Shown: positions 1 to 64,000 of the stretch, piece by piece | Layout: every line of letters starts with the position of its first letter | Position numbering within the stretch: the stretch's first letter is position 1 | Source of the DNA: a virus | IMG/VR virus record: IMGVR_UViG_3300037485_002668 | Span: 35,245-99,244 of that record | DNA: 64,000 bases | Reading direction: 5' to 3' (one strand) | The notes under the pieces: generated by a model | The model's input: only the letters and a program-made list of their open reading frames with translations | What the model was told of the DNA's origin: nothing | The model's database searches: none | Position numbers and translations under genes: made by a program

Positions 1-292
1 CACGGCCTTCACATTGCCACATGAGACCCGTAGACCAATCCAAAATTACTTTAAAATTGTTTGGCAATATTTCAACTTTATAAAAATGCTGGCGGTCAGG
101 GGCGTGGGGATAGTCGTAATAATCGAATATTTTCAACTGGTCGATTTCAATCCGTACCTGGTGGTTTGATAGTTTATCCGCGACATGGCGAACTTTCATG
201 GGTGGCTGATAGTCGATAAAATTCAGGATGCCGCGGGTCATGAGATCACGGCTGATTAAAAAATCCAGGGAAGCGGTGTCATAACGAATCAT
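1..292 (-). CDS. Partial ORF running off the left edge; probable DUF1566 (Lcl-type) domain protein
   Basis: Manual translation from ATG 292: MIRYDTASL...NNFKVILDWSTGLMWQCEGR. The V.D..TGLMWQ motif is typical of the start of DUF1566. Confidence 0.55.
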   Translation of the reverse strand, partial: MIRYDTASLDFLISRDLMTRGILNFIDYQPPMKVRHVADKLSNHQVRIEIDQLKIFDYYDYPHAPDRQHFYKVEILPNNFKVILDWSTGLMWQCEGR

Positions 293-295
293 TTT

Positions 296-727
296 TTATT
301 GCCTTTCAATTACAAGTCCATACACAAAAGCTGGCGGGGGTGCGGGATTGGTATTTCTTTTAATAAAGTCTTCAATTTCGGCGGGTTGGTCGGAATAGAC
401 GGTCACGCGGCCATAGTGTATACCCCGTTCGGTAACGGGTTTATTTTCGAGCGTCCAGTAAACCATATAATTATCATAAGCGGTATATTCTGATTTACGA
501 TTGGGGTCATAAGCCCCTACCGCAGCCGCCGATAAAACAGGCGGTTTACCGTATATGACAGGGGGTCTTAAATCGAAATTGTGCGTGGCAATATCTTCGT
601 AAACATGCCAGGTGCAATTGGATTCTAATTTTAATTCCCAGGTATCAGAGTCCGGGGCAGACTTTTGGTAAAGATAAAAATGAACGCCGCCGGTACAGTC
701 GATACATTTTAGAAGTTTTTGAGTCAT
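296..727 (-). CDS. Hypothetical tail-region protein
   Basis: ORF track 296..763; likely ATG at 727, just after a repeat copy. Confidence 0.6.
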   Translation of the reverse strand: MTQKLLKCIDCTGGVHFYLYQKSAPDSDTWELKLESNCTWHVYEDIATHNFDLRPPVIYGKPPVLSAAAVGAYDPNRKSEYTAYDNYMVYWTLENKPVTERGIHYGRVTVYSDQPAEIEDFIKRNTNPAPPPAFVYGLVIERQ

Positions 728-734
728 GACCTTG

Positions 735-772
735 GCCTCACAGTCATCCCTCCCCACGGGCAAGCCGTGTGG
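735..772 (-). repeat. 37-bp junction element, copy 1 (degenerate box)
   Basis: Plus strand GCCTCACAGTCAT-CCCT-CCCCACGG-GCAAG-CCGTGTGG. Confidence 0.8.
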
Positions 773-781
773 TGATGGGGG

Positions 782-1972
782 TTACCAGACGTTTTCTTCG
801 TCCCATTGCCAGCCACCGGTGAGGGCGGAAACTTTTACACGATTGGTGTCGCCGAACTGACGTTCAATTCTCCAGATTAGGGCTTTCGTAAAAGGTATCT
901 GAGGATTGCCAGTTTCGATGGTACAGGTATCACCGATGTCGGACATGAGATCAACTAATTCACATTCAAATTCCAGCAGGACCAGACCGTTTTTGTAAAT
1001 CGAATAGGCACGCTTGGCGGTCTTGAGCGCCTGGCTGGAAGAAACGGATTGCGTAAATTCATCGCCGCCCATACACCAAAAGCTGCGGGCATCGCCGTCA
1101 ATATCATCAAAAAATGCCAGGTATGGGTCGGCAGTCAGGTCAGCGCCCGCGGCATAAATATCGGAACTGGTATCCAGGCAATGCAAATCTTCACTGCCGC
1201 CAACGATACTGACCAGATTGTTGTTGACACTTTTGCTATGCAACGAATGCAAGCCAGGGGCGGTCGCATCCGATGAACAATTACAATCAGACTCAGAACT
1301 GAAAGTTCCGTCAAAATCATTATTATCCGAATCAAAGACAGCGTTATTTTTGGCAATCACCGTGCCGGTATTCGCGCCATTTACACGGATACCGTAACTG
1401 TTCAGGTAGACGGTATTGTTGTAAATATAGGCGGTGTGACAATCTTCGATATTCACACCAGCTCCGTTATGATTATAAATAAAATTATTGTAAAGGCGAA
1501 CATTGGCATCCGCATGGTCAATCCAAATGCCGTGACAGGTATCCACCCGGTCGCCATAAAATAAATTATACGCGATTAGAACTTCGGAAGCGGCGCCTGA
1601 ATTTTCCCACCAGATACTATAGTGACTGGCGTCCACATCGGTCGAATCAAATGCAATGCCTTCAATGCGGCAATAGTTGGTGAAATTTTTAATCGTATAA
1701 CCGTTGATGCCGGTGTAATTAATCGTGAACCCTGTGCCCGCGGTACCCGTGTGGCGCTCAGCCGTGGGGGTATAGACGCGGGGGTAACGGGTAGCATCCA
1801 CGACCCATCCGTTCATCATAAACGATTCATTCAGCACCGAATCGTTATAACAAGCGGCCTGCTCAATCGTATCGGCGGCAACCAGGTCGCCGTTTTTAGC
1901 CGCTTCCCAGAGAGTCAGCGTGGCGTAATTGCGGCCGGCGGAACCAACCGTGCTGGTATTGACCGTGGGCAT
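782..1972 (-). CDS. Right-handed beta-helix (pectin-lyase-like) tailspike domain fused to a tail-hub-like C-terminal segment
   Basis: Asn-rich YNN(T/F)(I/V)Y repeats; domain ends GDARSFWCMGGDEF; last ~85 aa resemble a tail hub C-terminus. Confidence 0.65.
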   Translation of the reverse strand: MPTVNTSTVGSAGRNYATLTLWEAAKNGDLVAADTIEQAACYNDSVLNESFMMNGWVVDATRYPRVYTPTAERHTGTAGTGFTINYTGINGYTIKNFTNYCRIEGIAFDSTDVDASHYSIWWENSGAASEVLIAYNLFYGDRVDTCHGIWIDHADANVRLYNNFIYNHNGAGVNIEDCHTAYIYNNTVYLNSYGIRVNGANTGTVIAKNNAVFDSDNNDFDGTFSSESDCNCSSDATAPGLHSLHSKSVNNNLVSIVGGSEDLHCLDTSSDIYAAGADLTADPYLAFFDDIDGDARSFWCMGGDEFTQSVSSSQALKTAKRAYSIYKNGLVLLEFECELVDLMSDIGDTCTIETGNPQIPFTKALIWRIERQFGDTNRVKVSALTGGWQWDEENVW

Positions 1973-2709
1973 TAGGGCTTCTCCGTGACAATATTTTTCC
2001 GCAAGGGGACGTCAAAGCGGGGCGGCATCGAAACCCGTTGATCCTCAATGACTTCCTGGAAACGGGTGGTATTGGAAAATTTATAATCGGCCTGAATGCG
2101 GGTAATCAGGCTTTTGAAAGCTTGCGAATCCGTGGCGGAAGTGGCCAGGTTTTGCAAGGTACGATTCGTGTTCAAATGCTGGCGGTAATTTATTTTAAAC
2201 TTGCGGTGTTTGGCGGCGTGGGGTTGACGCAAGGCTTTAATTTCTTTTTCATCAGCGAATTCAGCATCGGGAATATACAAGACCAAAAATTCCCGCAAGT
2301 CATTTTTACCATGGGATTTGGATTTTAAAAAATGGCGGGTCGGGTCCAGGTCGCTAAAGATTCGCAGCGCGCCGAAATGTGTTAATAAGTCGGGTTTCAC
2401 TTTTTCCAAATCCAGGGGGGCGCGCCAGCGGTCAATGGGGCGGTAATGCGGGAGCGCGGGCATGTGGCGAAAGGGGACGGCGGGGCGCGGCACCAGGTGG
2501 TAGGTTTTGTCGATTTCGTAAAAGTAAAAGCGCTGGCAATATTTATCGAACAGGGCGGGGACGAAGGGGATTTCCAGCGCGGGCGGGGTGGTGCCGCGGA
2601 TTAGCATGTGCGCCCAATCGCGAAGGATATCTGTGTCGGAATAGACTTCGAGAATATCGCCGTCATCGTAGACGGGGGAGTCGGAAATTTTCAGGACTAG
2701 TTCGGCCAT
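1972..2709 (-). CDS. Hypothetical protein
   Basis: ORF; ATG 1 nt after the repeat box. Confidence 0.6.
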   Translation of the reverse strand: MAELVLKISDSPVYDDGDILEVYSDTDILRDWAHMLIRGTTPPALEIPFVPALFDKYCQRFYFYEIDKTYHLVPRPAVPFRHMPALPHYRPIDRWRAPLDLEKVKPDLLTHFGALRIFSDLDPTRHFLKSKSHGKNDLREFLVLYIPDAEFADEKEIKALRQPHAAKHRKFKINYRQHLNTNRTLQNLATSATDSQAFKSLITRIQADYKFSNTTRFQEVIEDQRVSMPPRFDVPLRKNIVTEKP

Positions 2710-2710
2710 G

Positions 2711-2747
2711 GCTGTCAATCATCCTTCCACCCAGACAAGCTGGGTGG
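2711..2747 (-). repeat. 37-bp junction element, copy 2
   Basis: GCTGTCAATCAT-CCTT-CCACCCAG-ACAAG-CTGGGTGG. Confidence 0.95.
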
Positions 2748-2755
2748 TGGGTTTT

Positions 2756-2792
2756 GCTGTCAATCATAATTCCCCACGGGCAAGCCGTGGGG
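2756..2792 (-). repeat. 37-bp junction element, copy 3 (tandem with copy 2)
   Basis: GCTGTCAATCAT-AATT-CCCCACGG-GCAAG-CCGTGGGG. Confidence 0.95.
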
Positions 2793-2796
2793 TGGG

Positions 2797-4278
2797 TTAG
2801 TTGTTGATGCCGGGGCAAAAAAGGGTTTGGGATTTCTTTTTGCCGTACAGCTTGTAACTGGCGTTGGTTATGTCCGTTAGCGGCCAGGTCTTGACGGCGG
2901 CGTGTTCACGGGTGACATAATCGAACGCATATTCTACAATAAATTCGTTAATAAACTGGTCGTGGCCTACCAGCGGGTTGGTGATCACCGTGGGCGTCAG
3001 GGCGGCCAGACCAAAGTCCGGGTGAAACAATAACAGGCGCAACTTACCGCTTAACATTTGACCCATCTGCGCCAGGGAGTGAGGCAACACGACCAGCAAC
3101 GCTTGCATAATCGTATGCGGCTCATCAAAAGACAACGTAATCGTATTCGTTTTATCGGTATGGTACGCTTCATTGAATGAATAGTCCAGGGTGGTTTCAT
3201 CGGTGACGCCGGTGCCGCCGACATCGATATAATCATCGGCCAGGCCGGCGTAATCGCTGAGCAGTTCGTAAATAATTTCGGCGACGGTCTTGGCTTCGAA
3301 ATTAGCCGAAACCCGAAACGTCAGCACATCCCCTTCGGTGGGGGAATTCCAATCGGCGGCGGCGATTTTAATTTGCGAATCCGTGGCATCGGTCACATCA
3401 TAAAAATCGGCCAGAGTGGAACCGTTATTGGAATAATCGTTGGGGCCTGTAATTTGGAACGTAGAACCGCCTGCGCCCAGGGTGATCGTCCATTCGCCTA
3501 CGTACGCGCCCGTATAGACCGTGACTGCGTCCAGCGAAGACAGCGCGCCATCGTTCCACGTGAAACTGGTGACCAGGTGACCAGAGTTACTGGCGCGTAG
3601 CGTGGGCGTGGGACTGCTGGCGTAAATGCGCACGGGCTTATCGAAAAATTGCGATAGCAGATTATCCACCCGCAGCACCGCTTCCTGGCCTGTCCAGACA
3701 AACGGTTCGCGTACCAGACCTTTAAACACCGTGAGGGAATTGGCGTTACCGTCCAGGCGGAGATTCACCTGCACTAAATTGTTGGTAATGGGAAGCGTGG
3801 CCACCATGGAACCCGTGGCATACGTGGCACCCAGCGCGCCCACCCAGCCGATTTGATTGGCGCTGGCGGACGTTAACGTAAACGATTCCAGATTGTCGCC
3901 GTCCGTAATGGTGACTACATCGCCAATGGCAAACGTACCCAGGCCGGCGTTTAAGTCCATGGGGTTATTGGTACTGGCCTCGGCGGTAATGCGTTGAATG
4001 CGTTTGAACTTCGCGCCTGAGCGACCGGTGAAACTGGCGTAATATTCATTCGGGTCGGAAAAGACAATTTCAATATCCTGGAGAATAACTTCACCGCTGA
4101 AGGCGGGGTCAATTTCAATTTCGCCCGAAATTTGCGAAATGGTACGCACGCCTTTGACGCCGTTCAAAGTGATATTTTCACCATCGGGATCTAAAATCAC
4201 TTCCAGGTAAGGCTTGGCCCCGGCGGGGTTTTCCAACAACGTTTGCCAGCCGACGGGCAGGGAAGTTTTTGCGGGCAT
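2797..4278 (-). CDS. Tail tip / baseplate hub protein, apparently C-terminally truncated
   Basis: Position after TMP and distal-tail gene; hub-like segments (VAEIIYELLSDYAGL; INEFIVEY...YGKKKSQTLFCPGI). Confidence 0.65.
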   Translation of the reverse strand: MPAKTSLPVGWQTLLENPAGAKPYLEVILDPDGENITLNGVKGVRTISQISGEIEIDPAFSGEVILQDIEIVFSDPNEYYASFTGRSGAKFKRIQRITAEASTNNPMDLNAGLGTFAIGDVVTITDGDNLESFTLTSASANQIGWVGALGATYATGSMVATLPITNNLVQVNLRLDGNANSLTVFKGLVREPFVWTGQEAVLRVDNLLSQFFDKPVRIYASSPTPTLRASNSGHLVTSFTWNDGALSSLDAVTVYTGAYVGEWTITLGAGGSTFQITGPNDYSNNGSTLADFYDVTDATDSQIKIAAADWNSPTEGDVLTFRVSANFEAKTVAEIIYELLSDYAGLADDYIDVGGTGVTDETTLDYSFNEAYHTDKTNTITLSFDEPHTIMQALLVVLPHSLAQMGQMLSGKLRLLLFHPDFGLAALTPTVITNPLVGHDQFINEFIVEYAFDYVTREHAAVKTWPLTDITNASYKLYGKKKSQTLFCPGINN

Positions 4279-4700
4279 TACGCAACCCTCCCGAAAAAAT
4301 GCAACTGCGTTTCGTACCGGGCGGCGCGGCGGCCATAGGTGATAATTTCCATATAGTTCGGGTCGAGAATCATATCCATGTACGTGCCGGCGACCTCCAG
4401 GTAACGGTAATAGACGCGGACTTTATAATTGTTCGCAATGACGGCGCGGACTTTTGTTAAAGTGGACAGATATTCGTGAAAAATATCCAAGTCCAAGCGC
4501 CAATGTTCACGGTTACTGGCGGCGGCGGAAACCTTAGTGGGGTCATAAAGCGTGGGGTAAGCGTCATTCGTTTCAAGCGTGAACAGATTATTGACCGTAT
4601 AAATCTGGGCGGCGTTAATTTCCATTTCGTCAAAATCGTAGGCGGTACCCCAGGCGGCGCCGTTATAAAGTTGAATGCGGGTAACGTTGACGGCAGGCAT
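4278..4700 (-). CDS. Putative distal tail protein
   Basis: 140 aa, directly downstream of the tape measure gene. Confidence 0.5.
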   Translation of the reverse strand: MPAVNVTRIQLYNGAAWGTAYDFDEMEINAAQIYTVNNLFTLETNDAYPTLYDPTKVSAAASNREHWRLDLDIFHEYLSTLTKVRAVIANNYKVRVYYRYLEVAGTYMDMILDPNYMEIITYGRRAARYETQLHFFGRVA

Positions 4701-7700
4701 TATGACCTCCCGAAACTGGTGACAGTGGTAATATTTTTCGAGCGGTCACGATACCAGCGTTCGGATTTCTTTTTGAACTCCACCCAGGCACTCGGGTCGC
4801 CGCTGTGAACGATCACATCGAAATTCAGGTCCACGTTGGACGTGGCGGGTTTGGCGTTCGGGAAAACGTTGGGGTCGCCCGTGGAAATGAACTGACGCCA
4901 GTTGGGTTCGGGGTATTTGGAAACCACGCCTTCAGGGATTACGACTTCGTTGCGTTTTAGTTTGGCGATAACTTCATCGGCGGCGATAAGGCCGGTGTGG
5001 GCGGTGACATCGTAGCCGAAACCGCCGGTATGGAGTGGGGGCGGGGTTGGCGGTGGCGTACCGTTATTGGCGGCGGCCAACCACTCCATTAATGCCTGAA
5101 GTTGAGCGTAAGCCTTAGTTAAATCCAGGTCAATTTCAATTTTCTTTTGATTATATGTATCAATTAAAGTATTTAAATCATCTTCAAGCTTTTTTAATTG
5201 ATTCTCAAATTCAGTAATTTCTAAATCGATTTCAAGTTGTTTGTTGTTATAAGTGGTATATAGTTCGTCTAACTTTTTCTTGAGTGCTTCGATTTGGTCT
5301 ATCGCTTCTTGTTTAACAGCATCTTTGGCCGCGTTTTCATCCAGGACACCGCCAGCATCGGTAAATTTTTTCTTTAATTCCTCAAGTTGCGCCGCCATGT
5401 CTTTATACGCCTGGCTGTTTGGATCGAGCGTAGCCAGAAAGTCTTGCATTCTGAAAATCATGGCGTTAATTTGTTCGTCTGCGCCAGTGGTATTGAAATC
5501 GATTTTAAAATAAGTCAGTTTATCAAGCGCCTTAGTGGCAGTATCAAAATCGGTAGAAAATTGGTCGTAATCGGCAAAAAGCGTATCCAGCATTTCACCC
5601 CAGTTAATTACCAATGCGTGCGTTTGGCCTGAGATACCTTCGAGCAACTTTTGAATTTCATATAGATTAGGCGGTGTATTACTTCCCATCCGTGCTAAAA
5701 TTTCATTTAATGATTTTACATTAGAAGTTATTTTTGCACGGTCAATTTCAAACGCATGTGTCAGTAAACTTTTTTCTTTTAATTTATCAGTAATGCTTTT
5801 TTGAATATCCATAATTTGAAATTCAATTTTTTCACGATTGGCATTGAATTCTACCTCAAGACTAATTTTCTCTTTTTCTAAATCCGCTATGGTTTTATTC
5901 AAATCAGTAATGGCAGCCTCTACTTTATTTTTTAAATCAGCGGCCATTGAATTTAATTGTAGATTGTTTGCGATTAGCCACTCGTTTAGCGTTCCCTGAT
6001 AACCGTTCATGACGGCTAAAGCGTACTGAGCTTTGTAAATGTTATCGGTCAGGTCTTTGTACGCTTGCGACTGGGGATCGAGGGTTGCCAAAAGTGCTTG
6101 ATTGTCAGCAATTGCCGCTTGCAAATCCGCAGTCATTTGTGGAAATTGAATATTTCCATAATAATTTTTCAATTCCAAAGCTTTTTCCGCTAACGACCCG
6201 AGTCCCGTAATTTGCGATGTAACAGCATCCGCCAACTCCGTAGTTAAACCACCGGTCGCGGCAGTTGCAGCAAGTAATTGTTCTACCAGAGTTTGTAAAG
6301 GTTCGGCTGCATTATTTAGTGCTAAATTGTTTTCCAACAACCATTCGTTCAAAGTCCCCTGGTAACCGTTTAAAACCGCCACAGCGTATTGCGCCTGCAT
6401 AATCGCATCCGCCATGTCTCTATATGCTTGTGACTGTGGATCCAATGTAGCCAGTAAGGCTTGATTTTGCTGGATGGTGTTCAACAAATCGGTTTCGATA
6501 GTCATGTTCGGCATTTCGCCAAAATATTTTTTCAGACGAATTGCCTCTTCCGCCATACTGGTTAAGCCAGTCAGCGAGGAATCAAAAGCCGCGCCTAATT
6601 CAGCGGTAATCCCGGTGGTCGATTCAACAGCGGCTTTAAATTGATCCGCTAACGTTTCTATCTGGGCAGCCTGATTATTCAGGTGTAAATTATTATTTAA
6701 AAGCCACTGATTGAAATCACCCTGGAATCCGTTCATAACTGCCAGGGCGTATTGTGCCTTATAAATATTGTCAGCTAAATCGCGATAAGCTTGTGACTGT
6801 GGGTCCAGCGTAGCAAGTAACGCCTGGTTGTTTGCGATTGCGGCTTCCAAATCTGCTGTCATTTGTGGAAACTTAATATTCCCGTAGTAATTTTTAAGCT
6901 CTAAAGCTTTGTCGGCTAATGATCCAAGCCCGGTGATTTGAGAAGTAACCGCATCTGCCAGTTCAGCGGTCAATCCACCAGTGGCTGCAGTAGCCGCCAG
7001 TAGCTGGTCAATCAAAGTTTGAAGTGGTTCTGCTGCATTGTTAAGCGCCAGGTTGTTTGCTATTAACCATTCGTTCAGCGTGCCTTGAAATCCATTCATG
7101 ACGGCTAAAGCATATTGCGCTTTATAAATATTATCAGATAGGTCTTTATATGCCTGAGAAGTTGGATCTAACGTAGCTAAAAGTGCTTGGTTGTTGGCAA
7201 TAGCCGCCTCCAGGTCTGCGGTCATTTGTGGAAATTCGATGTCGCCAAAATATTTTTTCATTTCCAGTGCACGATCAGCCAGGTCACCAAGACCTTTCAC
7301 TGTGTCTTTAAACTGATTCCCTAACTCTTCAGTCAAACCAATCCCGAGCTGGAAAGCATCCACAAATTGTTCCTGGAAAGTTTGGACAGCGGCAGTCGTG
7401 TTGTTTAATGTAATATTGTGGAGTCGCAAGTATTCGTCTATACTGGCAACTTCACCACGTGCCACAGCCAGTGCGGCCTGGGCTTTCCAGATTTCATCTT
7501 GTAAATCACGGTACGCCTGAGACGTGGGATTCAAAGTTCCCAGTAAAGCTTGGTTGTCCGCGATAGCTTGCGCTAAAGCTTGTTCCATTTCGCCAGTCGG
7601 CATGTTAAAATATTCTTTTACCCTTAACAATTCGTCTGCCAAAGAACCTAATCCCTGACGACTGGAATCGAAAGCGCTGGAAAGTTCGGAAGTCAAACCA

Positions 7701-10700
7701 GTTATGTCAATCGATTCCAAAAAATTGGCGGCTAGTTCATGTAACGCTGCGAAGGTAGCTTCCGCCCCGTTAGCCATGGCATCTAAAACTGTTTTGGTAG
7801 TGCTTAGTGTGATATTATATTTTGTGAAATATTCGTCTATGGAACCTACTTCACCACGCAATACAGCTAATGCCGCTTCCGATTTCCAAATGCTATCTTG
7901 AAGTTCACGATATGCCACTGAAGTTGGATCAAGCGTAGCCAGCAATCCTTTGTTGTCAATGATCGCTGCTTGCAAGTCACGTTCCATGCTGGGAAATTTT
8001 ATATCACCAAATTTCGCTCGCAACTGAACGGCGTTATCGGCTAAATCTGTCATCCCCTTTTGTGACTTTTCGAAGGCACTCAGCCAATCACCTGAAAGTA
8101 ATTTGCGCCCGGCTTTTTCAAATTCTTCCCCCATCTTCTCAGCATCCTGTGCAATCTTTTGTTTCTGCATCCCCTCATTTAATTCCGCTAATTTGGCGGT
8201 TACCCAAACCAGTGCATCGCCAGAAAGCACCCCACTGTCACGTAATGCTTCTAATCCGGAGATTTGTTCCCGTAATGGCGCGCTTGAATCTAAAAGTTTC
8301 CCGTACAGACCATCCAGTTTATCCATTACTTGCTGGTATTCATAAGATCCGGCTTGCAATTTAGGTAATAGTTCGGAATAGGCGTTGATTTGTTCCATTA
8401 CGCCATCGGTTGTTTCAATGCCCAACTCAGAAAGTTTTTTCAAAAGTTCCTGGTGTTCGGTAAGTTGAACATTCGATTGACTTAGCTTTTCACGTAATTG
8501 GTCAATCGCCATCATGACATTTTCATATTCAATCGAATCTTTACTAAGATTCGCGGCCACGCCTTCCAGCATCTTGATTTGATCCGCTAAAGGCGTATCC
8601 GATGCCGTCAACTTCTGAATAAGACTATTAATATTTTCGGTTGCAACCTGATATTCAGCGGAACCGATTTGCATGGTAGTCGCTAAGGCGTACCACTGTT
8701 TTATCTGTTCGTCAATTGGTGCATTTGAATCGACCAACTTACTAAGCGCCTGGCCAATTTTATCATAAAGTTGACGGTATTCGTAAGAATTTACATCCAA
8801 TTGAGCGGCCAGTAACGTCCAACTTTGAACTTGTTTTAATACCGATGCCTGGGTTTCAACGCCTGCCGCATCCATTGCTTCGTTAAATTTTTCCTGAGCG
8901 GATTTTGCTTTTTCTATTACCTCGCCGGTATTATTTAGCTGTAAATTATTCGCCAATAGCCAGGAATTGAATTCACCCTGATAGCCATTCATGACCGCCA
9001 GGGCATATTGAGCTTTGAAGATATTATCAGCTAAATCTTTATACGCTTGAGATGCCGGATCTAAAGTAGCCAAAACAGCTTGATTGCCCGCAATCGCAGC
9101 TTCTAAGTCAGCCGTCATTTGTGGAAATTTTATATCACCATAATAGTTTTTCATTTCGATGGCTTTGTCCGCCAGAGAACCCAGGTCGGTTATTTGAGAT
9201 TTGACGGCATCGGCTAAGGCGGTGGTAAGGCCACCTAATTTTTCAATTGATTCCTGAATACTATCGGCAAAAGTCTTTTGACCTTCAGTGGCACGTTCGG
9301 ATGCATAGTTAGCCGCTAACATTTCATCACCCGTACCTTCGACCCGAATCGCTAAATTTTCAAACCATTGTTCCGTACTGGAAACTTCACCCCGTAAGAC
9401 TGCCATCGTTGCCTGCGCTTCCCAAACCTGGATAGTCATTTTTTTGTAAGCATCGGAAGTTGGGTCCATGGTTGCAAGCAAGCGTAAATTCCCCTGCACG
9501 TTTTCATTTATTAAATCAGCCAGTCCCTTTTGACCCCAATCGGCCTTGCCGAATTGTTCCTGATTCTTTGCCGCAACGTCAATTAAATATTGCAAGTCTT
9601 CAGTGGCTTTGGTAAAACTATTATCAAAAGTAAAGGCGCGGGTTAACCGTTCCAATTCAGCCGTGTTGTTCTTTAGTTTATCGGTAAATTCTTTTTGGAT
9701 TTTTTCGCCTAAATCTTTAAAGCCTTCACCCATGTTTTTCATGTTTGCGCCAATGGTAACCATTACTAAAAAGGCTTGATTGGTATTGTTCAGACTGGTC
9801 AATAGTTTTGATTCAAAATCATTGGCAAGGTTATTTACTAATTCGTCAAGGGTTGTAATTTGCGTACCTAAATCACCCAGGCTGTCTTTCATATCATTGA
9901 CAGTAATTCCGGTTTTTTCGGCGGAACCGCCTAACACATCCATCAATAATGACGCGGCTTGCAATCCCAAAGAAACAGGATCAAGGCCGCCTTTTAAAAA
10001 GCCAGTTACTGTACTTGTTAATAAATCGACCGCCTTAGAACCCGTATCACCTAAGCCTAAAAACTTTTTCGCAACGTCACCGATTTGACCGGCGTATTCA
10101 GTCCAGTCTTTTGCGCCTTTCTCCGATTTTTGTGAAAGTCCCTCTACCTGTTCCTGGCTAATCCCCGCCTGAGCGACAAAAGCCTCCCAGCCTTTGGTAT
10201 CGCCAATTTTTTCGTAAAGCGATTTGATATTACCTAAAAGTTGTTTTTCACCATAGGCATCGCCCAACTCTTTGGCAACGGGTATCAACGCCGCCTGATT
10301 TGCAATCTGTTCGCGAACGGAAGAGGTTAATTCGATACCGGCATCGGTTAACATTTGAAGCCCAGTCTTTTGAGCATCGATAGCACTATTTGACCGATCC
10401 ATCTCTTCCATTAAGGAAACGATTCGATCCTCGACCATCTGATAACCAGTGGAGCCCTCCACCAATTTAGAACGAACGTCTTGTAATTGGGAAATTTGTT
10501 TTTCAATAGGTGCATTGGTATCAACAACCTTATCAATAGTTTCTTTTATTTTTTTGGTTAACTGGTCGTAATAGCCTGAACCCTTTTCAACCTGATCTGA
10601 TAAGGCTGAAAATTTATCGATTTGTTTCGTATTGTTTTCTAATAGGTCAACACCTGCGTCACTAAGTCCTTTGATAAGCAATTCCTGTTTCGATAGGTGT

Positions 10701-12904
10701 GGATTGACCATGCCTAATTTTTCATAAAGTTCATTCAGCTTATCGTTAATCTGTTTCTTAGCCGCAATATCATTCCCGTAAGCTGTGTATAACCGTTCAT
10801 AAGTTTGGACTTCCTTTTGAACTTCTGAAGATAATTTTATATTTGATTCTTTTAATAAATCCTGGGTGGAAGTCATCTTTTTTATCGGTTCAACGGTATC
10901 GCCGACTTTAGTTTTCAAATCATTTATTTGCGCCGTCAATTGGTTGTAATCATACGTACCTTTTTGAACCTTGTCACGCGCGACTTCTAAAGTAGTTATT
11001 TTATCCCGTAAAGATTTTTCAGATTGAATACCAGCGTCGGCTAATGCTTTTTCAGCGCCCGTAAGCTGGTCAATTTCCTTTCGCATCGCTTCGGCTTTAT
11101 CGGTAGCTTTTTTCAGGTCGGTAGCAAAAGCGCCTGCATTACCCATGGCCACGCCAAAACCGACTTTCATCGCCCGCAGCCAGGAGTTGCTCGGTTCAAT
11201 TTCCTTTTGAATCTGGTCTTCAATCTCTTTGAGTTGCGTTTTTAGACGTTCCGTTTCGATTTCACGAAACGCCCGTGCAATGCCTGCCAGACTCATTCCA
11301 TACTGGTCAACGTTGATACCAGACTCTTCTAATTTCTTGCGTAAAGCTTCCGTAGTTTCGGTATATGCCGCCGTCCCCTCTTTGGTAGATTCAAGTTTTT
11401 TACCGAGCGCCTCAACCGAATCTACGTTGTCGGAAGTAGCATCGATTTCAGCAAGCATCGCCTGGTATTGACGTTCAAGGGCAGCGCTAAAAATAGCATA
11501 GACCGCGACCACAGCTCCGACTCCAATTGCCAAAGAACCGAGACTTGCACCGGATTTCCCAAGTGCCTCATTTACTGGTGATAGTTTATCTTTTAAGCCA
11601 TCAAAAGCTTCTTTCAACACGTCGACTGTTGCTTTGCCGGTTTCCCATGCTTTTTTAAAAAACTGAATTCCACCGGTTAATGCCACTATACTTCCAACTG
11701 ATATTGCAACTGCTTTTAAGGCTGCGGGATGTTCATTAATAATAGTAAGGGTTTTGTTAATTGCAGGTAAAAATTGACTGCCGAGAGTTATGGCCAGGTC
11801 ATTGACAATTACTTTTAACCGATTGAATTGAGCTGTGGTAGTTGCGCTTCGTACCGCGAATTCAGCGGCTAAAGAGGAATTTTCAGAATAAGAGGTAGCA
11901 CTATCATCTAAAGCTTTTTTGAATAAGTCAACCGATCCGGCACCCTTAAGAAGTGTTTGGCTAAGGCCGGCACCAGTATATCCAAGCTTATCTAAGGCGA
12001 CCATGCTGTCTTTACCCGATGCCTTTAAACCCTCAAGAAAAGTTATAATAGTACCAGCAGCGTCTTTTTCAAATGCTCTTTTAAATTCAGCACCCGTCAT
12101 TGTACCAGCAGCGGATGCCTTGCCGGCAACATTCGCAAGTTCCTCCAACTTGGCGCCGCCTTTGGCTACGGCAAGGGACATATCCATAACCAATTTTGAA
12201 AAAGCGGTGCCGCCTAATTCAGCATTCATCCCCGTACTGGCAAGTGACGCTGAAATTGCCAAAATTTGTTGTTGTGTAATCCCTGCCTGAGCGCCAGCGC
12301 CAGCAAGACGGCCGGCAAAGTTCATGATTTCGCCTTCGCCGGCGGCCGATGCCGCTCCCAACGTATTAACCGCCGATCCGATTCGACTTATTTGTTCCGC
12401 CGCTGACATGCCCGCCGGTGCGACCCCACGGGTAACGTTAACAAACCGCGCCATAGATTCGGAAGCCTCCTCTACGGACATATCGGTAGTTACGCCCAGC
12501 ATGGAAACGGTTTTGGTAAAGCCTAATAAATCCGAATTGGCGATACCTAGCTGACCGCCGATTTCAGCGATCCGGTTTAATTCGTTGACAGAAGTTCCCG
12601 ATTCAATTGCCAGTGAACGCAAACCATCCTGGAGTTTTTGACCGGCATCAGTTAATTTACCGGTGGAATCCCGTACCCCGTCAACTGTTTTAGCGACCCC
12701 AGCGAAAGATTCCTCAAATTTAGCGGCGGCTAAAATACTGCCGGTAATAGCTCCAGCCGTAGCAAGCATAGCCACGTTTAACACGGTATTTAAAGTTTGG
12801 GCGGTTTTGGAAGTATTGTCCTGAACCTTTTTTAATCCAGAAGAAAAAGTATCGGTTCCTTCCAGGCTTATGCGTGCAACGATATCGGTAACGCCACCAA
12901 ACAT
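4700..12904 (-). CDS. Tail tape measure protein (TP901-type core) with ~121-aa internal repeats
   Basis: 2734 aa, Ala/Leu-rich helical; N-terminal FEESFAGVAKT...AELGGTAFSK core; nine LAT(L/M)DPxSxAY-type repeats. Confidence 0.95.
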   Translation of the reverse strand: MFGGVTDIVARISLEGTDTFSSGLKKVQDNTSKTAQTLNTVLNVAMLATAGAITGSILAAAKFEESFAGVAKTVDGVRDSTGKLTDAGQKLQDGLRSLAIESGTSVNELNRIAEIGGQLGIANSDLLGFTKTVSMLGVTTDMSVEEASESMARFVNVTRGVAPAGMSAAEQISRIGSAVNTLGAASAAGEGEIMNFAGRLAGAGAQAGITQQQILAISASLASTGMNAELGGTAFSKLVMDMSLAVAKGGAKLEELANVAGKASAAGTMTGAEFKRAFEKDAAGTIITFLEGLKASGKDSMVALDKLGYTGAGLSQTLLKGAGSVDLFKKALDDSATSYSENSSLAAEFAVRSATTTAQFNRLKVIVNDLAITLGSQFLPAINKTLTIINEHPAALKAVAISVGSIVALTGGIQFFKKAWETGKATVDVLKEAFDGLKDKLSPVNEALGKSGASLGSLAIGVGAVVAVYAIFSAALERQYQAMLAEIDATSDNVDSVEALGKKLESTKEGTAAYTETTEALRKKLEESGINVDQYGMSLAGIARAFREIETERLKTQLKEIEDQIQKEIEPSNSWLRAMKVGFGVAMGNAGAFATDLKKATDKAEAMRKEIDQLTGAEKALADAGIQSEKSLRDKITTLEVARDKVQKGTYDYNQLTAQINDLKTKVGDTVEPIKKMTSTQDLLKESNIKLSSEVQKEVQTYERLYTAYGNDIAAKKQINDKLNELYEKLGMVNPHLSKQELLIKGLSDAGVDLLENNTKQIDKFSALSDQVEKGSGYYDQLTKKIKETIDKVVDTNAPIEKQISQLQDVRSKLVEGSTGYQMVEDRIVSLMEEMDRSNSAIDAQKTGLQMLTDAGIELTSSVREQIANQAALIPVAKELGDAYGEKQLLGNIKSLYEKIGDTKGWEAFVAQAGISQEQVEGLSQKSEKGAKDWTEYAGQIGDVAKKFLGLGDTGSKAVDLLTSTVTGFLKGGLDPVSLGLQAASLLMDVLGGSAEKTGITVNDMKDSLGDLGTQITTLDELVNNLANDFESKLLTSLNNTNQAFLVMVTIGANMKNMGEGFKDLGEKIQKEFTDKLKNNTAELERLTRAFTFDNSFTKATEDLQYLIDVAAKNQEQFGKADWGQKGLADLINENVQGNLRLLATMDPTSDAYKKMTIQVWEAQATMAVLRGEVSSTEQWFENLAIRVEGTGDEMLAANYASERATEGQKTFADSIQESIEKLGGLTTALADAVKSQITDLGSLADKAIEMKNYYGDIKFPQMTADLEAAIAGNQAVLATLDPASQAYKDLADNIFKAQYALAVMNGYQGEFNSWLLANNLQLNNTGEVIEKAKSAQEKFNEAMDAAGVETQASVLKQVQSWTLLAAQLDVNSYEYRQLYDKIGQALSKLVDSNAPIDEQIKQWYALATTMQIGSAEYQVATENINSLIQKLTASDTPLADQIKMLEGVAANLSKDSIEYENVMMAIDQLREKLSQSNVQLTEHQELLKKLSELGIETTDGVMEQINAYSELLPKLQAGSYEYQQVMDKLDGLYGKLLDSSAPLREQISGLEALRDSGVLSGDALVWVTAKLAELNEGMQKQKIAQDAEKMGEEFEKAGRKLLSGDWLSAFEKSQKGMTDLADNAVQLRAKFGDIKFPSMERDLQAAIIDNKGLLATLDPTSVAYRELQDSIWKSEAALAVLRGEVGSIDEYFTKYNITLSTTKTVLDAMANGAEATFAALHELAANFLESIDITGLTSELSSAFDSSRQGLGSLADELLRVKEYFNMPTGEMEQALAQAIADNQALLGTLNPTSQAYRDLQDEIWKAQAALAVARGEVASIDEYLRLHNITLNNTTAAVQTFQEQFVDAFQLGIGLTEELGNQFKDTVKGLGDLADRALEMKKYFGDIEFPQMTADLEAAIANNQALLATLDPTSQAYKDLSDNIYKAQYALAVMNGFQGTLNEWLIANNLALNNAAEPLQTLIDQLLAATAATGGLTAELADAVTSQITGLGSLADKALELKNYYGNIKFPQMTADLEAAIANNQALLATLDPQSQAYRDLADNIYKAQYALAVMNGFQGDFNQWLLNNNLHLNNQAAQIETLADQFKAAVESTTGITAELGAAFDSSLTGLTSMAEEAIRLKKYFGEMPNMTIETDLLNTIQQNQALLATLDPQSQAYRDMADAIMQAQYAVAVLNGYQGTLNEWLLENNLALNNAAEPLQTLVEQLLAATAATGGLTTELADAVTSQITGLGSLAEKALELKNYYGNIQFPQMTADLQAAIADNQALLATLDPQSQAYKDLTDNIYKAQYALAVMNGYQGTLNEWLIANNLQLNSMAADLKNKVEAAITDLNKTIADLEKEKISLEVEFNANREKIEFQIMDIQKSITDKLKEKSLLTHAFEIDRAKITSNVKSLNEILARMGSNTPPNLYEIQKLLEGISGQTHALVINWGEMLDTLFADYDQFSTDFDTATKALDKLTYFKIDFNTTGADEQINAMIFRMQDFLATLDPNSQAYKDMAAQLEELKKKFTDAGGVLDENAAKDAVKQEAIDQIEALKKKLDELYTTYNNKQLEIDLEITEFENQLKKLEDDLNTLIDTYNQKKIEIDLDLTKAYAQLQALMEWLAAANNGTPPPTPPPLHTGGFGYDVTAHTGLIAADEVIAKLKRNEVVIPEGVVSKYPEPNWRQFISTGDPNVFPNAKPATSNVDLNFDVIVHSGDPSAWVEFKKKSERWYRDRSKNITTVTSFGRS

Positions 12905-12931
12905 GCGGATCCTTGTGTCAATAATAAGATA

Positions 12932-13444
12932 TTACGGTAAGCTGAATGGCGGTAACGATGGCGGGGAATCGTTGGCAGCTTGTTTTCTTAAAAGAGCATT
13001 CCACTTTTCAAGTCCCGAATATAACGAACTATGCAAGCGTTTGTGCTGAAGACTTTTCATAATTACCAAATTTTCGGGGTCGTTATTGTTCCTGTCGCCA
13101 TCAATATGATGAACATGTTCGTCGGGTAATAATTTTTTTTGGAAATAATCTTCCGCGACACGGCGATAACCAACCGGGTCGTCACTTTTAATAAAAGTTT
13201 CATCTGAAGACAGAATAAGCCGATAAAAATAATTCTTATCGATTTCATGGTTATTATTGACGGCAGCGCCTATTTTGTTGACAATTTCGATAAACGTTTC
13301 CGGGTCGTCCCGAAAGTCGATATAAAAACGGCAATCATCGGCAGCAATAATCTTTGAAGCTTCGTCGGCAATGTCTGGTAAATTGAAAGCCGGATTAGTT
13401 TCAAAGATGTTAAAATCGATATTCGGTAATTCCAAATCAGTCAT
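12932..13444 (-). CDS. HNH endonuclease (HNH_3-like)
   Basis: EHVHHIDGDRNNNDPENLVIMKSLQHKRLH motif. Confidence 0.85.
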   Translation of the reverse strand: MTDLELPNIDFNIFETNPAFNLPDIADEASKIIAADDCRFYIDFRDDPETFIEIVNKIGAAVNNNHEIDKNYFYRLILSSDETFIKSDDPVGYRRVAEDYFQKKLLPDEHVHHIDGDRNNNDPENLVIMKSLQHKRLHSSLYSGLEKWNALLRKQAANDSPPSLPPFSLP

Positions 13445-13450
13445 TTTTTG

Positions 13451-13487
13451 TCTGTCAATCAGTTAACCCCGCGGGCGAGCCGCGGGG
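13451..13487 (-). repeat. 37-bp junction element, copy 4
   Basis: TCTGTCAATCAG-TTAA-CCCCGCGG-GCGAG-CCGCGGGG. Confidence 0.95.
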
Positions 13488-13490
13488 GGA

Positions 13491-13871
13491 TCAGGTTACT
13501 TTGAAATTCGGGGGGACTTCGTGCCAGACCGTGTTATCCTGGGGAAGTCCTGTGGAACGATTTTCGTCCTGAAATTGGATTAAGGGGGGAGGATTGCGCA
13601 CGCCCTGGAGGTGCGCCATGCGAGCACCGAGCGCGTTCACGTAGTTCGCAAACAGTTTCGGATAATGTTTCAGCAACGTATCCAGCAACGATTCAAACAT
13701 CAATTCCGAAGGGTTGCGATTGGGTAACGCATTGATCATAAATTCACGGCGCAGCGGGTCGGCTAAATCACGGTCCAGGTCGGGATCAAACATCCCCTTA
13801 TAATGCCAACGCTGAGCGGCCAAATCGCGCAGAATTATTTCGTCGCGTTCGGTTCCGCTGAAGAGTTTTTT
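13491..13871 (-). CDS. Tail assembly chaperone, -1 frame extension (gpT-like)
   Basis: Overlaps the chaperone 3' end in the -1 frame at A AAA AAC. Confidence 0.7.
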   Translation of the reverse strand, partial: KKLFSGTERDEIILRDLAAQRWHYKGMFDPDLDRDLADPLRREFMINALPNRNPSELMFESLLDTLLKHYPKLFANYVNALGARMAHLQGVRNPPPLIQFQDENRSTGLPQDNTVWHEVPPNFKVT

Positions 13872-14392
13872 ATTGCGTCCTTTTTCGCCTGGTATAAATC
13901 CCAAAGCTTGGTATATTGCGACAGCAATAAATTACTCAATTCCATATCGGTTTTAACCCAGGCTTCCACCTCGGCCAAATCCTGGCGGCTGGGGAATAAC
14001 GGCTGGTCTTCCATGGTTTTCAAAAAACGGGGAATAATTTTCTGCATGGAAACCAACATCGACATATTTTCCGCGATTTGTTCCGCCCGATTTACGGGCT
14101 TGGACTTTTCCATATTCTCACGGGATTTTGCATCCGTGATGCGTTCGAGCCGTTGCCGCCATTCCTTTTCATTCACCGGCACGTCTTCGAAACCCTCGGC
14201 GCAGGCCAGGGCGTATTCACGTTCCCGAACATAGGTTTGTTCGCGTAAAATGTCGGTCATATCCAGACCTGAAATTTTGACCGGCACGGATTTATCGTTA
14301 CCCGATTCATCTTTACCGAGCGGCCAGTCGAAAATAACTTCAATTTTTTTTTGTTGCTGCGCGTCGCGAATTAATTGCAGGGTGGTACTCAT
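13835..14392 (-). CDS. Tail assembly chaperone (gpG-like)
   Basis: Between major tail and TMP genes; slippery site near its end. Confidence 0.75.
   Translation of the reverse strand: MSTTLQLIRDAQQQKKIEVIFDWPLGKDESGNDKSVPVKISGLDMTDILREQTYVREREYALACAEGFEDVPVNEKEWRQRLERITDAKSRENMEKSKPVNRAEQIAENMSMLVSMQKIIPRFLKTMEDQPLFPSRQDLAEVEAWVKTDMELSNLLLSQYTKLWDLYQAKKDAIKNSSAEPNATK
13865..13871 (-). other. Programmed -1 frameshift slippery heptamer A AAA AAC
   Basis: ATA AAA AAC TCT (IKNS) shifts to ATA AAA AAA CTC TTC (IKKLF), matching the downstream ORF. Confidence 0.7.
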
Positions 14393-14748
14393 GATACAGT
14401 TTCCTTTGGTTTGGGGGTGTCTTGTTTTTCAGTTGTTTCTGGTTCATGTTTTGGCGTTTGGCCAGTGGGTTTAATTTCATTTCTGGCGATACTGAGCATT
14501 TTGTTACGATAGTACTGATAATTCAGCTCAAAAATAGCGAAGGCGGCTTCTTTGATAGGAGTGCCATCCTTAGCAGTCAAAATAATATGCAATTGAGACT
14601 CGGTAGGCAAAGAAGCGCCTTCGTATAATGCAATCGCCGTCCCTTTATGGTCGCGCGTAAACGAAGTAGGCTCAATTCCCAGCAGCGTTTTCACCGCGGC
14701 GATATAATGGAAATCGGTTTCGGGAATACTATTTTTTCCGTAATTCAT
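14389..14748 (-). CDS. Hypothetical protein
   Basis: ORF in tail operon, ATGA overlap with the chaperone gene. Confidence 0.6.
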   Translation of the reverse strand: MNYGKNSIPETDFHYIAAVKTLLGIEPTSFTRDHKGTAIALYEGASLPTESQLHIILTAKDGTPIKEAAFAIFELNYQYYRNKMLSIARNEIKPTGQTPKHEPETTEKQDTPKPKETVS

Positions 14749-14789
14749 TTTTTTTGCTTTCTGTTTGTTTTTAAAAAGTCAGTTAGTTT

Positions 14790-15578
14790 TTAGGTATGCA
14801 GTTTCGGATAAAATACCTGCACTTCAGACGCGGCTTCGGGGGCGGTGGTAATGGTTAAAGTCGTGCCTGTTACCGAAGCGCCTGATTTAATAAAGGTACC
14901 GGTATCTTCCGTGCTTAATTTTTTCTTCAGACTGGCCAGCTTGGTATAATCGAACTGGGTATTATACAGCGCGGCGCTAACGCAAGCCACCGGGGTGGAA
15001 CTTAAGGTAAACGTGGTGGTGCTGCCAGAACCCGTGTATTTATCGTAAACCATTTCATAACCGGTCTTTAAAATCCAGGGTTTGGATTCGGTATAGAATG
15101 GAATTACGAAATCGGCGGTATCCAGCGGATGATCCACGGCCGGGGATTGAATGACCAGGTCTTCAAAAACCACCGTGTATAAATGGGTCAGGTTGTCGAA
15201 ATCCCGAACGATACATTCCAGGTGGATTTGCGGTAATTCATTATCGACCAGGAGGTTCAGACCGTAAGTGGTGGAAGTGCTAATGCCGAATAACTGCGCC
15301 AGCACGTCCAGCGACTTGCCTTGGTAACAGGTAAACGAACCCGTCCACAAGGGACCGCGTTTGTAACGTCGGGAACGGTCGCCGCCGCCCTGGTGGAACA
15401 ATTGGGCTTCGGACTGAAATGACGGGGCGCCGATATTGATATTCAGGATATAGCTCAAATTCGTCCAGACGACCGGGGCCAGCACGGACGCCTCCACGCG
15501 GACAAAGCGGTTTAACGTAAATTTATGACTTGGCTGTGCCGATTGTGGGACAATCGATAATTGATCAGTAGTTGCCAT
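14790..15578 (-). CDS. Major tail (tube) protein
   Basis: Synteny; Thr/Ser-rich beta protein with a small C-terminal Ig-like domain. Confidence 0.7.
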   Translation of the reverse strand: MATTDQLSIVPQSAQPSHKFTLNRFVRVEASVLAPVVWTNLSYILNINIGAPSFQSEAQLFHQGGGDRSRRYKRGPLWTGSFTCYQGKSLDVLAQLFGISTSTTYGLNLLVDNELPQIHLECIVRDFDNLTHLYTVVFEDLVIQSPAVDHPLDTADFVIPFYTESKPWILKTGYEMVYDKYTGSGSTTTFTLSSTPVACVSAALYNTQFDYTKLASLKKKLSTEDTGTFIKSGASVTGTTLTITTAPEAASEVQVFYPKLHT

Positions 15579-15590
15579 TTAAAAATTCTC

Positions 15591-16079
15591 CTAAGTTAAG
15601 AGATTGAGATCAAATTCAAGGCGGAACTGTTTGGTAGTTGAATCTTTGGTAATCCAGCGCGGGCCGGTCAAATTTTGCATCCGAATCCCTTGCGCAATCA
15701 AAGACGTATTGGTATAAGCAGTTCCGTAGTAATTTATATTGTATTTTATGCCATATAATGTTTGTGGATTGGTAAATGTCGTAATAATTGAATTTGAAAT
15801 CATGGCAATTTCGTTAATACCGCCACATTTATTTTCGTCCCAGCAACCCAGCGTGACCGACCACCAATGACCGGCCAGGCCCGCCTGATTTTCACGGGCC
15901 GCGCCCATGCGATAGGGCGGTTCGATATAAATTAACGGTTTCGCAATGGAAAAATATTGCGTTTCCGGGTAACCTTCAATCGGTTGCCAGCGTGACCAGG
16001 GGGCAGACGCGGTTAACTTTTCAAACAGCCGCAGCAGGTTCAACTGGGTATCGAGAATTTCATAACCGGAACGAATCAT
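15591..16079 (-). CDS. Putative tail terminator / neck protein
   Basis: Synteny and size. Confidence 0.5.
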   Translation of the reverse strand: MIRSGYEILDTQLNLLRLFEKLTASAPWSRWQPIEGYPETQYFSIAKPLIYIEPPYRMGAARENQAGLAGHWWSVTLGCWDENKCGGINEIAMISNSIITTFTNPQTLYGIKYNINYYGTAYTNTSLIAQGIRMQNLTGPRWITKDSTTKQFRLEFDLNLLT

Positions 16080-16528
16080 GGATTAGCCCCTGGGTTAACG
16101 GGCTGACCCTGGAAAATTTTGTTCAGCGTATTGGTCCAGGTCGTCAGCACGTGATCCTTTACATCCCGGACTGAGTCGACAATAAAACGACGCGGCTGAA
16201 TGCCTTTCAAGCCTTCGTGAACATCGACATTATGCGGCGCAATGCTCCCCTTACTGGACACTGTCCATTCCGAGGCACTGATACGCTCCTTTTTAATCGA
16301 ATTCACCAACATGAAACGGCGGCGGGGGATTGGAATTTGGCCAATCCGGGGATCATCCCGGCCCGACACTTTCGGATCAATTGCGGGGCCGGTGACGAAT
16401 TGCAGGACTTTATCCTTGACCACCTGAGCGCCCCAATTGACCAAAGACGCCTGGACGACGGGCAAATTTTTCCGTAACAAGTCCAGACGTTCCTGCCATG
16501 AGCGGGTATCAAAAGACGGGTCAGGCAT
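16076..16528 (-). CDS. Neck protein, HK97 gp10-like
   Basis: R..LVNSI...APHNVDVHEG..GIQPRRFI motif and synteny. Confidence 0.6.
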   Translation of the reverse strand: MPDPSFDTRSWQERLDLLRKNLPVVQASLVNWGAQVVKDKVLQFVTGPAIDPKVSGRDDPRIGQIPIPRRRFMLVNSIKKERISASEWTVSSKGSIAPHNVDVHEGLKGIQPRRFIVDSVRDVKDHVLTTWTNTLNKIFQGQPVNPGANP

Positions 16529-17030
16529 ATTTAATCATTCCTACAATTTGGGCGGCTAACGAATTGGCGAGACGCAAGTCCAACACTCTTTTGATACGAT
16601 AATTGGAACTATTGTACGCCACGTAAACCGTCCGTTCGTCATCCACATAACCAGACAGATCTACAAACACGCCGCTGGTATTACATGTGCCATTTAAAAT
16701 CAATTCATATTTTAGAAATTCACCAATCGATTCCTGCTTGTACAAAAAATTACTGATCATCGATTTTTCGTAAACAGAAATTGCGGGGTCATGAAAAAAT
16801 GCTTTAATGGCGGTGGTGGTAGTCGTGGCGGCAATTTTCCCCGTGCCCAGGCAATCTTCAGCCAACGGAAACAGGCGATGATATTCCGGGTCGTAACGGG
16901 GAAAACTGGTGTTCTGACTGCGGTACGTCATGCAAGGGCAGGTCGTACCGGTTTTTACCACCAGATTTGCGCTGGCGCCGTAGTTCAATAAAAATTCGAT
17001 CCATCGGGTTTGCATGGTGATTACGCCCAC
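16521..17030 (-). CDS. Putative head closure / head-tail adaptor
   Basis: Synteny; CPC...CLGTG motif. Confidence 0.5.
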   Translation of the reverse strand: MGVITMQTRWIEFLLNYGASANLVVKTGTTCPCMTYRSQNTSFPRYDPEYHRLFPLAEDCLGTGKIAATTTTTAIKAFFHDPAISVYEKSMISNFLYKQESIGEFLKYELILNGTCNTSGVFVDLSGYVDDERTVYVAYNSSNYRIKRVLDLRLANSLAAQIVGMIKYA

Positions 17031-17488
17031 AACGAATAATTGGTGGTGGAATAATCGATTTGAGTCGAATCATAACCATCGGGTTCGTAATCACTGCCGC
17101 CCGAAAACGAAATATAACAACGGGAAAGCTTTACCCCGGCGGCGGATAAATCGTCTAAAATTTCCTTTTCAATCTCTTCGATTAAAGCTACGCGATCCTT
17201 CACGGAGACGGTAATCGGATTGAACGGACCAATTAAAAACAGACTTTCTTCGGGCGCATACGCCAACACACGCGCGGCGCAGATACCAATTTCCGCGGCG
17301 TCAATTAAAACCTGCTGATACGCGGCGAGACTGGCGTAAGTTACCGAACCACGCGCGAGCCAGGAATCCGTCTTGGCCTCAGCGTAGGGGATATATGCCT
17401 TTGAATTCAGCGTGGTATCATCGAGCTGCGTGGTGTTCAGCTTGCGTAATCGCTGCCGAACTTCCGTCGGGGTAATGCGATAAGCCAT
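17021..17488 (-). CDS. Putative head-tail connector
   Basis: ITPTEVR...LDD...AEA pattern; synteny after the capsid gene. Confidence 0.55.
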   Translation of the reverse strand: MAYRITPTEVRQRLRKLNTTQLDDTTLNSKAYIPYAEAKTDSWLARGSVTYASLAAYQQVLIDAAEIGICAARVLAYAPEESLFLIGPFNPITVSVKDRVALIEEIEKEILDDLSAAGVKLSRCYISFSGGSDYEPDGYDSTQIDYSTTNYSLWA

Positions 17489-17790
17489 TACACTTCATTC
17501 TCTAAATTTTCAGTTTGTTTCCGACCGCGGCCAGGCTTGACGGGGGGACTCGTGGTATTAGGCATCCCGGCCAGCGATTCCGTGATGGATTGAAGCTCAT
17601 CATTTTCCGCATAGCGCAGGATTTTGGCCACGATTAACCCATTCCAGAACTGAGTGGCCGGGACTTCATAAACCCGTTTCGGATTTTCCTTAAATTGTTT
17701 TTCGGAAATATCCAGCACAAATTCATTTTCAACATCGTAGCGGAACGTCCATTCCAACGCCACAACGCGCATTTTCGTAGGTGTTTTCAT
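17488..17790 (-). CDS. Hypothetical protein
   Basis: ORF downstream of the capsid gene. Confidence 0.6.
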   Translation of the reverse strand: MKTPTKMRVVALEWTFRYDVENEFVLDISEKQFKENPKRVYEVPATQFWNGLIVAKILRYAENDELQSITESLAGMPNTTSPPVKPGRGRKQTENLENEV

Positions 17791-17819
17791 AAAAAACCTT
17801 TTTTTTTAGTGTTAAAATA

Positions 17820-17849
17820 AAGTTAAAATAAATGCGGGCCGGAGCCCGC
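17820..17849 (-). terminator. Probable intrinsic terminator after the major capsid gene
   Basis: GCGGGC-TCCG-GCCCGC followed by ATTTATTTT on the minus strand. Confidence 0.55.
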
Positions 17850-17857
17850 GGATTCGA

Positions 17858-18955
17858 TTAACTATGGGTATCCAGACAGCTTAGGCCGTTTTTATCGATC
17901 ACGTGCATGGCAACGCGTTTCGAAATCACATAGCGTTCCTTTTGCTTTTCGATAATCCGATCAGTTTCGGTTAACAGCATGTTGTCGTTGGTGACATACC
18001 CTAACGCTTCGTCATCGGTGCCGAAAATACGGTCGGACGTCACGGTCGAGGTATCCCATTCGTAAAACGTGGGTAACTGAATACTGGTAAAGCCCCACTG
18101 TACGGGTGGATTGTTCATTTTAACAAAAGCCGTCCACCAGAGTACGCCCATGGCTTTCACGCCCAGACAGTTGCTGACGATATACGGTTTCGGCGGCTTC
18201 GTGGCAAATTCCACAATATCGCCTTCCACGATAATATCATTAGTGGCTACCGTAGCCGTGTTCCCAGCAGGGAGGCCGTTGCTATTGGCAGTATTGTCAC
18301 CATTGATAATCATGTAAACCATATTATCGGTTTCGGTAATCGCGATTTGCTGACCCACGCGCTGCAATACAGTGGCAACTAATGGTAACGGAACGTCTTT
18401 AATTTCTTCATAATTGAACAGAAATTGTTTACCGTATTTTTGCAAATTGACGGTCTGTTCGCTGACGGCCATGGTCACTGAGGGGAATTCCCCACCCGCG
18501 CCAACCACCGCGAACGTCCGCTGCGCTTCGGTGTCATCCAGGTAAACCTTTTTGTAAGACATACCTTTGATGACAGTATAATTTTTAATAAAAACCTGGG
18601 TCAAGCCCATTTTCATCGCGCCGGCGTAAACCTGCAACGACACATATTCCGCGAACAGGGTCGTGGTGGCGGAGGTGGAGAAAAACTTTTCCACCGGGTC
18701 GGCATAATTTCCAAACGCGTTGACGCCGTAATATTTAATAATTTCTTCAATCGCCGTATCAGGTACGGGCTGATTCGATTTACGCAACTGATGTTTCAAT
18801 TGATAAATTTCAAAGTTTGACTTTTGAGAATACAAAGATGGGCCGATGGCCTTTTCACGTTGATTCTCCAGCCAAACACGCAGGGGGTAGCCTTCCATTG
18901 CGGCTTGGGTATAGACCCCTTTATCGAGGTTGAGAGATTTAATCCAATCTGACAT
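17858..18955 (-). CDS. Major capsid protein (HK97 fold)
   Basis: 365 aa; VGAGGEFP...V.LQKYG..F.FNYE motif; synteny. Confidence 0.85.
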   Translation of the reverse strand: MSDWIKSLNLDKGVYTQAAMEGYPLRVWLENQREKAIGPSLYSQKSNFEIYQLKHQLRKSNQPVPDTAIEEIIKYYGVNAFGNYADPVEKFFSTSATTTLFAEYVSLQVYAGAMKMGLTQVFIKNYTVIKGMSYKKVYLDDTEAQRTFAVVGAGGEFPSVTMAVSEQTVNLQKYGKQFLFNYEEIKDVPLPLVATVLQRVGQQIAITETDNMVYMIINGDNTANSNGLPAGNTATVATNDIIVEGDIVEFATKPPKPYIVSNCLGVKAMGVLWWTAFVKMNNPPVQWGFTSIQLPTFYEWDTSTVTSDRIFGTDDEALGYVTNDNMLLTETDRIIEKQKERYVISKRVAMHVIDKNGLSCLDTHS

Positions 18956-18979
18956 GGTAATTTATTCCTTTCAAAAAGA

Positions 18980-19438
18980 TTAGATAATAATGTGAACGTA
19001 ATTAGTGGGCTCATCTTTGGCGATAACCGCGCCGGGGTTGCCGGACGTACCGCATTCCACATACATATAAGTGGAGCCATTTACCTGGAACGGGTCTTTC
19101 AGAACAATCGTACCGCCGGTATAGGGCAGGCACAGAATGCGGGTACAGGGACGCCAGTTGCTGGCTTTATCGGTATACCCCCAGAGATCGACCGTGAAAC
19201 GATAAGTATGATAATTGTCCTCTTCCACGTTAGTGATAATACCGTCCGGGACTGTATCATTCGGACAGTCGCTGATTTCCCAGTTGGTCGCATAGGTTAA
19301 TTTAATTAATTTTGAATGCTTGACCAGCGTTTTGGCAGCAATCAGCGCGGCGACTTTCGTATTCAAATCCGAGTCGCCATAAGCGGTAATTTCGAGCGAT
19401 TGACCAAACCAGCCATTCGCGCCGATATTTTCGGGCAT
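18980..19438 (-). CDS. Putative head decoration protein
   Basis: Between scaffold and capsid genes. Confidence 0.5.
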   Translation of the reverse strand: MPENIGANGWFGQSLEITAYGDSDLNTKVAALIAAKTLVKHSKLIKLTYATNWEISDCPNDTVPDGIITNVEEDNYHTYRFTVDLWGYTDKASNWRPCTRILCLPYTGGTIVLKDPFQVNGSTYMYVECGTSGNPGAVIAKDEPTNYVHIII

Positions 19439-19447
19439 GTTGCCTCC

Positions 19448-21373
19448 TTAAATAATAGATTTGCTCAAATTGGTTTGTACGGCGGGCGCCGAGGACTTTT
19501 CAAGGTTCGGCGTAATTTTTGATTGCGGCGGATGTTCTTTTTCATAGGCGGAACTGAATGACGCGTGCAGGTCTAAAAGTTCAGTCAGCGCCATTTTCCC
19601 AAAAACCGTTTTGCGGGTGGCAACCAGTTCGGGATTGGTGTGGTCGAACATATTTAACAGACCGGCGAACGTCACCGTAGAATTTACCATTTCTTTGCGA
19701 AAAACGTCCAGCGCCGCGACCTGTTTCTTAATTTCCGGGAGGGGCTGGTCGGCAAAAATCTGATTCATTTCGGATTGAAAAGACTTGAGGGCAGTCAATT
19801 CCTGTTGAACTTGCTCGGGTGAAATGCCAGGGAAGGCTTTTTCAAAGTTGGCTTTGAACTCTTTGGCAGCGTCCCGCTCGGTAATGAGCATGGCAGCAGA
19901 CTTCGTAATTTCGTCCAACGCGGCCGTAAAATTCGGTTCCGTCAACTCGAATTCACGTTCCTGGATATTCAGAGCGGGAAGTGATAATTTCATCACGACT
20001 CCTGTATTAGTTAATGATTTTTCTTCTTTGGCTTTATGCGCCAAAAGATGATTTTCAGCTTTTTTTCTTAAATCTTCGGTAGAAACATTGGAACTTACAG
20101 CTTTAACCTGACCCATGCGCGCCAGCGCGTTATTGAAATGCGAGGCGTCCAGCGTGCCGCCGGTACCAGCGGCGCCATTGCCTTTGGCGTGATGGGGTAA
20201 ATGGCGGGCATTGCGGGGGGCGGTCAAACCATCGGCGTCTTTATCCAGGCCGGGTTCGACGGCGGCAAAACAATTGTCTTCCAGGGTATTAATATAGGCG
20301 GCTGACCACTGGGCTTTTTCGGCATCGGGGGTGACGCCGGCGGCGGCCAGGTCGAACATTTCGTAATAGTAGGCCAGGGGATCAAAATCGGGCGGGGGGG
20401 GTTTAACGGCGGGCGGAGGCATTTCTTTAGCGACACTGGACAGGGATTCCAGGGTGCGGGCGACCACGGTTTGAATTAACGTTTCAGGGAAATCAACGCC
20501 AGGGAAATAACTTTTGGTAACCTGCGCCGCGATTTGAGCGCCGAGGCCGACACTGGAAGTTTCCAGACATTCGACTTCAGCGGCGTCGGAATTTTGAAAT
20601 TCACAAAACATTAATTTAGGGTTGTCGCTGTTTTTCTCATAAATTGGTTTGTAGACAGGGACCGTAAAGCCGACGCTCAAATATTTATTGATTCCCATAT
20701 CAATTAAGCGACATTCCGTTTTTTCATCTTCCGTCACGTTGGATTTATAAAATTTAGCCGTGGCGAAATAAATCGCGCCGTCCAAAGATTGAATAAACTG
20801 AAGACGTTCTTTAAAACCTTTTTTAGTACGGCCGGGGATCATAGCCAGGGCTTCGTCAACCGTATACGCTTTTAATTCCGAATGATAAAAAAGCCCATCG
20901 CCAGGATTAATCCGGTCATGACCCGTCAATTTTCCTTTGCCTACCAGGGTATCTGACAAAGATTGCAGCGCGTCTTTACGGAAACGATCGGCGGCGCGGT
21001 CGGGAAAATTATTGGCGACCTGAGTTTCCCAGGTACGAACCATTTCGGGGGTAATTTTATCCGGACGCGGCATAAAACTTTTAATAATTTCCCAATCCGT
21101 TTCAGTAACGTCCGTACCTTTAATCTGAAGGTCAAACGTTTTATCAATTCGTGAATTGGGAATGAAATCTTTTTTCGCATCTAGCATAGCGACATACTCC
21201 AGGCAATCGTTGGCGGAGGTGAAATAGTTACGAAATTCGGCGGCGTCAGGCGAGGTTCCTTTGGCGAATTGAATATGGCGACCGGGTTTGGTGATAATAC
21301 CTTCAAAGTTTAGCGGGGGGCCATAATAATCGTCAAAATAGAAATACCGTTCAGTCGATTCGATTAAACGCAT
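19448..21373 (-). CDS. Prohead protease / scaffold fusion
   Basis: DRAADRF...GKGKLTGHD and LSVGF...ETSSV protease-like motifs; coiled-coil C-terminus. Confidence 0.65.
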   Translation of the reverse strand: MRLIESTERYFYFDDYYGPPLNFEGIITKPGRHIQFAKGTSPDAAEFRNYFTSANDCLEYVAMLDAKKDFIPNSRIDKTFDLQIKGTDVTETDWEIIKSFMPRPDKITPEMVRTWETQVANNFPDRAADRFRKDALQSLSDTLVGKGKLTGHDRINPGDGLFYHSELKAYTVDEALAMIPGRTKKGFKERLQFIQSLDGAIYFATAKFYKSNVTEDEKTECRLIDMGINKYLSVGFTVPVYKPIYEKNSDNPKLMFCEFQNSDAAEVECLETSSVGLGAQIAAQVTKSYFPGVDFPETLIQTVVARTLESLSSVAKEMPPPAVKPPPPDFDPLAYYYEMFDLAAAGVTPDAEKAQWSAAYINTLEDNCFAAVEPGLDKDADGLTAPRNARHLPHHAKGNGAAGTGGTLDASHFNNALARMGQVKAVSSNVSTEDLRKKAENHLLAHKAKEEKSLTNTGVVMKLSLPALNIQEREFELTEPNFTAALDEITKSAAMLITERDAAKEFKANFEKAFPGISPEQVQQELTALKSFQSEMNQIFADQPLPEIKKQVAALDVFRKEMVNSTVTFAGLLNMFDHTNPELVATRKTVFGKMALTELLDLHASFSSAYEKEHPPQSKITPNLEKSSAPAVQTNLSKSII

Positions 21374-21379
21374 TTAGCA

Positions 21380-21709
21380 TTAGCGCTCCAGCGAAGGGAT
21401 ATCGGCGGTATCGGTAGTTTTTATGGCGGTTGGATTGGCATGAGTGACAATGGGTTTAAATTTTATTTTTTTTGGCGGGAAGGGCGGTGCTATTTTTTCA
21501 GGTTCGGGTTCAGAGACGGGTATTACTTTTGGCGGGAGGATCAATTCGGGCGGGGGTGGTTGGACAGGAAACAGGTCTTTGCGTTCCTTTTTCAATTTGG
21601 CGATGGCGGCTTCGGTTTCGAGTTCGAGTTGGCAGGGGGCGCAGTGAGTCCAGGGTGATTTGCCGGCGTGGTCGAACTCTTTTTTACAGCGTTTACAGAA
21701 GTCGAGCAT
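21380..21709 (-). CDS. Hypothetical zinc-ribbon, Pro-rich protein
   Basis: CKRC...CAPC. Confidence 0.55.
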   Translation of the reverse strand: MLDFCKRCKKEFDHAGKSPWTHCAPCQLELETEAAIAKLKKERKDLFPVQPPPPELILPPKVIPVSEPEPEKIAPPFPPKKIKFKPIVTHANPTAIKTTDTADIPSLER

Positions 21710-21798
21710 GTGAATTCCTTTCGGAAAAAAGTAAGATTCAAAGGCTTTAATTTAAATAATACGTAAAAGTTCCAAATTTTTACACTTTCTGTAATTTG

Positions 21799-21835
21799 GC
21801 CGTCAATCATAAGTCCACCCAGGCGGGCTGGGAGG
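21799..21835 (-). repeat. 37-bp junction element, copy 5
   Basis: GCCGTCAATCAT-AAGT-CCACCCAG-GCGGG-CTGGGAGG. Confidence 0.9.
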
Positions 21836-21968
21836 GGGAAAGTTTTTTTCGTGGATTTTAAAAATATTTTTATGGTGAAAAGTGAACGGGGCGTTAGTGT
21901 TTGGGGCTATTGGGGGTAAAAAAATGGTAGAAAAACGGGGGTCTTTGGAAAATAATCTAAGAAAAGAC

Positions 21969-21997
21969 TTGACTTTTTAGATTTTTATGCGTATATT
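21969..21997 (+). promoter_or_regulatory. Sigma70-type promoter for the plus-strand operon
   Basis: TTGACT-17 bp-TATATT; SD AGAGGAG before ATG 22051. Confidence 0.8.
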
Positions 21998-22050
21998 GTT
22001 AATGTAATAAGGAACGAAAGTTCACTGAAACCAAAAAGAGGAGCAAAACC

Positions 22051-22947
22051 ATGAAAATCGAACGAACAATCAAAAATGAAAAAGTAGAAATAGCAGTTTT
22101 CTACTTTCACACCATTCGCAATACAAACCAAATCATTGTACATCTGAATTCTGCCTGGTTTGAAAAAGAAATCATCGGCGAATACTTTTCCGAATATCAG
22201 GGCAAAAAAGGCGTTATTCGCATTGATTCTTTTGAAAACAAAAATACGATACGCTTGCGAACACTGACTGGGACTCCTGAGAAACAAACGATGGCTTTTT
22301 TGGTTTCCCCTGAGATGTCAAGTGAATTACAAGCGGCTTCATATAATTTTTTAAAAGCCAAAGAAGATAAAGAAAATCGAGAGAAGGCGTTCCTTGCTAC
22401 ATTAACAATCGAAAATTCAAATTTAATAGCTTATCATCAGGGTGCTGGGGATTATTCAAGCGACTCGGTTTATCTTTGTACGAAATATGAATTTGAAGGC
22501 GAAACAGGTCGCAAATCTTTTGACCTGACGAAAAGCCAAACCGAACATCTGTATGCGTTTACAGTCAAGTTTGCGCCAAACAATTTATATTATGATACTT
22601 ACGAAGTAGAGCTTAACGAAACGCAAAAAGCCGAATTACTTGCCCTTTTGAATGAAGGCAAAAAAGAAGATGACGCTATTCAAGATGAAAAGAATCGTTA
22701 CAATTTAATGAGTGAAAGTGGGAAACGGTTTTATCAGGCGCATAAGCAAGCAAAAAAGATGATGGCCGAATATGAAGGGTTAACTTATCGTTATTGTTTC
22801 GCTAATTGCCTGAGTGAGATAATTAAGATTCAAAAATTTAACAAGTTTCGCGATGCTCAGGCAAAAAAAGGTTTGGGTCAATGTTGGGAATGTGGTTGCT
22901 GGGTTCCTTTTAAACAACTGGACGAAACGGGTTATTGTGGATGCTAA
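22051..22947 (+). CDS. Hypothetical early protein with C-terminal Cys cluster
   Basis: 298-aa ORF, strong SD, CWECGC...YCGC. Confidence 0.8.
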   Translation: MKIERTIKNEKVEIAVFYFHTIRNTNQIIVHLNSAWFEKEIIGEYFSEYQGKKGVIRIDSFENKNTIRLRTLTGTPEKQTMAFLVSPEMSSELQAASYNFLKAKEDKENREKAFLATLTIENSNLIAYHQGAGDYSSDSVYLCTKYEFEGETGRKSFDLTKSQTEHLYAFTVKFAPNNLYYDTYEVELNETQKAELLALLNEGKKEDDAIQDEKNRYNLMSESGKRFYQAHKQAKKMMAEYEGLTYRYCFANCLSEIIKIQKFNKFRDAQAKKGLGQCWECGCWVPFKQLDETGYCGC

Positions 22948-22993
22948 TTCTCTAATTAATCATATTTTTAACAATCAAAAAAGAGGTGTTCAG

Positions 22994-23305
22994 ATGAAAC
23001 AAGTGATCAATAAGAAACTGTACAATACGGAAACGGCTGAAAAGCTGCATTCGTATACTTTTTCAAATACAGGTGATTTTCATTATATTTCGGAAAGCCT
23101 GTACAAAACGAAATACGGGAACTACTTTTTGGCAGGCACGGGTGGAGCGGCATCGAAATATGGGAAAGCCTGTGGAAATAATTCGATGAGCGGCGGCACT
23201 GCTATTACGCCGATGACGGTCACGGAAGCGATTCAGTGGTTGGAAGATCATGACGGTTCCGAAGTAATCGAAAATCATTTTGCGAGTGAAATTCAGGAAG
23301 CATAA
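22994..23305 (+). CDS. Hypothetical phage protein (MKQVINKKLYNTETA...)
   Basis: SD AAGAGGTG before ATG 22994. Confidence 0.8.
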   Translation: MKQVINKKLYNTETAEKLHSYTFSNTGDFHYISESLYKTKYGNYFLAGTGGAASKYGKACGNNSMSGGTAITPMTVTEAIQWLEDHDGSEVIENHFASEIQEA

Positions 23306-23367
23306 AGAATGGGCGGCTAACCACCGCCCGGAATAATGAACTGAAAATTTAAAAAAAGAGGTGTGAA

Positions 23368-23646
23368 ATGAAATATACAAAAAAACATTGGACTCAAGAC
23401 GGAAAACAAGAGACCATAACTACTTATGATAGTGATATGGTTAAAGAGGCAATTGATATATTTTATAGTAAAGGGAAGGTTTCTTTCGTGCACCGAAACG
23501 GGACAGTCACAACTCTTCATCGGTTCAAAAATGTTGTTGAATATTTCCATCCGGTAGACAATAGTGTAGACGGAGAAACAAAATTAGAAAAAATAGATGA
23601 GGGAACTATTGCAAGTTATTGTTCCGAACAATATCGAATTGGATAG
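23368..23646 (+). CDS. Hypothetical protein
   Basis: SD AAGAGGTG. Confidence 0.75.
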   Translation: MKYTKKHWTQDGKQETITTYDSDMVKEAIDIFYSKGKVSFVHRNGTVTTLHRFKNVVEYFHPVDNSVDGETKLEKIDEGTIASYCSEQYRIG

Positions 23647-23648
23647 AG

Positions 23649-23716
23649 TCTAATCCCCGGTCGTTTCGGGCGTGACCGACGGCCGGGGAGCTACTTAATT
23701 AACTTAATTTTAACTT
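23649..23716 (+). repeat. Repeat family 2, copy A (GC-rich hairpin plus AT-rich tail)
   Basis: TCTAATCCCCGGTCGTTTCGGGCGTGACCGACGGCCGGGGAGCTACTTAATTAACTTAATTTTAACTT. Confidence 0.9.
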
Positions 23717-23735
23717 TAAACAAGAGGGGCAAGCC

Positions 23736-24050
23736 ATGAAATTAGAGGTAATGACTCGCAAACAAATAATTAAAGAAGCCGGAGAAACTGAAAACGTTCG
23801 GTATTGTATCACAGTGGGGTGGGCAAACGGAGAATGGAGATGTACCTGGTTCGAAGAAAACGAACCGTGGGAAAATTATCAATTTTTTGATCGGGGACGT
23901 GCGGGTTATTCATCTGCAAATAGGCATGTTTTCTTGATCGATAAAAAAAATAAAAAAATTTATTGTATCGAATGTCCAAATAAAGATGGGATTGAAGAGG
24001 TTGAAAGCTTTGCAACCGGATATAGAAAAAGTTTTACATTCAAAAATTAA
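23736..24050 (+). CDS. Hypothetical protein
   Basis: SD AAGAGGGG; bracketed by the family-2 repeats. Confidence 0.75.
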   Translation: MKLEVMTRKQIIKEAGETENVRYCITVGWANGEWRCTWFEENEPWENYQFFDRGRAGYSSANRHVFLIDKKNKKIYCIECPNKDGIEEVESFATGYRKSFTFKN

Positions 24051-24116
24051 TCTAATCCCCGGTCGCTTCGGGCGTGGCCGATGGCCGGGGGCTACTAATT
24101 AACTTAATTTTAACTT
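24051..24116 (+). repeat. Repeat family 2, copy B
   Basis: TCTAATCCCCGGTCGCTTCGGGCGTGGCCGATGGCCGGGGGCTACTAATTAACTTAATTTTAACTT. Confidence 0.9.
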
Positions 24117-24126
24117 AAGGAGATAT

Positions 24127-24366
24127 ATGGGGAAAAAATGGCTTGTTTTGGAATCGGGTCTAATGCAATTAGATGACCCGTATAACTGGATTTTAAGAAA
24201 TAGTAAAGAAAAAAATCCCCATTCAATAATCAGATGGTTGCCACTACCTCAACCATTGAGTTCCATCGGGGGATTACCAAAGGATCTATTCGAAAAAAGT
24301 AATGCCGTAAAGCTTTTTTCGGATGAAGACCTCTGGTTGGAGACATTCGGGATAAAAGTCAGATAA
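24127..24366 (+). CDS. Hypothetical protein
   Basis: SD AAGGAG. Confidence 0.75.
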   Translation: MGKKWLVLESGLMQLDDPYNWILRNSKEKNPHSIIRWLPLPQPLSSIGGLPKDLFEKSNAVKLFSDEDLWLETFGIKVR

Positions 24367-24378
24367 CTAAACAAATCA

Positions 24379-24522
24379 TTGCAGGAACTCCCTGGCGTCT
24401 GTACCCGCGAACTGAATAGTGACGTCCTGCGTGATCTTGCCACGACTGACGTAATTTATGAATTGTTGAAAAAAATCAGCGGCAAGCCTTATTATGATTG
24501 GTTTGAAAAAATGAACACCCAC
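24379..24522 (+). repeat. 144-bp inverted copy of 37733-37876
   Basis: Manual alignment: 141/144 identical to the reverse complement. Confidence 0.95.
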
Positions 24523-24535
24523 AGATGGAGGTTTA

Positions 24536-24865
24536 ATGAATAAAAAAACAATCAGTACCAGGGGGTCGATAGCCCTGGCTGAATGGGTTCAAAAAACATT
24601 CGGTAATCGGAACCGAGGCATGGAAGCAATGATTTGGTTTATCAAGGCTATTTTGGACAAAACGGAGTTGTCTTTCAGTGACGAAGTATTAAAAGAAATC
24701 GCCCAACGGGTCGGGAATTTACCGGCCGAATTTTGGGCGGATATTGAAGTCATTGCGATTATGGTTGGCGGAACTAACGGAATACTAATCAAGACATTGG
24801 ATGTCAATGAATGCTTTGCCATGATGGTACGCATTCAAAAGTTAAAAGTAAACAGTGAAAAGTAA
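24536..24865 (+). CDS. Hypothetical protein
   Basis: SD GGAGGT. Confidence 0.7.
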   Translation: MNKKTISTRGSIALAEWVQKTFGNRNRGMEAMIWFIKAILDKTELSFSDEVLKEIAQRVGNLPAEFWADIEVIAIMVGGTNGILIKTLDVNECFAMMVRIQKLKVNSEK

Positions 24866-24917
24866 AGAGTTAAAAGTTAAAAGCAAACAGTAAAAATTTA
24901 AAATCAAGAGGTAAGTT

Positions 24918-25379
24918 ATGGCAAATTTAAGTGAAATGATTGATTCGGCTGTGTTTGGAACGCGGCCAAATAATGAACAGATTGAACCCGTTCCGGTTGA
25001 TCCGCAAACATGCCCAGCGTGTAACCAAAGAGCCGATGTTTATTTTGAAAAGAATATGTATTTTAAACATAATTGTGGTGCAAGGCTGGTTACGATTACC
25101 GATGGAAATGGCAATTATGGCGTTGCTTATGATCATCGTTATCGACATCACCGTGTATGTGGAAAAGTTTACGCATACGAGTTGGTGTTGAAATTAGATG
25201 ATAACCGTGGTTTAGGTTATGTTTACGGAACGCCGCCAATTGAAAGTTGTTATGGCGTTGGTGAAGACTCCTATTTATATTTGATAGGGGATACCCCTTT
25301 TGAACCTGCAAATAAGCCATTCTCGTATGTAAAGCGAATTGGCGAATTTGGCGATGGCCATTTCTTAATTCCAGAATAA
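24918..25379 (+). CDS. Hypothetical zinc-ribbon protein
   Basis: SD AAGAGGT; CPAC...HNCG. Confidence 0.75.
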   Translation: MANLSEMIDSAVFGTRPNNEQIEPVPVDPQTCPACNQRADVYFEKNMYFKHNCGARLVTITDGNGNYGVAYDHRYRHHRVCGKVYAYELVLKLDDNRGLGYVYGTPPIESCYGVGEDSYLYLIGDTPFEPANKPFSYVKRIGEFGDGHFLIPE

Positions 25380-25400
25380 TCCTGCAATAACTTATCGAGT

Positions 25401-25435
25401 AAAAAAAAGCCTCGCGGTTTGCGAGGCTTTTTTTT
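25401..25435. terminator. Bidirectional intrinsic terminator between convergent operons
   Basis: A8-GCCTCGC-GGTTT-GCGAGGC-T8. Confidence 0.9.
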
Positions 25436-25436
25436 G

Positions 25437-26366
25437 CTATTTAGTGGGGGATTTGAGGGCGGAAAAAAGTTTTGTCAGGAATTTGGAAAAGGGTTCCTGT
25501 TTGCAGGCGACGGTCAGGTTGTCGGGGTTAGCCTTGGGGAACCAGTCGGGGGACTCGAAATTCCAGGCGGCGATTTTGACGTCGGTGCAGGCGGCCAGTT
25601 GGGTGATACCAGAATCCTTACCGAGGTATAGTTTGGCGTTAGCAATTAACCAAAGAATTTCGGGCAGGCTGGCGCGGTTGCGTAAATCGATGAACGGCGG
25701 CCAGATTTCGAGCAGGTCGTTATCGGTGAATACGGGGTGGTCGTTACCAACTAAGACGATGCTTTTGAATTCGTTTTGACAGCGGCGCAAGACCTGCAAG
25801 ATACGGAAAAGTTCCTCGAAGGTGACGTTCTTTTCGGGCATGTCGTAAGCCCGCAGGTGGAATACAATGTAGGGTTGCGGGGGGATTTCGGCGGGCGGCT
25901 GAGGTTGGAAACCGGGATTCAATTTCAGTCCGCAATGTTCGACCAGGTCCGTAAGTTCCGCGGCGACATTAAACAAAAATACGTTTTTTGCCAGGCGGTC
26001 GGGGTGGGTCGGGTCACGGGGAATGAAATTATGATTTAGCATATTCGGCCAAAAGAGTTTGTCGTAATGCAAGCGGCCTTCCAGGAGGTGACTAAGCTGC
26101 TCGGTGGTGGTCAGGATTACAGTTTCGGTTGGATTTTGCTGGCGGTAATATTCAAAAATCGTATTGATCCAAATCCGATCCCCCAGGCGGTTAAATTCCG
26201 TACTCATGGCAAAATACGTTTGGGCGTTGGGCAGGGTCGGATATTTTCTTTTGGCAATGACTAAATAGCATTGCATACACTGCCAGCAACGGTCGGCGTA
26301 AAAATATTCGTCACGGGCGGGGTAATCGACTTCTTTGCCGCATTCACTGCAATGGAACAGGGGCAT
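25437..26366 (-). CDS. GT-B glycosyltransferase, GT9 (heptosyltransferase)-like, with N-terminal zinc ribbon
   Basis: RLGDRIW; IDLRNRASLPEILWLIANAKLYLGKDSGITQLAA. Confidence 0.75.
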   Translation of the reverse strand: MPLFHCSECGKEVDYPARDEYFYADRCWQCMQCYLVIAKRKYPTLPNAQTYFAMSTEFNRLGDRIWINTIFEYYRQQNPTETVILTTTEQLSHLLEGRLHYDKLFWPNMLNHNFIPRDPTHPDRLAKNVFLFNVAAELTDLVEHCGLKLNPGFQPQPPAEIPPQPYIVFHLRAYDMPEKNVTFEELFRILQVLRRCQNEFKSIVLVGNDHPVFTDNDLLEIWPPFIDLRNRASLPEILWLIANAKLYLGKDSGITQLAACTDVKIAAWNFESPDWFPKANPDNLTVACKQEPFSKFLTKLFSALKSPTK

Positions 26367-26631
26367 TCGCAGGCTCCTCGGGTTTGGGGGTTACGGGTTC
26401 AGGATTAACGATAGTGGGTTTGGGATTCAATGGTTCATTTAGTTTATTAATAGCCGCGTTTAAATTTTCAAATTCCGTGATGATAATTTGAATGCACGTT
26501 TCCACCAGGCGATCCCGAATCAGGATTGAATCGGTGGGGAGTTTCAGCGCCAGATAATCGCCGGTATTTGGGATATAACGGTCATTCGATAAAATAATCA
26601 GGGCAGTTTTTAATTTTTGCGTATTTTTCAT
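26344..26631 (-). CDS. Hypothetical protein
   Basis: ORF track; likely ATG 26631. Confidence 0.55.
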   Translation of the reverse strand: MKNTQKLKTALIILSNDRYIPNTGDYLALKLPTDSILIRDRLVETCIQIIITEFENLNAAINKLNEPLNPKPTIVNPEPVTPKPEEPANAPVPLQ

Positions 26632-26640
26632 AAATTTCCC

Positions 26641-26669
26641 TTGACAATATAAAAAATTATGCTTACATT
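26641..26669 (+). promoter_or_regulatory. Sigma70-type promoter on the plus strand
   Basis: TTGACA-17 bp-TACATT. Confidence 0.6.
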
Positions 26670-26675
26670 TAAATG

Positions 26676-26773
26676 ACAAGTATTTTGTCAAATCCGGTCA
26701 ATTTGCAAAATGCTTGCATGGATAGAGTCCGGTGTATAAAGCCCTGTTTGTAAGAGTGCAAGCGGGGCTTTTT
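26676..26773 (+). ncRNA. Candidate ~100-nt small RNA
   Basis: Lies between the promoter and a plus-strand terminator (AAAGCCCTGTTTG...CAAGCGGGGCTTTTT); no ORF. Confidence 0.45.
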
Positions 26774-26789
26774 GCGATCAGTTGGCGTC

Positions 26790-26810
26790 CCACCCAGACA
26801 AGCCGGGTGG
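26790..26810 (-). repeat. Junction element, copy 6 (hairpin only)
   Basis: CCACCCAG-ACAAG-CCGGGTGG; box not recognisable. Confidence 0.7.
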
Positions 26811-26840
26811 AAACGGGGGCGGACTCTTGGTCAGGTTTGT

Positions 26841-27845
26841 TCAGGGACGCAGGGCGGAAATTTCGCCGGGGGTCCAGGGAACCTGATATGGCGACGGGCG
26901 ATTCCAGGGGGAATTGACCGGGATGCCGGTGACGGACCAGACGGGTTCCCGTTCGCAGCGACAATTCGGATGGGTATCGCTGACGGGATACGGGCCTTCA
27001 CCATGACGCCAGACCTGGCCATCCAGCGCAGCGCAAATTTGACAACAGCCGGCAAAAGCCCGCCATTGATCGTAAGGCACACCAGCGGCATCAGCCATGC
27101 GGTCGTAAGATGCGTTTAACTGAAGCTGCATTTCACTACGTACCGTGCGCATCCACCACCAGGATTGACCTTCCCCCACATTCAAATGTAACCAACGGGC
27201 GATTTCCATCGCATCCGCTTCCCGCTGCGCCATTTCAGGGAGTACCGATTTCAATAATTTAAAATAGTCTTTGCCAATTTTTTCACGCAGGCGACCCGCG
27301 GCGGCAAGACTGGCGGCGGTGAAATAGTCATCGGCGGAGGTAGGAACCACGGGCAGGAATGAATTGGGATCTTTCCATTCGGGTAAACTTTTTTGAATCA
27401 AATCATAAAACTTTTTCAGGCCATAGCTGAACATGGAAAACAGCCAGAACGCCAGGATTGCTTTCTCGGAACTGGACATATTATCTGAATTTTTCGCGCC
27501 GAGTAAGTCGGTTTGCCAATTATCCAGAATCCGTTTCAGGGCGGGTTCCGACATTTCGTCATATTCCCAGGGGTCGGCGGCTTTCTGAAAAGACGCGCGG
27601 ACGCGGTCGATGGCTGGCAGGCGGTACAATTTTAGTAAGTCAGTTTCGTATTCGGTGGTTTTATCCAGCAGGTCGGTTAGCAATTTGTTACTCATTTGGG
27701 ATACTTTTTTATCCGGATGCGGCGCGAGTAACAATTGCATTTCGGACGCGCTGGGTGTGGGTGCGTTGACTTTGGAATGAATACAAATGGCGGCGGGTTC
27801 GGGGATAATGAGTCCCTGAATGATGGAAAGGATACGGTCGTCCAT
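26841..27845 (-). CDS. Head morphogenesis / minor capsid protein (SPP1 gp7 / Mu F-like)
   Basis: RTVRSE...CCQICAALDG...HPNCRC. Confidence 0.85.
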   Translation of the reverse strand: MDDRILSIIQGLIIPEPAAICIHSKVNAPTPSASEMQLLLAPHPDKKVSQMSNKLLTDLLDKTTEYETDLLKLYRLPAIDRVRASFQKAADPWEYDEMSEPALKRILDNWQTDLLGAKNSDNMSSSEKAILAFWLFSMFSYGLKKFYDLIQKSLPEWKDPNSFLPVVPTSADDYFTAASLAAAGRLREKIGKDYFKLLKSVLPEMAQREADAMEIARWLHLNVGEGQSWWWMRTVRSEMQLQLNASYDRMADAAGVPYDQWRAFAGCCQICAALDGQVWRHGEGPYPVSDTHPNCRCEREPVWSVTGIPVNSPWNRPSPYQVPWTPGEISALRP

Positions 27846-27874
27846 GCGAAAATCCTTAAATTAATTTAATAAAT

Positions 27875-28702
27875 TCAGAATAAATTTCCTTGTTTTAAAA
27901 TCGGGTCTAAACGTTTTTTTATAATCTCGCAATATTCAGGGCTGATTTCGGAACCAATCCAGTTCCGTTTTAACTTAATTGCCATTTTCGCCGTGGTACC
28001 GCTGCCCATAAACGGATCGTAGATTAAATTTCCTTCGTTGCTCCAGCTTATAATGTGGTCGGCAGCAAGTTGTTCAGGGAATATGGCTGGATGCTCAAAA
28101 GCAATTTTGTCTTTACTAGTATTATTAAACGAAACAATATAACTCCAAATGTTTGATATACATTTATCATTTTGTTTTACTTGGTAAATGTGCCTATCCT
28201 TGCATCTACCGTTTTCATCTCTAATGGCGTGATAATTTTTCAATCTTTTGTCTGATTTAGGTTCTAAAATCAAATTCGTAACTAACGGAATCCCCTTCGA
28301 AAGTATGAACATAAACTCAAATAAATTTTTATACCTATTTGTAGACGGAACATTATTTGCAAGTTTATTATAAATCATCGTATCGTGGATATTAAACCCA
28401 ACCTGCCTGAAATAAATCTTCTGGTAAGAACTGGCTAAACTTTCCGACCCGTTTATGGTCATATCGCCAACCACCCATACCACCACGCCGCCCTCTTTGG
28501 TCACTCGGTAAAGTTCCTTCGCAATCGCTTTAAAATCCCAGGTATAACCTTTATAGGTACGGAAACCATTTTTCGGTATAGGGTTAAAATCGGCATCCAT
28601 ATCATCGTAAGGTGGACTGGTCACCGTTAAATCGATAAAATTATCCGGCATCCGTGCCATGGTGTCCAGACAATTTTCACAGTATACTTTATTGATTTCC
28701 AT
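27875..28702 (-). CDS. DNA methyltransferase, N4/N6 beta class
   Basis: TSPPY, HPAIFP, DPFMGSGTT. Confidence 0.92.
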   Translation of the reverse strand: MEINKVYCENCLDTMARMPDNFIDLTVTSPPYDDMDADFNPIPKNGFRTYKGYTWDFKAIAKELYRVTKEGGVVVWVVGDMTINGSESLASSYQKIYFRQVGFNIHDTMIYNKLANNVPSTNRYKNLFEFMFILSKGIPLVTNLILEPKSDKRLKNYHAIRDENGRCKDRHIYQVKQNDKCISNIWSYIVSFNNTSKDKIAFEHPAIFPEQLAADHIISWSNEGNLIYDPFMGSGTTAKMAIKLKRNWIGSEISPEYCEIIKKRLDPILKQGNLF

Positions 28703-28713
28703 ATTAAATCACT

Positions 28714-29436
28714 TTAAATTTCCTGTGGTTCCTGTTTTAGTTGCGCAACGATTTGGAACTTTTCGATTTCGGAATTGCGGGGTTGTTGAAAATAGAAAAT
28801 ATCGTCTTCCCAGGGGATCGGGCGGCGGCGACCCACGCCACAAGGAAGTGGTTTGAACACGTCTTCAAAAGTACGGTGAAACAATGGTTCCGGATATTCG
28901 TTGGTATTCAGGCCGTCCAGGATTTCCGGGCTGGAAGTGCGATAGATGAATTCCCGCAGGAAATCGTGACGGATCCAAATCAGTGATTGTTCCGCCCAGC
29001 CGGGCATAAACGAAATCCCTTCGCCAAAACCGTAACTAATGGGGCAGGTTTGAAGGTACGGGATTAATTTTTCCACGCCCCAGACCAGACAATCCTGTTC
29101 AACGAATAACAGGTCGAAATGGTTCATTAAGGCGTATTGGGCGGCCATAATCAACGTGGCGTGGAAATCGTGCTGGTGGGGGAGTTGCTGCGCGTCCAGG
29201 TAGCCGGTGACGATGGTTTGGGAAATGGGCTGAAAGTATTTCAACGGCAACACGGGCGGAGTCGGGCAGTTGGAAACGTAAATGAAATAGTGCGCGGGTT
29301 TCAGCCATTTTTCCAGCGGGGGGAGCCAGTAATGGTTGAGCCAGTACGGATCCAGGCACTGTTGGCTGCGGTTGGGGTTGGCGTGGGCGGTAGGGGCGCT
29401 GAACCAACCGGTGGCGAGGAGGAGGTTTTTGAACAT
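28714..29436 (-). CDS. Putative GT-A fold sugar transferase-like protein
   Basis: LFVEQDCLV (DxD-like) motif; cargo context. Confidence 0.4.
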   Translation of the reverse strand: MFKNLLLATGWFSAPTAHANPNRSQQCLDPYWLNHYWLPPLEKWLKPAHYFIYVSNCPTPPVLPLKYFQPISQTIVTGYLDAQQLPHQHDFHATLIMAAQYALMNHFDLLFVEQDCLVWGVEKLIPYLQTCPISYGFGEGISFMPGWAEQSLIWIRHDFLREFIYRTSSPEILDGLNTNEYPEPLFHRTFEDVFKPLPCGVGRRRPIPWEDDIFYFQQPRNSEIEKFQIVAQLKQEPQEI

Positions 29437-29459
29437 AGTTTTTTCCTTCCATTGGTTTT

Positions 29460-29726
29460 TTAATCACCAATTTTTTCAGATATCTTTTTTAATTCGCCGG
29501 CAAACCATATAAATTCAGTATTTTTGGCTGCTCTGTCTTCCAGCATATTACTTAATATTTCTAGTTTTTGTTTTGCCCACGACAGCCGGTTCTTTCTCGA
29601 AATGTTTTTCGATAATTCAGTACTAATAAATTCAAATGCCCAGGATGGTATTTCAAAAAATCCGACTTCAGGAATTTTGTTTAAAGGATAGCCATAATTT
29701 CCGGGATAAAATTTGATAGTTTCCAT
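29460..29726 (-). CDS. Hypothetical protein
   Basis: ORF after a repeat copy, SD AGGA. Confidence 0.6.
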   Translation of the reverse strand: METIKFYPGNYGYPLNKIPEVGFFEIPSWAFEFISTELSKNISRKNRLSWAKQKLEILSNMLEDRAAKNTEFIWFAGELKKISEKIGD

Positions 29727-29743
29727 AATAATTCCTGTTTTTT

Positions 29744-29780
29744 GCTGTCAATCATCATTCCACCCAGGCAAGCTGGGTGG
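29744..29780 (-). repeat. 37-bp junction element, copy 7 (downstream of cysH)
   Basis: GCTGTCAATCAT-CATT-CCACCCAG-GCAAG-CTGGGTGG. Confidence 0.95.
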
Positions 29781-29804
29781 TGTGGATTAAATTTTTTTAT
29801 ACCT

Positions 29805-30548
29805 TCAAAGATAACTTCTGATTTCAGGACATTTCGTAACTAAAAAATTGAACTGCTCAGGATAGTTCCGTTTCAAAAACAGATAAAATCCACGCTCGCC
29901 AATACTTAAAATATACCAATTTACACGAATCCACTCACGTTCCGGAATCGTATTGGCTTTTAAATAAATCGGATGGTATTCGTAGTCCGAATGAGTTATA
30001 AAAGAAAAAATATCATTGGCGTCTAAATAGGCGACGGGATAACAACTAAAAGCCTTAAAAGATTTGTTAAAAAAATAAGTGCCATTGACGCCAATGGTCA
30101 TTTTACGGGCACGGCTTTCCTGAACCCGGATCCCGGTAATCACCAGGTCATATTCCTTGTTCGTATTCCACCAGGGTTTTAAAATTTCCTTATTGACTTT
30201 ATTAATCGCCGTCAAATCAAAATACCCGGCCGTTAACTTTGCAATCAAAGGGTCAATCTTGGGATTAATTTCCCTTAAATTAAAGCCCAATTTTTCAGCG
30301 GCGGCCTTTACAAATGAATCAGTTTCAGGAAATTCGTAACCACTATTGAACCAAACCAACTCAGGCGTAAGGTTCAACTGTTTACACAAAATCGCACAGG
30401 TCAAGGAGTCTTTGCCGCCGCTAAAAGACAACGCTATTTTCTGTTTATTTTTACTGGCATTCTCCAGGATCAATTTGGCCCGTTTTATTTTTAGCATGAC
30501 CCGATTATTTTGATAATTCATCAAATCGAATTGCGTAAATTTATGCAC
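29805..30548 (-). CDS. cysH: PAPS-reductase family (CysH-like) protein of type IV-B CRISPR-Cas
   Basis: SFSGGKDS PP-loop, GIRVQESRAR; adjacent to csf genes. Confidence 0.85.
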   Translation of the reverse strand: MHKFTQFDLMNYQNNRVMLKIKRAKLILENASKNKQKIALSFSGGKDSLTCAILCKQLNLTPELVWFNSGYEFPETDSFVKAAAEKLGFNLREINPKIDPLIAKLTAGYFDLTAINKVNKEILKPWWNTNKEYDLVITGIRVQESRARKMTIGVNGTYFFNKSFKAFSCYPVAYLDANDIFSFITHSDYEYHPIYLKANTIPEREWIRVNWYILSIGERGFYLFLKRNYPEQFNFLVTKCPEIRSYL

Positions 30549-30551
30549 GGT

Positions 30552-31307
30552 CTACGCCCTGGCCAATGGTTTCAACTTAGTACCCGCAGGATATGAATTT
30601 ACTGGCTTTGAATTTATACCATAATACGGCGGACAAATTGGGCGCATTTCTATAAAATCATTTTCAGGAAACCAGCCTTTTTGTTTACAATAATCGACAG
30701 GCAAAGGACGCATTAATTTATCATAACGCATTAATGCAAAAGACGAATTGCCATTTTGTTTTTCAATTTCCCAGGTACATTCACCCCAACCGACACTATG
30801 CTTTTTACCGATATGAGCGGGATTGGGGATTATTTTTTTCAGCAATTCGATATTGCCTTCGCCAAAAATTTTATAATGCTTACGGTCAGAATATAAAGTT
30901 GGCATCAGATACGATTTAAAATCGCCTTGTTGGACGGAAACGCGTTTTGCATTTACCGAATTTAATAGTCGCTTTTCAAAACGTTTAGTCCAGTAAGTTG
31001 ATTTTTCAGGCAAATCAAAGAGATAACTACACATATAAAAAAAAGTATCTTTAAACTGGACTTTAAAAAGTGGAATCGTAATGGGCACCAACTCATCATG
31101 ATCATAACTCAAATTGAAATAATCAGATTGCAATACGTAAAGCATGGTATAGTGTGCAATCACCGAATCAAACGCCAAAATATCATTGCCACTGCGACCT
31201 GTTTTAAATTCAAGATGAATGATAAAATTTTCATTCAGTGCGCTTTTACGGGTCAGATTATTCCAATTTTCGACTTTGTTTAAAATTGAAGGTTCTAATT
31301 TTCGCAA
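30552..31307 (-). CDS. csf3: Type IV Cas5-like RAMP (Csf3)
   Basis: LAFDSVIA, IGKKHSVGWG glycine loop, RPLP, RPICPPYY. Confidence 0.8.
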   Translation of the reverse strand: MRKLEPSILNKVENWNNLTRKSALNENFIIHLEFKTGRSGNDILAFDSVIAHYTMLYVLQSDYFNLSYDHDELVPITIPLFKVQFKDTFFYMCSYLFDLPEKSTYWTKRFEKRLLNSVNAKRVSVQQGDFKSYLMPTLYSDRKHYKIFGEGNIELLKKIIPNPAHIGKKHSVGWGECTWEIEKQNGNSSFALMRYDKLMRPLPVDYCKQKGWFPENDFIEMRPICPPYYGINSKPVNSYPAGTKLKPLARA

Positions 31308-31318
31308 GGTAGCATCCG

Positions 31319-32506
31319 TTATTTTTTTAAATTTAACTGGTTCAGAGTGGCTTTAATTGCATCGCGCTGATTTGTTAAAAATGAATTTGCTAAAGTCGGA
31401 TCTAATTGCTGATCGTAACAGACGTTAATTTTCCCAAAACCCGCCCGGCTCATGCCACCGATTTTTCCATCTTCAGCAAAGAGAGTTAGCATCAAATGCA
31501 AAAAGGCGGTTTCAACTTCATTCAAATAAAAATGATCAACCGACCAATTAAACAGACAGCCCGCTTCCATCGCCAAAATAGAATAAAACATCTGAACATG
31601 CGAACCGCCCAATTCAGCCTGCCATTCTGGCGTAATAGCACCTTCATAATCATCTACCCGCGTCATGAAATATTCTTTAAGATAGCTAATCGCAGGCCGG
31701 TCATTCTGGCCGTTTTCCATACAATGTAAATGGGCAAAATTGACATTTATTTTGCCGGGCAAATCTTCGTTTCCAATCATGGCGCCTAAAATAGACAAAA
31801 ACGGCAATTTTTCACGTAGCTCCCGTTTGGTTGCAATATCCACAAATCCAGTCGATTTGGTTAACATACCGCCGCTAAAAAGAGTATGGTAAGCTTTCGG
31901 TTCATAAATTTGATGGGGGTCGGCGTTCTCAAAAACAATTTTTGTGACATAAGCCATAAGTTGATCCCGCATCCGGCCACGAATTGAATTGCCTGGGATA
32001 GTCGGAACCAAGAAGTCTGATTCGGTAGTAAGGATGTCTTCAGAAATAACGAACCCCTCGCGGAAATTGAAGGATTCGGTTTGGTAAATGGCCGCAGCTA
32101 CGAACAGATCAATATTTTCACGCGCCCACTGAAGAATGTTCAAATTTTCATCTTTTGAAAGTCCGAAAGCAAATTTAGTGGTATATTGATAAAAAGACGG
32201 CTCCGCTATTGGCAGGTGTTTTAAAAGATTAGTAAAAAATTGGGAGATCGTCGAGCTACACAAAGCGGCAAACACACGATCCCGAAACGCTTCGGTAAAT
32301 GAACGGGAACCAAAATTATCTTTATTGCAGTTACGATAAAACGAACCGACACATTTAATAAGCTCTTCAGCGATTTCTTTTTTAATAACAATCGTTTTTT
32401 TTGAATGCGGGACATGAATCATATAGGGAAGCTGAATGTTCCCCGATTTATCCCCACCTACGAAAACAGGGTCAATTGCGGTAATCGTTGCGTTTATTCT
32501 GGACAT
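31319..32506 (-). CDS. csf2: Type IV Cas7-like backbone (Csf2) with an inserted helical Cas11/Csf4-like domain
   Basis: VPTIPGNSIRGRMRD, LFSGG, LP.LS.LG..IGN..L.GK, IGGMSRAGFG; helical insertion at ~aa 40-145. Confidence 0.85.
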   Translation of the reverse strand: MSRINATITAIDPVFVGGDKSGNIQLPYMIHVPHSKKTIVIKKEIAEELIKCVGSFYRNCNKDNFGSRSFTEAFRDRVFAALCSSTISQFFTNLLKHLPIAEPSFYQYTTKFAFGLSKDENLNILQWARENIDLFVAAAIYQTESFNFREGFVISEDILTTESDFLVPTIPGNSIRGRMRDQLMAYVTKIVFENADPHQIYEPKAYHTLFSGGMLTKSTGFVDIATKRELREKLPFLSILGAMIGNEDLPGKINVNFAHLHCMENGQNDRPAISYLKEYFMTRVDDYEGAITPEWQAELGGSHVQMFYSILAMEAGCLFNWSVDHFYLNEVETAFLHLMLTLFAEDGKIGGMSRAGFGKINVCYDQQLDPTLANSFLTNQRDAIKATLNQLNLKK

Positions 32507-33183
32507 GTTTTTACCTCTTCTGTTTTGATTTTATAAAGTGAATTAACCATTAATTTAAATTGTTCCGTATGTCGGACGGGTTGTAATTTTTTATAATCCG
32601 AAAAACTTAGGCTGTACTTTTGAAATTTCCAGGGTGGAATCGTACCGGCCAGCAGTTCATCTTTGGTACATTTATTTTCATAAAATGATTTTGCGATTTT
32701 ATAAAAATCAAACCACCGGGAGCGTTCAAACTGGATATTCAAGTTGTCAGTACAGACGTAAAATAATGCTGAATTATGTGAAACAAGCGACTTAAAAGCA
32801 ATATGTTTTTTCCCGCTCTGGCTAAAAACCAGAATAAACGGCGGGTTAAACGAATGTTCAAATAGATAGAACGGCTTTTCACTAAAGTCGATTTTAATAA
32901 ATTGATTGTTTTCTACCAGGTACGAATACAATCGCAAGCCACACCGCGCACCTTTGGGGCTTGCCAGGCTTTCATCGGAAAGTGAAAAAACGCAAAAATC
33001 ACAAAGTACGTCGGATTGTTTGTACCTCAGCATATTATAATCGGTAAAGTTGCCTGAAAAAATCTCTTTAGCTTTACGCCATTCTGACATGATTCGCGTG
33101 CCACCACATAGACAGCAGGTTTGGTCAGAATCGATTCCTGGCTTTTGCGTGATGGCGGTTACGATAAATTCTGTGTTGGTCAT
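32494..33183 (-). CDS. csf1: Type IV Cas8-like large subunit (Csf1)
   Basis: CCLCG...FSGNFTDY...SDVLCDFC zinc finger; PPF...SQSGKKH motif. Confidence 0.8.
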   Translation of the reverse strand: MTNTEFIVTAITQKPGIDSDQTCCLCGGTRIMSEWRKAKEIFSGNFTDYNMLRYKQSDVLCDFCVFSLSDESLASPKGARCGLRLYSYLVENNQFIKIDFSEKPFYLFEHSFNPPFILVFSQSGKKHIAFKSLVSHNSALFYVCTDNLNIQFERSRWFDFYKIAKSFYENKCTKDELLAGTIPPWKFQKYSLSFSDYKKLQPVRHTEQFKLMVNSLYKIKTEEVKTCPE

Positions 33184-33197
33184 GTGGCCTCTTTTTG

Positions 33198-33234
33198 GCT
33201 GTCAATCATGATTCCACACGGGCAGGCCGTGTGG
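33198..33234 (-). repeat. 37-bp junction element, copy 8 (upstream of csf1)
   Basis: GCTGTCAATCAT-GATT-CCACACGG-GCAGG-CCGTGTGG. Confidence 0.95.
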
Positions 33235-33244
33235 TGATATTGGG

Positions 33245-34003
33245 TTATTCAAGTAATGTCAGGTATTCGTTCCAAATCCAGGTGTCACGGATGTCTTTTA
33301 ATTCGGATTTGGGCCAGGTGTCGGGCTGGCGTTCGACCAGGGATTTATAATGCGCGCCCCAATAAATGAGATCCATTTTCTTTTCCCAGGCCAGTGTACG
33401 GCGGGCAAGTTCGGCCTCTTTGCGCTGACGCCAATCGGAACGGAGCCAATAGTGCAAGGTTACGAGTTCATCGTGTTGCAGGATTTGGCGATTGGGGGCG
33501 GCCAGGCGTTCACCGTCAATTTCCAGGTCGGCGTGGTATTTGAACGCTAACTGGATGGGTAAATCGACTTTGTCTTTATAAAAAAAGTATTGGGTGCGGG
33601 GGTCAAAATGGTCGTTTTCGTCACCCGTGTAAAAGAAATTGAAAATATGCGCGAAGTCGATGGTATTGAAACCCTGAGCGTCTGCCAGTTCGATAAAGCT
33701 GCGCAAGGTGCGATGACGGCGGACGTAATAGAACATGTCCATACCGGCAATGACCGCCCAATCGGGTTTTAATTTATGCACGGCGGCGGTGTACTGGGCG
33801 TTCAATTTGGCCAGGGAAAAGATACCCTGGGTGTTGAACCGCTCGCCGGGGCAGCCGTTGGCCTGAAGATATTCCCATGAGCCGTCGGAGGACATGTTAT
33901 CCAGCGAATAGACGGCGTCGAATTCCTGTTCTTTGGCGTATTGGAGTTTGTATGGGAGCAAGGCCAGTTCGTTGTACAGGCATTGAAATAAAATGATTTT
34001 CAT
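33245..34003 (-). CDS. Glycosyltransferase family 2-like
   Basis: YNE...LDNMSSDGSWEYL...PDW motif. Confidence 0.8.
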   Translation of the reverse strand: MKIILFQCLYNELALLPYKLQYAKEQEFDAVYSLDNMSSDGSWEYLQANGCPGERFNTQGIFSLAKLNAQYTAAVHKLKPDWAVIAGMDMFYYVRRHRTLRSFIELADAQGFNTIDFAHIFNFFYTGDENDHFDPRTQYFFYKDKVDLPIQLAFKYHADLEIDGERLAAPNRQILQHDELVTLHYWLRSDWRQRKEAELARRTLAWEKKMDLIYWGAHYKSLVERQPDTWPKSELKDIRDTWIWNEYLTLLE

Positions 34004-34021
34004 AAATAGATTCTCAGGTTT

Positions 34022-34870
34022 TTATTTACTCAAATTTTGTTCGGGATAAAGTTCCCAAACCTTTTTTTGATTTTGGTTTGCCAAATCCCGGTATTTGGGG
34101 TCGAGCAGTTGCGCCAGTACGGGCGGCGGTACCGTGCTCATTAATTGAAAATGGGTCGCGGGTTTGAAAGGCGGCGACGGGTTCGTGAAAAAATCGTCAC
34201 GGTTGGAAACGTTATTCAATCCCGAAGTGTTCAGACTTAAATGGAAATCGGAGTCGGGCGTCCAGTCGACATTTAACGGCGCGGCTTTTTGGGCGGTGAA
34301 TTGTTGGAAAAGCCAATGGTCTACAAAACGGCGGGTCTGGCTGACGGGAACTTTTCGGAACCAGTCGGTTTTAGCGCCTATGTCCAATGAGCAGCGGGAA
34401 CTGGAGGGGACGGGGTAACTCTGATAATCAAATTCCAGGGTGCGTTGGGACTTGAAATCGAAAAAATAACCACGGCGGGCTTGAATCCAGTCGGGCGGAT
34501 TCGGACTGGAAAAAAGTTCCCAGGAATTACGCAGGCGCAAGGGGTGGGAATAGCAATCCGCCGCCTGGAGTAAGAAACCCAGGGAGGTGGGGCTGGCCAG
34601 GTTCCCCAACAAACGCCATTTTTCGGATAGGGGAATCCAACTTTGCAGGGGAACATATTCGATACGGGCGCAATTGACCAGGGTCAGGCGGTCGGCATAG
34701 GTTTCGATGGCGGCTTGACCTAGCGGAGAATCGAATTGTTCCTCGGCAATCAGGAGTTCCCAGCGGAAATAGGAAAAGATAACGTCCTGGCGGCAAAGGG
34801 ATTCGAGCGCGAGCCAGGCGATGTTCTGGGCGCGATAGAGGGGCAGAGCGACGGTGAGGGTGATGTTCAT
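34022..34870 (-). CDS. GT-A fold glycosyltransferase-like protein
   Basis: LTVALP...ALESLCRQ...WELLI; AADCYSHP.RL. Confidence 0.65.
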   Translation of the reverse strand: MNITLTVALPLYRAQNIAWLALESLCRQDVIFSYFRWELLIAEEQFDSPLGQAAIETYADRLTLVNCARIEYVPLQSWIPLSEKWRLLGNLASPTSLGFLLQAADCYSHPLRLRNSWELFSSPNPPDWIQARRGYFFDFKSQRTLEFDYQSYPVPSSSRCSLDIGAKTDWFRKVPVSQTRRFVDHWLFQQFTAQKAAPLNVDWTPDSDFHLSLNTSGLNNVSNRDDFFTNPSPPFKPATHFQLMSTVPPPVLAQLLDPKYRDLANQNQKKVWELYPEQNLSK

Positions 34871-35184
34871 CTGTAGGGTCCTTGGCTGTCAATCAGGTTT
34901 CCACCTGGCCTGTCCAGGTGGGGGAATAGATTATTTTTTAGTTGTTCGGCTTGTTCGTAGGTGGCGTCATCGACGTAGGATAATTCGGAAAAGCCACTCA
35001 GGGAATAGCCGACAAGCTGGGCAAATTGAATACGGTCTTCGTCTGAAAAATCCATCAGGGCAAGTTTGTTCAGATCATGTGGCCCATGTTCAAGCAAAAA
35101 TTGGACAATGGCATTGGCCTTGAAACGCAACGTGCCATGTTGGTCTTGAATAAGGGGTTGCAGGGGATGGGATTTATTTTCCAT
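34867..35184 (-). CDS. Hypothetical phage protein; 3' end reads through a repeat copy
   Basis: HPLQP...RFKANAIV...QFAQLVGYSLSGF. Confidence 0.75.
   Translation of the reverse strand: MENKSHPLQPLIQDQHGTLRFKANAIVQFLLEHGPHDLNKLALMDFSDEDRIQFAQLVGYSLSGFSELSYVDDATYEQAEQLKNNLFPHLDRPGGNLIDSQGPYR
34885..34921 (-). repeat. 37-bp junction element, copy 9
   Basis: GCTGTCAATCAG-GTTT-CCACCTGG-CCTGT-CCAGGTGG. Confidence 0.9.
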
Positions 35185-35185
35185 G

Positions 35186-35222
35186 GCTGTAAGTCATCCT
35201 TCCACACGGGCGAGCCGTGTGG
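35186..35222 (-). repeat. 37-bp junction element, copy 10
   Basis: GCTGTAAGTCAT-CCTT-CCACACGG-GCGAG-CCGTGTGG. Confidence 0.9.
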
Positions 35223-35236
35223 TGAGTGGTGTATGG

Positions 35237-35548
35237 TTAATTGCGCGGGGGGATTAGGTTTTTGTCCCGCAAATATAGAATTAATTCTTTGACCAGCTTT
35301 TTGCTGGCAACGAAACTTAGAATACCCATCACTAAACGGGTTTTGCGGCTGAGGCCGTAAGAGGCGTTTTCGATGGCGCTGACCCGATTTTTGGGATGGG
35401 AGAAACCCAGTAGTTCGCCGAACAATCGTTGCGAAATGCCGAGGCATTGGCGCAAGCGATAGACGGGGTGTTGACGTTTTTTGAGGGCTTTGGCGGAAAC
35501 CTTCGGGACGGAACTGGTTTTCGGGAGGTAATTTACGGTTTTTTTCAT
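35237..35548 (-). CDS. Cro/XRE-like HTH protein
   Basis: RLRQCLGISQRLFGELLG...VSAIEN. Confidence 0.7.
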   Translation of the reverse strand: MKKTVNYLPKTSSVPKVSAKALKKRQHPVYRLRQCLGISQRLFGELLGFSHPKNRVSAIENASYGLSRKTRLVMGILSFVASKKLVKELILYLRDKNLIPPRN

Positions 35549-35557
35549 TAATAGTCA
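35529..35557 (-). promoter_or_regulatory. Candidate sigma70 promoter overlapping the HTH gene start
   Basis: TTGACT-17 bp-TAAATT. Confidence 0.45.
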
Positions 35558-35598
35558 AGCAAAATTTTCAAAAATTTTTAGGGTTTGCTGGCGGAAAA

Positions 35599-36531
35599 TT
35601 AAGCAGGCAGGGTTTCGTCAAAAAAAGTTGGCGCTTTAACACGGTCTTCTATGCGTGTGCTGGCGGTTTGAAAATACTTGGGATCCTTTTCGATACAAAT
35701 CCACTTTCGGTTCGTGTTCATGGCGGCGATGGCAGTGGTACCGGAACCCGCGAAGCCGTCAAATACGGTATCGCCTTCGGATGTGTAGGTGCGAATCAGG
35801 TATTGAAAAAGTTCAATAGGTTTCTTTGATGGATGTTTAATTTTATAACGGCCTGATGTCAATGACTGAATTTTAATAATATCTATCGGATGTTTTTTAC
35901 CATCAAATGCAAGTTGATGTTCTTGAGGCCGACAGTTGGAATAATGGCTACTCTTTATATCACTTTTTCTACATTTTACTATTGCCTTCTCGCCTATTTT
36001 AAAACGTTTTAAAGATGATTCACTTCTAAATACACGGATTGGATTAAAAGTAAAACAGCTATCTTTAGAAAAAATCAAAACTTGTTCCTGTACTTTAAAT
36101 GGACGTACCTTTAAATTCATAAAATTTGAATTACCTCCTTTATCCCAAATCCACTCATATTTGAATCCATCTAACCAACTAATCACCAACAGGCTCGTAA
36201 ACGGCTGGCTACCAGTTAAGACAATCGCGCCGTTATCTTTGATGATTCGCTTGCGGGATTCCCAGTATTGCACCAGGTCAATTGGTAGTTTAAACAAGCG
36301 TTTGACAAAAGATTTTAACATATCCAGGTAAGCTTGATTTTCGCCGGGGTATTTTAACGCCTTCAGCCAGTTCAAGAAAGCGATTTGTTCGGCGTTGATT
36401 TGAGGCTTATCGAAAGCGCAGGCGGTGATGCCATAAGGGAGATCTTCGAGGATCATATCGATACTCTTATCGGGAACGTCACGAATCAGTTCAAAGGAAT
36501 CACCTAAATAAAGTTTGTTTAGTTCGAGCAT
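35599..36531 (-). CDS. DNA methyltransferase, N6/N4 beta class
   Basis: DLPYG, HPSKKP, DGFAGSGTT. Confidence 0.9.
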   Translation of the reverse strand: MLELNKLYLGDSFELIRDVPDKSIDMILEDLPYGITACAFDKPQINAEQIAFLNWLKALKYPGENQAYLDMLKSFVKRLFKLPIDLVQYWESRKRIIKDNGAIVLTGSQPFTSLLVISWLDGFKYEWIWDKGGNSNFMNLKVRPFKVQEQVLIFSKDSCFTFNPIRVFRSESSLKRFKIGEKAIVKCRKSDIKSSHYSNCRPQEHQLAFDGKKHPIDIIKIQSLTSGRYKIKHPSKKPIELFQYLIRTYTSEGDTVFDGFAGSGTTAIAAMNTNRKWICIEKDPKYFQTASTRIEDRVKAPTFFDETLPA

Positions 36532-37592
36532 GGCTGTTTCTCTGGTAAAATTGGGGTTGGTAGTTGACCTTTGCGCCAGCGGCGGAACATTTGTTTTAGT
36601 TCCAGGGCGCGGTGGTAATAGGTATGGTATTTTTCAATCAGACGGCGGCCAGACTGACCAATACGCACCGCGGCGGACGGGTGGCGGCGATAGTAATCGA
36701 TTAATTCAAATAGTTCCTGAATATTTTCGTACCAGACCAGGTGCTTGCGGTTCACAAACATTTCTTCAATACCGGCGAATTTGGTGACCAGAAACATGCG
36801 CCCCGTGGCCAGGCTGAGCCAGGTACGGTTGGACGTGGAACCATAAATTTCCCGATAATTTTGCACGCCCAAAACAATCCGGGCGCGGGACATCTGGTAA
36901 TTGGCATCGGATTCGAACGCGGCGGGCAGGTAAAAACACAATTGTTTCGGATCCCACCAGCGACCAACTATTAACATCTTGTACTGCCAGGCGGTGTTGT
37001 AAATTAAAAACTGGCGTTCCCGATTGGAATAGTCCAGGTAACGGGGCTGGGTAGATTTGTCGGAACCGATAAAAATCAGGTCAAAATCGCAGCGGTCTAA
37101 ATTATAATGCAGGGGATAATAAATTTCGGGATCAACGCCCTGGTGCCAGCATTGGATATTTTGCACGCCGGCGGTTTGGTAATTTTGCCATTGGGGGGGA
37201 TCCTGGTTATTCAGGAATAAGGCGTCACAAACTTTGCCCAGTTCGGATACGCGGCGGGTGAGAGCGCGATCCTGGTCGTAGAAATAAAAAAACGTGAACA
37301 TATCGGGGAACAATTCTTTAAACATTTTAATCTTCGCAGGGGTGGCGCTGTTATCGCTGAGCATCAGGATATCGGGGTGGAATTTAGCTACCTGATCTAA
37401 CAGCATTTCCGCCCAACTGGCGCCATGCTGAAGATGGCCGCCGCGATTATCGATTAAACGAACATTAAAACCCGCCTTTTTCAAGCCACGCAGCAATCCC
37501 GAACGGTGATACGGTGAAAAATTAGGTTCCAATTTTTGCCAGAAACTGCTATTTTCATAAGGCGCCAGGTGCATTAACTTTAAACGTGCCAT
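36519..37592 (-). CDS. GT-B glycosyltransferase (CgeB / Glyco_trans_1_2-like)
   Basis: GVDPEIYYP, DLIFIGS, ARIVLG...SNRTW..LATG. Confidence 0.8.
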   Translation of the reverse strand: MARLKLMHLAPYENSSFWQKLEPNFSPYHRSGLLRGLKKAGFNVRLIDNRGGHLQHGASWAEMLLDQVAKFHPDILMLSDNSATPAKIKMFKELFPDMFTFFYFYDQDRALTRRVSELGKVCDALFLNNQDPPQWQNYQTAGVQNIQCWHQGVDPEIYYPLHYNLDRCDFDLIFIGSDKSTQPRYLDYSNRERQFLIYNTAWQYKMLIVGRWWDPKQLCFYLPAAFESDANYQMSRARIVLGVQNYREIYGSTSNRTWLSLATGRMFLVTKFAGIEEMFVNRKHLVWYENIQELFELIDYYRRHPSAAVRIGQSGRRLIEKYHTYYHRALELKQMFRRWRKGQLPTPILPEKQPCSN

Positions 37593-38968
37593 ACTTGCTC
37601 CAGAAGTTTTAACCATTGCGAGGGGAGATTCTGATTTTTATTTTCGTCGGCAGGGGGGTCGTAAGCATATTCCACAAAATGTTCCCGCAAAATCGGGGTA
37701 ATCAAATCCGGGCGCCAGCTTAGGTTCAGGGCGTGGGTGTTCATTTTTTCAAACCAATCATAATAAGGCTTGCCGCTGATTTTTTTCAGCAATTCATAAA
37801 TTACGTCAGTCGTGGCGAGATCACGCAGGACGTCACTATTCAGTTCGCGGGTACAGACGCCGGGGAGTTCCTGCAACGTGGGTACAATATTTAAGGCGCG
37901 CAAATACAATTCCGTGCGACCACATTTGCCACAGCGGAAACAACTTTTTGCGGCGTGCATGCAACTGCCCTGATATTCAAACGCGGGTCGGTAACGGGTC
38001 AATAACAATTTTTGCACACCAAAATCGGACAGGCTCCAGAACGGGTCGGCAAAGGGAACGTTCAAAAGCTGGCTGAGTTGCGTCAGGGCAAAAAAGGACG
38101 GTTTCGGCCAGAACGGGAGTTTAGAATTTAATTGCACTTTAGTTTCGCCGATACTAGCGCCAATTAAAACCGCGGCAGGATTTAGCGGCAGAGCGTACAG
38201 CCACCAGGGAATTTCCCAGAACTTTACGGCATTCAGATTGGTTTCGGCGATAGTATGGCGGATATTGAAACGTGTGTAAAATTTACACAGATTGGCGTAA
38301 CGGTCGGGCCAGTCGTGGTTATACGCAAGCGTAAAACCGCAAAAGTCCTGACGCAATTCACGCAATAAAAGCGATAGGGTCAGGCCATCCTTGCCGCCGC
38401 CATTGCAGGCGTAAATCATTTGGCCGGGGGGGAATGGTTCCGGGTCGACAATATTTGCCGCGTGGATTTGGACGGGTTTCAAATGCAGCATTTGCGCGAC
38501 AAATTTCAAATGTAAATTTAAAATAGTTTGTTGCGTTTCCGTCAGGCAATCGAAACGTAAGTCGGTCGCGCCCCAGATCGCGTGTTCCATGAGCAGATAG
38601 CCGAAAAAGAAATTTAAGATTGACGGGGGGAGTGAAACGGGGCGGTCGTAATTGACCCAGATTAATTGCGCGGGGAGTGTGGCCAGCGGTTTGGCAAGAC
38701 GGCAGAATAATTGGTGGTCGTGAATTTGCGTCTGCACGGGAATGGCGGGACTTTCGGGCGGGCGGGGGGGCGGAATGACGGTGGCTTTGGTTTGGGTTTC
38801 GGAAACTAAAACAAAATAGCCGGCACGAATCTGGGCGCGCCAGAAATCGGTGTCCGGGATTTGCAGCACGGTTTTGGGGTTAAACTGGCGGGAGGAGATG
38901 TCCACCGTAAAACCGTGAGGGTCGGATTTTAGGAGCGGGGTAACGGCGGTGACGTTTAAAAGTTTCAT
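37580..38968 (-). CDS. PP-loop adenine-nucleotide alpha-hydrolase (MurL/QueC-like)
   Basis: NGGGKDG PP-loop; SC.....CFRCGKC Cys cluster. Confidence 0.6.
   Translation of the reverse strand: MKLLNVTAVTPLLKSDPHGFTVDISSRQFNPKTVLQIPDTDFWRAQIRAGYFVLVSETQTKATVIPPPRPPESPAIPVQTQIHDHQLFCRLAKPLATLPAQLIWVNYDRPVSLPPSILNFFFGYLLMEHAIWGATDLRFDCLTETQQTILNLHLKFVAQMLHLKPVQIHAANIVDPEPFPPGQMIYACNGGGKDGLTLSLLLRELRQDFCGFTLAYNHDWPDRYANLCKFYTRFNIRHTIAETNLNAVKFWEIPWWLYALPLNPAAVLIGASIGETKVQLNSKLPFWPKPSFFALTQLSQLLNVPFADPFWSLSDFGVQKLLLTRYRPAFEYQGSCMHAAKSCFRCGKCGRTELYLRALNIVPTLQELPGVCTRELNSDVLRDLATTDVIYELLKKISGKPYYDWFEKMNTHALNLSWRPDLITPILREHFVEYAYDPPADENKNQNLPSQWLKLLEQVWHV
37733..37876 (-). repeat. Source segment of the 144-bp inverted copy at 24379-24522
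   Basis: Encodes LQELPGVC...EKMNTH. Confidence 0.95.
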
Positions 38969-38991
38969 GAAGGGGGTGTCGTCCTTGGCTT

Positions 38992-39028
38992 GCTGACAAT
39001 CATGATTCCACACGGGCAGGCCGTGTGG
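38992..39028 (-). repeat. 37-bp junction element, copy 11
   Basis: GCTGACAATCAT-GATT-CCACACGG-GCAGG-CCGTGTGG. Confidence 0.95.
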
Positions 39029-39038
39029 TGGGTGGTAA

Positions 39039-40229
39039 TTATTGGTTATATTTTAACAGATAATCGGGATTAATGACTTTGAATGAAAGCTGGTGTTCGT
39101 AATTGCGAATAACCAAACCTTCACGTAAACAATCGGCGATGGTACTTTTACCTTTTGAATAATCGACCAGTTCCGGGATATTCGTGCAAGTTAATTTGCT
39201 GTAAAATTCCAGCACGGGAACGGATTGTAATTTTTCACCAGGGATGCCAGAATAATTCATATCCGTAATCCGGGCTAAAAGCACCGATGAATCGTAACGG
39301 GTCGGGTTGTTAATACTAAATACATTGAAAACATAAAAGCGCAGTTCTTTAAATTTATATGGATTATCGCCGACGCCGGGGCCAACGATTTCGCCTTGAA
39401 TGGCGAAAGTTTCGTGGAACAGATCGTAAAGCAAACGCAGGCGTTTTTCAATGGCATATTTCGCGGCGATTTTCCAGTAAGTGGTTTTTAACGTGCGGAC
39501 ATTTTTGGGGATTAAAAAATTACGGGAACAGACGCCAAATTCCAGACGGCGCCAGAAAAACAAAAAGCGGCGGGGAATCAAGAAATAAGTGGCGCTCTGG
39601 CCATCCAGCTTTTCGGTAATGTCCACCCGTAAATCCTGGGTGACTATTTTATCAAACACGGCCGGGATAGCCTGAATGCGGGCTTCATCGGTTTTTGGGA
39701 TAAAGGACGGGAACGGGAGGCGTTGCAAAAAAGTACGTTTCAGCCAGTCGGAATGACGTAAAAATTTAGCGAAGCGGGAATTAAAAATTGATTTTTGCTG
39801 CGCCAGAATTTTCGTTTCCTGTTCCGCCTGGGGATCGTGTTTTACAATATTCAAATCGTCAGTAACGTCGTCGCCTATATCGTTATAACGATTAATTAAC
39901 CTAAATAATTTTGTGGCGTCGGTATCTTTGATAGTGGAATGACCTTGGATTGGGTCCAGAATTGAAAGGGGAAAACAGATACCTTGCGAAACCTGGCCTT
40001 TGAGTTTAATGGTTTTGACGCGGAATTTACGAGTGCGCATAAACTCAAATTCCGGGCGGTCGGGCAGGATGGAATCCACTTCGACATACACGCAGGGGTC
40101 GCCGGGATTAAAATCGCCTTTTTTTACAACGACTTCCCAGCCCAGGACGGTAGCTTTTTCGATAGCATCGGCGCCGGGGATGGGGTCGAGTTTGATAATT
40201 TTTTGGATAGTGGCAAGGGGACGGGACAT
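39039..40229 (-). CDS. RNA ligase, DRB0094 (Rnl5) family
   Basis: N-terminal OB domain (PIPGADAIE...SQG), PKTDE.RIQ, TEKLDG, QGEIVG, EGLV, SFKVI. Confidence 0.9.
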   Translation of the reverse strand: MSRPLATIQKIIKLDPIPGADAIEKATVLGWEVVVKKGDFNPGDPCVYVEVDSILPDRPEFEFMRTRKFRVKTIKLKGQVSQGICFPLSILDPIQGHSTIKDTDATKLFRLINRYNDIGDDVTDDLNIVKHDPQAEQETKILAQQKSIFNSRFAKFLRHSDWLKRTFLQRLPFPSFIPKTDEARIQAIPAVFDKIVTQDLRVDITEKLDGQSATYFLIPRRFLFFWRRLEFGVCSRNFLIPKNVRTLKTTYWKIAAKYAIEKRLRLLYDLFHETFAIQGEIVGPGVGDNPYKFKELRFYVFNVFSINNPTRYDSSVLLARITDMNYSGIPGEKLQSVPVLEFYSKLTCTNIPELVDYSKGKSTIADCLREGLVIRNYEHQLSFKVINPDYLLKYNQ

Positions 40230-40247
40230 GATTTTTTTCCTTTTTTG

Positions 40248-40284
40248 GCTGTCAATCATACTTCCCCACGGGCAAGCCGTGGGG
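40248..40284 (-). repeat. 37-bp junction element, copy 12
   Basis: GCTGTCAATCAT-ACTT-CCCCACGG-GCAAG-CCGTGGGG. Confidence 0.95.
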
Positions 40285-40301
40285 TGAGTGTGGTGAATGG
40301 G

Positions 40302-41090
40302 TTAAAGCCGAATGTCGGCAAAGGTAATGAATTTAAAGTTGCGTTGGTGTTGCAATTGGGTCAGGACTTCGGTTAATTTTTCGTACTGGATGGGGTGCTT
40401 GACGTGACCCATCATAATGAAATAGCTATCCTTTTCCTGCTTACGATAAAGTTCAATTAATTGCATAATAGTCAGGACGGAATTGGCGGAGCCGCTTAAA
40501 TCCCAGCGCACGCCATTGGGCAAATAACCGATGGGAATTTCCCAGATACCGTCCCAAATTTCGTAAGGGGTGGGGTGGTTGGTCGTTTGGATTGAAGAAT
40601 CGAATTGAATGCCCAGGCGCTGCAAGACGGGGAAATTTTTTGAAAATGGTTTGATTTTATAGCCGCCGGCGCGATAAGCTACCACGGGGTTGTAATGTTC
40701 CAGTTTCTTTTTGCACTGGGTCAATTCCAGTTCGTAAGTTGAAAGGTCGATTTCATTCAGGCCGATTTCGACATTTTGGGTGTCCACGTATTTTTTTTCG
40801 GCGGCGTGCCATTCACGGAACAGCCATTGCGGATGGAAATGTAATTGCAGGGAAAAATTTTGTTTGACCATTTCCTTGAATTGGAATTTGAATTCGTTTA
40901 ATACCACGATGCTATGACGTTCGGCGTAGAGATATTCGGCCATGTCGATAAAGAACGTGGCGGGGATATGGAACCGTTGCAGGAACTGCATCAGTGGGTA
41001 GGTGGGACTGATGACGTTTTTAATGGGGTTCACTTGCTCGATGGCCTGCAAGTGATCTTCGTAATCGATGGTGATTAGGCCGTAGTTCAT
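40302..41090 (-). CDS. Polysaccharide deacetylase family protein
   Basis: ITIDYE, PATFFID, QLHFHP, YRAGG, FDSS. Confidence 0.8.
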   Translation of the reverse strand: MNYGLITIDYEDHLQAIEQVNPIKNVISPTYPLMQFLQRFHIPATFFIDMAEYLYAERHSIVVLNEFKFQFKEMVKQNFSLQLHFHPQWLFREWHAAEKKYVDTQNVEIGLNEIDLSTYELELTQCKKKLEHYNPVVAYRAGGYKIKPFSKNFPVLQRLGIQFDSSIQTTNHPTPYEIWDGIWEIPIGYLPNGVRWDLSGSANSVLTIMQLIELYRKQEKDSYFIMMGHVKHPIQYEKLTEVLTQLQHQRNFKFITFADIRL

Positions 41091-42463
41091 TTTTGTTCCT
41101 TTTTAATTGGTTGCTTTTCAGGGGGATTAAATTCAAGTTCCAACGCTTTGAGGGCGCGGAAAAAATCAAGTCGGGCTTGTTCCAGTTCGGCTTCGCAAAT
41201 ATCGTAATAAAATTCACGGGCGGCGGCAGCGAAAGCATAGCCCGCGGCCTGGATTGCACCCAGGTGGCCTTCGCCATCGACCCAACCTGATTTGATGCTG
41301 GCTTCGTTGTTGGGGTCTTCGATATTGTCGGACCAGACGCGGCCGAGGTTCATAAAATTCTCCTGGCGATTACTCAGACTCCCGCTCAGGCAAGCTGGGC
41401 GGTGGGGCAAGCTGGGCGGTGGGGCAGGGGTTAAAAAGTAAATTATTTTTTCAGTCCCTTCGGCGATTGAAGGGCATTTTTCAGCTATTAATTTGTAAAT
41501 TTCTTTCCAGGCTTGGTTTATAAAAAAATCGTTCGGCAAGCCTACACCCGCATGATCTGAAAATGGAACCATGTAATCAAAAATTGGATTATCGTTTTCA
41601 TCATATTTCACAAATTCGGCCTGAATATTTGTGCCAGCAATATCAATTTTAACGTCACGGATATAAACGGGGCGGAACAGGTCTTGCAAGGTACGATAAA
41701 TAGCCTGGTTCACCCGATATACGATACTTTCAGGCGGCCAGGTTAACCAAAAGCGTTCTAAAGGCTGCAACGGATTTGCCCGGAATTGTTTAAGATCTTC
41801 CAAACCATAATGATATTTAGGCGTATTTTTTATGACATTTTCGATTGTATGTTCAGGGTATAGCTGAACGAATTCGGTTTCCAGTTGCTCCGCCTCAAGT
41901 GACTTTTCATTAAAAAATAGTTGGTATCGTTCGTCTTCTGATTCAGGGAAAACACGGGACGGGTCGGCATTAAGCCACGCATCATAAACGGGTTCCATTT
42001 CTTCGACAGAAATGCTGCTACCCCAAAAATTGAAATTATCAAGGATGGTAATTTGTTTTTCTTTTAACGCCCACGCACGGAAAGCTTGATCCCGTTTAAT
42101 GTGAAGTTCATTTTGATTTTCTACCAATGCGTTAATTATGTTCCGGGATACGCAATAACCAAAACAATTCCCGTCCGAAGGTTTGATTAGCAGATACACT
42201 TCAGGCATCGGCGTAGTAACGATCCATTTCGCTAAATCCTTAAAATCATCCCAGCCGACAGCAGGGTAGCCGAAGCGACGGAAACAATAGGCCATTACAT
42301 CCGCTCCCTTAGGTTTTAAGTTCAGGCAAAGTTCAGCGGGGTAACTGGGGTCTAAAATTGAACCGCCCATGGCGCTTTCATAATTTAAAATAGGTTCAAT
42401 TGACTCAATCGCCTGGGCGGTAAAGCCATCAGCGTAAACGATTTCAGGGGTAAAAGTTAACAT
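41087..42463 (-). CDS. Hypothetical protein; apparent fusion of two genes through a degenerate repeat (second gene ATG at 41353)
   Basis: Repeat-derived PPPSLPHRPACLSGSL linker before MNLGRVW. Confidence 0.65.
   Translation of the reverse strand: MLTFTPEIVYADGFTAQAIESIEPILNYESAMGGSILDPSYPAELCLNLKPKGADVMAYCFRRFGYPAVGWDDFKDLAKWIVTTPMPEVYLLIKPSDGNCFGYCVSRNIINALVENQNELHIKRDQAFRAWALKEKQITILDNFNFWGSSISVEEMEPVYDAWLNADPSRVFPESEDERYQLFFNEKSLEAEQLETEFVQLYPEHTIENVIKNTPKYHYGLEDLKQFRANPLQPLERFWLTWPPESIVYRVNQAIYRTLQDLFRPVYIRDVKIDIAGTNIQAEFVKYDENDNPIFDYMVPFSDHAGVGLPNDFFINQAWKEIYKLIAEKCPSIAEGTEKIIYFLTPAPPPSLPHRPACLSGSLSNRQENFMNLGRVWSDNIEDPNNEASIKSGWVDGEGHLGAIQAAGYAFAAAAREFYYDICEAELEQARLDFFRALKALELEFNPPEKQPIKKEQK
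41366..41424 (-). repeat. Junction element, copy 13 (degenerate, intragenic, 18-bp partial duplication)
   Basis: CCGCTCAG-GCAAG-CTGGGCGG, with GCAAGCTGGGCGGTGGGG repeated. Confidence 0.8.
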
Positions 42464-42822
42464 TAAAAAGCCTCATTTAATTTTATCTGGTTTTTTTCAT
42501 TGTACGTTGGGCAGCACCGTTCGTGAATATCGTAAACGTTCTGGCTGGTGCATTCTGCGTCGTGGTCGGAATAGCACGCACAGCCAGTTTCGTGCAGGGT
42601 ATGGCGATTTTCCCATTCCTGTTCAGTAAATGGCTGGTCACAAATAAAACAATCGGGGGTGGTCATTCGATAATAACCGCCTTCGATGCCAGCCTGGTAA
42701 TATTGTAATAGCCCGATATCCTCACGAACTAATCGTTTTTTACTTTTGCGGGATAATTTTCCGCGTCGGCATTGCCGTTGAATAAGACGGGGGGTGCCAT
42801 TGAAAAAGCCGATTCTATACAT
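42463..42822 (-). CDS. Hypothetical zinc-binding protein
   Basis: CFIC...HERC. Confidence 0.55.
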   Translation of the reverse strand: MYRIGFFNGTPRLIQRQCRRGKLSRKSKKRLVREDIGLLQYYQAGIEGGYYRMTTPDCFICDQPFTEQEWENRHTLHETGCACYSDHDAECTSQNVYDIHERCCPTYNEKNQIKLNEAF

Positions 42823-42824
42823 TT

Positions 42825-43430
42825 TTATTGTTCCTTTAAATCGGCCAAAATTTCCCGCTCAAATTCCTTGTCTACTATCAGCCGGTGCTTGCCTGGCCGA
42901 TAATACAGCGGGTCGGTATATTCCAAAATCAGTTCGTTAATTTGTTCCTGAACGATTTCAAGCGCAGCAGGAATTTCGTCACATCCACCCGGCAAATCAA
43001 AAATAGTATCCAAACTCAACGCCCTGGCATAAACTGGCTGACAGTCCATCAATCGCAATTCGTCCAGATTCTCAACTTCAAAAAACAGATCATTTTCCTG
43101 CATGATATAAAGCAATTCATCTTCATCGAAAAAGTATTCGTCAAAGGCGTCCGAGTAAATCGGGAATTCCTGGGCGTTCCAATCCTTGCCAGGCAAATTA
43201 CGCCATTTTTCGATGTCCCGTTTTTCCCGACAATCCGGGCAAATGGAATATTGTTTTTCGACAATATTCGGGCAGCCTTCCGTTTTACATTTTTGATGAG
43301 TGCAGCCGTGGTATCGGGCGGAACGTTCGTCTTCTCCAAAATAAGTACGGTCGCTTGCGACCCAACCTGAAATGTCAGTTCGATATTCAGCCGCTTCGGG
43401 GCTATCGATTAAAATGATTTTTTCTTGCAT
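42825..43430 (-). CDS. Hypothetical phage protein
   Basis: SPEAA...GWV...DERSARYHGCTH.KC...CPDC. Confidence 0.75.
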   Translation of the reverse strand: MQEKIILIDSPEAAEYRTDISGWVASDRTYFGEDERSARYHGCTHQKCKTEGCPNIVEKQYSICPDCREKRDIEKWRNLPGKDWNAQEFPIYSDAFDEYFFDEDELLYIMQENDLFFEVENLDELRLMDCQPVYARALSLDTIFDLPGGCDEIPAALEIVQEQINELILEYTDPLYYRPGKHRLIVDKEFEREILADLKEQ

Positions 43431-43432
43431 TT

Positions 43433-44083
43433 TTAACCTCGCGTTCGGAATAAAGCGGTCCAGTACCATTGATCTAAATGGGAATGGGCGTTCGGGTCAA
43501 TGGGATAGGCCGGGATTTTTTCGTAAGTTCGGGCTTGACAGACAAGTTCTAATTCAGCGTCAATGGCGGCCAGGATATTTTCGGGGTCGATATTGGCTTT
43601 GGTGAAATTATTAATGCCAAATGAAATTAAAAAATAACCAACAGACGATAAAATTTCCTGATTCAATTTTTGAATTACCTGGGTTTGCTCTTCAGCCGAC
43701 AGGTAATACCATACGTTCAACGCCAGGACTAAATCGATTTTGCGGGGCGGGTGGTAATCCACAATATCGCCGCAGTGCCAATTGAAATCAGGATATAACG
43801 TTTTGCCAATTGCGACGGCGCGGGGGGAAACGTCCAGGGCGTAAACGTTCTGGAAAGGGATTACGATTTTAAATAATTCCGGGTCAGGTTCGATAATTGC
43901 GTGCGTTAATTGACCCCGTTGGCAGCCAATATCCAAAAGCGTAAAATAGTTGATAGGTTCCAACAGCAATTGAATAGTTCGAAATTGTAATGAATTCAGA
44001 CCATTGGAGGTGATTGCCTGATTGTAACGGGATTCAAGGTCGGGATCATTAAAATGTTCCTGACGTTGGTCATAAGGAATCAT
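43433..44083 (-). CDS. Class I SAM-dependent methyltransferase
   Basis: LLDIGCQRG, ALDVS, GDI, NVWYYL. Confidence 0.85.
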   Translation of the reverse strand: MIPYDQRQEHFNDPDLESRYNQAITSNGLNSLQFRTIQLLLEPINYFTLLDIGCQRGQLTHAIIEPDPELFKIVIPFQNVYALDVSPRAVAIGKTLYPDFNWHCGDIVDYHPPRKIDLVLALNVWYYLSAEEQTQVIQKLNQEILSSVGYFLISFGINNFTKANIDPENILAAIDAELELVCQARTYEKIPAYPIDPNAHSHLDQWYWTALFRTRG

Positions 44084-44990
44084 GGGAACCTCCGTTGACG
44101 CGTTCGTAAATTTTGGTTAGCGCCCAGGCAGCAATGGCGCGGACGCGGAAATTTTTGGCGCTCAGGTATTCGGTCGATAACCGGGGTAAAGCGTCCAGAT
44201 AGGCGGTGTACAGGACGGGAATATCCTGGCAGATACCGTCAATGGCAACTAACGTCATGGGTACGCCCCAGCCAATGCTGCCGGGACATAAATGGGAATT
44301 CAGCATTTTGCCGCAATTGGAACAGCGGGGCTTGGCGCGGGCTAAAAATTTCAAGATGCCGGATTGCAAGGGCAAGACGTTCAGATTGGAACAGGCGCCA
44401 ATTTCCCGTAACTGATAAAGCATCATAGCCAGGTGGTAGCAATCTTCCTGACGGGGGACGCTCAGGATTTCGTGACTTTCGTCCAGAGTGTAATAATTCC
44501 AGTTGCCATCGGGACGCTGGTGGTCTTCAAGTAACCAAAACAATTTTTCGACAACCTTAAAATTGTCCATAGAAGCATAGATCATGGCGGCGGCGGTAAT
44601 CGCGTTAGGAACGAAAAGATTAATTTCTTCGGAACAATAACGCGCTAAACCACTGGGATAAAGGCCAATCGTTTTAAAGCGGTTATAAATTTCATCCCAA
44701 AAATCACTACCTAACAGGGCGGCAATGGCAAATTCCATACATGCCCAAAGGGTGTAAGCATAGTAATTTTTTGCAGTGACCGGGGTATCGCCAATGAGCT
44801 TTGCGGCCTGAAGGGTAAAGTCCAGGCGTTCGATGGCGCGGCGGCAATCGTCGACGGGCAGACCACAGCGGGCACGGGCGGCGCCCAGGAAAGCGTAACC
44901 GTCGGTGGATTGGGATTCGTAATAGTCGTTTTCGCCAGGAGCGGGGAAGGGAACCTGGTCAATTAATTGAGTTAGGGTTTCGGGATTCAT
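44070..44990 (-). CDS. Alpha/alpha-toroid protein (possibly sugar-modifying)
   Basis: Helical repeats, Q.PDGNWNY, EDCYH motif. Confidence 0.4.
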   Translation of the reverse strand: MNPETLTQLIDQVPFPAPGENDYYESQSTDGYAFLGAARARCGLPVDDCRRAIERLDFTLQAAKLIGDTPVTAKNYYAYTLWACMEFAIAALLGSDFWDEIYNRFKTIGLYPSGLARYCSEEINLFVPNAITAAAMIYASMDNFKVVEKLFWLLEDHQRPDGNWNYYTLDESHEILSVPRQEDCYHLAMMLYQLREIGACSNLNVLPLQSGILKFLARAKPRCSNCGKMLNSHLCPGSIGWGVPMTLVAIDGICQDIPVLYTAYLDALPRLSTEYLSAKNFRVRAIAAWALTKIYERVNGGSHDSL

Positions 44991-45208
44991 GATTTTGGTT
45001 TCGGTTGATATTTTGGCAATAATTCAGCGCATTCGGGACAGACGTCCTGCCATTTGCCGTCTTCAGTTTTACGGCTGCGCCAGCCGTGCGATTTATCCTT
45101 TTTCCAATTAACAGCGGTTAAAAACGCGGGGAAGGTTTCTTTGGTCGTTACGTTGCGACAGACGTCACATTTAATGACGAATTCGCCAAAATTATTTCCC
45201 AGAATCAT
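44987..45208 (-). CDS. Small zinc-finger protein
   Basis: CDVC...GW...CPEC. Confidence 0.7.
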   Translation of the reverse strand: MILGNNFGEFVIKCDVCRNVTTKETFPAFLTAVNWKKDKSHGWRSRKTEDGKWQDVCPECAELLPKYQPKPKS

Positions 45209-45217
45209 TTGGTTCCT

Positions 45218-46099
45218 TTATAATTTTTCAGTATCGATATTTTTGGCAATTAATGCATCGCCTGTGATTAAATCCGTCAGCCATTTTTGGACAGCGCCGG
45301 GTTCGTAATTATTGACATCCACCTGGGAAACGGGTTCACGGGTGTAACAGTGAATGTCGAAAGCCGATTTGAGATACAAGGTATACGTGGGATCGTCGGC
45401 TAACGCCAGGTGCAGATTGCCGGTACTGACGTGAATGTTGGCATAGCACGCGGTTTGAATGGTGCGCAAATACTGCACGTCAGGCGCGATATCCCGTAAA
45501 TGGCGGGTAATGAAATCGTACTTTTCATTTTTAGGATTGAACCAGCGGTGCTGCATTAAGGTTTCGATGGGGATAAAGCCCGCGGCGATTATTTCCTGCC
45601 AGATTTGTTTGGCCACGGGATAGGGAGTGTTGCACTGGTCGGGCAGGGCGGTGGATTGAAAGGTGACGGCCACGAAACGGTTGGCAGAATCTGAAACCCA
45701 GGAGCCACACGGATTTAAATGCTCGGAAACATAATCGCATTCCAATGGCTGCGGTAGACCTAATTCGTTAATGGCGCATAATTCGGCCTTAGTATACTCG
45801 CCATTGAGGGGTTCCGCCATGGCGAATTCGATAACGAAAGTATAATCGAAACCGGGCAGCGGGGAATCGCCGTTGGTGACTGGGTAAGTGGAATCTGGCC
45901 CGAACAGGTGTTCAAAGCCGTTACCGCGTTCCGTGGCGATAACGATATGCGTATCCGGGTATAGTTCCCGCAATTTCAGTACGGAAGGGTAAAACATAAT
46001 CAGATCGCCGAGGCCGTGCCAGAAGACCAGCGCCACGCGGGCGGGTTTTTCGTTTAGAAAGTCGATTATTTTTTTAAGGGTAAAATTTTTAATTAACAT
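45218..46099 (-). CDS. GT9-like glycosyltransferase
   Basis: HGLGDLIMFYP..LRELYP; VSTGNLHLA. Confidence 0.75.
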   Translation of the reverse strand: MLIKNFTLKKIIDFLNEKPARVALVFWHGLGDLIMFYPSVLKLRELYPDTHIVIATERGNGFEHLFGPDSTYPVTNGDSPLPGFDYTFVIEFAMAEPLNGEYTKAELCAINELGLPQPLECDYVSEHLNPCGSWVSDSANRFVAVTFQSTALPDQCNTPYPVAKQIWQEIIAAGFIPIETLMQHRWFNPKNEKYDFITRHLRDIAPDVQYLRTIQTACYANIHVSTGNLHLALADDPTYTLYLKSAFDIHCYTREPVSQVDVNNYEPGAVQKWLTDLITGDALIAKNIDTEKL

Positions 46100-46111
46100 G
46101 CTTGTCTTTTG

Positions 46112-46149
46112 GCCTTTCAATCAGTTAACCCCCCAGGCGGGCTGGGGGG
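46112..46149 (-). repeat. 37-bp junction element, copy 14
   Basis: CCTTTCAATCAG-TTAA-CCCCCCAG-GCGGG-CTGGGGGG. Confidence 0.9.
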
Positions 46150-46288
46150 TGGATTTTGTAAAATTTTTAATGCGTATTCGAGCCATGTCAGCGCCACCGA
46201 GACGTCGACCGCTTTTGCAAGTTCTGAATCGCGTTTTATGGATAGCACATGAATGGCTTCCTCAATCGCTTGGCGACAGTTTAACATT
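46118..46288 (-). CDS. Small ORF (~56 aa) ending at a TGA inside a repeat box
   Basis: Manual translation MLNCRQAIEEAIH...PPPSPPGGLTD*. Confidence 0.4.
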
Positions 46289-46459
46289 TACGGTTCCGAT
46301 TTTAGCATTTTTTTTAATTTCGTCAAAATTACGAAAACACTCTTTTTTTATTTCATTTGCGATTTGGTAGGTATGTTTTGCATATTTAACGCAAAGCCAG
46401 TCTTGTTTATCCCAAGACCAATCAATCGCATAGAGACATTTTGAACAGTCAATTAACAT
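46262..46459 (-). CDS. Small Cys-rich hypothetical protein
   Basis: CSKC...C...C. Confidence 0.55.
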   Translation of the reverse strand: MLIDCSKCLYAIDWSWDKQDWLCVKYAKHTYQIANEIKKECFRNFDEIKKNAKIGTVNVKLSPSD

Positions 46460-46779
46460 GAAATTTCATTCAACGCGTTTTTTTGCAATTCAATACCCCG
46501 TTTAAGCCAGGCAATAAGTTCCTGGGCGGTTTTGGCGCTGAACAATAAACAGCATTGAATTTCGTGAACATATAAATTATCAGTTTCGTCGGTAGAATCC
46601 GGGATTAAATTGGTGTCTTTTTCCCGATAGGTTACATGGGTACTGAGTACTTTTTTGGTCACGAAGCATTCACAATTAATTAAACCTTCCTGGGTGATAG
46701 CTCCGACAACGCCGTCACAATAGTAGGTGCGATAATGTTTGTCTTTTTCATTTACGAAAGTTATGATTTTGTCAGGCAT
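46453..46779 (-). CDS. Hypothetical protein (DUF3467-like)
   Basis: YRTYYCDGVVGAIT..G.I pattern. Confidence 0.55.
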   Translation of the reverse strand: MPDKIITFVNEKDKHYRTYYCDGVVGAITQEGLINCECFVTKKVLSTHVTYREKDTNLIPDSTDETDNLYVHEIQCCLLFSAKTAQELIAWLKRGIELQKNALNEISC

Positions 46780-46797
46780 GAACGGGTTCCTTTTTAT

Positions 46798-47643
46798 TTA
46801 ATTAATTGCAAAACTACTTGGGTAAATTTGCATATCTTTTAAGTCTAAAAACTTTGACATAATTTCAGGTTCGTACAGACTAACCTGAATATTATGATCC
46901 CCGCGTATCAGATACGGATAAAATCCAGCGCCAAATGCTATTTTTTCAGTAGGCCGCGGTAATTTTGCAACGAGCAAATCCCAATTGATTATTTTTTTGG
47001 CAGCACGCCCCTGAACAGTATAAGGCAATAACACAAAATAATCAATTTGGGTATGCCATTTGTTGTATATTTCTAAAAAATATTCAATAGACTCGGCATC
47101 TGAAATAATGATATGAAAATTCAAACGAATATTTTTTTCAAGATATATTTGGGCGGCACGCTCCCAAAATGTTCGTAAATGGGGGTGACAACTAACCGCA
47201 ACGCCGCCACAATATTTATGAGACCAATTTACGATATGATCGTCAACCTCCATGCCGTTGGTGGTATAATTGGGTTCGATGCCCAAATCTTTAAAGGCTT
47301 TTAAAATGGCTTCAAATTCAGGATGCGAGGTGGGTTCGCCGCCGCCAATGGCGACCTGAAACGGACGTTCATTGGCGGACATGCGTCCAAAAAATGAATT
47401 AATTTTTTTAACTGCATCCATGTAATGCGGTTGAGACCGGGAGGAATCCATGTAACACCACGGACAATTCCCTTCGCAATAGCCAGTAATTTTTACATCA
47501 TAAAATTCGGGATATTGTAATTCTTTAATTGCAATTTTGGGGTCAATCGCGATCCGAATCGTTTTGCCATTAAACCAAAAAGCTTTATAGTTAGAAGCTG
47601 GAAAAACTCTGGCTTTAATCATCTCTTCCGCCGTCAGCATCAA
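46798..47643 (-). CDS. Radical SAM protein
   Basis: CEGNCPWCY, GGGEPT, TTNG. Confidence 0.9.
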   Translation of the reverse strand: MMLTAEEMIKARVFPASNYKAFWFNGKTIRIAIDPKIAIKELQYPEFYDVKITGYCEGNCPWCYMDSSRSQPHYMDAVKKINSFFGRMSANERPFQVAIGGGEPTSHPEFEAILKAFKDLGIEPNYTTNGMEVDDHIVNWSHKYCGGVAVSCHPHLRTFWERAAQIYLEKNIRLNFHIIISDAESIEYFLEIYNKWHTQIDYFVLLPYTVQGRAAKKIINWDLLVAKLPRPTEKIAFGAGFYPYLIRGDHNIQVSLYEPEIMSKFLDLKDMQIYPSSFAIN

Positions 47644-48079
47644 TAGAATTCAAAAAGGATAACATTTTTTTGACCAATTCAATATGAATATTATTTTTTG
47701 GAATAATATGCAATGAAGTACTTCTTTTCCAAAAATCGCCTTCATATTCCTCGCATTTAACCATCCAGACTGGTTTGGGTTGGTTGCTTTTCATGATGGA
47801 TTCTTTTAAATTCTCGATATAAACATCTTGTTGTTTATAATCTTCAGGCCAGTCGGCTGGAAGTTCGTCATCGTCAAAATTATTTTCAGTATAATTGTCA
47901 TTATCAGACAAGAACACGCCAAAATAAAACAAGTTGTCAACGTTTTCCTGGCTGCCGGTGAGTTTTAAAATTTCCTGTAAAAGTTCTTTGGCTTCTTTTA
48001 CGCTATTTTGATAAGTATAAATAACCGTAGAACTATTGGTGATAACGTCAACAATTGAATGGATGTTAAGTTTTAACAT
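47615..48079 (-). CDS. Hypothetical phage protein (ITNSS motif)
   Basis: DVITNSST. Confidence 0.7.
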   Translation of the reverse strand: MLKLNIHSIVDVITNSSTVIYTYQNSVKEAKELLQEILKLTGSQENVDNLFYFGVFLSDNDNYTENNFDDDELPADWPEDYKQQDVYIENLKESIMKSNQPKPVWMVKCEEYEGDFWKRSTSLHIIPKNNIHIELVKKMLSFLNSIDADGGRDD

Positions 48080-48097
48080 TACGTTTTGTCTCCTAAT

Positions 48098-48781
48098 TTA
48101 GATTTTTTTACTTAAAATAAACGCATAGTGCCGAATGCCGCCCGTGAGAAATATTTGGCGAATGACCCAATTGTCGATTAAATACTGAGCCGGGATGGCG
48201 TTGCAGGCGGTGGGGTAATACTTTAGAATTTCCTTTAAATCGTCAGCGCCGTCATTTTTGAATTCGGGGACGGCCATACGGGACAGGCTGTTCACGAAAA
48301 GCAGGCGCTCGCATTTTTCGCCGATACGCTTGCAGGTGGCGCGCAAATCCCAGGCAGGGACGTGCTGCAAGACGTAGACGCACCAGCCAAATTGGAATTT
48401 TTTGTCAGAAGCATCCAGTTCGGCAGGGGTTATGAACGTCACGCGACCTGAACGGACATGCTCGGCGCAATAAGTTTTAGCCTGGGACAGCATGTTTTCG
48501 GACTGGTCTACGGCGATAATTTTGATTTCAGGGTAGGCATCCATGACGGCTTTGGTTAAACGTCCGCCGCCGCAGCCGTAGTCCAGGGCGTAATCGATAC
48601 CTTCCAGCCGAATGGTATAATGCAATTCTTTTAGCCGGGGCACGATAATATCGGTAAAGACGGCGGTTTCTTCGCGCCAGCGGTCGTCGGTGGGCAGGCC
48701 GTTGATGGCGCCGACGGTCATGTCCTGCATTTGGCGGAAGCTGGTTACGTTAAAGCCGGGGTAGAGCGAAGAGGTGGTCAT
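48098..48781 (-). CDS. Class I SAM-dependent methyltransferase
   Basis: LDYGCGGGR, VDQSENML, CVYVLQHVP; paralog of 51775-52563. Confidence 0.85.
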   Translation of the reverse strand: MTTSSLYPGFNVTSFRQMQDMTVGAINGLPTDDRWREETAVFTDIIVPRLKELHYTIRLEGIDYALDYGCGGGRLTKAVMDAYPEIKIIAVDQSENMLSQAKTYCAEHVRSGRVTFITPAELDASDKKFQFGWCVYVLQHVPAWDLRATCKRIGEKCERLLFVNSLSRMAVPEFKNDGADDLKEILKYYPTACNAIPAQYLIDNWVIRQIFLTGGIRHYAFILSKKI

Positions 48782-48782
48782 G

Positions 48783-48992
48783 CTATTTATTTTCCCATCT
48801 TTGAATCGCATCCATAGCGGTTAACGCGGGAACTTCTGTGTTGCTATATTTACCCGTAGTTGCATACGATACGACTCTTATGGCGCAAAAATAGACTAAC
48901 TTTTTAGGTAATTTCCAAACGAACCAAAACATAAATTTTGTACCCAGTTTGTTTAATTTACATGATAAATAAAGTTTACTAAATAAACTCAT
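48783..48992 (-). CDS. Small hypothetical protein
   Basis: SD AAGGA before ATG 48992. Confidence 0.6.
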   Translation of the reverse strand: MSLFSKLYLSCKLNKLGTKFMFWFVWKLPKKLVYFCAIRVVSYATTGKYSNTEVPALTAMDAIQRWENK

Positions 48993-49014
48993 ATTGTTAT
49001 TCCTTTTTAAAATT

Positions 49015-49140
49015 CGGCTGCCGATGGGTTGGGGGAGTCGAACCCCCGCATGGTTCATCTATTCTACTTGCTGAAACAAGTTTTTTTCACCATGATCTAA
49101 CGCCGGCGATAACCCACGTTTTCAGACGTTTCGGCAGCCG
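49015..49140 (-). ncRNA. tRNA-like RNA with acceptor stem and T arm but non-canonical D and anticodon arms
   Basis: GTGGGTT/AACCCAT stem, GGGGG-TTCGACT-CCCCC T arm, enclosing 10-bp CGGCTGCCGA/TCGGCAGCCG stem. Confidence 0.6.
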
Positions 49141-49147
49141 TTTTTTT

Positions 49148-49184
49148 GCTGTCAATCATACTCCCACCCAGGCGGGCTGGGTGG
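49148..49184 (-). repeat. 37-bp junction element, copy 15 (precedes the tRNA-like RNA)
   Basis: GCTGTCAATCAT-ACTC-CCACCCAG-GCGGG-CTGGGTGG. Confidence 0.95.
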
Positions 49185-49196
49185 AGGGTAAAAAGG

Positions 49197-49904
49197 TTAA
49201 TGGGGTGGCATGGCGTCATAAATTTTGCCTTGCAACAGGCGGCCGGCCTGGCCTTTATTTTTGCCGCCCCACTGTTTGAAATAAAATGGGATATTTAGCT
49301 TTTCACACTGTTCCTTAATGGAAAGTACCCAGCCCTGTTCCATCGGGCGGGGATGGCGGCCACTTTCGCCGCCGACGATAACCCAATCGATGCCACGTAA
49401 ATCCAGATCATTGGAAACGTTAGCCAGCAGGGGTTCAAACGAAACGAATTTCATTCGGGCGTTGGTCTGGCGTAGCTGGTCGATACGGTGGGTGGTAAAT
49501 TGGTCCTCTACGGTTACGCCCAGCCATAAATTTTTTGGCCACGGATAGGTTTGGAAATCCTGAAGGCGGCATGGGCGTTTGGTCAGGACTTGGAAAACAT
49601 GCTGAGGTAAAGCCTGGATTACGCCAAAGATTTTTTCAATGAAGACATTAGGAACATTTTCATGAAATAGGTCACTCATGGAATTGACAAAGATCATTTT
49701 TGGGGACTTCAGGTTATAGGGAATGTCCAGGGCGTCCGGGTGTAACGTAACCTGGAAACCGTGGGCATATTTCGGAAGTCCCATAGCCTGGAGCCGTTTG
49801 GCCATGGTTTCGGCGTAGCAATATTTACAGCCGGCGGAAATTTTGGAACAGCCGGTGACGGGGTTCCAGGTGAAATTGGTCCATTCGATTTTTGACGTGG
49901 CCAT
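49197..49904 (-). CDS. Phage Gp37/Gp68 (DUF5131) radical-SAM-like protein
   Basis: SKIEWT..TWNPVTGC.KIS.GC..CYA; FVNSMSDLFH; GGESG; FKQWGG. Confidence 0.92.
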   Translation of the reverse strand: MATSKIEWTNFTWNPVTGCSKISAGCKYCYAETMAKRLQAMGLPKYAHGFQVTLHPDALDIPYNLKSPKMIFVNSMSDLFHENVPNVFIEKIFGVIQALPQHVFQVLTKRPCRLQDFQTYPWPKNLWLGVTVEDQFTTHRIDQLRQTNARMKFVSFEPLLANVSNDLDLRGIDWVIVGGESGRHPRPMEQGWVLSIKEQCEKLNIPFYFKQWGGKNKGQAGRLLQGKIYDAMPPH

Positions 49905-49938
49905 CAGGCGACCTCGGAATATATGTTTTGTTAAGATA

Positions 49939-50025
49939 CTATTTTTTTTTAGCCTGGTCATTGAAATAGACGTACAGCAAAAAGACGATTAAAAGTAAAA
50001 TAACCAGACCGGTATTATCTGACAC
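49939..50025 (-). CDS. Candidate 28-aa single-TM peptide
   Basis: GTG start: MSDNTGLVILLLIVFLLYVYFNDQAKKK*. Confidence 0.35.
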   Translation of the reverse strand: MSDNTGLVILLLIVFLLYVYFNDQAKKK

Positions 50026-50039
50026 TTAAATTTCCAAAT

Positions 50040-50321
50040 TAAAAAGCCTCGCGGCCTGGGGCTGAACGATAAAATTGCGGGGATCCGTGGGTTGCAACAC
50101 GCAAATTTAAGACGTTCAGGGATAAAGTTGATTTTTTTGCGAAATGGAATTCAAGCGTCGGCTGTAAGATTGCAGGTTGCACGCCGCAAGTTACGTCTCA
50201 CTCAACTTGCGGGGTCGGCAATAACTGCAAAAGCGTCCAGGGTGAGGACCTGGTTACAGTTTTCACGTCTAGACGATTGAATTGGGAGACCATTTCAAAA
50301 ATGAACTTTGAACCCAGGCCG
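50040..50321 (-). ncRNA. Candidate ~270-nt highly structured ncRNA or leader
   Basis: Nested helices, closing stem CGGCCTGGG/CCCAGGCCG, upstream promoter, 3' GNRA hairpin plus U tract. Confidence 0.65.
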
Positions 50322-50325
50322 GTTG

Positions 50326-50362
50326 GCTACCAATCAGATTTCTACCCAGGCAAGCTGGGTAG
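50326..50362 (-). repeat. 37-bp junction element, copy 16 (precedes the 270-nt RNA)
   Basis: GCTACCAATCAG-ATTT-CTACCCAG-GCAAG-CTGGGTAG. Confidence 0.9.
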
Positions 50363-50395
50363 GGGAAATATCAAATTACAGAATATGTAAAACTA

Positions 50396-50424
50396 AAAGT
50401 ACAAAAATTTTTAATAATAGTCAA
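50396..50424 (-). promoter_or_regulatory. Sigma70-type promoter upstream of the structured RNA
   Basis: TTGACT-17 bp-TACTTT. Confidence 0.6.
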
Positions 50425-50437
50425 GCGAAATTTTTGA

Positions 50438-50755
50438 TTATTGCAAGTTTTTTAATCTTGCCAGGAATGGCGCGGCGGCGCGGGCTTGCTGTTCCTTGCT
50501 TTTCAATAAATACCGTAAGCGCATTCGTTTCAGGACGTCGGGTGAAACGGCGCCTTCAACCAAAGGATGCTGGACGATATAACCCTCGCCAAGGGTTTTG
50601 ACAACGTCCACGGCGTCGTTTAACGTGCCGCCCTGGAAGGGAATGACCGGGGTAAATTCAATGCCCAGATCGACACAATCCAATAGTTCGGGGGTGAAAC
50701 CTTCGTTTTGGTCGGCTTCTTTTAACAGGTCATCTAAAATCATTTGCAGCGCCAT
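50438..50755 (-). CDS. Hypothetical protein
   Basis: SD GAGG; own promoter. Confidence 0.7.
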   Translation of the reverse strand: MALQMILDDLLKEADQNEGFTPELLDCVDLGIEFTPVIPFQGGTLNDAVDVVKTLGEGYIVQHPLVEGAVSPDVLKRMRLRYLLKSKEQQARAAAPFLARLKNLQ

Positions 50756-50804
50756 TTTTTTTGCCTCATTTTTTTTGTGAAAGGGTTCAGGTAATTATGA
50801 GGCG

Positions 50805-50834
50805 ATAATATATAAAAATTTTTATAAAAGTCAA
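50805..50834 (-). promoter_or_regulatory. Sigma70-type promoter containing a 16-bp palindrome
   Basis: TTGACT-16/18 bp-TATATT/TATTAT; TATAAAAATTTTTATA at 50811-50826. Confidence 0.65.
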
Positions 50835-50842
50835 GTACTTTC

Positions 50843-50879
50843 GCTATCAATCATGGAACTACACGGGCAAGCCGTGTAG
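50843..50879 (-). repeat. 37-bp junction element, copy 17
   Basis: GCTATCAATCAT-GGAA-CTACACGG-GCAAG-CCGTGTAG. Confidence 0.95.
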
Positions 50880-50888
50880 GGGTAAAAA

Positions 50889-51782
50889 TTAATCGAACGT
50901 TAACATGCCGCCGCGGTAATAGCTGGTGACGGCTTCGGCGACGGTGGCGGGGTGAATCATGGTGAAACAACGGGCGTAGCCGCCGGTCAGGTTGACGCAA
51001 TCGGTTAATTTGGATTTCCAACAGCCGTCCCAGGCGCCGCATTTCAGCGCGCCATTGGTGTAGAGATAGCGTTGATTGGGGTAAAGTTCCCAATGCGGGC
51101 CTTCTTTGGCACCAGCCAATACGACCGCGGGGGCTTGGTAGGCGGCGGCCAGGTGCATTTGGAAGGAAATACCACCCAGGGTACCCTGCGCCCAATAACA
51201 CAGGCGAATCAATTGACGCAGGTCGGTTTTACCGATTAAGTTGAAAACGCCTTCCAGCGGGGGGTGGATGTGATCTTTGTGACCAATTTGAACGAATTGT
51301 ATTTTATCCCGCAACAGGTGCACGACTTCCTGGTAATAGGGGTAATATTTAAGCGGGCATTCGGGTTTATAGCCGGCGTTAATGAGCCAAAATTTACCGC
51401 TATAGCCGAATTCGGTTTGGACTTGATTGGTCCATTTTTTTTCCGCCTCGCTGAGATAAATTTCGGGACGGATTGAGGTGCGGGTAATGGGCATGCCCAG
51501 GTAACGTTCGGCGTCACGGATCATGCCTTCAGCGTAATGAATGCAACTCCAGCCAGACTTGTGCAGCCAGCTATCGTCGTCGGCCTTGATGGTGACCAGT
51601 TGCACCTGCGGGTCCCGTTCGCTGAGGGGGGTCAGGTGGGGGTTATTTTCAAAGATTTCCGGGCACGGGGTGCGGACGTCAATTTGCCAGGCGGGGTAGG
51701 TAGTTTTCAGATCGGCGATTAAGCGGGTGAAGACCAGGATATCGCCGGGGGATTGGGGCTGGGTCAGGATTAGTTTACGCAT
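50889..51782 (-). CDS. GT9 (ADP-heptose:LPS heptosyltransferase-like) glycosyltransferase
   Basis: SPGDIL, EIFENNPH, NLIGKTDLRQLIRL...SFQMHLAAA. Confidence 0.85.
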   Translation of the reverse strand: MRKLILTQPQSPGDILVFTRLIADLKTTYPAWQIDVRTPCPEIFENNPHLTPLSERDPQVQLVTIKADDDSWLHKSGWSCIHYAEGMIRDAERYLGMPITRTSIRPEIYLSEAEKKWTNQVQTEFGYSGKFWLINAGYKPECPLKYYPYYQEVVHLLRDKIQFVQIGHKDHIHPPLEGVFNLIGKTDLRQLIRLCYWAQGTLGGISFQMHLAAAYQAPAVVLAGAKEGPHWELYPNQRYLYTNGALKCGAWDGCWKSKLTDCVNLTGGYARCFTMIHPATVAEAVTSYYRGGMLTFD

Positions 51783-52563
51783 GGGCGGGCACTCCAACAT
51801 AGTAGTCGTGGGGTGCTTGGCTGTCAATCACGGTTCCATCCGGGCAAGCCGGATGGTGACCTTCGTATTCAGCGTGCACTTGGCCGTTCACGGGGGCATT
51901 GGATTCAAAGGTGTGGCTGGTAAATGAACGTTTGGAATCGCAATACAAGGCGTAGTGCATGGTTTGGCCTTCCAGGAACATGGCGCGCATTACGTGATTG
52001 GTCATGACGGCGTTGACGGGGAGCGCCCAGGTAAAGTTGGTAAAATAGGCGTCCAGTTCGCTGAAGACGTTTACGCCGTCATCAAAAAAGGAATCTTTGT
52101 TTACGGCCATGCGGCAGACGCTGTTGACGAATAGCCAGCGGGGGGCTTTGCGTTGCATGGTTTCGAGCAGGTCACGCAGGTCAATGGCGGGGATATGCTG
52201 CAAGACGTAGACGCACAGGCCAAAATCGTAAACGGCGGGGTCGCTTAAATAATCGTGTAAAGTTTGCGGGGTGAAACGGTCGGACAGGACGTAACTTTTG
52301 GCGATAGATAACATTTGCGGGGATTGGTCAACGCCGGTAATTTCGATTTGGCGGGTGGGGTCGTTGGCCAGGATATATTTTTCCAGGCGACCGCTGCCAC
52401 AGCCGAACGACAGAATTTTTTTACCAGAAATTTTGGTTAAATCGGCGAGGAGTAAATCGCCGAAAATTTTAGTTTCGTGTTCCCAGCGGACGTGGGTCGG
52501 GATATTGTTACAATCGCCGACGGTCATGTGCTGGGATTCTTCGAGGGAGCGGGGAGAGAACAT
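51775..52563 (-). CDS. Class I SAM-dependent methyltransferase; 3' end reads through a repeat copy
   Basis: LSFGCGSGR, GVDQSPQML, CVYVLQHIP. Confidence 0.85.
   Translation of the reverse strand: MFSPRSLEESQHMTVGDCNNIPTHVRWEHETKIFGDLLLADLTKISGKKILSFGCGSGRLEKYILANDPTRQIEITGVDQSPQMLSIAKSYVLSDRFTPQTLHDYLSDPAVYDFGLCVYVLQHIPAIDLRDLLETMQRKAPRWLFVNSVCRMAVNKDSFFDDGVNVFSELDAYFTNFTWALPVNAVMTNHVMRAMFLEGQTMHYALYCDSKRSFTSHTFESNAPVNGQVHAEYEGHHPACPDGTVIDSQAPHDYYVGVPAHA
51820..51856 (-). repeat. 37-bp junction element, copy 18
   Basis: GCTGTCAATCAC-GGTT-CCATCCGG-GCAAG-CCGGATGG. Confidence 0.95.
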
Positions 52564-52578
52564 GTTGTTTTTTCCTTG

Positions 52579-52615
52579 GCTGATAATCATGATTCCACCC
52601 AGGCAAGCTGGGTGG
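52579..52615 (-). repeat. 37-bp junction element, copy 19
   Basis: GCTGATAATCAT-GATT-CCACCCAG-GCAAG-CTGGGTGG. Confidence 0.95.
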
Positions 52616-52656
52616 GGGTTTTTTGTAAATTTTTTAGGCGCAAAATAAATTTTGCG

Positions 52657-54033
52657 TTACACAACGGCCAATAATTTGCCTTCGGATTGGAGTTGGTGAT
52701 ATAATTTTACGGCCTGGGCGTATTTGACGCGCTCGGCTAAACGGTACTTAATTTGTTCCACCTGGAGCGGGGTGAAATTCTTTTGACCCAATAGTTCGTC
52801 CAGGGGGGTGATACCCAGTTGCGCTTCCAGAATGGTGTTTTCGATTTCCACGGCGGCGGCCTCGGCGTTTAACTTGCGGGCAGTGGCGGAATCGACCAAG
52901 TCCAGCAGGTTTACCGAAGACCAGGAAATTTTTAATTTCACATCCCCCAGGCCGCTGAGGAGTAACAGTGTGGCGAACAGGCGCTTGTAAATCAGGCTTA
53001 GGCCGGTACGATAATATTCTACTTTGGCAATAATCTTTTGGTTTTGTACCTGGGACATCTTTTCCGTCGACGTCCAGCGGTACAGCGGGAACATAAAGTT
53101 TGGCAAGCCCGTGGGCGCGAGCAGTTCCTCAATCGTAATATGGAATGGAATTTCCAGGTTGGGGAGTTGGTAATCGCCGCCAATTACGGAAATAGACGCG
53201 TCGCCAGATTCGGGAATGCCAATCGTCAAATCACCCACCTGACCCTGCTTGCGGGCCTGCATTAATTTGGTGAATTCCGCTTTTAACAGGGGCGTGGCGG
53301 TGGCGGGATCAAAATCGGCGGCGGTATTGGCGGAACCACCGCGAATTTTCATAAAAAAAGACGGGTCGCCAAAACGCCAGACGCCATTATCCACGGCCTT
53401 TAATAAACGGGTAAAAATCTGGCTGACCGCAGGCAATGATTTAAAGATCGAAAGTCCCTGGGGGTGACCGTTCTCATTGTGGTAAGACAGGTAATAAATA
53501 TTATCCATCTTATCAAATACCACGGCGTTGCTGCGGCCATAGTTTTGCATCAACACCAGTTGGCCGTCTTTTTCCAGGAATTGGAAATCGTTGGGACGGC
53601 CAATCACCACATTTACAATCGACTTTAGCTGGCGGGAAAGCACCGTTTCAAAAATCCCAAAGCCTTTGGAAATGGCAGAATGCAGCACCTGGGATTGCAA
53701 CGAAATCAGACCTTTGTTATAGCGATTGACGCTGCAATTTTCCACAAAGTCATCAATTACCGTTTGCGCGGTGGGATTTTCGGCGGTGATTATGGGTAAA
53801 CCGACCAGGTCAATCCACATCCAAACGGCGGAAGACAACAGGGGGATCGCTTCCAGCATCGAATCATAAACGCCGAGGTCGAACATAAACGGCGAAATAT
53901 TACTGGCGATAGGCGATTGCCAGCTTTCGCGCAATTGCGTGGCGAAACTGAAGGCGGGTTTGGCGGCGGCTTTAGACGGTTCAAGCTGAAGACGCGGCGG
54001 TTTGCGTCTCAGAAAATTCGGAATTATTTGCAT
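52657..54033 (-). CDS. Portal protein
   Basis: ~460 aa downstream of TerL; GFGIFE...HPQGLSIFKSLP pattern. Confidence 0.8.
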   Translation of the reverse strand: MQIIPNFLRRKPPRLQLEPSKAAAKPAFSFATQLRESWQSPIASNISPFMFDLGVYDSMLEAIPLLSSAVWMWIDLVGLPIITAENPTAQTVIDDFVENCSVNRYNKGLISLQSQVLHSAISKGFGIFETVLSRQLKSIVNVVIGRPNDFQFLEKDGQLVLMQNYGRSNAVVFDKMDNIYYLSYHNENGHPQGLSIFKSLPAVSQIFTRLLKAVDNGVWRFGDPSFFMKIRGGSANTAADFDPATATPLLKAEFTKLMQARKQGQVGDLTIGIPESGDASISVIGGDYQLPNLEIPFHITIEELLAPTGLPNFMFPLYRWTSTEKMSQVQNQKIIAKVEYYRTGLSLIYKRLFATLLLLSGLGDVKLKISWSSVNLLDLVDSATARKLNAEAAAVEIENTILEAQLGITPLDELLGQKNFTPLQVEQIKYRLAERVKYAQAVKLYHQLQSEGKLLAVV

Positions 54034-54271
54034 AGACCACTTCCTTAATGAAGATAATTGCAATCCAATTAATCCGGCCGAATTTTAGGTCGGTCGTTAA
54101 CTTTTGCGCCATGTTGAACTTGACCTGTTCCAGGGTTTCGTAGCTCAACGGCAGGGGAACATCTTTGAGAAGCAAATTGCCTTTGATGACGCGGTTGGCA
54201 ACGGCGGCCAGTTCGACCAGCGGGCAAACCTCGGCTTCCCAAGTGAGGTAAAAAGATTGGGTTTTGACCAT
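53981..54271 (-). CDS. Hypothetical protein
   Basis: ATG lies within the repeat box. Confidence 0.5.
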   Translation of the reverse strand: MVKTQSFYLTWEAEVCPLVELAAVANRVIKGNLLLKDVPLPLSYETLEQVKFNMAQKLTTDLKFGRINWIAIIFIKEVVYANNSEFSETQTAASSA

Positions 54272-54304
54272 CAATCATCCTTTTCCCCCAGGCGGGCTGG
54301 GGGG
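54268..54304 (-). repeat. 37-bp junction element, copy 20
   Basis: CCATCAATCAT-CCTTT-TCCCCCAG-GCGGG-CTGGGGGG. Confidence 0.85.
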
Positions 54305-54318
54305 TGTAGTGTAAATAG

Positions 54319-55635
54319 TTAATTTATAAGTAAATCGAATTCACGGTTTAGGCACTTGATTTCTATTTCAGGGTTGAACTTTTTGGCACGGTTTAAAATT
54401 ACCTGGCAGTACTGAGGAGATATTTCCATACCATGGCAAATTCGGTTTAACTGTTCGCAGGCGATTAAGGTGGTGCCGGAACCGAGAAATAAGTCTAAAA
54501 CGATTTCATTCGTTTGGCTTGAATTTGAAATCAATTTAGCAATCAATGGAATTGGTTTCATGGTCGGATGCAAATCGCTTTTTAAAGGCTTATCGTATTC
54601 AAAAATACTGGTTTGGAACCCGCCATAAAATTTATGCGTGCCTTCCTTTTTCCAGCCAAATAAAATTGGTTCATGTTTATAGGCATAATCAGTGCGCCCC
54701 AGAACGTGATTATTTTTTAACCAAATTAATTCGTGACGAACTTGCCAGTCAGATTCGTTTAACATCATCATCATCATCATCATCATCTGATCGCCGCCTT
54801 GACAGGCAAATTGATAATAACTGGCTTGGTCGGAACACGAACTCAATGCGTTGATATGAGCGGCTTTCCAAATTTTGCAGGCATCTTCCAACGATAAATG
54901 GTCGTTTTCAATTTCGGTTTGAATACGCTTACCTTTATCGAATTCGTTTAAAAATTTATTTTTATCCGCATAACCAACTGCATACGGCGGATCGGTTAAA
55001 TAAAGTAAAGCTTTTTTTCCATCCATCAACAATTTAGCATTCGCCTCACTGGTGGAATCGCCACACATAACCCGATGCCGGCCGACCTGGAAAATATCCC
55101 CGCGCTGGATATTCGTCTTGATCGTTTCAATCGCCGGGGGTTCAAAACCGTCTTCAGCGGCGGGGTGATTGGCTTGCGCTAATTCAGTTTGAAACGCCTG
55201 CAAGTCGATTTCAGGGAGGTTAATGGACTGTTCAAATGCGGGTAGTTCCTGGGTTAATTCGGCGGTGGCCAGGAATTCGGCCAGACCGTCGTGGGTAATT
55301 TCGGCGTATTGGGCGGAGTAGACTAATACCAGGCGATGGGCGGCTTTCAGATCTTCACATTCAATGAAATCCGCTTTAAGCTGAGACGGAATTTTAATTT
55401 TACCGCGTTTAGCAACCTGTTCCAGCGCGACTTTCAGGTGATTGCCATCCAGACAGGCGAGCTTACCATCATGTTCCCAGACGTGGAACGCTTTGATAAT
55501 ATCGTTTTCTTCAATCGAATGAATCAACTTTTCCAGTCTATCGGGACGCAGTTGCTTGAGATTGCCTTGGATCCATTCCAGGGAACGCCAGTCGACCAGG
55601 GCTTGTTTCAGGACGCGATTTTTAAGTTCTTTCAT
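54319..55635 (-). CDS. ParB-like N-terminal domain fused to an N6-adenine DNA methyltransferase
   Basis: LDGNH; GRHRVMCGDST, TDPPY, HPTMKP, DLFLGSGTT. Confidence 0.9.
   Translation of the reverse strand: MKELKNRVLKQALVDWRSLEWIQGNLKQLRPDRLEKLIHSIEENDIIKAFHVWEHDGKLACLDGNHLKVALEQVAKRGKIKIPSQLKADFIECEDLKAAHRLVLVYSAQYAEITHDGLAEFLATAELTQELPAFEQSINLPEIDLQAFQTELAQANHPAAEDGFEPPAIETIKTNIQRGDIFQVGRHRVMCGDSTSEANAKLLMDGKKALLYLTDPPYAVGYADKNKFLNEFDKGKRIQTEIENDHLSLEDACKIWKAAHINALSSCSDQASYYQFACQGGDQMMMMMMMMLNESDWQVRHELIWLKNNHVLGRTDYAYKHEPILFGWKKEGTHKFYGGFQTSIFEYDKPLKSDLHPTMKPIPLIAKLISNSSQTNEIVLDLFLGSGTTLIACEQLNRICHGMEISPQYCQVILNRAKKFNPEIEIKCLNREFDLLIN
54763..54786 (-). repeat. (ATG)8 triplet repeat encoding poly-Met
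   Basis: CAT x8 on the plus strand. Confidence 0.95.
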
Positions 55636-55639
55636 TTTG

Positions 55640-55676
55640 GCTGTCAATCAGTAAACCACACGGGCGAGCCGTGTGG
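55640..55676 (-). repeat. 37-bp junction element, copy 21
   Basis: GCTGTCAATCAG-TAAA-CCACACGG-GCGAG-CCGTGTGG. Confidence 0.95.
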
Positions 55677-55689
55677 TGATAAAATAAAA

Positions 55690-56931
55690 TTAACGGGCGC
55701 CATAGGCAATATAGACGCCGAGCTTTTTACGGGCGTGCAGGCGATGGTGGGTGTACATGGCGTAACGCATTGGGTCCATCGCATGGTTCATATAGTTTAC
55801 AGGCTCTTCTAAAATACGGCCGGTTTTATCCTTTTTGTGTTTATAGGCGCGAATTTCTTTTAGGGTATTAATCGAATCTTCTAAAATATGTAACTTTTTA
55901 CGGCGGCAAAAGTCGATACCGTCATTTACCGAATTCGGATTTTTATAGGCCAGGGTACTGTGCAGGAAACCAGCGTCAATAAATTCATTTACCCGGTCGG
56001 GTTCGGCGGCGTCGCAATAGATTATGGCTTTATCGGGGTTGGGAATAGCGGCGCGGCAACGGTCGATAAATTGCTGATTCGTGAGACCTTTTTGATAGAT
56101 ATGTTCACGGATATAATAATGCGGGTCACGGACGCCAATTTCCAGCAAGACACTGGGGGCGTTATATCCAAAGTCCACGCCGTAAATAGCCTCGTCGTAA
56201 TAGCTGGGATTCCAGACGCTCAGCGCCTCATAATTCGTATAAACCAGATTTTGTAAGACGCCCCATTCCCCCAGGGTGTAGATATCGTAAAAGACCTGGT
56301 CCTGATCCTTCAGGCTTTCCAGTTCGTCAATATATTCCTGGTTGATAAATTCGTTATCGTAAACCGTGGAATGGTCGATGGTGGTGTCTTCTTTGGGGTT
56401 TTTGAAGAAATAGTTATTCAGCCAGGAAAAAACGTCAATCGGGTTAAACGTAAGCATAATCTGCTGATACGTGCCCAGGTCGCCACGCAGCCGGAGATTG
56501 ATTTGGCGGAATTCGTCTTCGGTGAGTTCGGTGGGTTCCTCAATCCAGATCGCGGTAATACGTTCAATGGACTTTACCTTTTCGGGGTCGTCCACGGAAA
56601 CGGAAATGATTTGATTGCCATTGGGGGTATAGGTAATGGTCAGAGACGAATCATTGAACTTGAATAGTTCGCCGAGTTGCCATTTATAGATATAGTCTTT
56701 TAACAGCGTATAACACGAACGGCGCAGGGACGGGAACGTTTTCCGCACTAGCAAGATACGATGTTTGACCGGTTCAAAGAGAATCCGGTCCAAAATCTTT
56801 AATGCAGCAAAGTGGGACTTCCCGCTACCTGCGCCGCCGTACATTACGAGAAAACGGCTTTGATTTTTCAGGTACGGTAAGAAGTGGGCGGAATGAAAGT
56901 CTTCGGGATACCCGTTGAATTTAATTAGCAT
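55690..56931 (-). CDS. terL: Terminase large subunit, PBSX family
   Basis: YGGAGSGKS, WIEE, LTFNP, GVDFGY, NHAMDPMRY. Confidence 0.95.
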   Translation of the reverse strand: MLIKFNGYPEDFHSAHFLPYLKNQSRFLVMYGGAGSGKSHFAALKILDRILFEPVKHRILLVRKTFPSLRRSCYTLLKDYIYKWQLGELFKFNDSSLTITYTPNGNQIISVSVDDPEKVKSIERITAIWIEEPTELTEDEFRQINLRLRGDLGTYQQIMLTFNPIDVFSWLNNYFFKNPKEDTTIDHSTVYDNEFINQEYIDELESLKDQDQVFYDIYTLGEWGVLQNLVYTNYEALSVWNPSYYDEAIYGVDFGYNAPSVLLEIGVRDPHYYIREHIYQKGLTNQQFIDRCRAAIPNPDKAIIYCDAAEPDRVNEFIDAGFLHSTLAYKNPNSVNDGIDFCRRKKLHILEDSINTLKEIRAYKHKKDKTGRILEEPVNYMNHAMDPMRYAMYTHHRLHARKKLGVYIAYGAR

Positions 56932-56934
56932 CCG

Positions 56935-56971
56935 GCTGTCAATCAGATTTCCACTCAGGCGGGTTGGGTGG
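56935..56971 (-). repeat. 37-bp junction element, copy 22 (before terL)
   Basis: GCTGTCAATCAG-ATTT-CCACTCAG-GCGGG-TTGGGTGG. Confidence 0.9.
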
Positions 56972-57027
56972 GGTGGTTATGGGTTATGGCGGGGGGAACT
57001 AGAATATTTTGGGGCGGGGTGGCTGTG

Positions 57028-57064
57028 GCCGTCAATCATGATTCCACCCAGACAAGCTGAGTGG
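57028..57064 (-). repeat. 37-bp junction element, copy 23 (after terS)
   Basis: GCCGTCAATCAT-GATT-CCACCCAG-ACAAG-CTGAGTGG. Confidence 0.9.
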
Positions 57065-57080
57065 TGGAAATGGCTTGGCT

Positions 57081-57692
57081 TTATTCAATTTTATTGGCGG
57101 GTTCCTTTTTGGTATTTAGCAACGTATCCACCGAAGAAACGCCCGTTTCGAATGCGGCGGCGATTTCTGGGTCGGGCGGCGGCAATTCACGGGCGGGGGT
57201 GGGTACGTCATTAATTTCAATGGTAACGTCCTCGGCATCGGTGATTTCCAGTTCGTTGGGAGCGTTTAATGCCAACATCCGTTTGGCGGGCGGTAGTACA
57301 ATAATTTCGTTGTGAATGGTCGTTTGTTTTGGCGAATTGATACCCCAAACACGGGTGCGCAAAGCAATAATTTCCAACACCAAACGGCCGGAGCGGGAAT
57401 CGCCTTCCAGCGCTTTTTTCCACTGGGCAGATTGCAGGGCGTCCAGGCGTTCGGTTTCCAACGTGCGCAACTGGCGGGAGCCGTCCTCAGTAGTTTTGGA
57501 AATTCGTTCCATTTCCAGTTCCACGTCTTTGATGACCGACGGGACGTCATAATAACGCGGTAAATATTCGGCATATTCGGGATTGGAACGCAACGCCTGC
57601 AATATCCGCTGAAACGAAAAGCCCGCGATCCGTAATTGCGCCACGTAAGCCTGGCGGCGCTGGCTATAAATTTTTTTGTAGCTGCCAGCCAT
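57081..57692 (-). CDS. Probable terminase small subunit (HTH)
   Basis: LRIAGFSFQRI HTH; ERLDALQ..W.KAL.GD...R.R.WG motif; upstream of TerL. Confidence 0.7.
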   Translation of the reverse strand: MAGSYKKIYSQRRQAYVAQLRIAGFSFQRILQALRSNPEYAEYLPRYYDVPSVIKDVELEMERISKTTEDGSRQLRTLETERLDALQSAQWKKALEGDSRSGRLVLEIIALRTRVWGINSPKQTTIHNEIIVLPPAKRMLALNAPNELEITDAEDVTIEINDVPTPARELPPPDPEIAAAFETGVSSVDTLLNTKKEPANKIE

Positions 57693-58336
57693 TACACGAA
57701 CGACTCCTCTGGGGTTTGGCTGGAATTGACACAGATATATTTTAACGCCGTCCAATCGCTGGAGGTACTGGCCAGGCGTTTAATCCGGGACATTTCGGTA
57801 AAATAGACTTCGGATTCGTCACGGGGGGCGATCACTTTAATCGTAATCAAGTCCGAATTTTCATCAAAAGACGGGGTTTTGGACCAGTTGGTATGCGACA
57901 GGTCGTAATACTTTTTTAATTCCTCGGCGGTTTCCGGCATAAAGGGGGCGATAGTTTGCAATTCCGGGAATTCGGGAATGACCGTGTTCACCATCAGGTC
58001 GGTAACCAGGGCGGTTTCTTCTGTGAACCAATCGTGATTGCGGCGGCGGGAAATCAGGACGGCTTTGGCATCGGAAATTTCGCCGAAATTTTCGACCGTG
58101 ATTTCTTGCCAGAATGGATCACGTTCAGCCAGACGTTGCAAGGCGATCAGGCGATGGTTGCCGTCAATAACTTCGTATTTTTCAAGGTTATTCAGCCAGC
58201 GAACCACGGGGACGCCGGCGGAATGATCTTGTTTAATAGAGGTGACCAGTTTAGCGGCGGCGTCGGGGTCATCACGTTTATAGTTCCATTTGGCGGGAAT
58301 TAATTGGGTCAGGGGAACTTTGATTAGTTCGGGCAT
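57692..58336 (-). CDS. ParB/Srx-like domain protein
   Basis: L.PAKWN...KLVTSI...YEVIDGNHRL.A. Confidence 0.8.
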   Translation of the reverse strand: MPELIKVPLTQLIPAKWNYKRDDPDAAAKLVTSIKQDHSAGVPVVRWLNNLEKYEVIDGNHRLIALQRLAERDPFWQEITVENFGEISDAKAVLISRRRNHDWFTEETALVTDLMVNTVIPEFPELQTIAPFMPETAEELKKYYDLSHTNWSKTPSFDENSDLITIKVIAPRDESEVYFTEMSRIKRLASTSSDWTALKYICVNSSQTPEESFV

Positions 58337-58545
58337 GTGTCTTTTCTTTCAAAATCGCCACAGAAATGCGCCCAATAGCGGAGAATAATTGGGTATAGCG
58401 GCTGACCTAGCTTTTCAAGGGACGGGTTGGCAACGGGCGCGTGGCGACAGCATTGGTAGCCAATCCGATATTTACAATTTTCGCAAATTTCAAATTTTTT
58501 AGTAAGCGCCAATTTTTCTATGGGGCACAAATTCGGTTCAGTCAT
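58324..58545 (-). CDS. Small Cys-rich protein
   Basis: CENC...CCRHAP...CGDF. Confidence 0.6.
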   Translation of the reverse strand: MTEPNLCPIEKLALTKKFEICENCKYRIGYQCCRHAPVANPSLEKLGQPLYPIILRYWAHFCGDFERKDTCPN

Positions 58546-58813
58546 ATAGCAACTTTAGAAATTCAAATAAAGGCTGCAACTTTTGTTGCATCAATTCAAT
58601 TTCGGCGGGGGTGAACGTAATTTTTTTCAGCGCCTTTGCCCGTTTTTCGGGGGACAGGTTATTTAATTTAGCGAACAAAATGGCGGCGCTATGGATACGG
58701 GAATAATAACCTGCGGCGGAAGCGTCGGGAAAAAGCGCGTTGATATTCAGCAACTTTTGTTTATCTTTTAGCAGTTCATGTAATTTTAACATGAGTTCAA
58801 TTGGTCGATCCAT
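58538..58813 (-). CDS. Hypothetical protein
   Basis: Overlapping ORF in operon. Confidence 0.55.
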   Translation of the reverse strand: MDRPIELMLKLHELLKDKQKLLNINALFPDASAAGYYSRIHSAAILFAKLNNLSPEKRAKALKKITFTPAEIELMQQKLQPLFEFLKLLYD

Positions 58814-59949
58814 TATTTTTTATTACCTTTGGTTTTGATAATAGTTCCCAGCGAACTCAATACCTTTTGGTATTGGTCGGGTGGAATTTTGGCCGTCCAG
58901 GTTTCGAAAGGTTCCTGGTCGATGTTTAATGCAAATGTTTCGATAAAATAGCCGCCCACGAAACGCTTTGATTCGGGGGCTTGATTCATTAAATTTAAAA
59001 AGACCGCAACGTTTTTCTGGAATTTTTGCAATTCAGAATTTTGGGCATTGGGGTCGGCTTTAGGCGGTTCAGCGACCGGGGCGGCGACGGGCGGCGGTTC
59101 CATGCCCATGCGTTGTTTCGCCGCGGTCACGGCAGATTGAATTGGCGCAGGGGTATTTTTGACGGGTTCAATTACAAAAATATCGGCGACGGACATTTCG
59201 CCGGAGTCCAGCACGACCAGATCGGTTTCCATCATGGCCAGTACGGAAATTGGGATGGCGGCCGGGTCGCCGAAAGCGTACCGTTGTTTTAACATGTGAT
59301 CAGGAATTTTGTGGGCGGTCAGGCGGTCCAGATAGGATTTGCTGACCTGGGCGTGACCCTTGGCCGTAATTTGGTTTTGAATCGCTTCATGATGGGCGCC
59401 TTTGGCGGTTTTTAACGCCAATTGAATCAAGGGTTCCGGGATGCCACCGACAATTGTATTGCGCAGCCATTTAGAATAAGCTGAGGAAAAAGCCATTTCT
59501 TCCGCGCGTTCCGCCTGGTAGCCGCCCGAGACTTTGCGCTGCGCCCACAGGTATTGACGGGGGATCACCACGTTGCGTTCGTAATCGATAAACACGCCGC
59601 TCAGGATATGCTTTTCGCCAACGACCTGCATGGGGTCTTGTTCCACGGTGCAATTCCCGTACAATTGCATTAAGGTACGGGCGCCACCGATACTTAAATC
59701 GCTAACGATTACGTACTTTTGATCCTTTTCGCTATAAAACGTGAAAAAATAATAGAAACTTTCCGGGTTCAATTCGGCAAGCTGTTTCGTCTGTTCGGCA
59801 ATACTTCGCAGGTCACGGGGCTTAATCAGCGAAATTTGAGTTTGGGCGCGGCCTTTGATTTGAACCGCGGCCTGCTGATTTTGGGTGACGGCCTGGGTCA
59901 TGGGTTTCAGGTGATTGGGTTGGGTGGCGGGTAGGTTTGGATTATTCAT
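58813..59949 (-). CDS. Putative single-strand annealing / recombinase partner of YqaJ
   Basis: Directly after the YqaJ exonuclease; LSIGGAR..MQLYGN...SK.LRN.I..GIP motif. Confidence 0.55.
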   Translation of the reverse strand: MNNPNLPATQPNHLKPMTQAVTQNQQAAVQIKGRAQTQISLIKPRDLRSIAEQTKQLAELNPESFYYFFTFYSEKDQKYVIVSDLSIGGARTLMQLYGNCTVEQDPMQVVGEKHILSGVFIDYERNVVIPRQYLWAQRKVSGGYQAERAEEMAFSSAYSKWLRNTIVGGIPEPLIQLALKTAKGAHHEAIQNQITAKGHAQVSKSYLDRLTAHKIPDHMLKQRYAFGDPAAIPISVLAMMETDLVVLDSGEMSVADIFVIEPVKNTPAPIQSAVTAAKQRMGMEPPPVAAPVAEPPKADPNAQNSELQKFQKNVAVFLNLMNQAPESKRFVGGYFIETFALNIDQEPFETWTAKIPPDQYQKVLSSLGTIIKTKGNKK

Positions 59950-61087
59950 TGGTTGTTTCTCCTAAAAGTTTTTGAATTTTTTGTTTTACTTTTTCTTTTT
60001 CCAAAAAGTTCAGATTGAATGATTTAAATGACACATGCAACGTTCGGGTTGTTTCCGTGTTGGCCGCGGCCAGGTCGGATTTAATTTGCGCCAGGGCGGA
60101 TTCGGGCACCTGATATTTATCCAGCACGGCTTTCAATACCTGGGCGGTGGAAATAATCGACTTACCGGGTTTATAATAAATATGCCAGCCCTGGCCGCCG
60201 ACGCCTTCCAGGTCACGAAAGGCTTGTTTAATGGCTTCCCGCTGGGTTTCTTTGAGTTCCGTCAACTGGTCCAGCAGGGTGGTGACGTACCAATGTTCCA
60301 TAATTAGCTGCTGCGTTTCGGGCGTGACTTCGGTCAGGCTTTGAACAGGTTTCAGCGATTTGACGGAAGACAAGTACGTATCATGGGCGGGCGGGGGTAC
60401 TTTTTTCAGAATGTAATTTTTCCAGAAAAATTCGGCGACGGATTCAATTTCTTCGCACAGGTTACGGTCGTAAGGAATCCGGTAATACCGTTGCTGGAAC
60501 GTGTGAGCGATACCCAGGAGCATTAAATCCCGATGGCGGCGGGGATTGAATTTAAAACCCAGGTCGCCATTGGGGAACGTATCCATCGGCGGCGGGTCAA
60601 GATTGTAACGAATACCGGCAACGTCCACCAGGAGCATAATATCCCAATGGGGGAGCGGGGTGTCCAGGTATTTGGTGTACAAATGATTATACCACAGGCA
60701 CTGCAACTGAATATGTTCGGGGACGCCGGTAATCGTGAACGGGTCGCCGGGTTCCCAATTGGCATAGAATCCATTACGGTCGGTGGTTTTGACATCCACG
60801 CCGCGGGCGTCCACGTGGCCCACGCGCCAATCGGAACGGATAAACTGACCGACGTCTTTTAATTTCGTATGGGTATATTCGGCGTACAGACGCAGGCCGA
60901 TGGGTTCCAGTACCAGTCCCCAGTGCATAATTTTTGACATTTCAGCCGTGGGCGCACCGTGCACAATTTGGTTATAGACGGTGGTCATGTTGCCGTAGGG
61001 GGATTTGCCCAGGATCATGGCGATGGCGGAGCCGCCGATACCGGATTGGCGTTCGGGATTGGCAATTAGATTTGATTCTGCGTTCAT
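59942..61087 (-). CDS. YqaJ / lambda-exonuclease family protein
   Basis: RQSGIGGS..A.ILG.SPY, HWG..LEP, VDA...DVKT, Q.QC.WY. Confidence 0.88.
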   Translation of the reverse strand: MNAESNLIANPERQSGIGGSAIAMILGKSPYGNMTTVYNQIVHGAPTAEMSKIMHWGLVLEPIGLRLYAEYTHTKLKDVGQFIRSDWRVGHVDARGVDVKTTDRNGFYANWEPGDPFTITGVPEHIQLQCLWYNHLYTKYLDTPLPHWDIMLLVDVAGIRYNLDPPPMDTFPNGDLGFKFNPRRHRDLMLLGIAHTFQQRYYRIPYDRNLCEEIESVAEFFWKNYILKKVPPPAHDTYLSSVKSLKPVQSLTEVTPETQQLIMEHWYVTTLLDQLTELKETQREAIKQAFRDLEGVGGQGWHIYYKPGKSIISTAQVLKAVLDKYQVPESALAQIKSDLAAANTETTRTLHVSFKSFNLNFLEKEKVKQKIQKLLGETTNE

Positions 61088-61097
61088 TAACAATTCT

Positions 61098-61307
61098 CTA
61101 TGGTTTCTTTTTTTCGGGACGGGCAGTTTCCATTTCTATTACGGCGCACTTCAGGCTCATTAAATGGTCTTCCATAGTTTTATAAGTAGGCTCTTCAATA
61201 TAGCCTTCCAAAAGTAAAAAATATAAGAAATTAGACAGGCTAAGCCAGTGATAATAGCCGTTTTCTTTAGCGAATTCACCATTGGGACATTTATCGCAAA
61301 CGGACAT
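61098..61307 (-). CDS. Hypothetical protein
   Basis: SD AAGGA. Confidence 0.55.
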   Translation of the reverse strand: MSVCDKCPNGEFAKENGYYHWLSLSNFLYFLLLEGYIEEPTYKTMEDHLMSLKCAVIEMETARPEKKKP

Positions 61308-61309
61308 GG

Positions 61310-61522
61310 TTATGATCCTTTTTTATTCAGTTGTTTCAATTTGCGGGCTATGGCGAATAACTCCTGTTGAGTCAACGCTTCGCCGCAGCCAGGCCAATAG
61401 CGCAATTTATTTAATTTGCGTCCGGTTTCAAGATAACCCCGGCAAAAGCCAAGTTCGCCTTTACCACAATTGTCGTTGATACGATAACCGTTTTTAACTT
61501 TGGTAAAAATGAATGTTTGCAT
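61310..61522 (-). CDS. Hypothetical protein
   Basis: ATG 3 nt after a repeat box. Confidence 0.55.
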   Translation of the reverse strand: MQTFIFTKVKNGYRINDNCGKGELGFCRGYLETGRKLNKLRYWPGCGEALTQQELFAIARKLKQLNKKGS

Positions 61523-61525
61523 TTG

Positions 61526-61562
61526 GCTGCCAATCTGTTTACCACCCAGGCAAGCTGGGCGG
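61526..61562 (-). repeat. 37-bp junction element, copy 24
   Basis: GCTGCCAATCTG-TTTA-CCACCCAG-GCAAG-CTGGGCGG. Confidence 0.85.
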
Positions 61563-61571
61563 GGGTAAATT

Positions 61572-61991
61572 TTATATCGTATGCAACACGGGATTAATCG
61601 TGCTAGCGGTGGCATGGCGCAGCAGGTGGATTAATGCCAGTTGCACACGGGTTTTGAAAAATGCCCTGGGGATGGGATAAATGGCTTTGACCCCAAAGGC
61701 GAATAGCGTTTTAAAATTATGATCTGAATTAATCAGATTCAGCCAGGGCAGGATGGCAATAATTTCCTGCACCTGGGCGTTATACAAAAAGTGCTCCAAA
61801 TGGTGGAACCGATTTTGAATAGACGTCAACAGGACAACATGGCCATTGGGGGTATTTTGGTGGACATGTCCCTGGCGTTGCAACGCCGCGTATAAAATCG
61901 GTTCCGCCTCCAGATAGGGGCAGAAATACGGTTCCTCACGCAAGAGCTCTAGAATTAGTGAACATATTTGGGTCGGTACGGGATAAATCAT
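61572..61991 (-). CDS. Hypothetical protein
   Basis: ORF track. Confidence 0.55.
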   Translation of the reverse strand: MIYPVPTQICSLILELLREEPYFCPYLEAEPILYAALQRQGHVHQNTPNGHVVLLTSIQNRFHHLEHFLYNAQVQEIIAILPWLNLINSDHNFKTLFAFGVKAIYPIPRAFFKTRVQLALIHLLRHATASTINPVLHTI

Positions 61992-62445
61992 AATTCGGTT
62001 CGATAAAAATGAAATTCAATTTACGACTCCAGGTCGCAATGGATTCAAGTTCGGCGGGGTATAGGTCTTGCGCCAGGACGCGTTGGCGGAAACTCCTGGT
62101 AGTATGGCGAAAGCAACTGGATAGCTCGCCCATAAACGATTGAAATTTTATCAGGCGATGGCTGCGGTGCATTACCTGGTAAAAGACGACCGGTGAAAAA
62201 GAAAACTCTTCGGGTTGCAACTGGAATCCGCATTGGCGCAGCCATTCCAAAATGCGCTTTTCGTCATTTGGCGAAATCCCTTTCCAGAAAGTGATGGGTA
62301 AACTACGAATACCCCGAATGCCCTGCGTGGGATAATCGAATATCTGCATATTTTCCAGAAAGTAATAAAATGGCACCATGGCAAAAGTACGGGTGTTGGA
62401 AAACAGCTTAAAAATTAACCCGTCATTCCCGACCCGTTCACGCAA
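61936..62445 (-). CDS. Hypothetical protein (paralog of the next ORF)
   Basis: Shares S.NxE..L.xLR.xG and I.TWS.K.xxF motifs with 62438-62869. Confidence 0.6.
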   Translation of the reverse strand: MRERVGNDGLIFKLFSNTRTFAMVPFYYFLENMQIFDYPTQGIRGIRSLPITFWKGISPNDEKRILEWLRQCGFQLQPEEFSFSPVVFYQVMHRSHRLIKFQSFMGELSSCFRHTTRSFRQRVLAQDLYPAELESIATWSRKLNFIFIEPNYDLSRTDPNMFTNSRALA

Positions 62446-62869
62446 AGGTCACCCCCACTTTTTGAGACCAGGTGGAAATACGCGTCAGGTCAAAATCGTT
62501 CAGCGCCTGTTTATAAAAACGGGTGTGCATGGAACCGTATAACTGACCTTCACTTTCGAGCGTCAGGGCGCAAAGGTTTAAAAACGGGTAATGCCTGAAT
62601 TTCGAATAAATCACTGCGGCGGATATCGTTTCCATGCCGGCGGTGGGAAACGTGACGCCGACTTCACGTAAAAACTTTAGCAGGTTATTTTCATTTTCGA
62701 CGGACAGGCTCATGACGTCCCGCCGTCCGAAGCCGCTTAGCTTGCGATTTAGATGAATGATGCCGTGTTCGCCGGCGTAACGGATTAAGGCATTAATTTT
62801 TAACACCCGCGACTTGTGAACAAACTGGTATAAAGAACTTTCTTCAGGCTTCCGTGCGATTTTGGGCAT
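62438..62869 (-). CDS. Hypothetical protein
   Basis: ORF track. Confidence 0.6.
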   Translation of the reverse strand: MPKIARKPEESSLYQFVHKSRVLKINALIRYAGEHGIIHLNRKLSGFGRRDVMSLSVENENNLLKFLREVGVTFPTAGMETISAAVIYSKFRHYPFLNLCALTLESEGQLYGSMHTRFYKQALNDFDLTRISTWSQKVGVTFA

Positions 62870-62875
62870 GCGGTT

Positions 62876-63250
62876 TCACTCCAGATTCGCGACAATAAAG
62901 GCAGAATCCGCGCCGAAATTTACCTTTTTCGTTGAATCCAGAAATACCTCAGCGGCGATTTGAGTAAATTCGGCCTGGACTTTGAAACGGATCGGCAAAT
63001 CGGAAACAGCCAGGTTATTAATCGAATATTCAAACGGCGTTTTGACCGGGATATTTTGGAATAACACTCCGGTGCTGGTCGCCAGGGAAATGCGAACCTG
63101 CGATTTCAGGCTGGATTCACACCAAATTTTAGCATTAACCGTGCCCTGGGGCGCAGCGGGAATGAACAGGTAACAACTAATTGTGAATAATAAAACTACA
63201 AAAATTAAACAGCCGATACTTTTGAACTGAAACGATTTGCGAAACAACAT
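62876..63250 (-). CDS. Membrane-anchored or secreted hypothetical protein
   Basis: N-terminal hydrophobic segment; SD AGGAG. Confidence 0.6.
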   Translation of the reverse strand: MLFRKSFQFKSIGCLIFVVLLFTISCYLFIPAAPQGTVNAKIWCESSLKSQVRISLATSTGVLFQNIPVKTPFEYSINNLAVSDLPIRFKVQAEFTQIAAEVFLDSTKKVNFGADSAFIVANLE

Positions 63251-63258
63251 ACAGACTC

Positions 63259-63483
63259 CTAATTTAAGCTGATTTCAAACGGATCAATCAGGATCAATCC
63301 GACAGGGCGCTGGCCATTCAGGGCGCCATCCATCGCGGCTTGTAATGACGTATACTGGCGTTCGTGCTGGAAAATATAGGCCGGGTCATTCAGGGAATAC
63401 GAGCCGTCGCCGTTGCGAAAAACGTCTAAATGAATTTTATGTTTTTTCAGATAGGCGCTGGCGCGCGGCAGCCGTTTTCTCAT
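63259..63483 (-). CDS. Hypothetical protein
   Basis: SD GAGG before ATG 63483. Confidence 0.5.
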   Translation of the reverse strand: MRKRLPRASAYLKKHKIHLDVFRNGDGSYSLNDPAYIFQHERQYTSLQAAMDGALNGQRPVGLILIDPFEISLN

Positions 63484-63922
63484 AGATTTCCTCAAGGAAC
63501 GGATACGCCAATCGCGGGTAAGGCAACGAGACGTCATAAAGCCATTGCGTTACTTCGATTAAATGACCCATATAATCCATGCCGCGGGCGGGGGTGTTGG
63601 CGCGGAGGTCTAATAATTCAAGTTCCCGTTGGGTCAGGCGTTGGCTATCCAGTAAAACCTGCGGCCATTTGGCGGGGTTGACGTGCAGGTAGAAATGGCA
63701 CCCGGAACAAAGACCGTAAACGTTTTGCGGATCCCAGCGGGTGGACATTTTTTTTCGGGAATGGTAATGCGCTGCCTGGTAGCTGTTGGGAACTTTACAG
63801 TCAGGCGTGAGGCGATATACCATACCGCAGCGGGAACAGGTCAAGTTATCCCGCAATCTAATGTACAGTGAAAACAGAGTGTCAATTTTTTCGATTAAAG
63901 CCCGGTGTGGGGCTTTAGACAT
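63437..63922 (-). CDS. ninG: NinG/Rap-like HNH-fold recombination endonuclease
   Basis: D.LFSLYIRLRD..C..CG...AAHY.SR....TRWD..N..GLC..C. Confidence 0.85.
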   Translation of the reverse strand: MSKAPHRALIEKIDTLFSLYIRLRDNLTCSRCGMVYRLTPDCKVPNSYQAAHYHSRKKMSTRWDPQNVYGLCSGCHFYLHVNPAKWPQVLLDSQRLTQRELELLDLRANTPARGMDYMGHLIEVTQWLYDVSLPYPRLAYPFLEEIYEKTAAARQRLSEKT

Positions 63923-63950
63923 GGGACTCCTTGGTTAAAAATTTGCGGCC

Positions 63951-64000
63951 TGTCCCGGTGCAGGACTCGAACCTACCCTATCAGGTAAATCGTTTACTTG
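63951..64000 (-). tRNA. 3' half of a tRNA or tRNA-like RNA, truncated by the window edge
   Basis: GTAGG-TTCGAGT-CCTGC T arm followed by ACCGGGAC; anticodon not visible. Confidence 0.5.

Follow-up and report, generated by a model that had tools for sequence, protein, structure and literature searches.

In a type IV-B-like, array-less CRISPR effector carried by a tailed phage, the small subunit Cas11 has most probably moved into the backbone protein of the complex. A Cas11-homologous helical bundle of ~110 residues would have been spliced into the Cas7 subunit, Csf2, in the loop between the first β-hairpin and helix α1. The phage genome is a complete virus record of 99,244 bp (IMGVR_UViG_3300037485_002668) with direct terminal repeats of 127 bp, and encodes a tape measure protein, a major head protein, a portal, and a large terminase. 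The window, that is the whole 64,000-nucleotide stretch of DNA analyzed, corresponds to bases 35245-99244 of this record. Four genes within it, csf1, csf2, csf3, and a cysH-like gene (Table 1), form a tightly packed operon of type IV-B-like composition in which gaps or overlaps between neighbors are at most 13 nt; the end of csf1 overlaps the start of csf2 by 13 nt. Csf1 matches the NCBIfam model TIGR03114 (cas8u_csf1) with an E-value of 1e-10 and 41.7 bits against a curated cut-off of 140, and is thus a divergent member of the Csf1 family. No CRISPR array was found in the window by Tandem Repeats Finder or in the 99-kb genome by a crude spaced-repeat scan, and no Cas6, adaptation genes, or DinG/RecD helicase were seen with Pfam or PADLOC among the neighbors at 25.4-42.5 kb. 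The neighboring genes include two N6/N4 DNA methylases, several glycosyltransferases, and an RNA ligase. The module is a variant of type IV-B and not a canonical member, because a separate cas11 gene is absent and the Cas11 homolog is a domain of Csf2.

Table 1. Genes of the phage module, domains of its Csf2 protein, and flanking elements, in window coordinates.
Feature	Position	Strand	Evidence or remark
csf1 (Cas8-like large subunit, 229 aa, Cys-rich N-terminus)	32494..33183	-	PADLOC typeIV_Cas8 PDLC01721, E 9.7e-29, 2-222 of 229 aa
csf2 (Cas7 backbone subunit, 395 aa) with inserted Cas11 domain	31319..32506	-	Profile and structure comparisons, see the three domain rows
Csf2 aa 1-40: Cas7 β1, glycine-rich loop, and hairpin, ahead of the insert	32387..32506	-	Predicted model, Cas7 alignment, motif similarity
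Csf2 aa 41-152: inserted Cas11-homologous domain of seven predicted helices	32051..32386	-	PADLOC, hhalign, VIA-align
Csf2 aa 153-395: linker, PGNSIRG motif, Cas7 palm, low-confidence thumb (aa ~284-306), C-terminal helices	31319..32050	-	HMMER, predicted model, PADLOC, structural alignment
csf3 (Cas5, 251 aa), 11 nt downstream of csf2	30552..31307	-	PADLOC typeIV_Cas5 PDLC01727, E 8.1e-24; TIGR03116, E 0.0019
cysH-like PP-loop enzyme (247 aa, SGGKDS motif), 3 nt downstream of csf3	29805..30548	-	Pfam PAPS_reduct PF01507, E 8.7e-18
Hairpin plus invariant TGATTGACAGC (candidate "junction element"), just upstream of csf1	33198..33236	-	Candidate; among 10 copies in the window
Another copy of the hairpin-TGATTGACAGC element, immediately downstream of the cysH-like gene	29744..29782	-	

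The csf2 gene is a single uninterrupted frame of 395 codons on the minus strand, and translation of the same interval on the plus strand meets many stops. A first-pass annotation made from the letters alone had noted that the first RAMP strand and the PGNSIRG motif are separated by an unusually long helical segment. All three of its landmarks are placed as described: ITAIDPVFVGG lies at aa 8-18, the helical stretch EELIKCVGSFY...DLFVAAA at aa 47-139, and VPTIPGNSIRG at aa 167-177, with the P-T-I-P-G-N-S-I-R-G core at aa 168-177. Residues 5-18 have the appearance of a typical Cas7/RAMP first strand with its glycine-rich loop and are followed by a short hairpin reaching to aa ~40; this N-terminal portion (aa 1-40) has motif similarity to the β1 region of canonical Csf2 proteins and of P0025, a fused relative described below. 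The protein matches the Pfam RAMPs family (E 4e-9) and is assigned to the type IV Cas7 proteins by PADLOC (typeIV_Cas7 PDLC01724, E 2.7e-36, aa 155-392), while its match to TIGR03115 of NCBIfam stays below the curated cut-off. Its best match among PDB sequences in HMMER is the Csf2 of 7jhy (E 2.4e-7), in which query residue 155 pairs with residue 49 of the 7JHY Csf2 chain, leaving ~106 residues extra in the query. Alignment to canonical Csf2 proteins and to the 7JHY chain likewise places an additional block of ~105-110 residues ahead of PGNSxRG. Canonical Csf2 proteins are 283-295 aa long, and the difference from the 395-aa phage protein equals the length of the insert.

The structural claims made here for this Csf2 and its insert all derive from predicted models. 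An AlphaFold2 model of the full protein, built on 20 homologs, has a pLDDT of 81 and a pTM of 0.78. The predicted N-terminal strands span residues 2-10, 14-16, 29-32, and 38-40, with a pLDDT of 94 for residues 1-10; seven helices follow between residues 43 and 151, and after this helical block the model returns to strands at 160-170 and to the Cas7 helix at 172-191. Compared by VIA-align with solved Cas7 structures, the model gives Z 16.9 to a type IV-A Csf2 and 14.8 to 7jhy_a. Model residues 1-2 are aligned to Cas7 chain residues 1-4, and the alignment continues to approximately residue 390, with 160-257 residues aligned. The first strand thus appears to be the genuine β1 of Cas7 and the helical block to be internal. 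The modeled Csf2 comprises one Cas7 domain and one Cas11 domain. The chance that the long open reading frame is an artefact of mis-assembly, of read-through across a frameshift, or of genes merged by the caller is practically negligible, given that the frame is unbroken, that the same architecture recurs in 21 proteins of 36-62% identity from independent metagenomes, and that the N-terminal 40 residues supply the indispensable β1 of the Cas7 fold. Internal translation starts release a free Cas11 from some Cas8 genes; an equivalent start in csf2 was considered and rejected. The sole nearby methionine, M29, is not conserved, and a product begun there would be without the Cas7 β1.

When the insert (aa 38-158, 121 residues) was scanned alone against 5027 PADLOC models, it matched two families only, both of them type IV Cas11: PDLC01694 with an E-value of 7.4e-5 over profile positions 6-102 of 114, and PDLC01695 with an E-value of 0.0053. 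The former model is matched by 15 of the 20 homologs that carry the same insertion (best E 9.5e-7) and the latter by 7 of them, and the distant relative P0023 matches the Cas11 profile at 6.2e-5. For comparison, a genuine stand-alone Cas11, that of a Halomontanus IV-B plasmid, does no better, with 3e-4 on PDLC01694 and 0.04 on PDLC01695; other stand-alone Cas11 proteins reach E-values of 1e-11 to 1e-75 on some Cas11 model. Specificity is imperfect at lax thresholds, as the Cas11 profile at E≤1 also finds matches in 7 of 14 control genomes. In profile-profile comparisons with hhalign, a 7-sequence insert alignment set against a mixed alignment of 8 Cas11 sequences gave a probability of 23%. Splitting the Cas11 set by subfamily locates the signal: 21 inserts against 19 stand-alone archaeal-type IV-B Cas11 sequences gave 92.7% (local hhalign, E 4.2e-7, 86 columns), and no similarity to the actinobacterial subfamily was detected (0.5%). 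Set against each other, the archaeal-type and actinobacterial subfamilies, both undoubted stand-alone Cas11, give only 1.4%. The core common to the insert and Cas11 includes the motif F-x-D-R-V ... T-I-S-x-F-F. Conservation of the insert within its family matches that of the Cas7 core, with mean pairwise identities of 0.58 and 0.61, respectively. Judged by sequence, each single match of the insert to Cas11 is modest (E 1e-4 to 1e-7).

The predicted fold points to the same family. Modeled alone, the insert has a pLDDT of 83. Among 48,161 representative PDB chains searched with VIA-align its top match, and the one chain with Z≥5, is 7jhy_h, the type IV-B Cas11, with Z 9.4. By the aligner's own guidance, helical bundles may attain such values by chance, although no other chain scored comparably. 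The superposition covers 107 of 121 residues with an rmsd of 3.3 Å, and the next best chain has Z 5.0. The Cas11 fold of 7JHY is distinct from the small subunits of types I and III according to its authors (PMC7937560), which makes the match a specific one. Foldseek gave no match for the insert against the PDB at E≤0.001; its weak rows include the Cas11 chains 7tr6_E, 8fcj_J, and 7jhy_g, which have the highest TM-scores. A fold search with the insert by itself, as the first-pass annotation had proposed, speaks for Cas11, the 7JHY chain being a clear outlier in VIA-align.

An alternative reading of the helical block is that of an unrelated, lineage-specific bundle that resembles Cas11 by convergence, in an effector that has no small subunit, as in type IV-A, which functions without Cas11 (PMC7937560). 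The Foldseek result is compatible with such a bundle, as is the frequency with which helical bundles give middling Z scores, and neither the PDB nor 1.84 billion representative proteins yielded a stand-alone Cas11 in HMMER searches. In the PDB sequences hmmsearch with the insert profile found no Cas11, its sole match being FosB at E 0.24, which is spurious. The same profile found no stand-alone Cas11 at E≤0.001 among the 1.84 billion representatives, where its matches were proteins of the fused type, one fragment, and a repeat protein (P0022) regarded as spurious. Convergence is nonetheless very improbable, since profile HMMs, profile-profile comparison, and structure, three independent methods, arrive at one and the same family, which is also the one expected at the locus; since the best structural match stands 4.4 Z units above the next; and since a homologous domain occurs at the N-terminus of Csf2 in a sister clade, in agreement with the canonical gene order cas11-csf2. 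That the insert is a Cas11 small subunit, which the first-pass annotation had proposed, is borne out by the PADLOC profiles, by the 92.7% hhalign match to stand-alone archaeal-type proteins, and by the 7JHY fold match. The name Csf4 that was attached to it fares less well: it usually denotes the DinG helicase of type IV-A (PMC7038947), although one paper does label Cas11 in this way.

The N-terminal form just mentioned is represented by P0025, first encountered in the insert-profile search of the 1.84 billion representatives. In this protein a homologous Cas11 domain occupies residues 4-91 and is followed by a complete Cas7 with its own β1. Its family comprises at least 366 proteins at E≤0.001; among the 120 matches listed, most are ~400-470 aa long and cover 90-100% of P0025, and in at least 69 of these 120 the domain is N-terminal. 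Members come from a Nitrospirae MAG, Rectinema, and Sulfuriferula multivorans (SFMTTN_2081), and are annotated as hypothetical. The insert and the N-terminal Cas11 domain match each other with 97.3% (hhalign, E 2.7e-11), and the Cas11 domains of the two fused forms are closer to one another than either is to any stand-alone Cas11. This second architecture indicates that the Cas11 domain is a self-contained module traveling with Csf2. A Cas7-core tree separates the two forms into clades of their own, one with the 21 rows of the insertion family (support 100) and one with 39 sampled rows of N-terminal fusions (support 99); the sister link between them is weak (72). A nesting of the insertion form within the N-terminal fusion clade was considered and set aside, as the tree gives two separate clades and no order of events. 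Simple joining of two neighboring genes, cas11 and csf2, would yield the N-terminal form. The internal insertion is rarer and topologically different. No description of a Cas11-Csf2 fusion or insertion was found in the literature searched.

The insertion family consists of 20 homolog clusters at 90% identity (36-62% identical, 391-411 aa) and the distant P0023, and the insert sits at the same position in every one of them. Relatives were absent from genome contigs searched by family alignment or by P0025, and the only match in the phage collection was a distant canonical Csf2, from Skermania phage SPI1 (22% identity). Gene order was read in six related loci. Two are on IMG/VR viral contigs, with csf3-cysH-csf1-csf2 in L001 and csf1-csf2-csf3-cysH in L002. 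The other four are metagenome contigs carrying csf1-csf2, with csf3 next in L003 and L005. Besides L001 and L002, L003 has a CysH-like gene, as a weak match further downstream.

Neither the phage genome nor the six related loci have a second Cas11. The sole match to a Cas11 profile in the complete 99,244-bp genome lies at window positions 32093-32383 on the minus strand, within csf2, and two further Cas11 profiles found no match in that genome. The two related IMG/VR viral records likewise lack a second Cas11. The six related loci all have csf1 right next to csf2, with no room for a cas11 gene in between; in 8 of 8 canonical IV-B plasmid loci, by comparison, a cas11 of 131-155 aa lies directly upstream of a csf2 of 283-295 aa. 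The assertion that the locus has no separate cas11 (or "csf4") gene is thereby confirmed for the complete genome and for the six related loci. The survey of homologs recommended at the outset gave a consistent picture, with the insertion in every homolog found and a separate cas11 in none of the loci checked.

Descent from Cas11 need not mean retention of its function. The domain might have lost its small-subunit role and taken on another, for example as a docking site for Csf1 or the CysH-like enzyme, or as a lid on the RNA-binding face; a continuous minor filament would then not form. The connections on both sides of the insert are short and may keep it from reaching the site of Cas11 in 7JHY, at the interface between Csf2 subunits (PMC7937560). 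The net charge of the phage insert is 0 (family mean, +3), and its composition thus gives no sign of a basic patch facing nucleic acid. Linkage of the CysH-like gene to the module is strict, too, which would favor docking of that enzyme. We consider such a re-use unlikely, because the whole Cas11 profile and fold have been kept and not a fragment of them, and because a separate cas11 is missing from every locus, as would be expected if the domain still did the job of Cas11.

If the domain does act as the small subunit, the complex can be pictured from its canonical counterpart. We infer that Csf2 would polymerize on RNA as in PDB 7JHY, with Csf3 and Csf1 as caps, and that every protomer would carry its own tethered Cas11 domain. 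The loop between β1 and helix α1 of Csm3 holds the catalytic aspartate and faces the target strand (PMC7937560), and insertion at the equivalent loop would place the Cas11 domain on the face of the small-subunit filament. The tethered domains would then stack in cis into a "belly" filament, whose assembly would be independent of a separate gene. Co-assembly of the two subunits would be obligatory, and their ratio would be n:n instead of n:(n-1). In the canonical IV-B complex 6 Csf2 are found with 5 Cas11 (PMC7937560), and in the IV-C complex the ratio is 7:6, with Cas11 sliding along Cas7 on target binding (PMC13676074); the tether would presumably limit such sliding. The forced 1:1 stoichiometry that the first-pass annotation put forward as unusual may hold, yet as canonical complexes already stand at 6:5 or 7:6 the change would be small, and the emphasis placed on it was too strong. 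What is unusual about the architecture also needs restating. Covalent linkage as such is not, N-terminal fusions being numerous, while the internal position is. The notable point is one of topology, a whole subunit being nested inside the fold of its partner.

The hairpin elements that carry the invariant TGATTGACAGC raise the question of a guide. They are dispersed, in at least 10 copies on the transcribed strand, and two of them bracket the four-gene module; they do not form an array. It is improbable, although conceivable, that the IV-B effector bears guides and that these elements act as solitary repeat units whose processed 3' tails nucleate the Cas11-in-Csf2 filament on transcripts of the phage. 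Were this so, they would constitute a distributed, array-free source of guides, and the tether would have evolved for this kind of assembly.

Among the closest known systems is the canonical type IV-B effector, as in Mycobacterium sp. JS623 (PDB 7JHY; PMC7937560). It has the same four protein families and a CysH-like neighbor, is array-less, and resides on a mobile element, and both Csf2 and the insert find their best or near-best solved-structure match there. The differences lie in Cas11, which is a separate protein of 131-155 aa encoded upstream of csf2 in the canonical system and here is a domain following the first β-hairpin of Csf2; in the expected Cas7:Cas11 ratio, 6:5 as against n:n; and in the host element, a plasmid as against a tailed phage. 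The N-terminal Cas11-Csf2 fusions share a homologous Cas11, its covalent attachment to a type IV-B Csf2, and a similar length (~400-470 aa). In these proteins Cas11 precedes a complete Cas7, whereas here Cas11 lies behind β1 and the hairpin and interrupts the fold of Cas7. Type III-E Cas7-11 (gRAMP), III-D2, and III-I effectors (PMC12669027) likewise hold a Cas11 domain covalently amid Cas7 domains. There, however, several Cas7 domains and one Cas11 form a single protein that replaces the filament; the phage protein, with one Cas7 and one Cas11 inside it, would still have to polymerize. The resemblance is a functional analogy and not membership. A small-subunit fold within another effector subunit is also known from the Cas11-like C-terminal domains of Cas8, Cas10, and bacterial Cas10-IVc2 (PMC13676074). 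In those cases it is a terminal domain of a single-copy large subunit, as opposed to an internal domain of a multi-copy backbone subunit.

To our knowledge, type IV-B is the least understood of the CRISPR-Cas subtypes, with no array, no nuclease, and no known function. Our best guess is that the complex, with its CysH-like partner, interferes with host defense or competing mobile elements in an RNA-guided or RNA-sequestering manner. Its location in a phage and the modification enzymes nearby suggest a conflict with host defenses or rival elements, and a phage-borne module beside DNA methylases, glycosyltransferases, and an RNA ligase would fit a role in conflicts among phage, host, and mobile elements. 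A backbone and small subunit in one polypeptide would offer a simpler, three-protein complex to reconstitute. By fixing the position of Cas11 relative to the target-facing loop of Cas7, the internal insertion may also provide a natural experiment on whether sliding of the small subunit is needed. Cas11 within Csf2 would be a rare, conserved variant of type IV-B, and the occurrence of the domain in two topologies, the N-terminal fusion and the internal insertion, suggests that the pairing of Cas7 with Cas11 is a conserved functional unit.

The type IV-B-like module lies within an accessory block, with head and tail genes to one side and portal and terminase genes to the other. This block includes DNA methylases, glycosyltransferase-like genes, an RNA ligase and several open reading frames of unknown family, a 477-aa protein among them (see table).

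Coordinates of features in the window and in related or comparison loci
Feature	Position	Strand	Remark
Accessory block	window 25437-42463	minus	contains IV-B module
N6/N4 DNA methylases (two)	window 27875-28702, 35599-36531	minus	accessory block
Glycosyltransferase-like genes (three or four)	window 25437-26366, 33245-34003, 36519-37616	minus	accessory block
RNA ligase with PHA02142 OB domain	window 39039-40259	minus	accessory block
477-aa protein	window 37580-39013	minus	accessory block
~40-nt element (10 copies)	window 2711, 2756, 29744, 33198, 34885, 40248, 49148, 51820, 55640, 56935	minus	
Permuted module	L001:5770-9161		related viral contig
Insertion-type Csf2 homologue P0019	L005:1079-2269		also P0020
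Gene at csf3 position	L014 3234-3977		Thermococcus nautili plasmid THER333_p; annotated 'CRISPR-associated endoribonuclease Cas6'

A dispersed element of ~40 nt is present in 10 copies, where only 0.1 would be expected by chance, and two of these copies flank the csf1 to cysH-like module, one on each side. All copies are intergenic and on the transcribed strand, each comprising a GC-rich hairpin followed by the invariant TGATTGACAGC, and the stem varies between copies by compensatory substitutions. A ribosome-binding site and ATG often follow 10-20 nt downstream. The element may serve as a signal for RNA processing or mark a junction; its exact 10-mer was not found in the six related loci (L001-L006).

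The related viral contig L001 carries an identical set of four genes in the permuted order csf3-cysH-csf1-csf2, as opposed to csf1-csf2-csf3-cysH, and this module likewise contains no cas11 gene. At the csf3 position of the canonical archaeal IV-B locus L014, the Cas6 annotation probably reflects a mislabeled Cas5/Csf3; alternatively, the gene may be a genuine Cas6-like replacement.

A second arrangement of Cas11 and Csf2 is found in the large family headed by P0025 (P0026-P0144 among the matches listed), whose members, including Sulfuriferula multivorans SFMTTN_2081, are ~400-470 aa in length and annotated as hypothetical. These are type IV-B N-terminal Cas11-Csf2 fusions, P0025 matching a Cas11 profile (E 9.3e-7) as well as the full Csf2 profile. 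No description of such fusions was found in the literature searched.

The insertion-type homologue P0019, from metagenome contig L005, contains 16 in-frame TGA codons. In genetic code 25, used by Gracilibacteria/Absconditabacteria, TGA encodes Gly. Since the positions given as W in the database translation of P0019 are conserved Gly in other family members, its sequence fits code 25 rather than code 4, which indicates that the insertion-type module is also present in elements of recoded hosts.

Follow-up and report, generated by a model that had tools for sequence, protein, structure and literature searches.

The pRNA of phage phi29 is a molecule of about 120–174 nt, and the PeSLs of T4-like phages are short promoter-plus-hairpin units rather than 260-nt folds. 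At the more elaborate end stand ROOL (RF03087) and GOLLD (RF02032), ornate RNAs of phages and prophages whose self-assembly relies on kissing loops (PMC12286853). ROOL, GOLLD and manA phage RNAs were recently found to build RNA-only assemblies (PMC12286853; bioRxiv 10.64898/2026.07.01.735769), a question for which new families of tractable size with expression evidence are good material.

Here, we describe a locus from an uncultured sediment phage that may encode such an RNA. With moderate confidence, we regard it as a stand-alone gene on the minus strand for a stable, highly folded non-coding RNA of ~265–280 nt that belongs to an uncatalogued family. The molecule is small enough for in vitro work, natural variants of it exist, and it is encoded by a phage rich in RNA biology, with a tRNA-like RNA 1 kb away and a hairpin-plus-box element distributed genome-wide. 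Its interest is that of a candidate RNA; any role discussed below is inferred.

Gene neighborhood and flanking signals

The source record (IMG/VR) comprises 99,244 bp with direct terminal repeats. Its right-hand 64 kb constitute the window analyzed here, a stretch of 64,000 nt to which all coordinates refer. All genes around the RNA locus lie on the minus strand. In the order of the gene list, they encode the large terminase (55690–56931; PF04466, E 2e-43), a DNA methylase, the portal protein (52657–54063; PHROG 30703), a methyltransferase, a family-9 glycosyltransferase, a 105-aa ORF with no assigned family (50438–50755) and a radical-SAM-like DUF5131 protein (49197–49904; Pfam PF07505, E 3e-94), followed on the same strand by methyltransferase and radical SAM genes. 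The portal protein had no relatives in IMG/VR. The RNA is contained in the gap of ~530 nt between the 105-aa ORF, which lies upstream, and the DUF5131 gene downstream. The PF07505 match starts at residue 23 of the longer DUF5131 ORF, and the start of this gene is most likely the ATG at 49904, located behind a GAGG and 136 nt past the U run that follows the RNA.

The 105-aa protein matched no Pfam, PHROG or NCBIfam family and had only three homologues (46–51% identity). Inspection of one IMG/VR locus encoding a homologue revealed nothing similar to the RNA. When the protein was considered as an RNA-binding partner, its AlphaFold2 model (pLDDT 72) returned no Foldseek match in the PDB at E ≤ 0.001.

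Reading along the minus strand, the signals follow one another in the order promoter-like site, hairpin-plus-box element, RNA, and terminator-like hairpin with U run. The initial annotation had placed a promoter, TTGACT-17-TACTTT, ahead of the RNA. This sequence is present at 50396–50424 and is σ70-like, but it is weak, its –10 element matches at only three of six positions, and a consensus scan does not flag it. A better promoter-like site, of which this one is a degenerate copy, lies at 50806–50834 before the 105-aa ORF, which is therefore flanked by two related sites; the 22-nt motif TTGACTnTTATnAAAAATTTTT occurs in the window in two copies (50403–50424 and 50813–50834), compared to 0.12 expected. 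At the other end, the scan flagged a terminator-like hairpin, AGGCC-GCGA-GGCUU with a U run behind it (50041–50057, minus strand), with a folding energy of –6.2 kcal/mol for the hairpin alone.

What had been described as a junction element between promoter and RNA is indeed there, but represents one copy of a repeat that recurs throughout the genome. This copy, CUACCCAG-CUUGC-CUGGGUAG followed by 5 nt and UGAUUGGUAGCCAA, occupies 50323–50362 on the minus strand, and the closing stem of the RNA (P1) starts 2–3 nt after it. The 99-kb genome harbors ~22–24 co-oriented minus-strand copies, each consisting of an 8-bp hairpin with a 5-nt loop, a 5-nt spacer and the box TGATTGACAGCC(AA), and the stems covary between copies. 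Most copies are followed by an ATG 0–23 nt past the box, sometimes too close for a Shine-Dalgarno sequence. Two copies instead precede a structured RNA, namely the RNA under study and a tRNA-like RNA at 49015–49140. In the latter, a 10-bp stem closes the structure, the T arm (GGGGG-UUCGACU-CCCCC) is perfect and a U run follows. It folds with a z-score of –4.8 and gave a sub-threshold match of 17.6 bits to the 3′ part of tmRNA; ARAGORN found no tRNA or tmRNA. Both RNAs open with a CGGC stem a few nucleotides past the box. As the box precedes both RNA and protein genes, the element more likely acts on transcripts, as a start or cut site, than as a translational operator. In IMG/VR, the box TGATTGACAGCCAA gave single chance matches only, and the box combined with half of the hairpin gave none. 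The occurrence of the element ahead of two RNA genes should be useful for the follow-up of the element itself.

From these signals, the 5′ end of the RNA would lie at about 50321, 2–3 nt past the hairpin-plus-box element, and could arise in two ways: transcription may initiate at this position, or a longer transcript driven by the weak promoter (50424–50396) may be cut here. The 3′ end would be set by the terminator hairpin and U run (50057–50041), and after release the two ends may pair as the 9-bp P1. Such a unit would also separate the DUF5131 gene from the upstream promoter or operon by a terminator. The DUF5131 gene has neither a recognizable promoter nor a hairpin-plus-box copy of its own and, lacking the box, probably depends on read-through.

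Predicted fold and choice of strand

All helices named in the initial annotation were recovered on the minus strand, both in the sequence and by folding. P1, formed by CGGCCUGGG (50321–50313) and CCCAGGCCG (50060–50052), comprises 9 bp with a pair probability of 0.98 and encloses the whole fold (50052–50321), which consists of two arms, a long interrupted rod and a 58-nt side arm. The rod (P2–P5; 50124–50309) is built from the helices AAAGUU/AACUUU (50309–50304 and 50129–50124), AUUUUU+GAAAUGG/CCAUUUC+AAAAAU (50302–50290 and 50147–50131), AAUUCAA/UUGAAUU (50283–50277 and 50154–50148) and CGUC/GACG (50275–50272 and 50159–50156), with helix probabilities of 0.71–0.99. Its 5′ strand carries two one-sided bulges of 6 nt (UCUCCC) and 12 nt (UAGACGUGAAAA). 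The side arm (50062–50119) contains the helices CUGAACG/CGUUCAG (50119–50113 and 50068–50062), UAAA/UUUA and UUGC/GCAA, all with probabilities of 0.83–0.99, and a poorly defined tip.

Under a constrained fold, the distal end of the rod opens into a three-way junction (50162–50259) of P6, P7 and P8. P6 pairs CUGUAA (50259–50254) with UUACAG (50167–50162). P7 is a short 5-bp hairpin, CCAGG-UCCUCAC-CCUGG (50253–50237), with its loop UCCUCAC at 50248–50242, whereas P8 is a long hairpin of ~22 bp (50230–50170; probabilities of 0.76–0.99) running from UUGCAG through CCGCAAGUU, the loop and AACUUGCGG to CUGCAA, with the loop GAGUGAGACGU at 50203–50193. On the minus strand, this three-way-junction fold reached –89.9 kcal/mol compared to –90.2 kcal/mol for the unconstrained optimum. 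The junction region is ambiguous (pair probabilities of 0.2–0.4), as an alternative pairing of near-equal energy (GUCC/GGAC) competes with P6 and P7, while pair probabilities in the rod, P1, the long hairpin and the side arm are about 0.7–0.99.

Comparison with 100 dinucleotide shuffles yielded a z-score of –5.70 for the minus strand, with no shuffled sequence folding as well, and of –5.97 for the plus strand. A genome-wide Lfold scan scored the locus at –5.0 on the minus and –6.4 on the plus strand, but z-scores of –5.5 or below were also reached at ~10 other loci per strand, including some within coding sequence. A fixed-window energy scan was uninformative here, since the fold requires both of its ends within the scanned segment. 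The folding energy is thus better than chance, but it is not unique; since the other strand and some ten other loci per strand also fold, energy alone proves little and is weak evidence.

Alternatively, the plus strand might encode the same structured RNA, which would then be antisense to the operon. Over 361 nt, the plus strand indeed folds slightly better (–128.6 vs. –110.9 kcal/mol, in line with its z-scores), its fold contains 8 G-U pairs compared to 2 of 95 pairs in the minus-strand fold, and a promoter-like sequence, TTAAAA-18-TATTAT, is found at 49989–50018. Yet plus-strand Lfold scores are generally inflated, the antisense of the DUF5131 coding sequence itself reaching a z-score of –5.8, and the number of promoter-like sites on this strand is no higher than in shuffles (2 vs. 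1.4 expected). The only terminator flanking the block is the one on the minus strand, the consensus scan having called none beyond 50320 on the plus strand, and the hairpin-plus-box element and all neighboring genes point the opposite way. We therefore consider a plus-strand RNA very unlikely and, from the signals and the gene orientation, assign the RNA to the minus strand with good though incomplete confidence. The nearly pure Watson-Crick helices of the minus-strand fold carry no strand signal and are compatible with an inverted repeat in DNA, a reading taken up below.

Coding capacity offers no other explanation for the block: its internal ORFs (31–62 aa) have no homologues and none is plausible, and the 62-aa ORF on the plus strand, used as a query for homologous DNA, gave no match. 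Searches for a known RNA family were likewise negative. With Rfam 15, cmscan found no match at the gathering score across the whole window, and between 49700 and 50700, searched on both strands with permissive filters, none of 4227 families matched at E ≤ 10. Searches of GenBank phages, plasmids and E. coli genomes with blastn in distant mode returned no match; the E. coli search was also meant to reveal sense or antisense matches to conserved rRNA. An exact pattern of the two hairpin loops (GTCCTCACC, 35–65 nt, TTGAGTGAGACG) had no matches in IMG/VR; the seven matches in JGI metagenome contigs and four in GTDB genomes were all chance hits devoid of wider similarity. The AACCAGGTCCTCACCCTGG pattern had no matches in IMG/VR either, and no homologue diverged by more than 4% was recovered from the collections searched. 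As judged from these sequence comparisons, the RNA family is probably new and not yet catalogued.

The loops of P7 and P8 had been noted as complementary (CTCAC/GTGAG at the DNA level), with a kissing interaction in mind. The complementarity is real, CUCAC and GUGAG forming five contiguous Watson-Crick pairs with a duplex energy of –8.2 kcal/mol, but at 5 bp it is within chance, as such a match arises in 1.7% of random loops and in 9.7% of loops of the same composition. RNAcofold reported a gain of 9 kcal/mol upon dimerization, a value that is not informative. Because the two arms are very unequal (5 bp vs. about 22 bp), the loops, if they pair at all, would be predicted to pair more easily between molecules than within one. 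Extending this thought, the locus might encode a self-assembling phage RNA whose loops pair head to tail into rings or filaments, acting as a scaffold or sponge during infection. On present evidence, such assembly is distinctly unlikely.

Contigs from sequencing runs and natural variants

An index of public runs reported the stretch in 12 sequencing runs, four of which (X2, X3, X4 and X5) were compared over 49500–50900; runs X6–X12, with small word shares, were left out of the evidence. X2 and X5 are metatranscriptomes from different studies, and X3 and X4 are DNA runs. Contigs of the four runs revealed a conserved core of the RNA at 50059–50320 (minus strand) with 96–100% identity. In the RNA run X5, a single whole contig of 247 nt spans 50065–50312 at a depth of 16.8. 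The RNA run X2 contributed contigs identical to the window over 50071–50301 and a second variant over 50089–50169. Of the DNA runs, X4 covers 50088–50238, and X3 covers 50059–50320, joined on one side or the other to 133 nt unlike the window.

At ≥95% likeness, neither metatranscriptome contained a contig on the 105-aa gene, the hairpin-plus-box element or the DUF5131 gene. Their lack of coverage of the flanks argues against contamination with DNA, which should cover the flanks too, and the missing hairpin-plus-box element fits an RNA 5′ end just after the box. On both sides, the contigs of X2 and X5 stop within 9–20 nt of P1, although contigs carry no information on strand, true ends or levels. 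That contig limits fall so close to P1 in two studies hints at a discrete molecule, and the environmental RNA data suggest that the RNA is abundant relative to the neighboring messages. Taken together with the absence of an Rfam match and with variants that spare the helices (see below), the contigs confined to the RNA bear out the earlier proposal of a structured RNA outside the known families, and we conclude that this RNA is real and probably expressed.

The pieces in the RNA libraries might also derive from a cis-acting leader, i.e. an attenuator or riboswitch-like element whose fold decides between a stop at 50057–50041 and read-through into the DUF5131, methyltransferase and radical-SAM genes. 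It had been proposed that the closing stem overlaps an alternative terminator, and this was confirmed: the 3′ strand of P1 (50060–50052) shares 5 nt with the 5′ half of the terminator stem (50057–50053), and in silico the two cannot form together (–90.2 vs. –82.8 kcal/mol), the terminator being forced at a cost of 7.4 kcal/mol. Exclusion alone shows no switch. The position of the RNA upstream of DUF5131 on the same strand fits a leader, as does the absence of a hairpin-plus-box copy or recognizable promoter from that gene, and terminated leaders are known to accumulate in RNA-seq.

However, when ten IMG/VR phages encoding DUF5131 relatives (35–56% identity) were searched with nhmmer and blastn, nothing similar was detected within 2.5 kb upstream of the gene; in most of them, coding sequence extends up to ~100 nt before the gene, and the only long upstream gap does not fold (z-score +0.4). 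The 136 nt that separate the U run from the DUF5131 start codon also speak against a leader. P1 is far more stable than the 5-bp terminator, so that read-through would be the default, yet contigs from the RNA libraries go no further than the RNA. Moreover, the second box-headed RNA nearby is tRNA-like and no sensor, and no known riboswitch model matches. A leader is thus an unlikely explanation, and the attenuator dedicated to DUF5131 that the initial annotation had offered is disfavored by the ten relatives devoid of the RNA and by the contigs that stop at it. For a stand-alone RNA, control of DUF5131 by read-through is plausible as a side effect.

A further possibility is that the block functions as DNA, for instance as a miniature inverted-repeat mobile element, a replication origin or a recombination site, and that its RNA reflects incidental read-through. 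Both strands fold equally well with nearly all pairs being Watson-Crick, and a 9-bp terminal inverted repeat delimits the block sharply; the X3 contig (396 nt), which joins it to 133 unlike nucleotides, resembles what a movable module would produce. On the other hand, the genome holds a single copy and none was found in any collection searched, no target-site duplication accompanies P1 (the flanks read AAC and CGA), and the RNA-library contigs cover the block rather than its flanks. The locus thus did not resemble a transposon end, beyond its inverted repeat, any more than a catalogued RNA family. The variants described next, in which substitutions avoid the helices while bulges and loops up to 12 nt long are invariant, point to more than a palindrome, and we rate a DNA-level element as highly improbable.

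Compared to the window, the variants of the four runs are 96–99% identical, with eleven differing sites and, in addition, one insertion. Each of the six single substitutions lies at an unpaired position, and such positions make up 80 of 262 in the minus-strand fold (binomial p ~8e-4). A 1-nt deletion takes one A from an A7 run for which only six U are available as pairing partners, and the insertion, 2 nt in X3, lies in the tip loop of the side arm. The only changes within helices are four substitutions on both sides of two adjacent P8 pairs in the X5 variant, one of which is compensatory (A-U to G-C) while its neighbor is broken (A-U to U-C). All five variants are predicted to fold alike. Both hairpin loops are unchanged in all five, and the four studies show no variation in bulges and loops up to 12 nt in length. 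Such a pattern is what purifying selection on the helices would predict, in sequences whose divergence of 1–4% affords no statistical covariation.

These variants also bear on whether the block has any function at all. A chance-stable remnant, whose structure merely shields a piece of operon mRNA from decay, would be in keeping with comparable fold scores elsewhere in the genome, some of them within genes, and with the lack of known distant homologues. It would not account for six of six single substitutions at unpaired positions, a compensatory pair and large loops that are invariant across four studies, and is barely credible.

The stand-alone RNA gene that we prefer is supported jointly by the contigs in RNA runs, the pattern of variation, the comparison with shuffles, the flanking signals, the second box-headed RNA, the lack of coding capacity and the lack of Rfam matches. 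The invariance of a large fold, including its bulges and loops, suggests either a protein-binding scaffold or decoy, or self-association, and it is purely by conjecture that we ascribe to the RNA a role in trans of one of these kinds.

Comparison with described RNAs

Terminating riboswitches and attenuators share with this locus the position upstream of a same-strand gene and a closing stem that competes with a terminator hairpin. They differ in that the RNA is unlinked to DUF5131 in relatives, is separated from it by a long spacer, matches no aptamer family and appears alone in RNA libraries. Bacterial Y RNAs (YrlA and Yrn1, bound by Ro60) are similar insofar as a stem joins their 5′ and 3′ ends, but the RNA described here has no tRNA-like domain and none of the Ro60-associated RNA motifs, and it matches no Y RNA in Rfam.

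The PeSL cassettes of T4-like phages are likewise compact intergenic modules headed by promoter and stem-loop signals, and the different flank in one run (X3) is reminiscent of their modularity. In contrast to these cassettes, the present RNA is a fold of ~260 nt, and its putative mobility rests on one 396-nt contig.

For phi29 pRNA (RF00044), the analogy drawn in the initial annotation has a structural basis, in that both RNAs are phage-encoded and combine a three-way junction with two loops that could pair between molecules. Beyond that, it is not supported. The RNA of ~270 nt does not match RF00044 even at E ≤ 10, and its loop match of 5 bp is within chance and without covariation. The phage encodes a large terminase and a portal and has direct terminal repeats, but no phi29-type motor, and nothing in this equipment calls for a packaging RNA. 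The nearness of the portal gene (~2.3 kb), which had been taken as a further hint, means little within a block of packaging and head genes.

ROOL and GOLLD differ from the present RNA in being two to three times larger, and neither RF03087 nor RF02032 gave a match. What they have in common with it is the character of an orphan structured phage RNA that lies near another RNA gene (here the tRNA-like RNA at 1 kb) and exposes complementary loops. Should the RNA indeed self-assemble, it would be a small new relative of pRNA, ROOL and GOLLD, in kind and not in sequence, made from a hairpin-plus-box element that heads both protein and RNA genes.

Hairpin-box repeats and the 105-aa ORF segment

The hairpin-box, a repeat combining a hairpin with a conserved box, occurs in ~22–24 copies in the whole genome, all in the same (minus-strand) orientation. 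Each consists of an 8-bp covarying stem, a 5-nt loop and a further 5 nt, followed by TGATTGACAGCC; examples within the window are found at positions 2708–2792, 29741–29780, 33195–33234, 34882–34921, 40245–40284, 49145–49184, 50323–50362, 50841–50880, 51817–51856, 52576–52615, 55637–55676 and 61523–61562. A pattern search of IMG/VR retrieved the repeat from no other contigs. In most copies, an ATG follows the box after 0–23 nt, a gap that in some cases is too short to accommodate a Shine-Dalgarno sequence. Downstream of two copies lies a structured RNA instead of an ORF, which argues for the hairpin-box being a transcript start or cut site more than a translational signal.

The copies bounding the segment of the 105-aa ORF (50438–50755, minus strand) both possess an unusual CUAC...GUAG stem and have a T-AGC box variant in common. 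Because of this shared stem and box variant, the ORF looks like an inserted cassette. It is also flanked on either side by one of two related AT-rich, promoter-like sites on the minus strand (50403–50424 and 50813–50834; pattern TTGACT-nTTAT-AAAAATTTTT), the upstream one carrying a near-consensus –10 element (TATATT or TATTAT).

Apparent strain variation beside the structured RNA

In the public DNA sequencing run X3, a phage was represented whose flanking genes are 99–100% identical to the window. The short intergenic segments adjoining the predicted structured RNA (50321–50455 and 49922–50058) had no X3 coverage at ≥80% likeness, and the X3 contig containing this RNA continues past it for 133 nt that do not resemble the window. 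It thus appears that strains differ in one or both of these segments, through replacement or hypervariability.

Further candidate structured regions and probable neighboring gene starts

Local-fold scoring of both genome strands (Lfold z) highlighted a ~300-nt minus-strand outlier at window positions 61519–61844, with a hairpin-box copy at its end, that ranked second on the genome's minus strand (Lfold z –7.0; z –4.5 vs. shuffles). Other outliers, with Lfold z ranging from –5.5 to –7.6, comprised window positions 25258–25544 (both strands) as well as genome positions 14381–14535 and 16801–17069 (plus strand), 17553–17848 (minus strand) and 19680–19860 (both strands).

Immediately 3′ of a hairpin-box copy, a tRNA-like RNA (49015–49140, minus strand; fold z –4.8) combines a 10-bp closing stem with a perfect T arm (GGGGG-UUCGACU-CCCCC) and a subsequent U run. 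ARAGORN called no tRNA here, and a match to the tmRNA 3′ part was sub-threshold (17.6 bits). The RNA is overlapped by a 91-aa ORF with a listed start at 49058, for which an alternative ATG near 48990, preceded by AAGGA, is the more likely start.

The DUF5131 ORF is listed at 49197–49961 (minus strand; ATG at 49961). Since its Pfam match starts only at residue 23 and GAGG lies 7 nt upstream of ATG 49904, the latter, giving a shorter form, is more likely the start. Its product also has a weak match in NCBIfam, to 'radical SAM mobile pair protein A', which scores 101 bits against a cut-off of 355.
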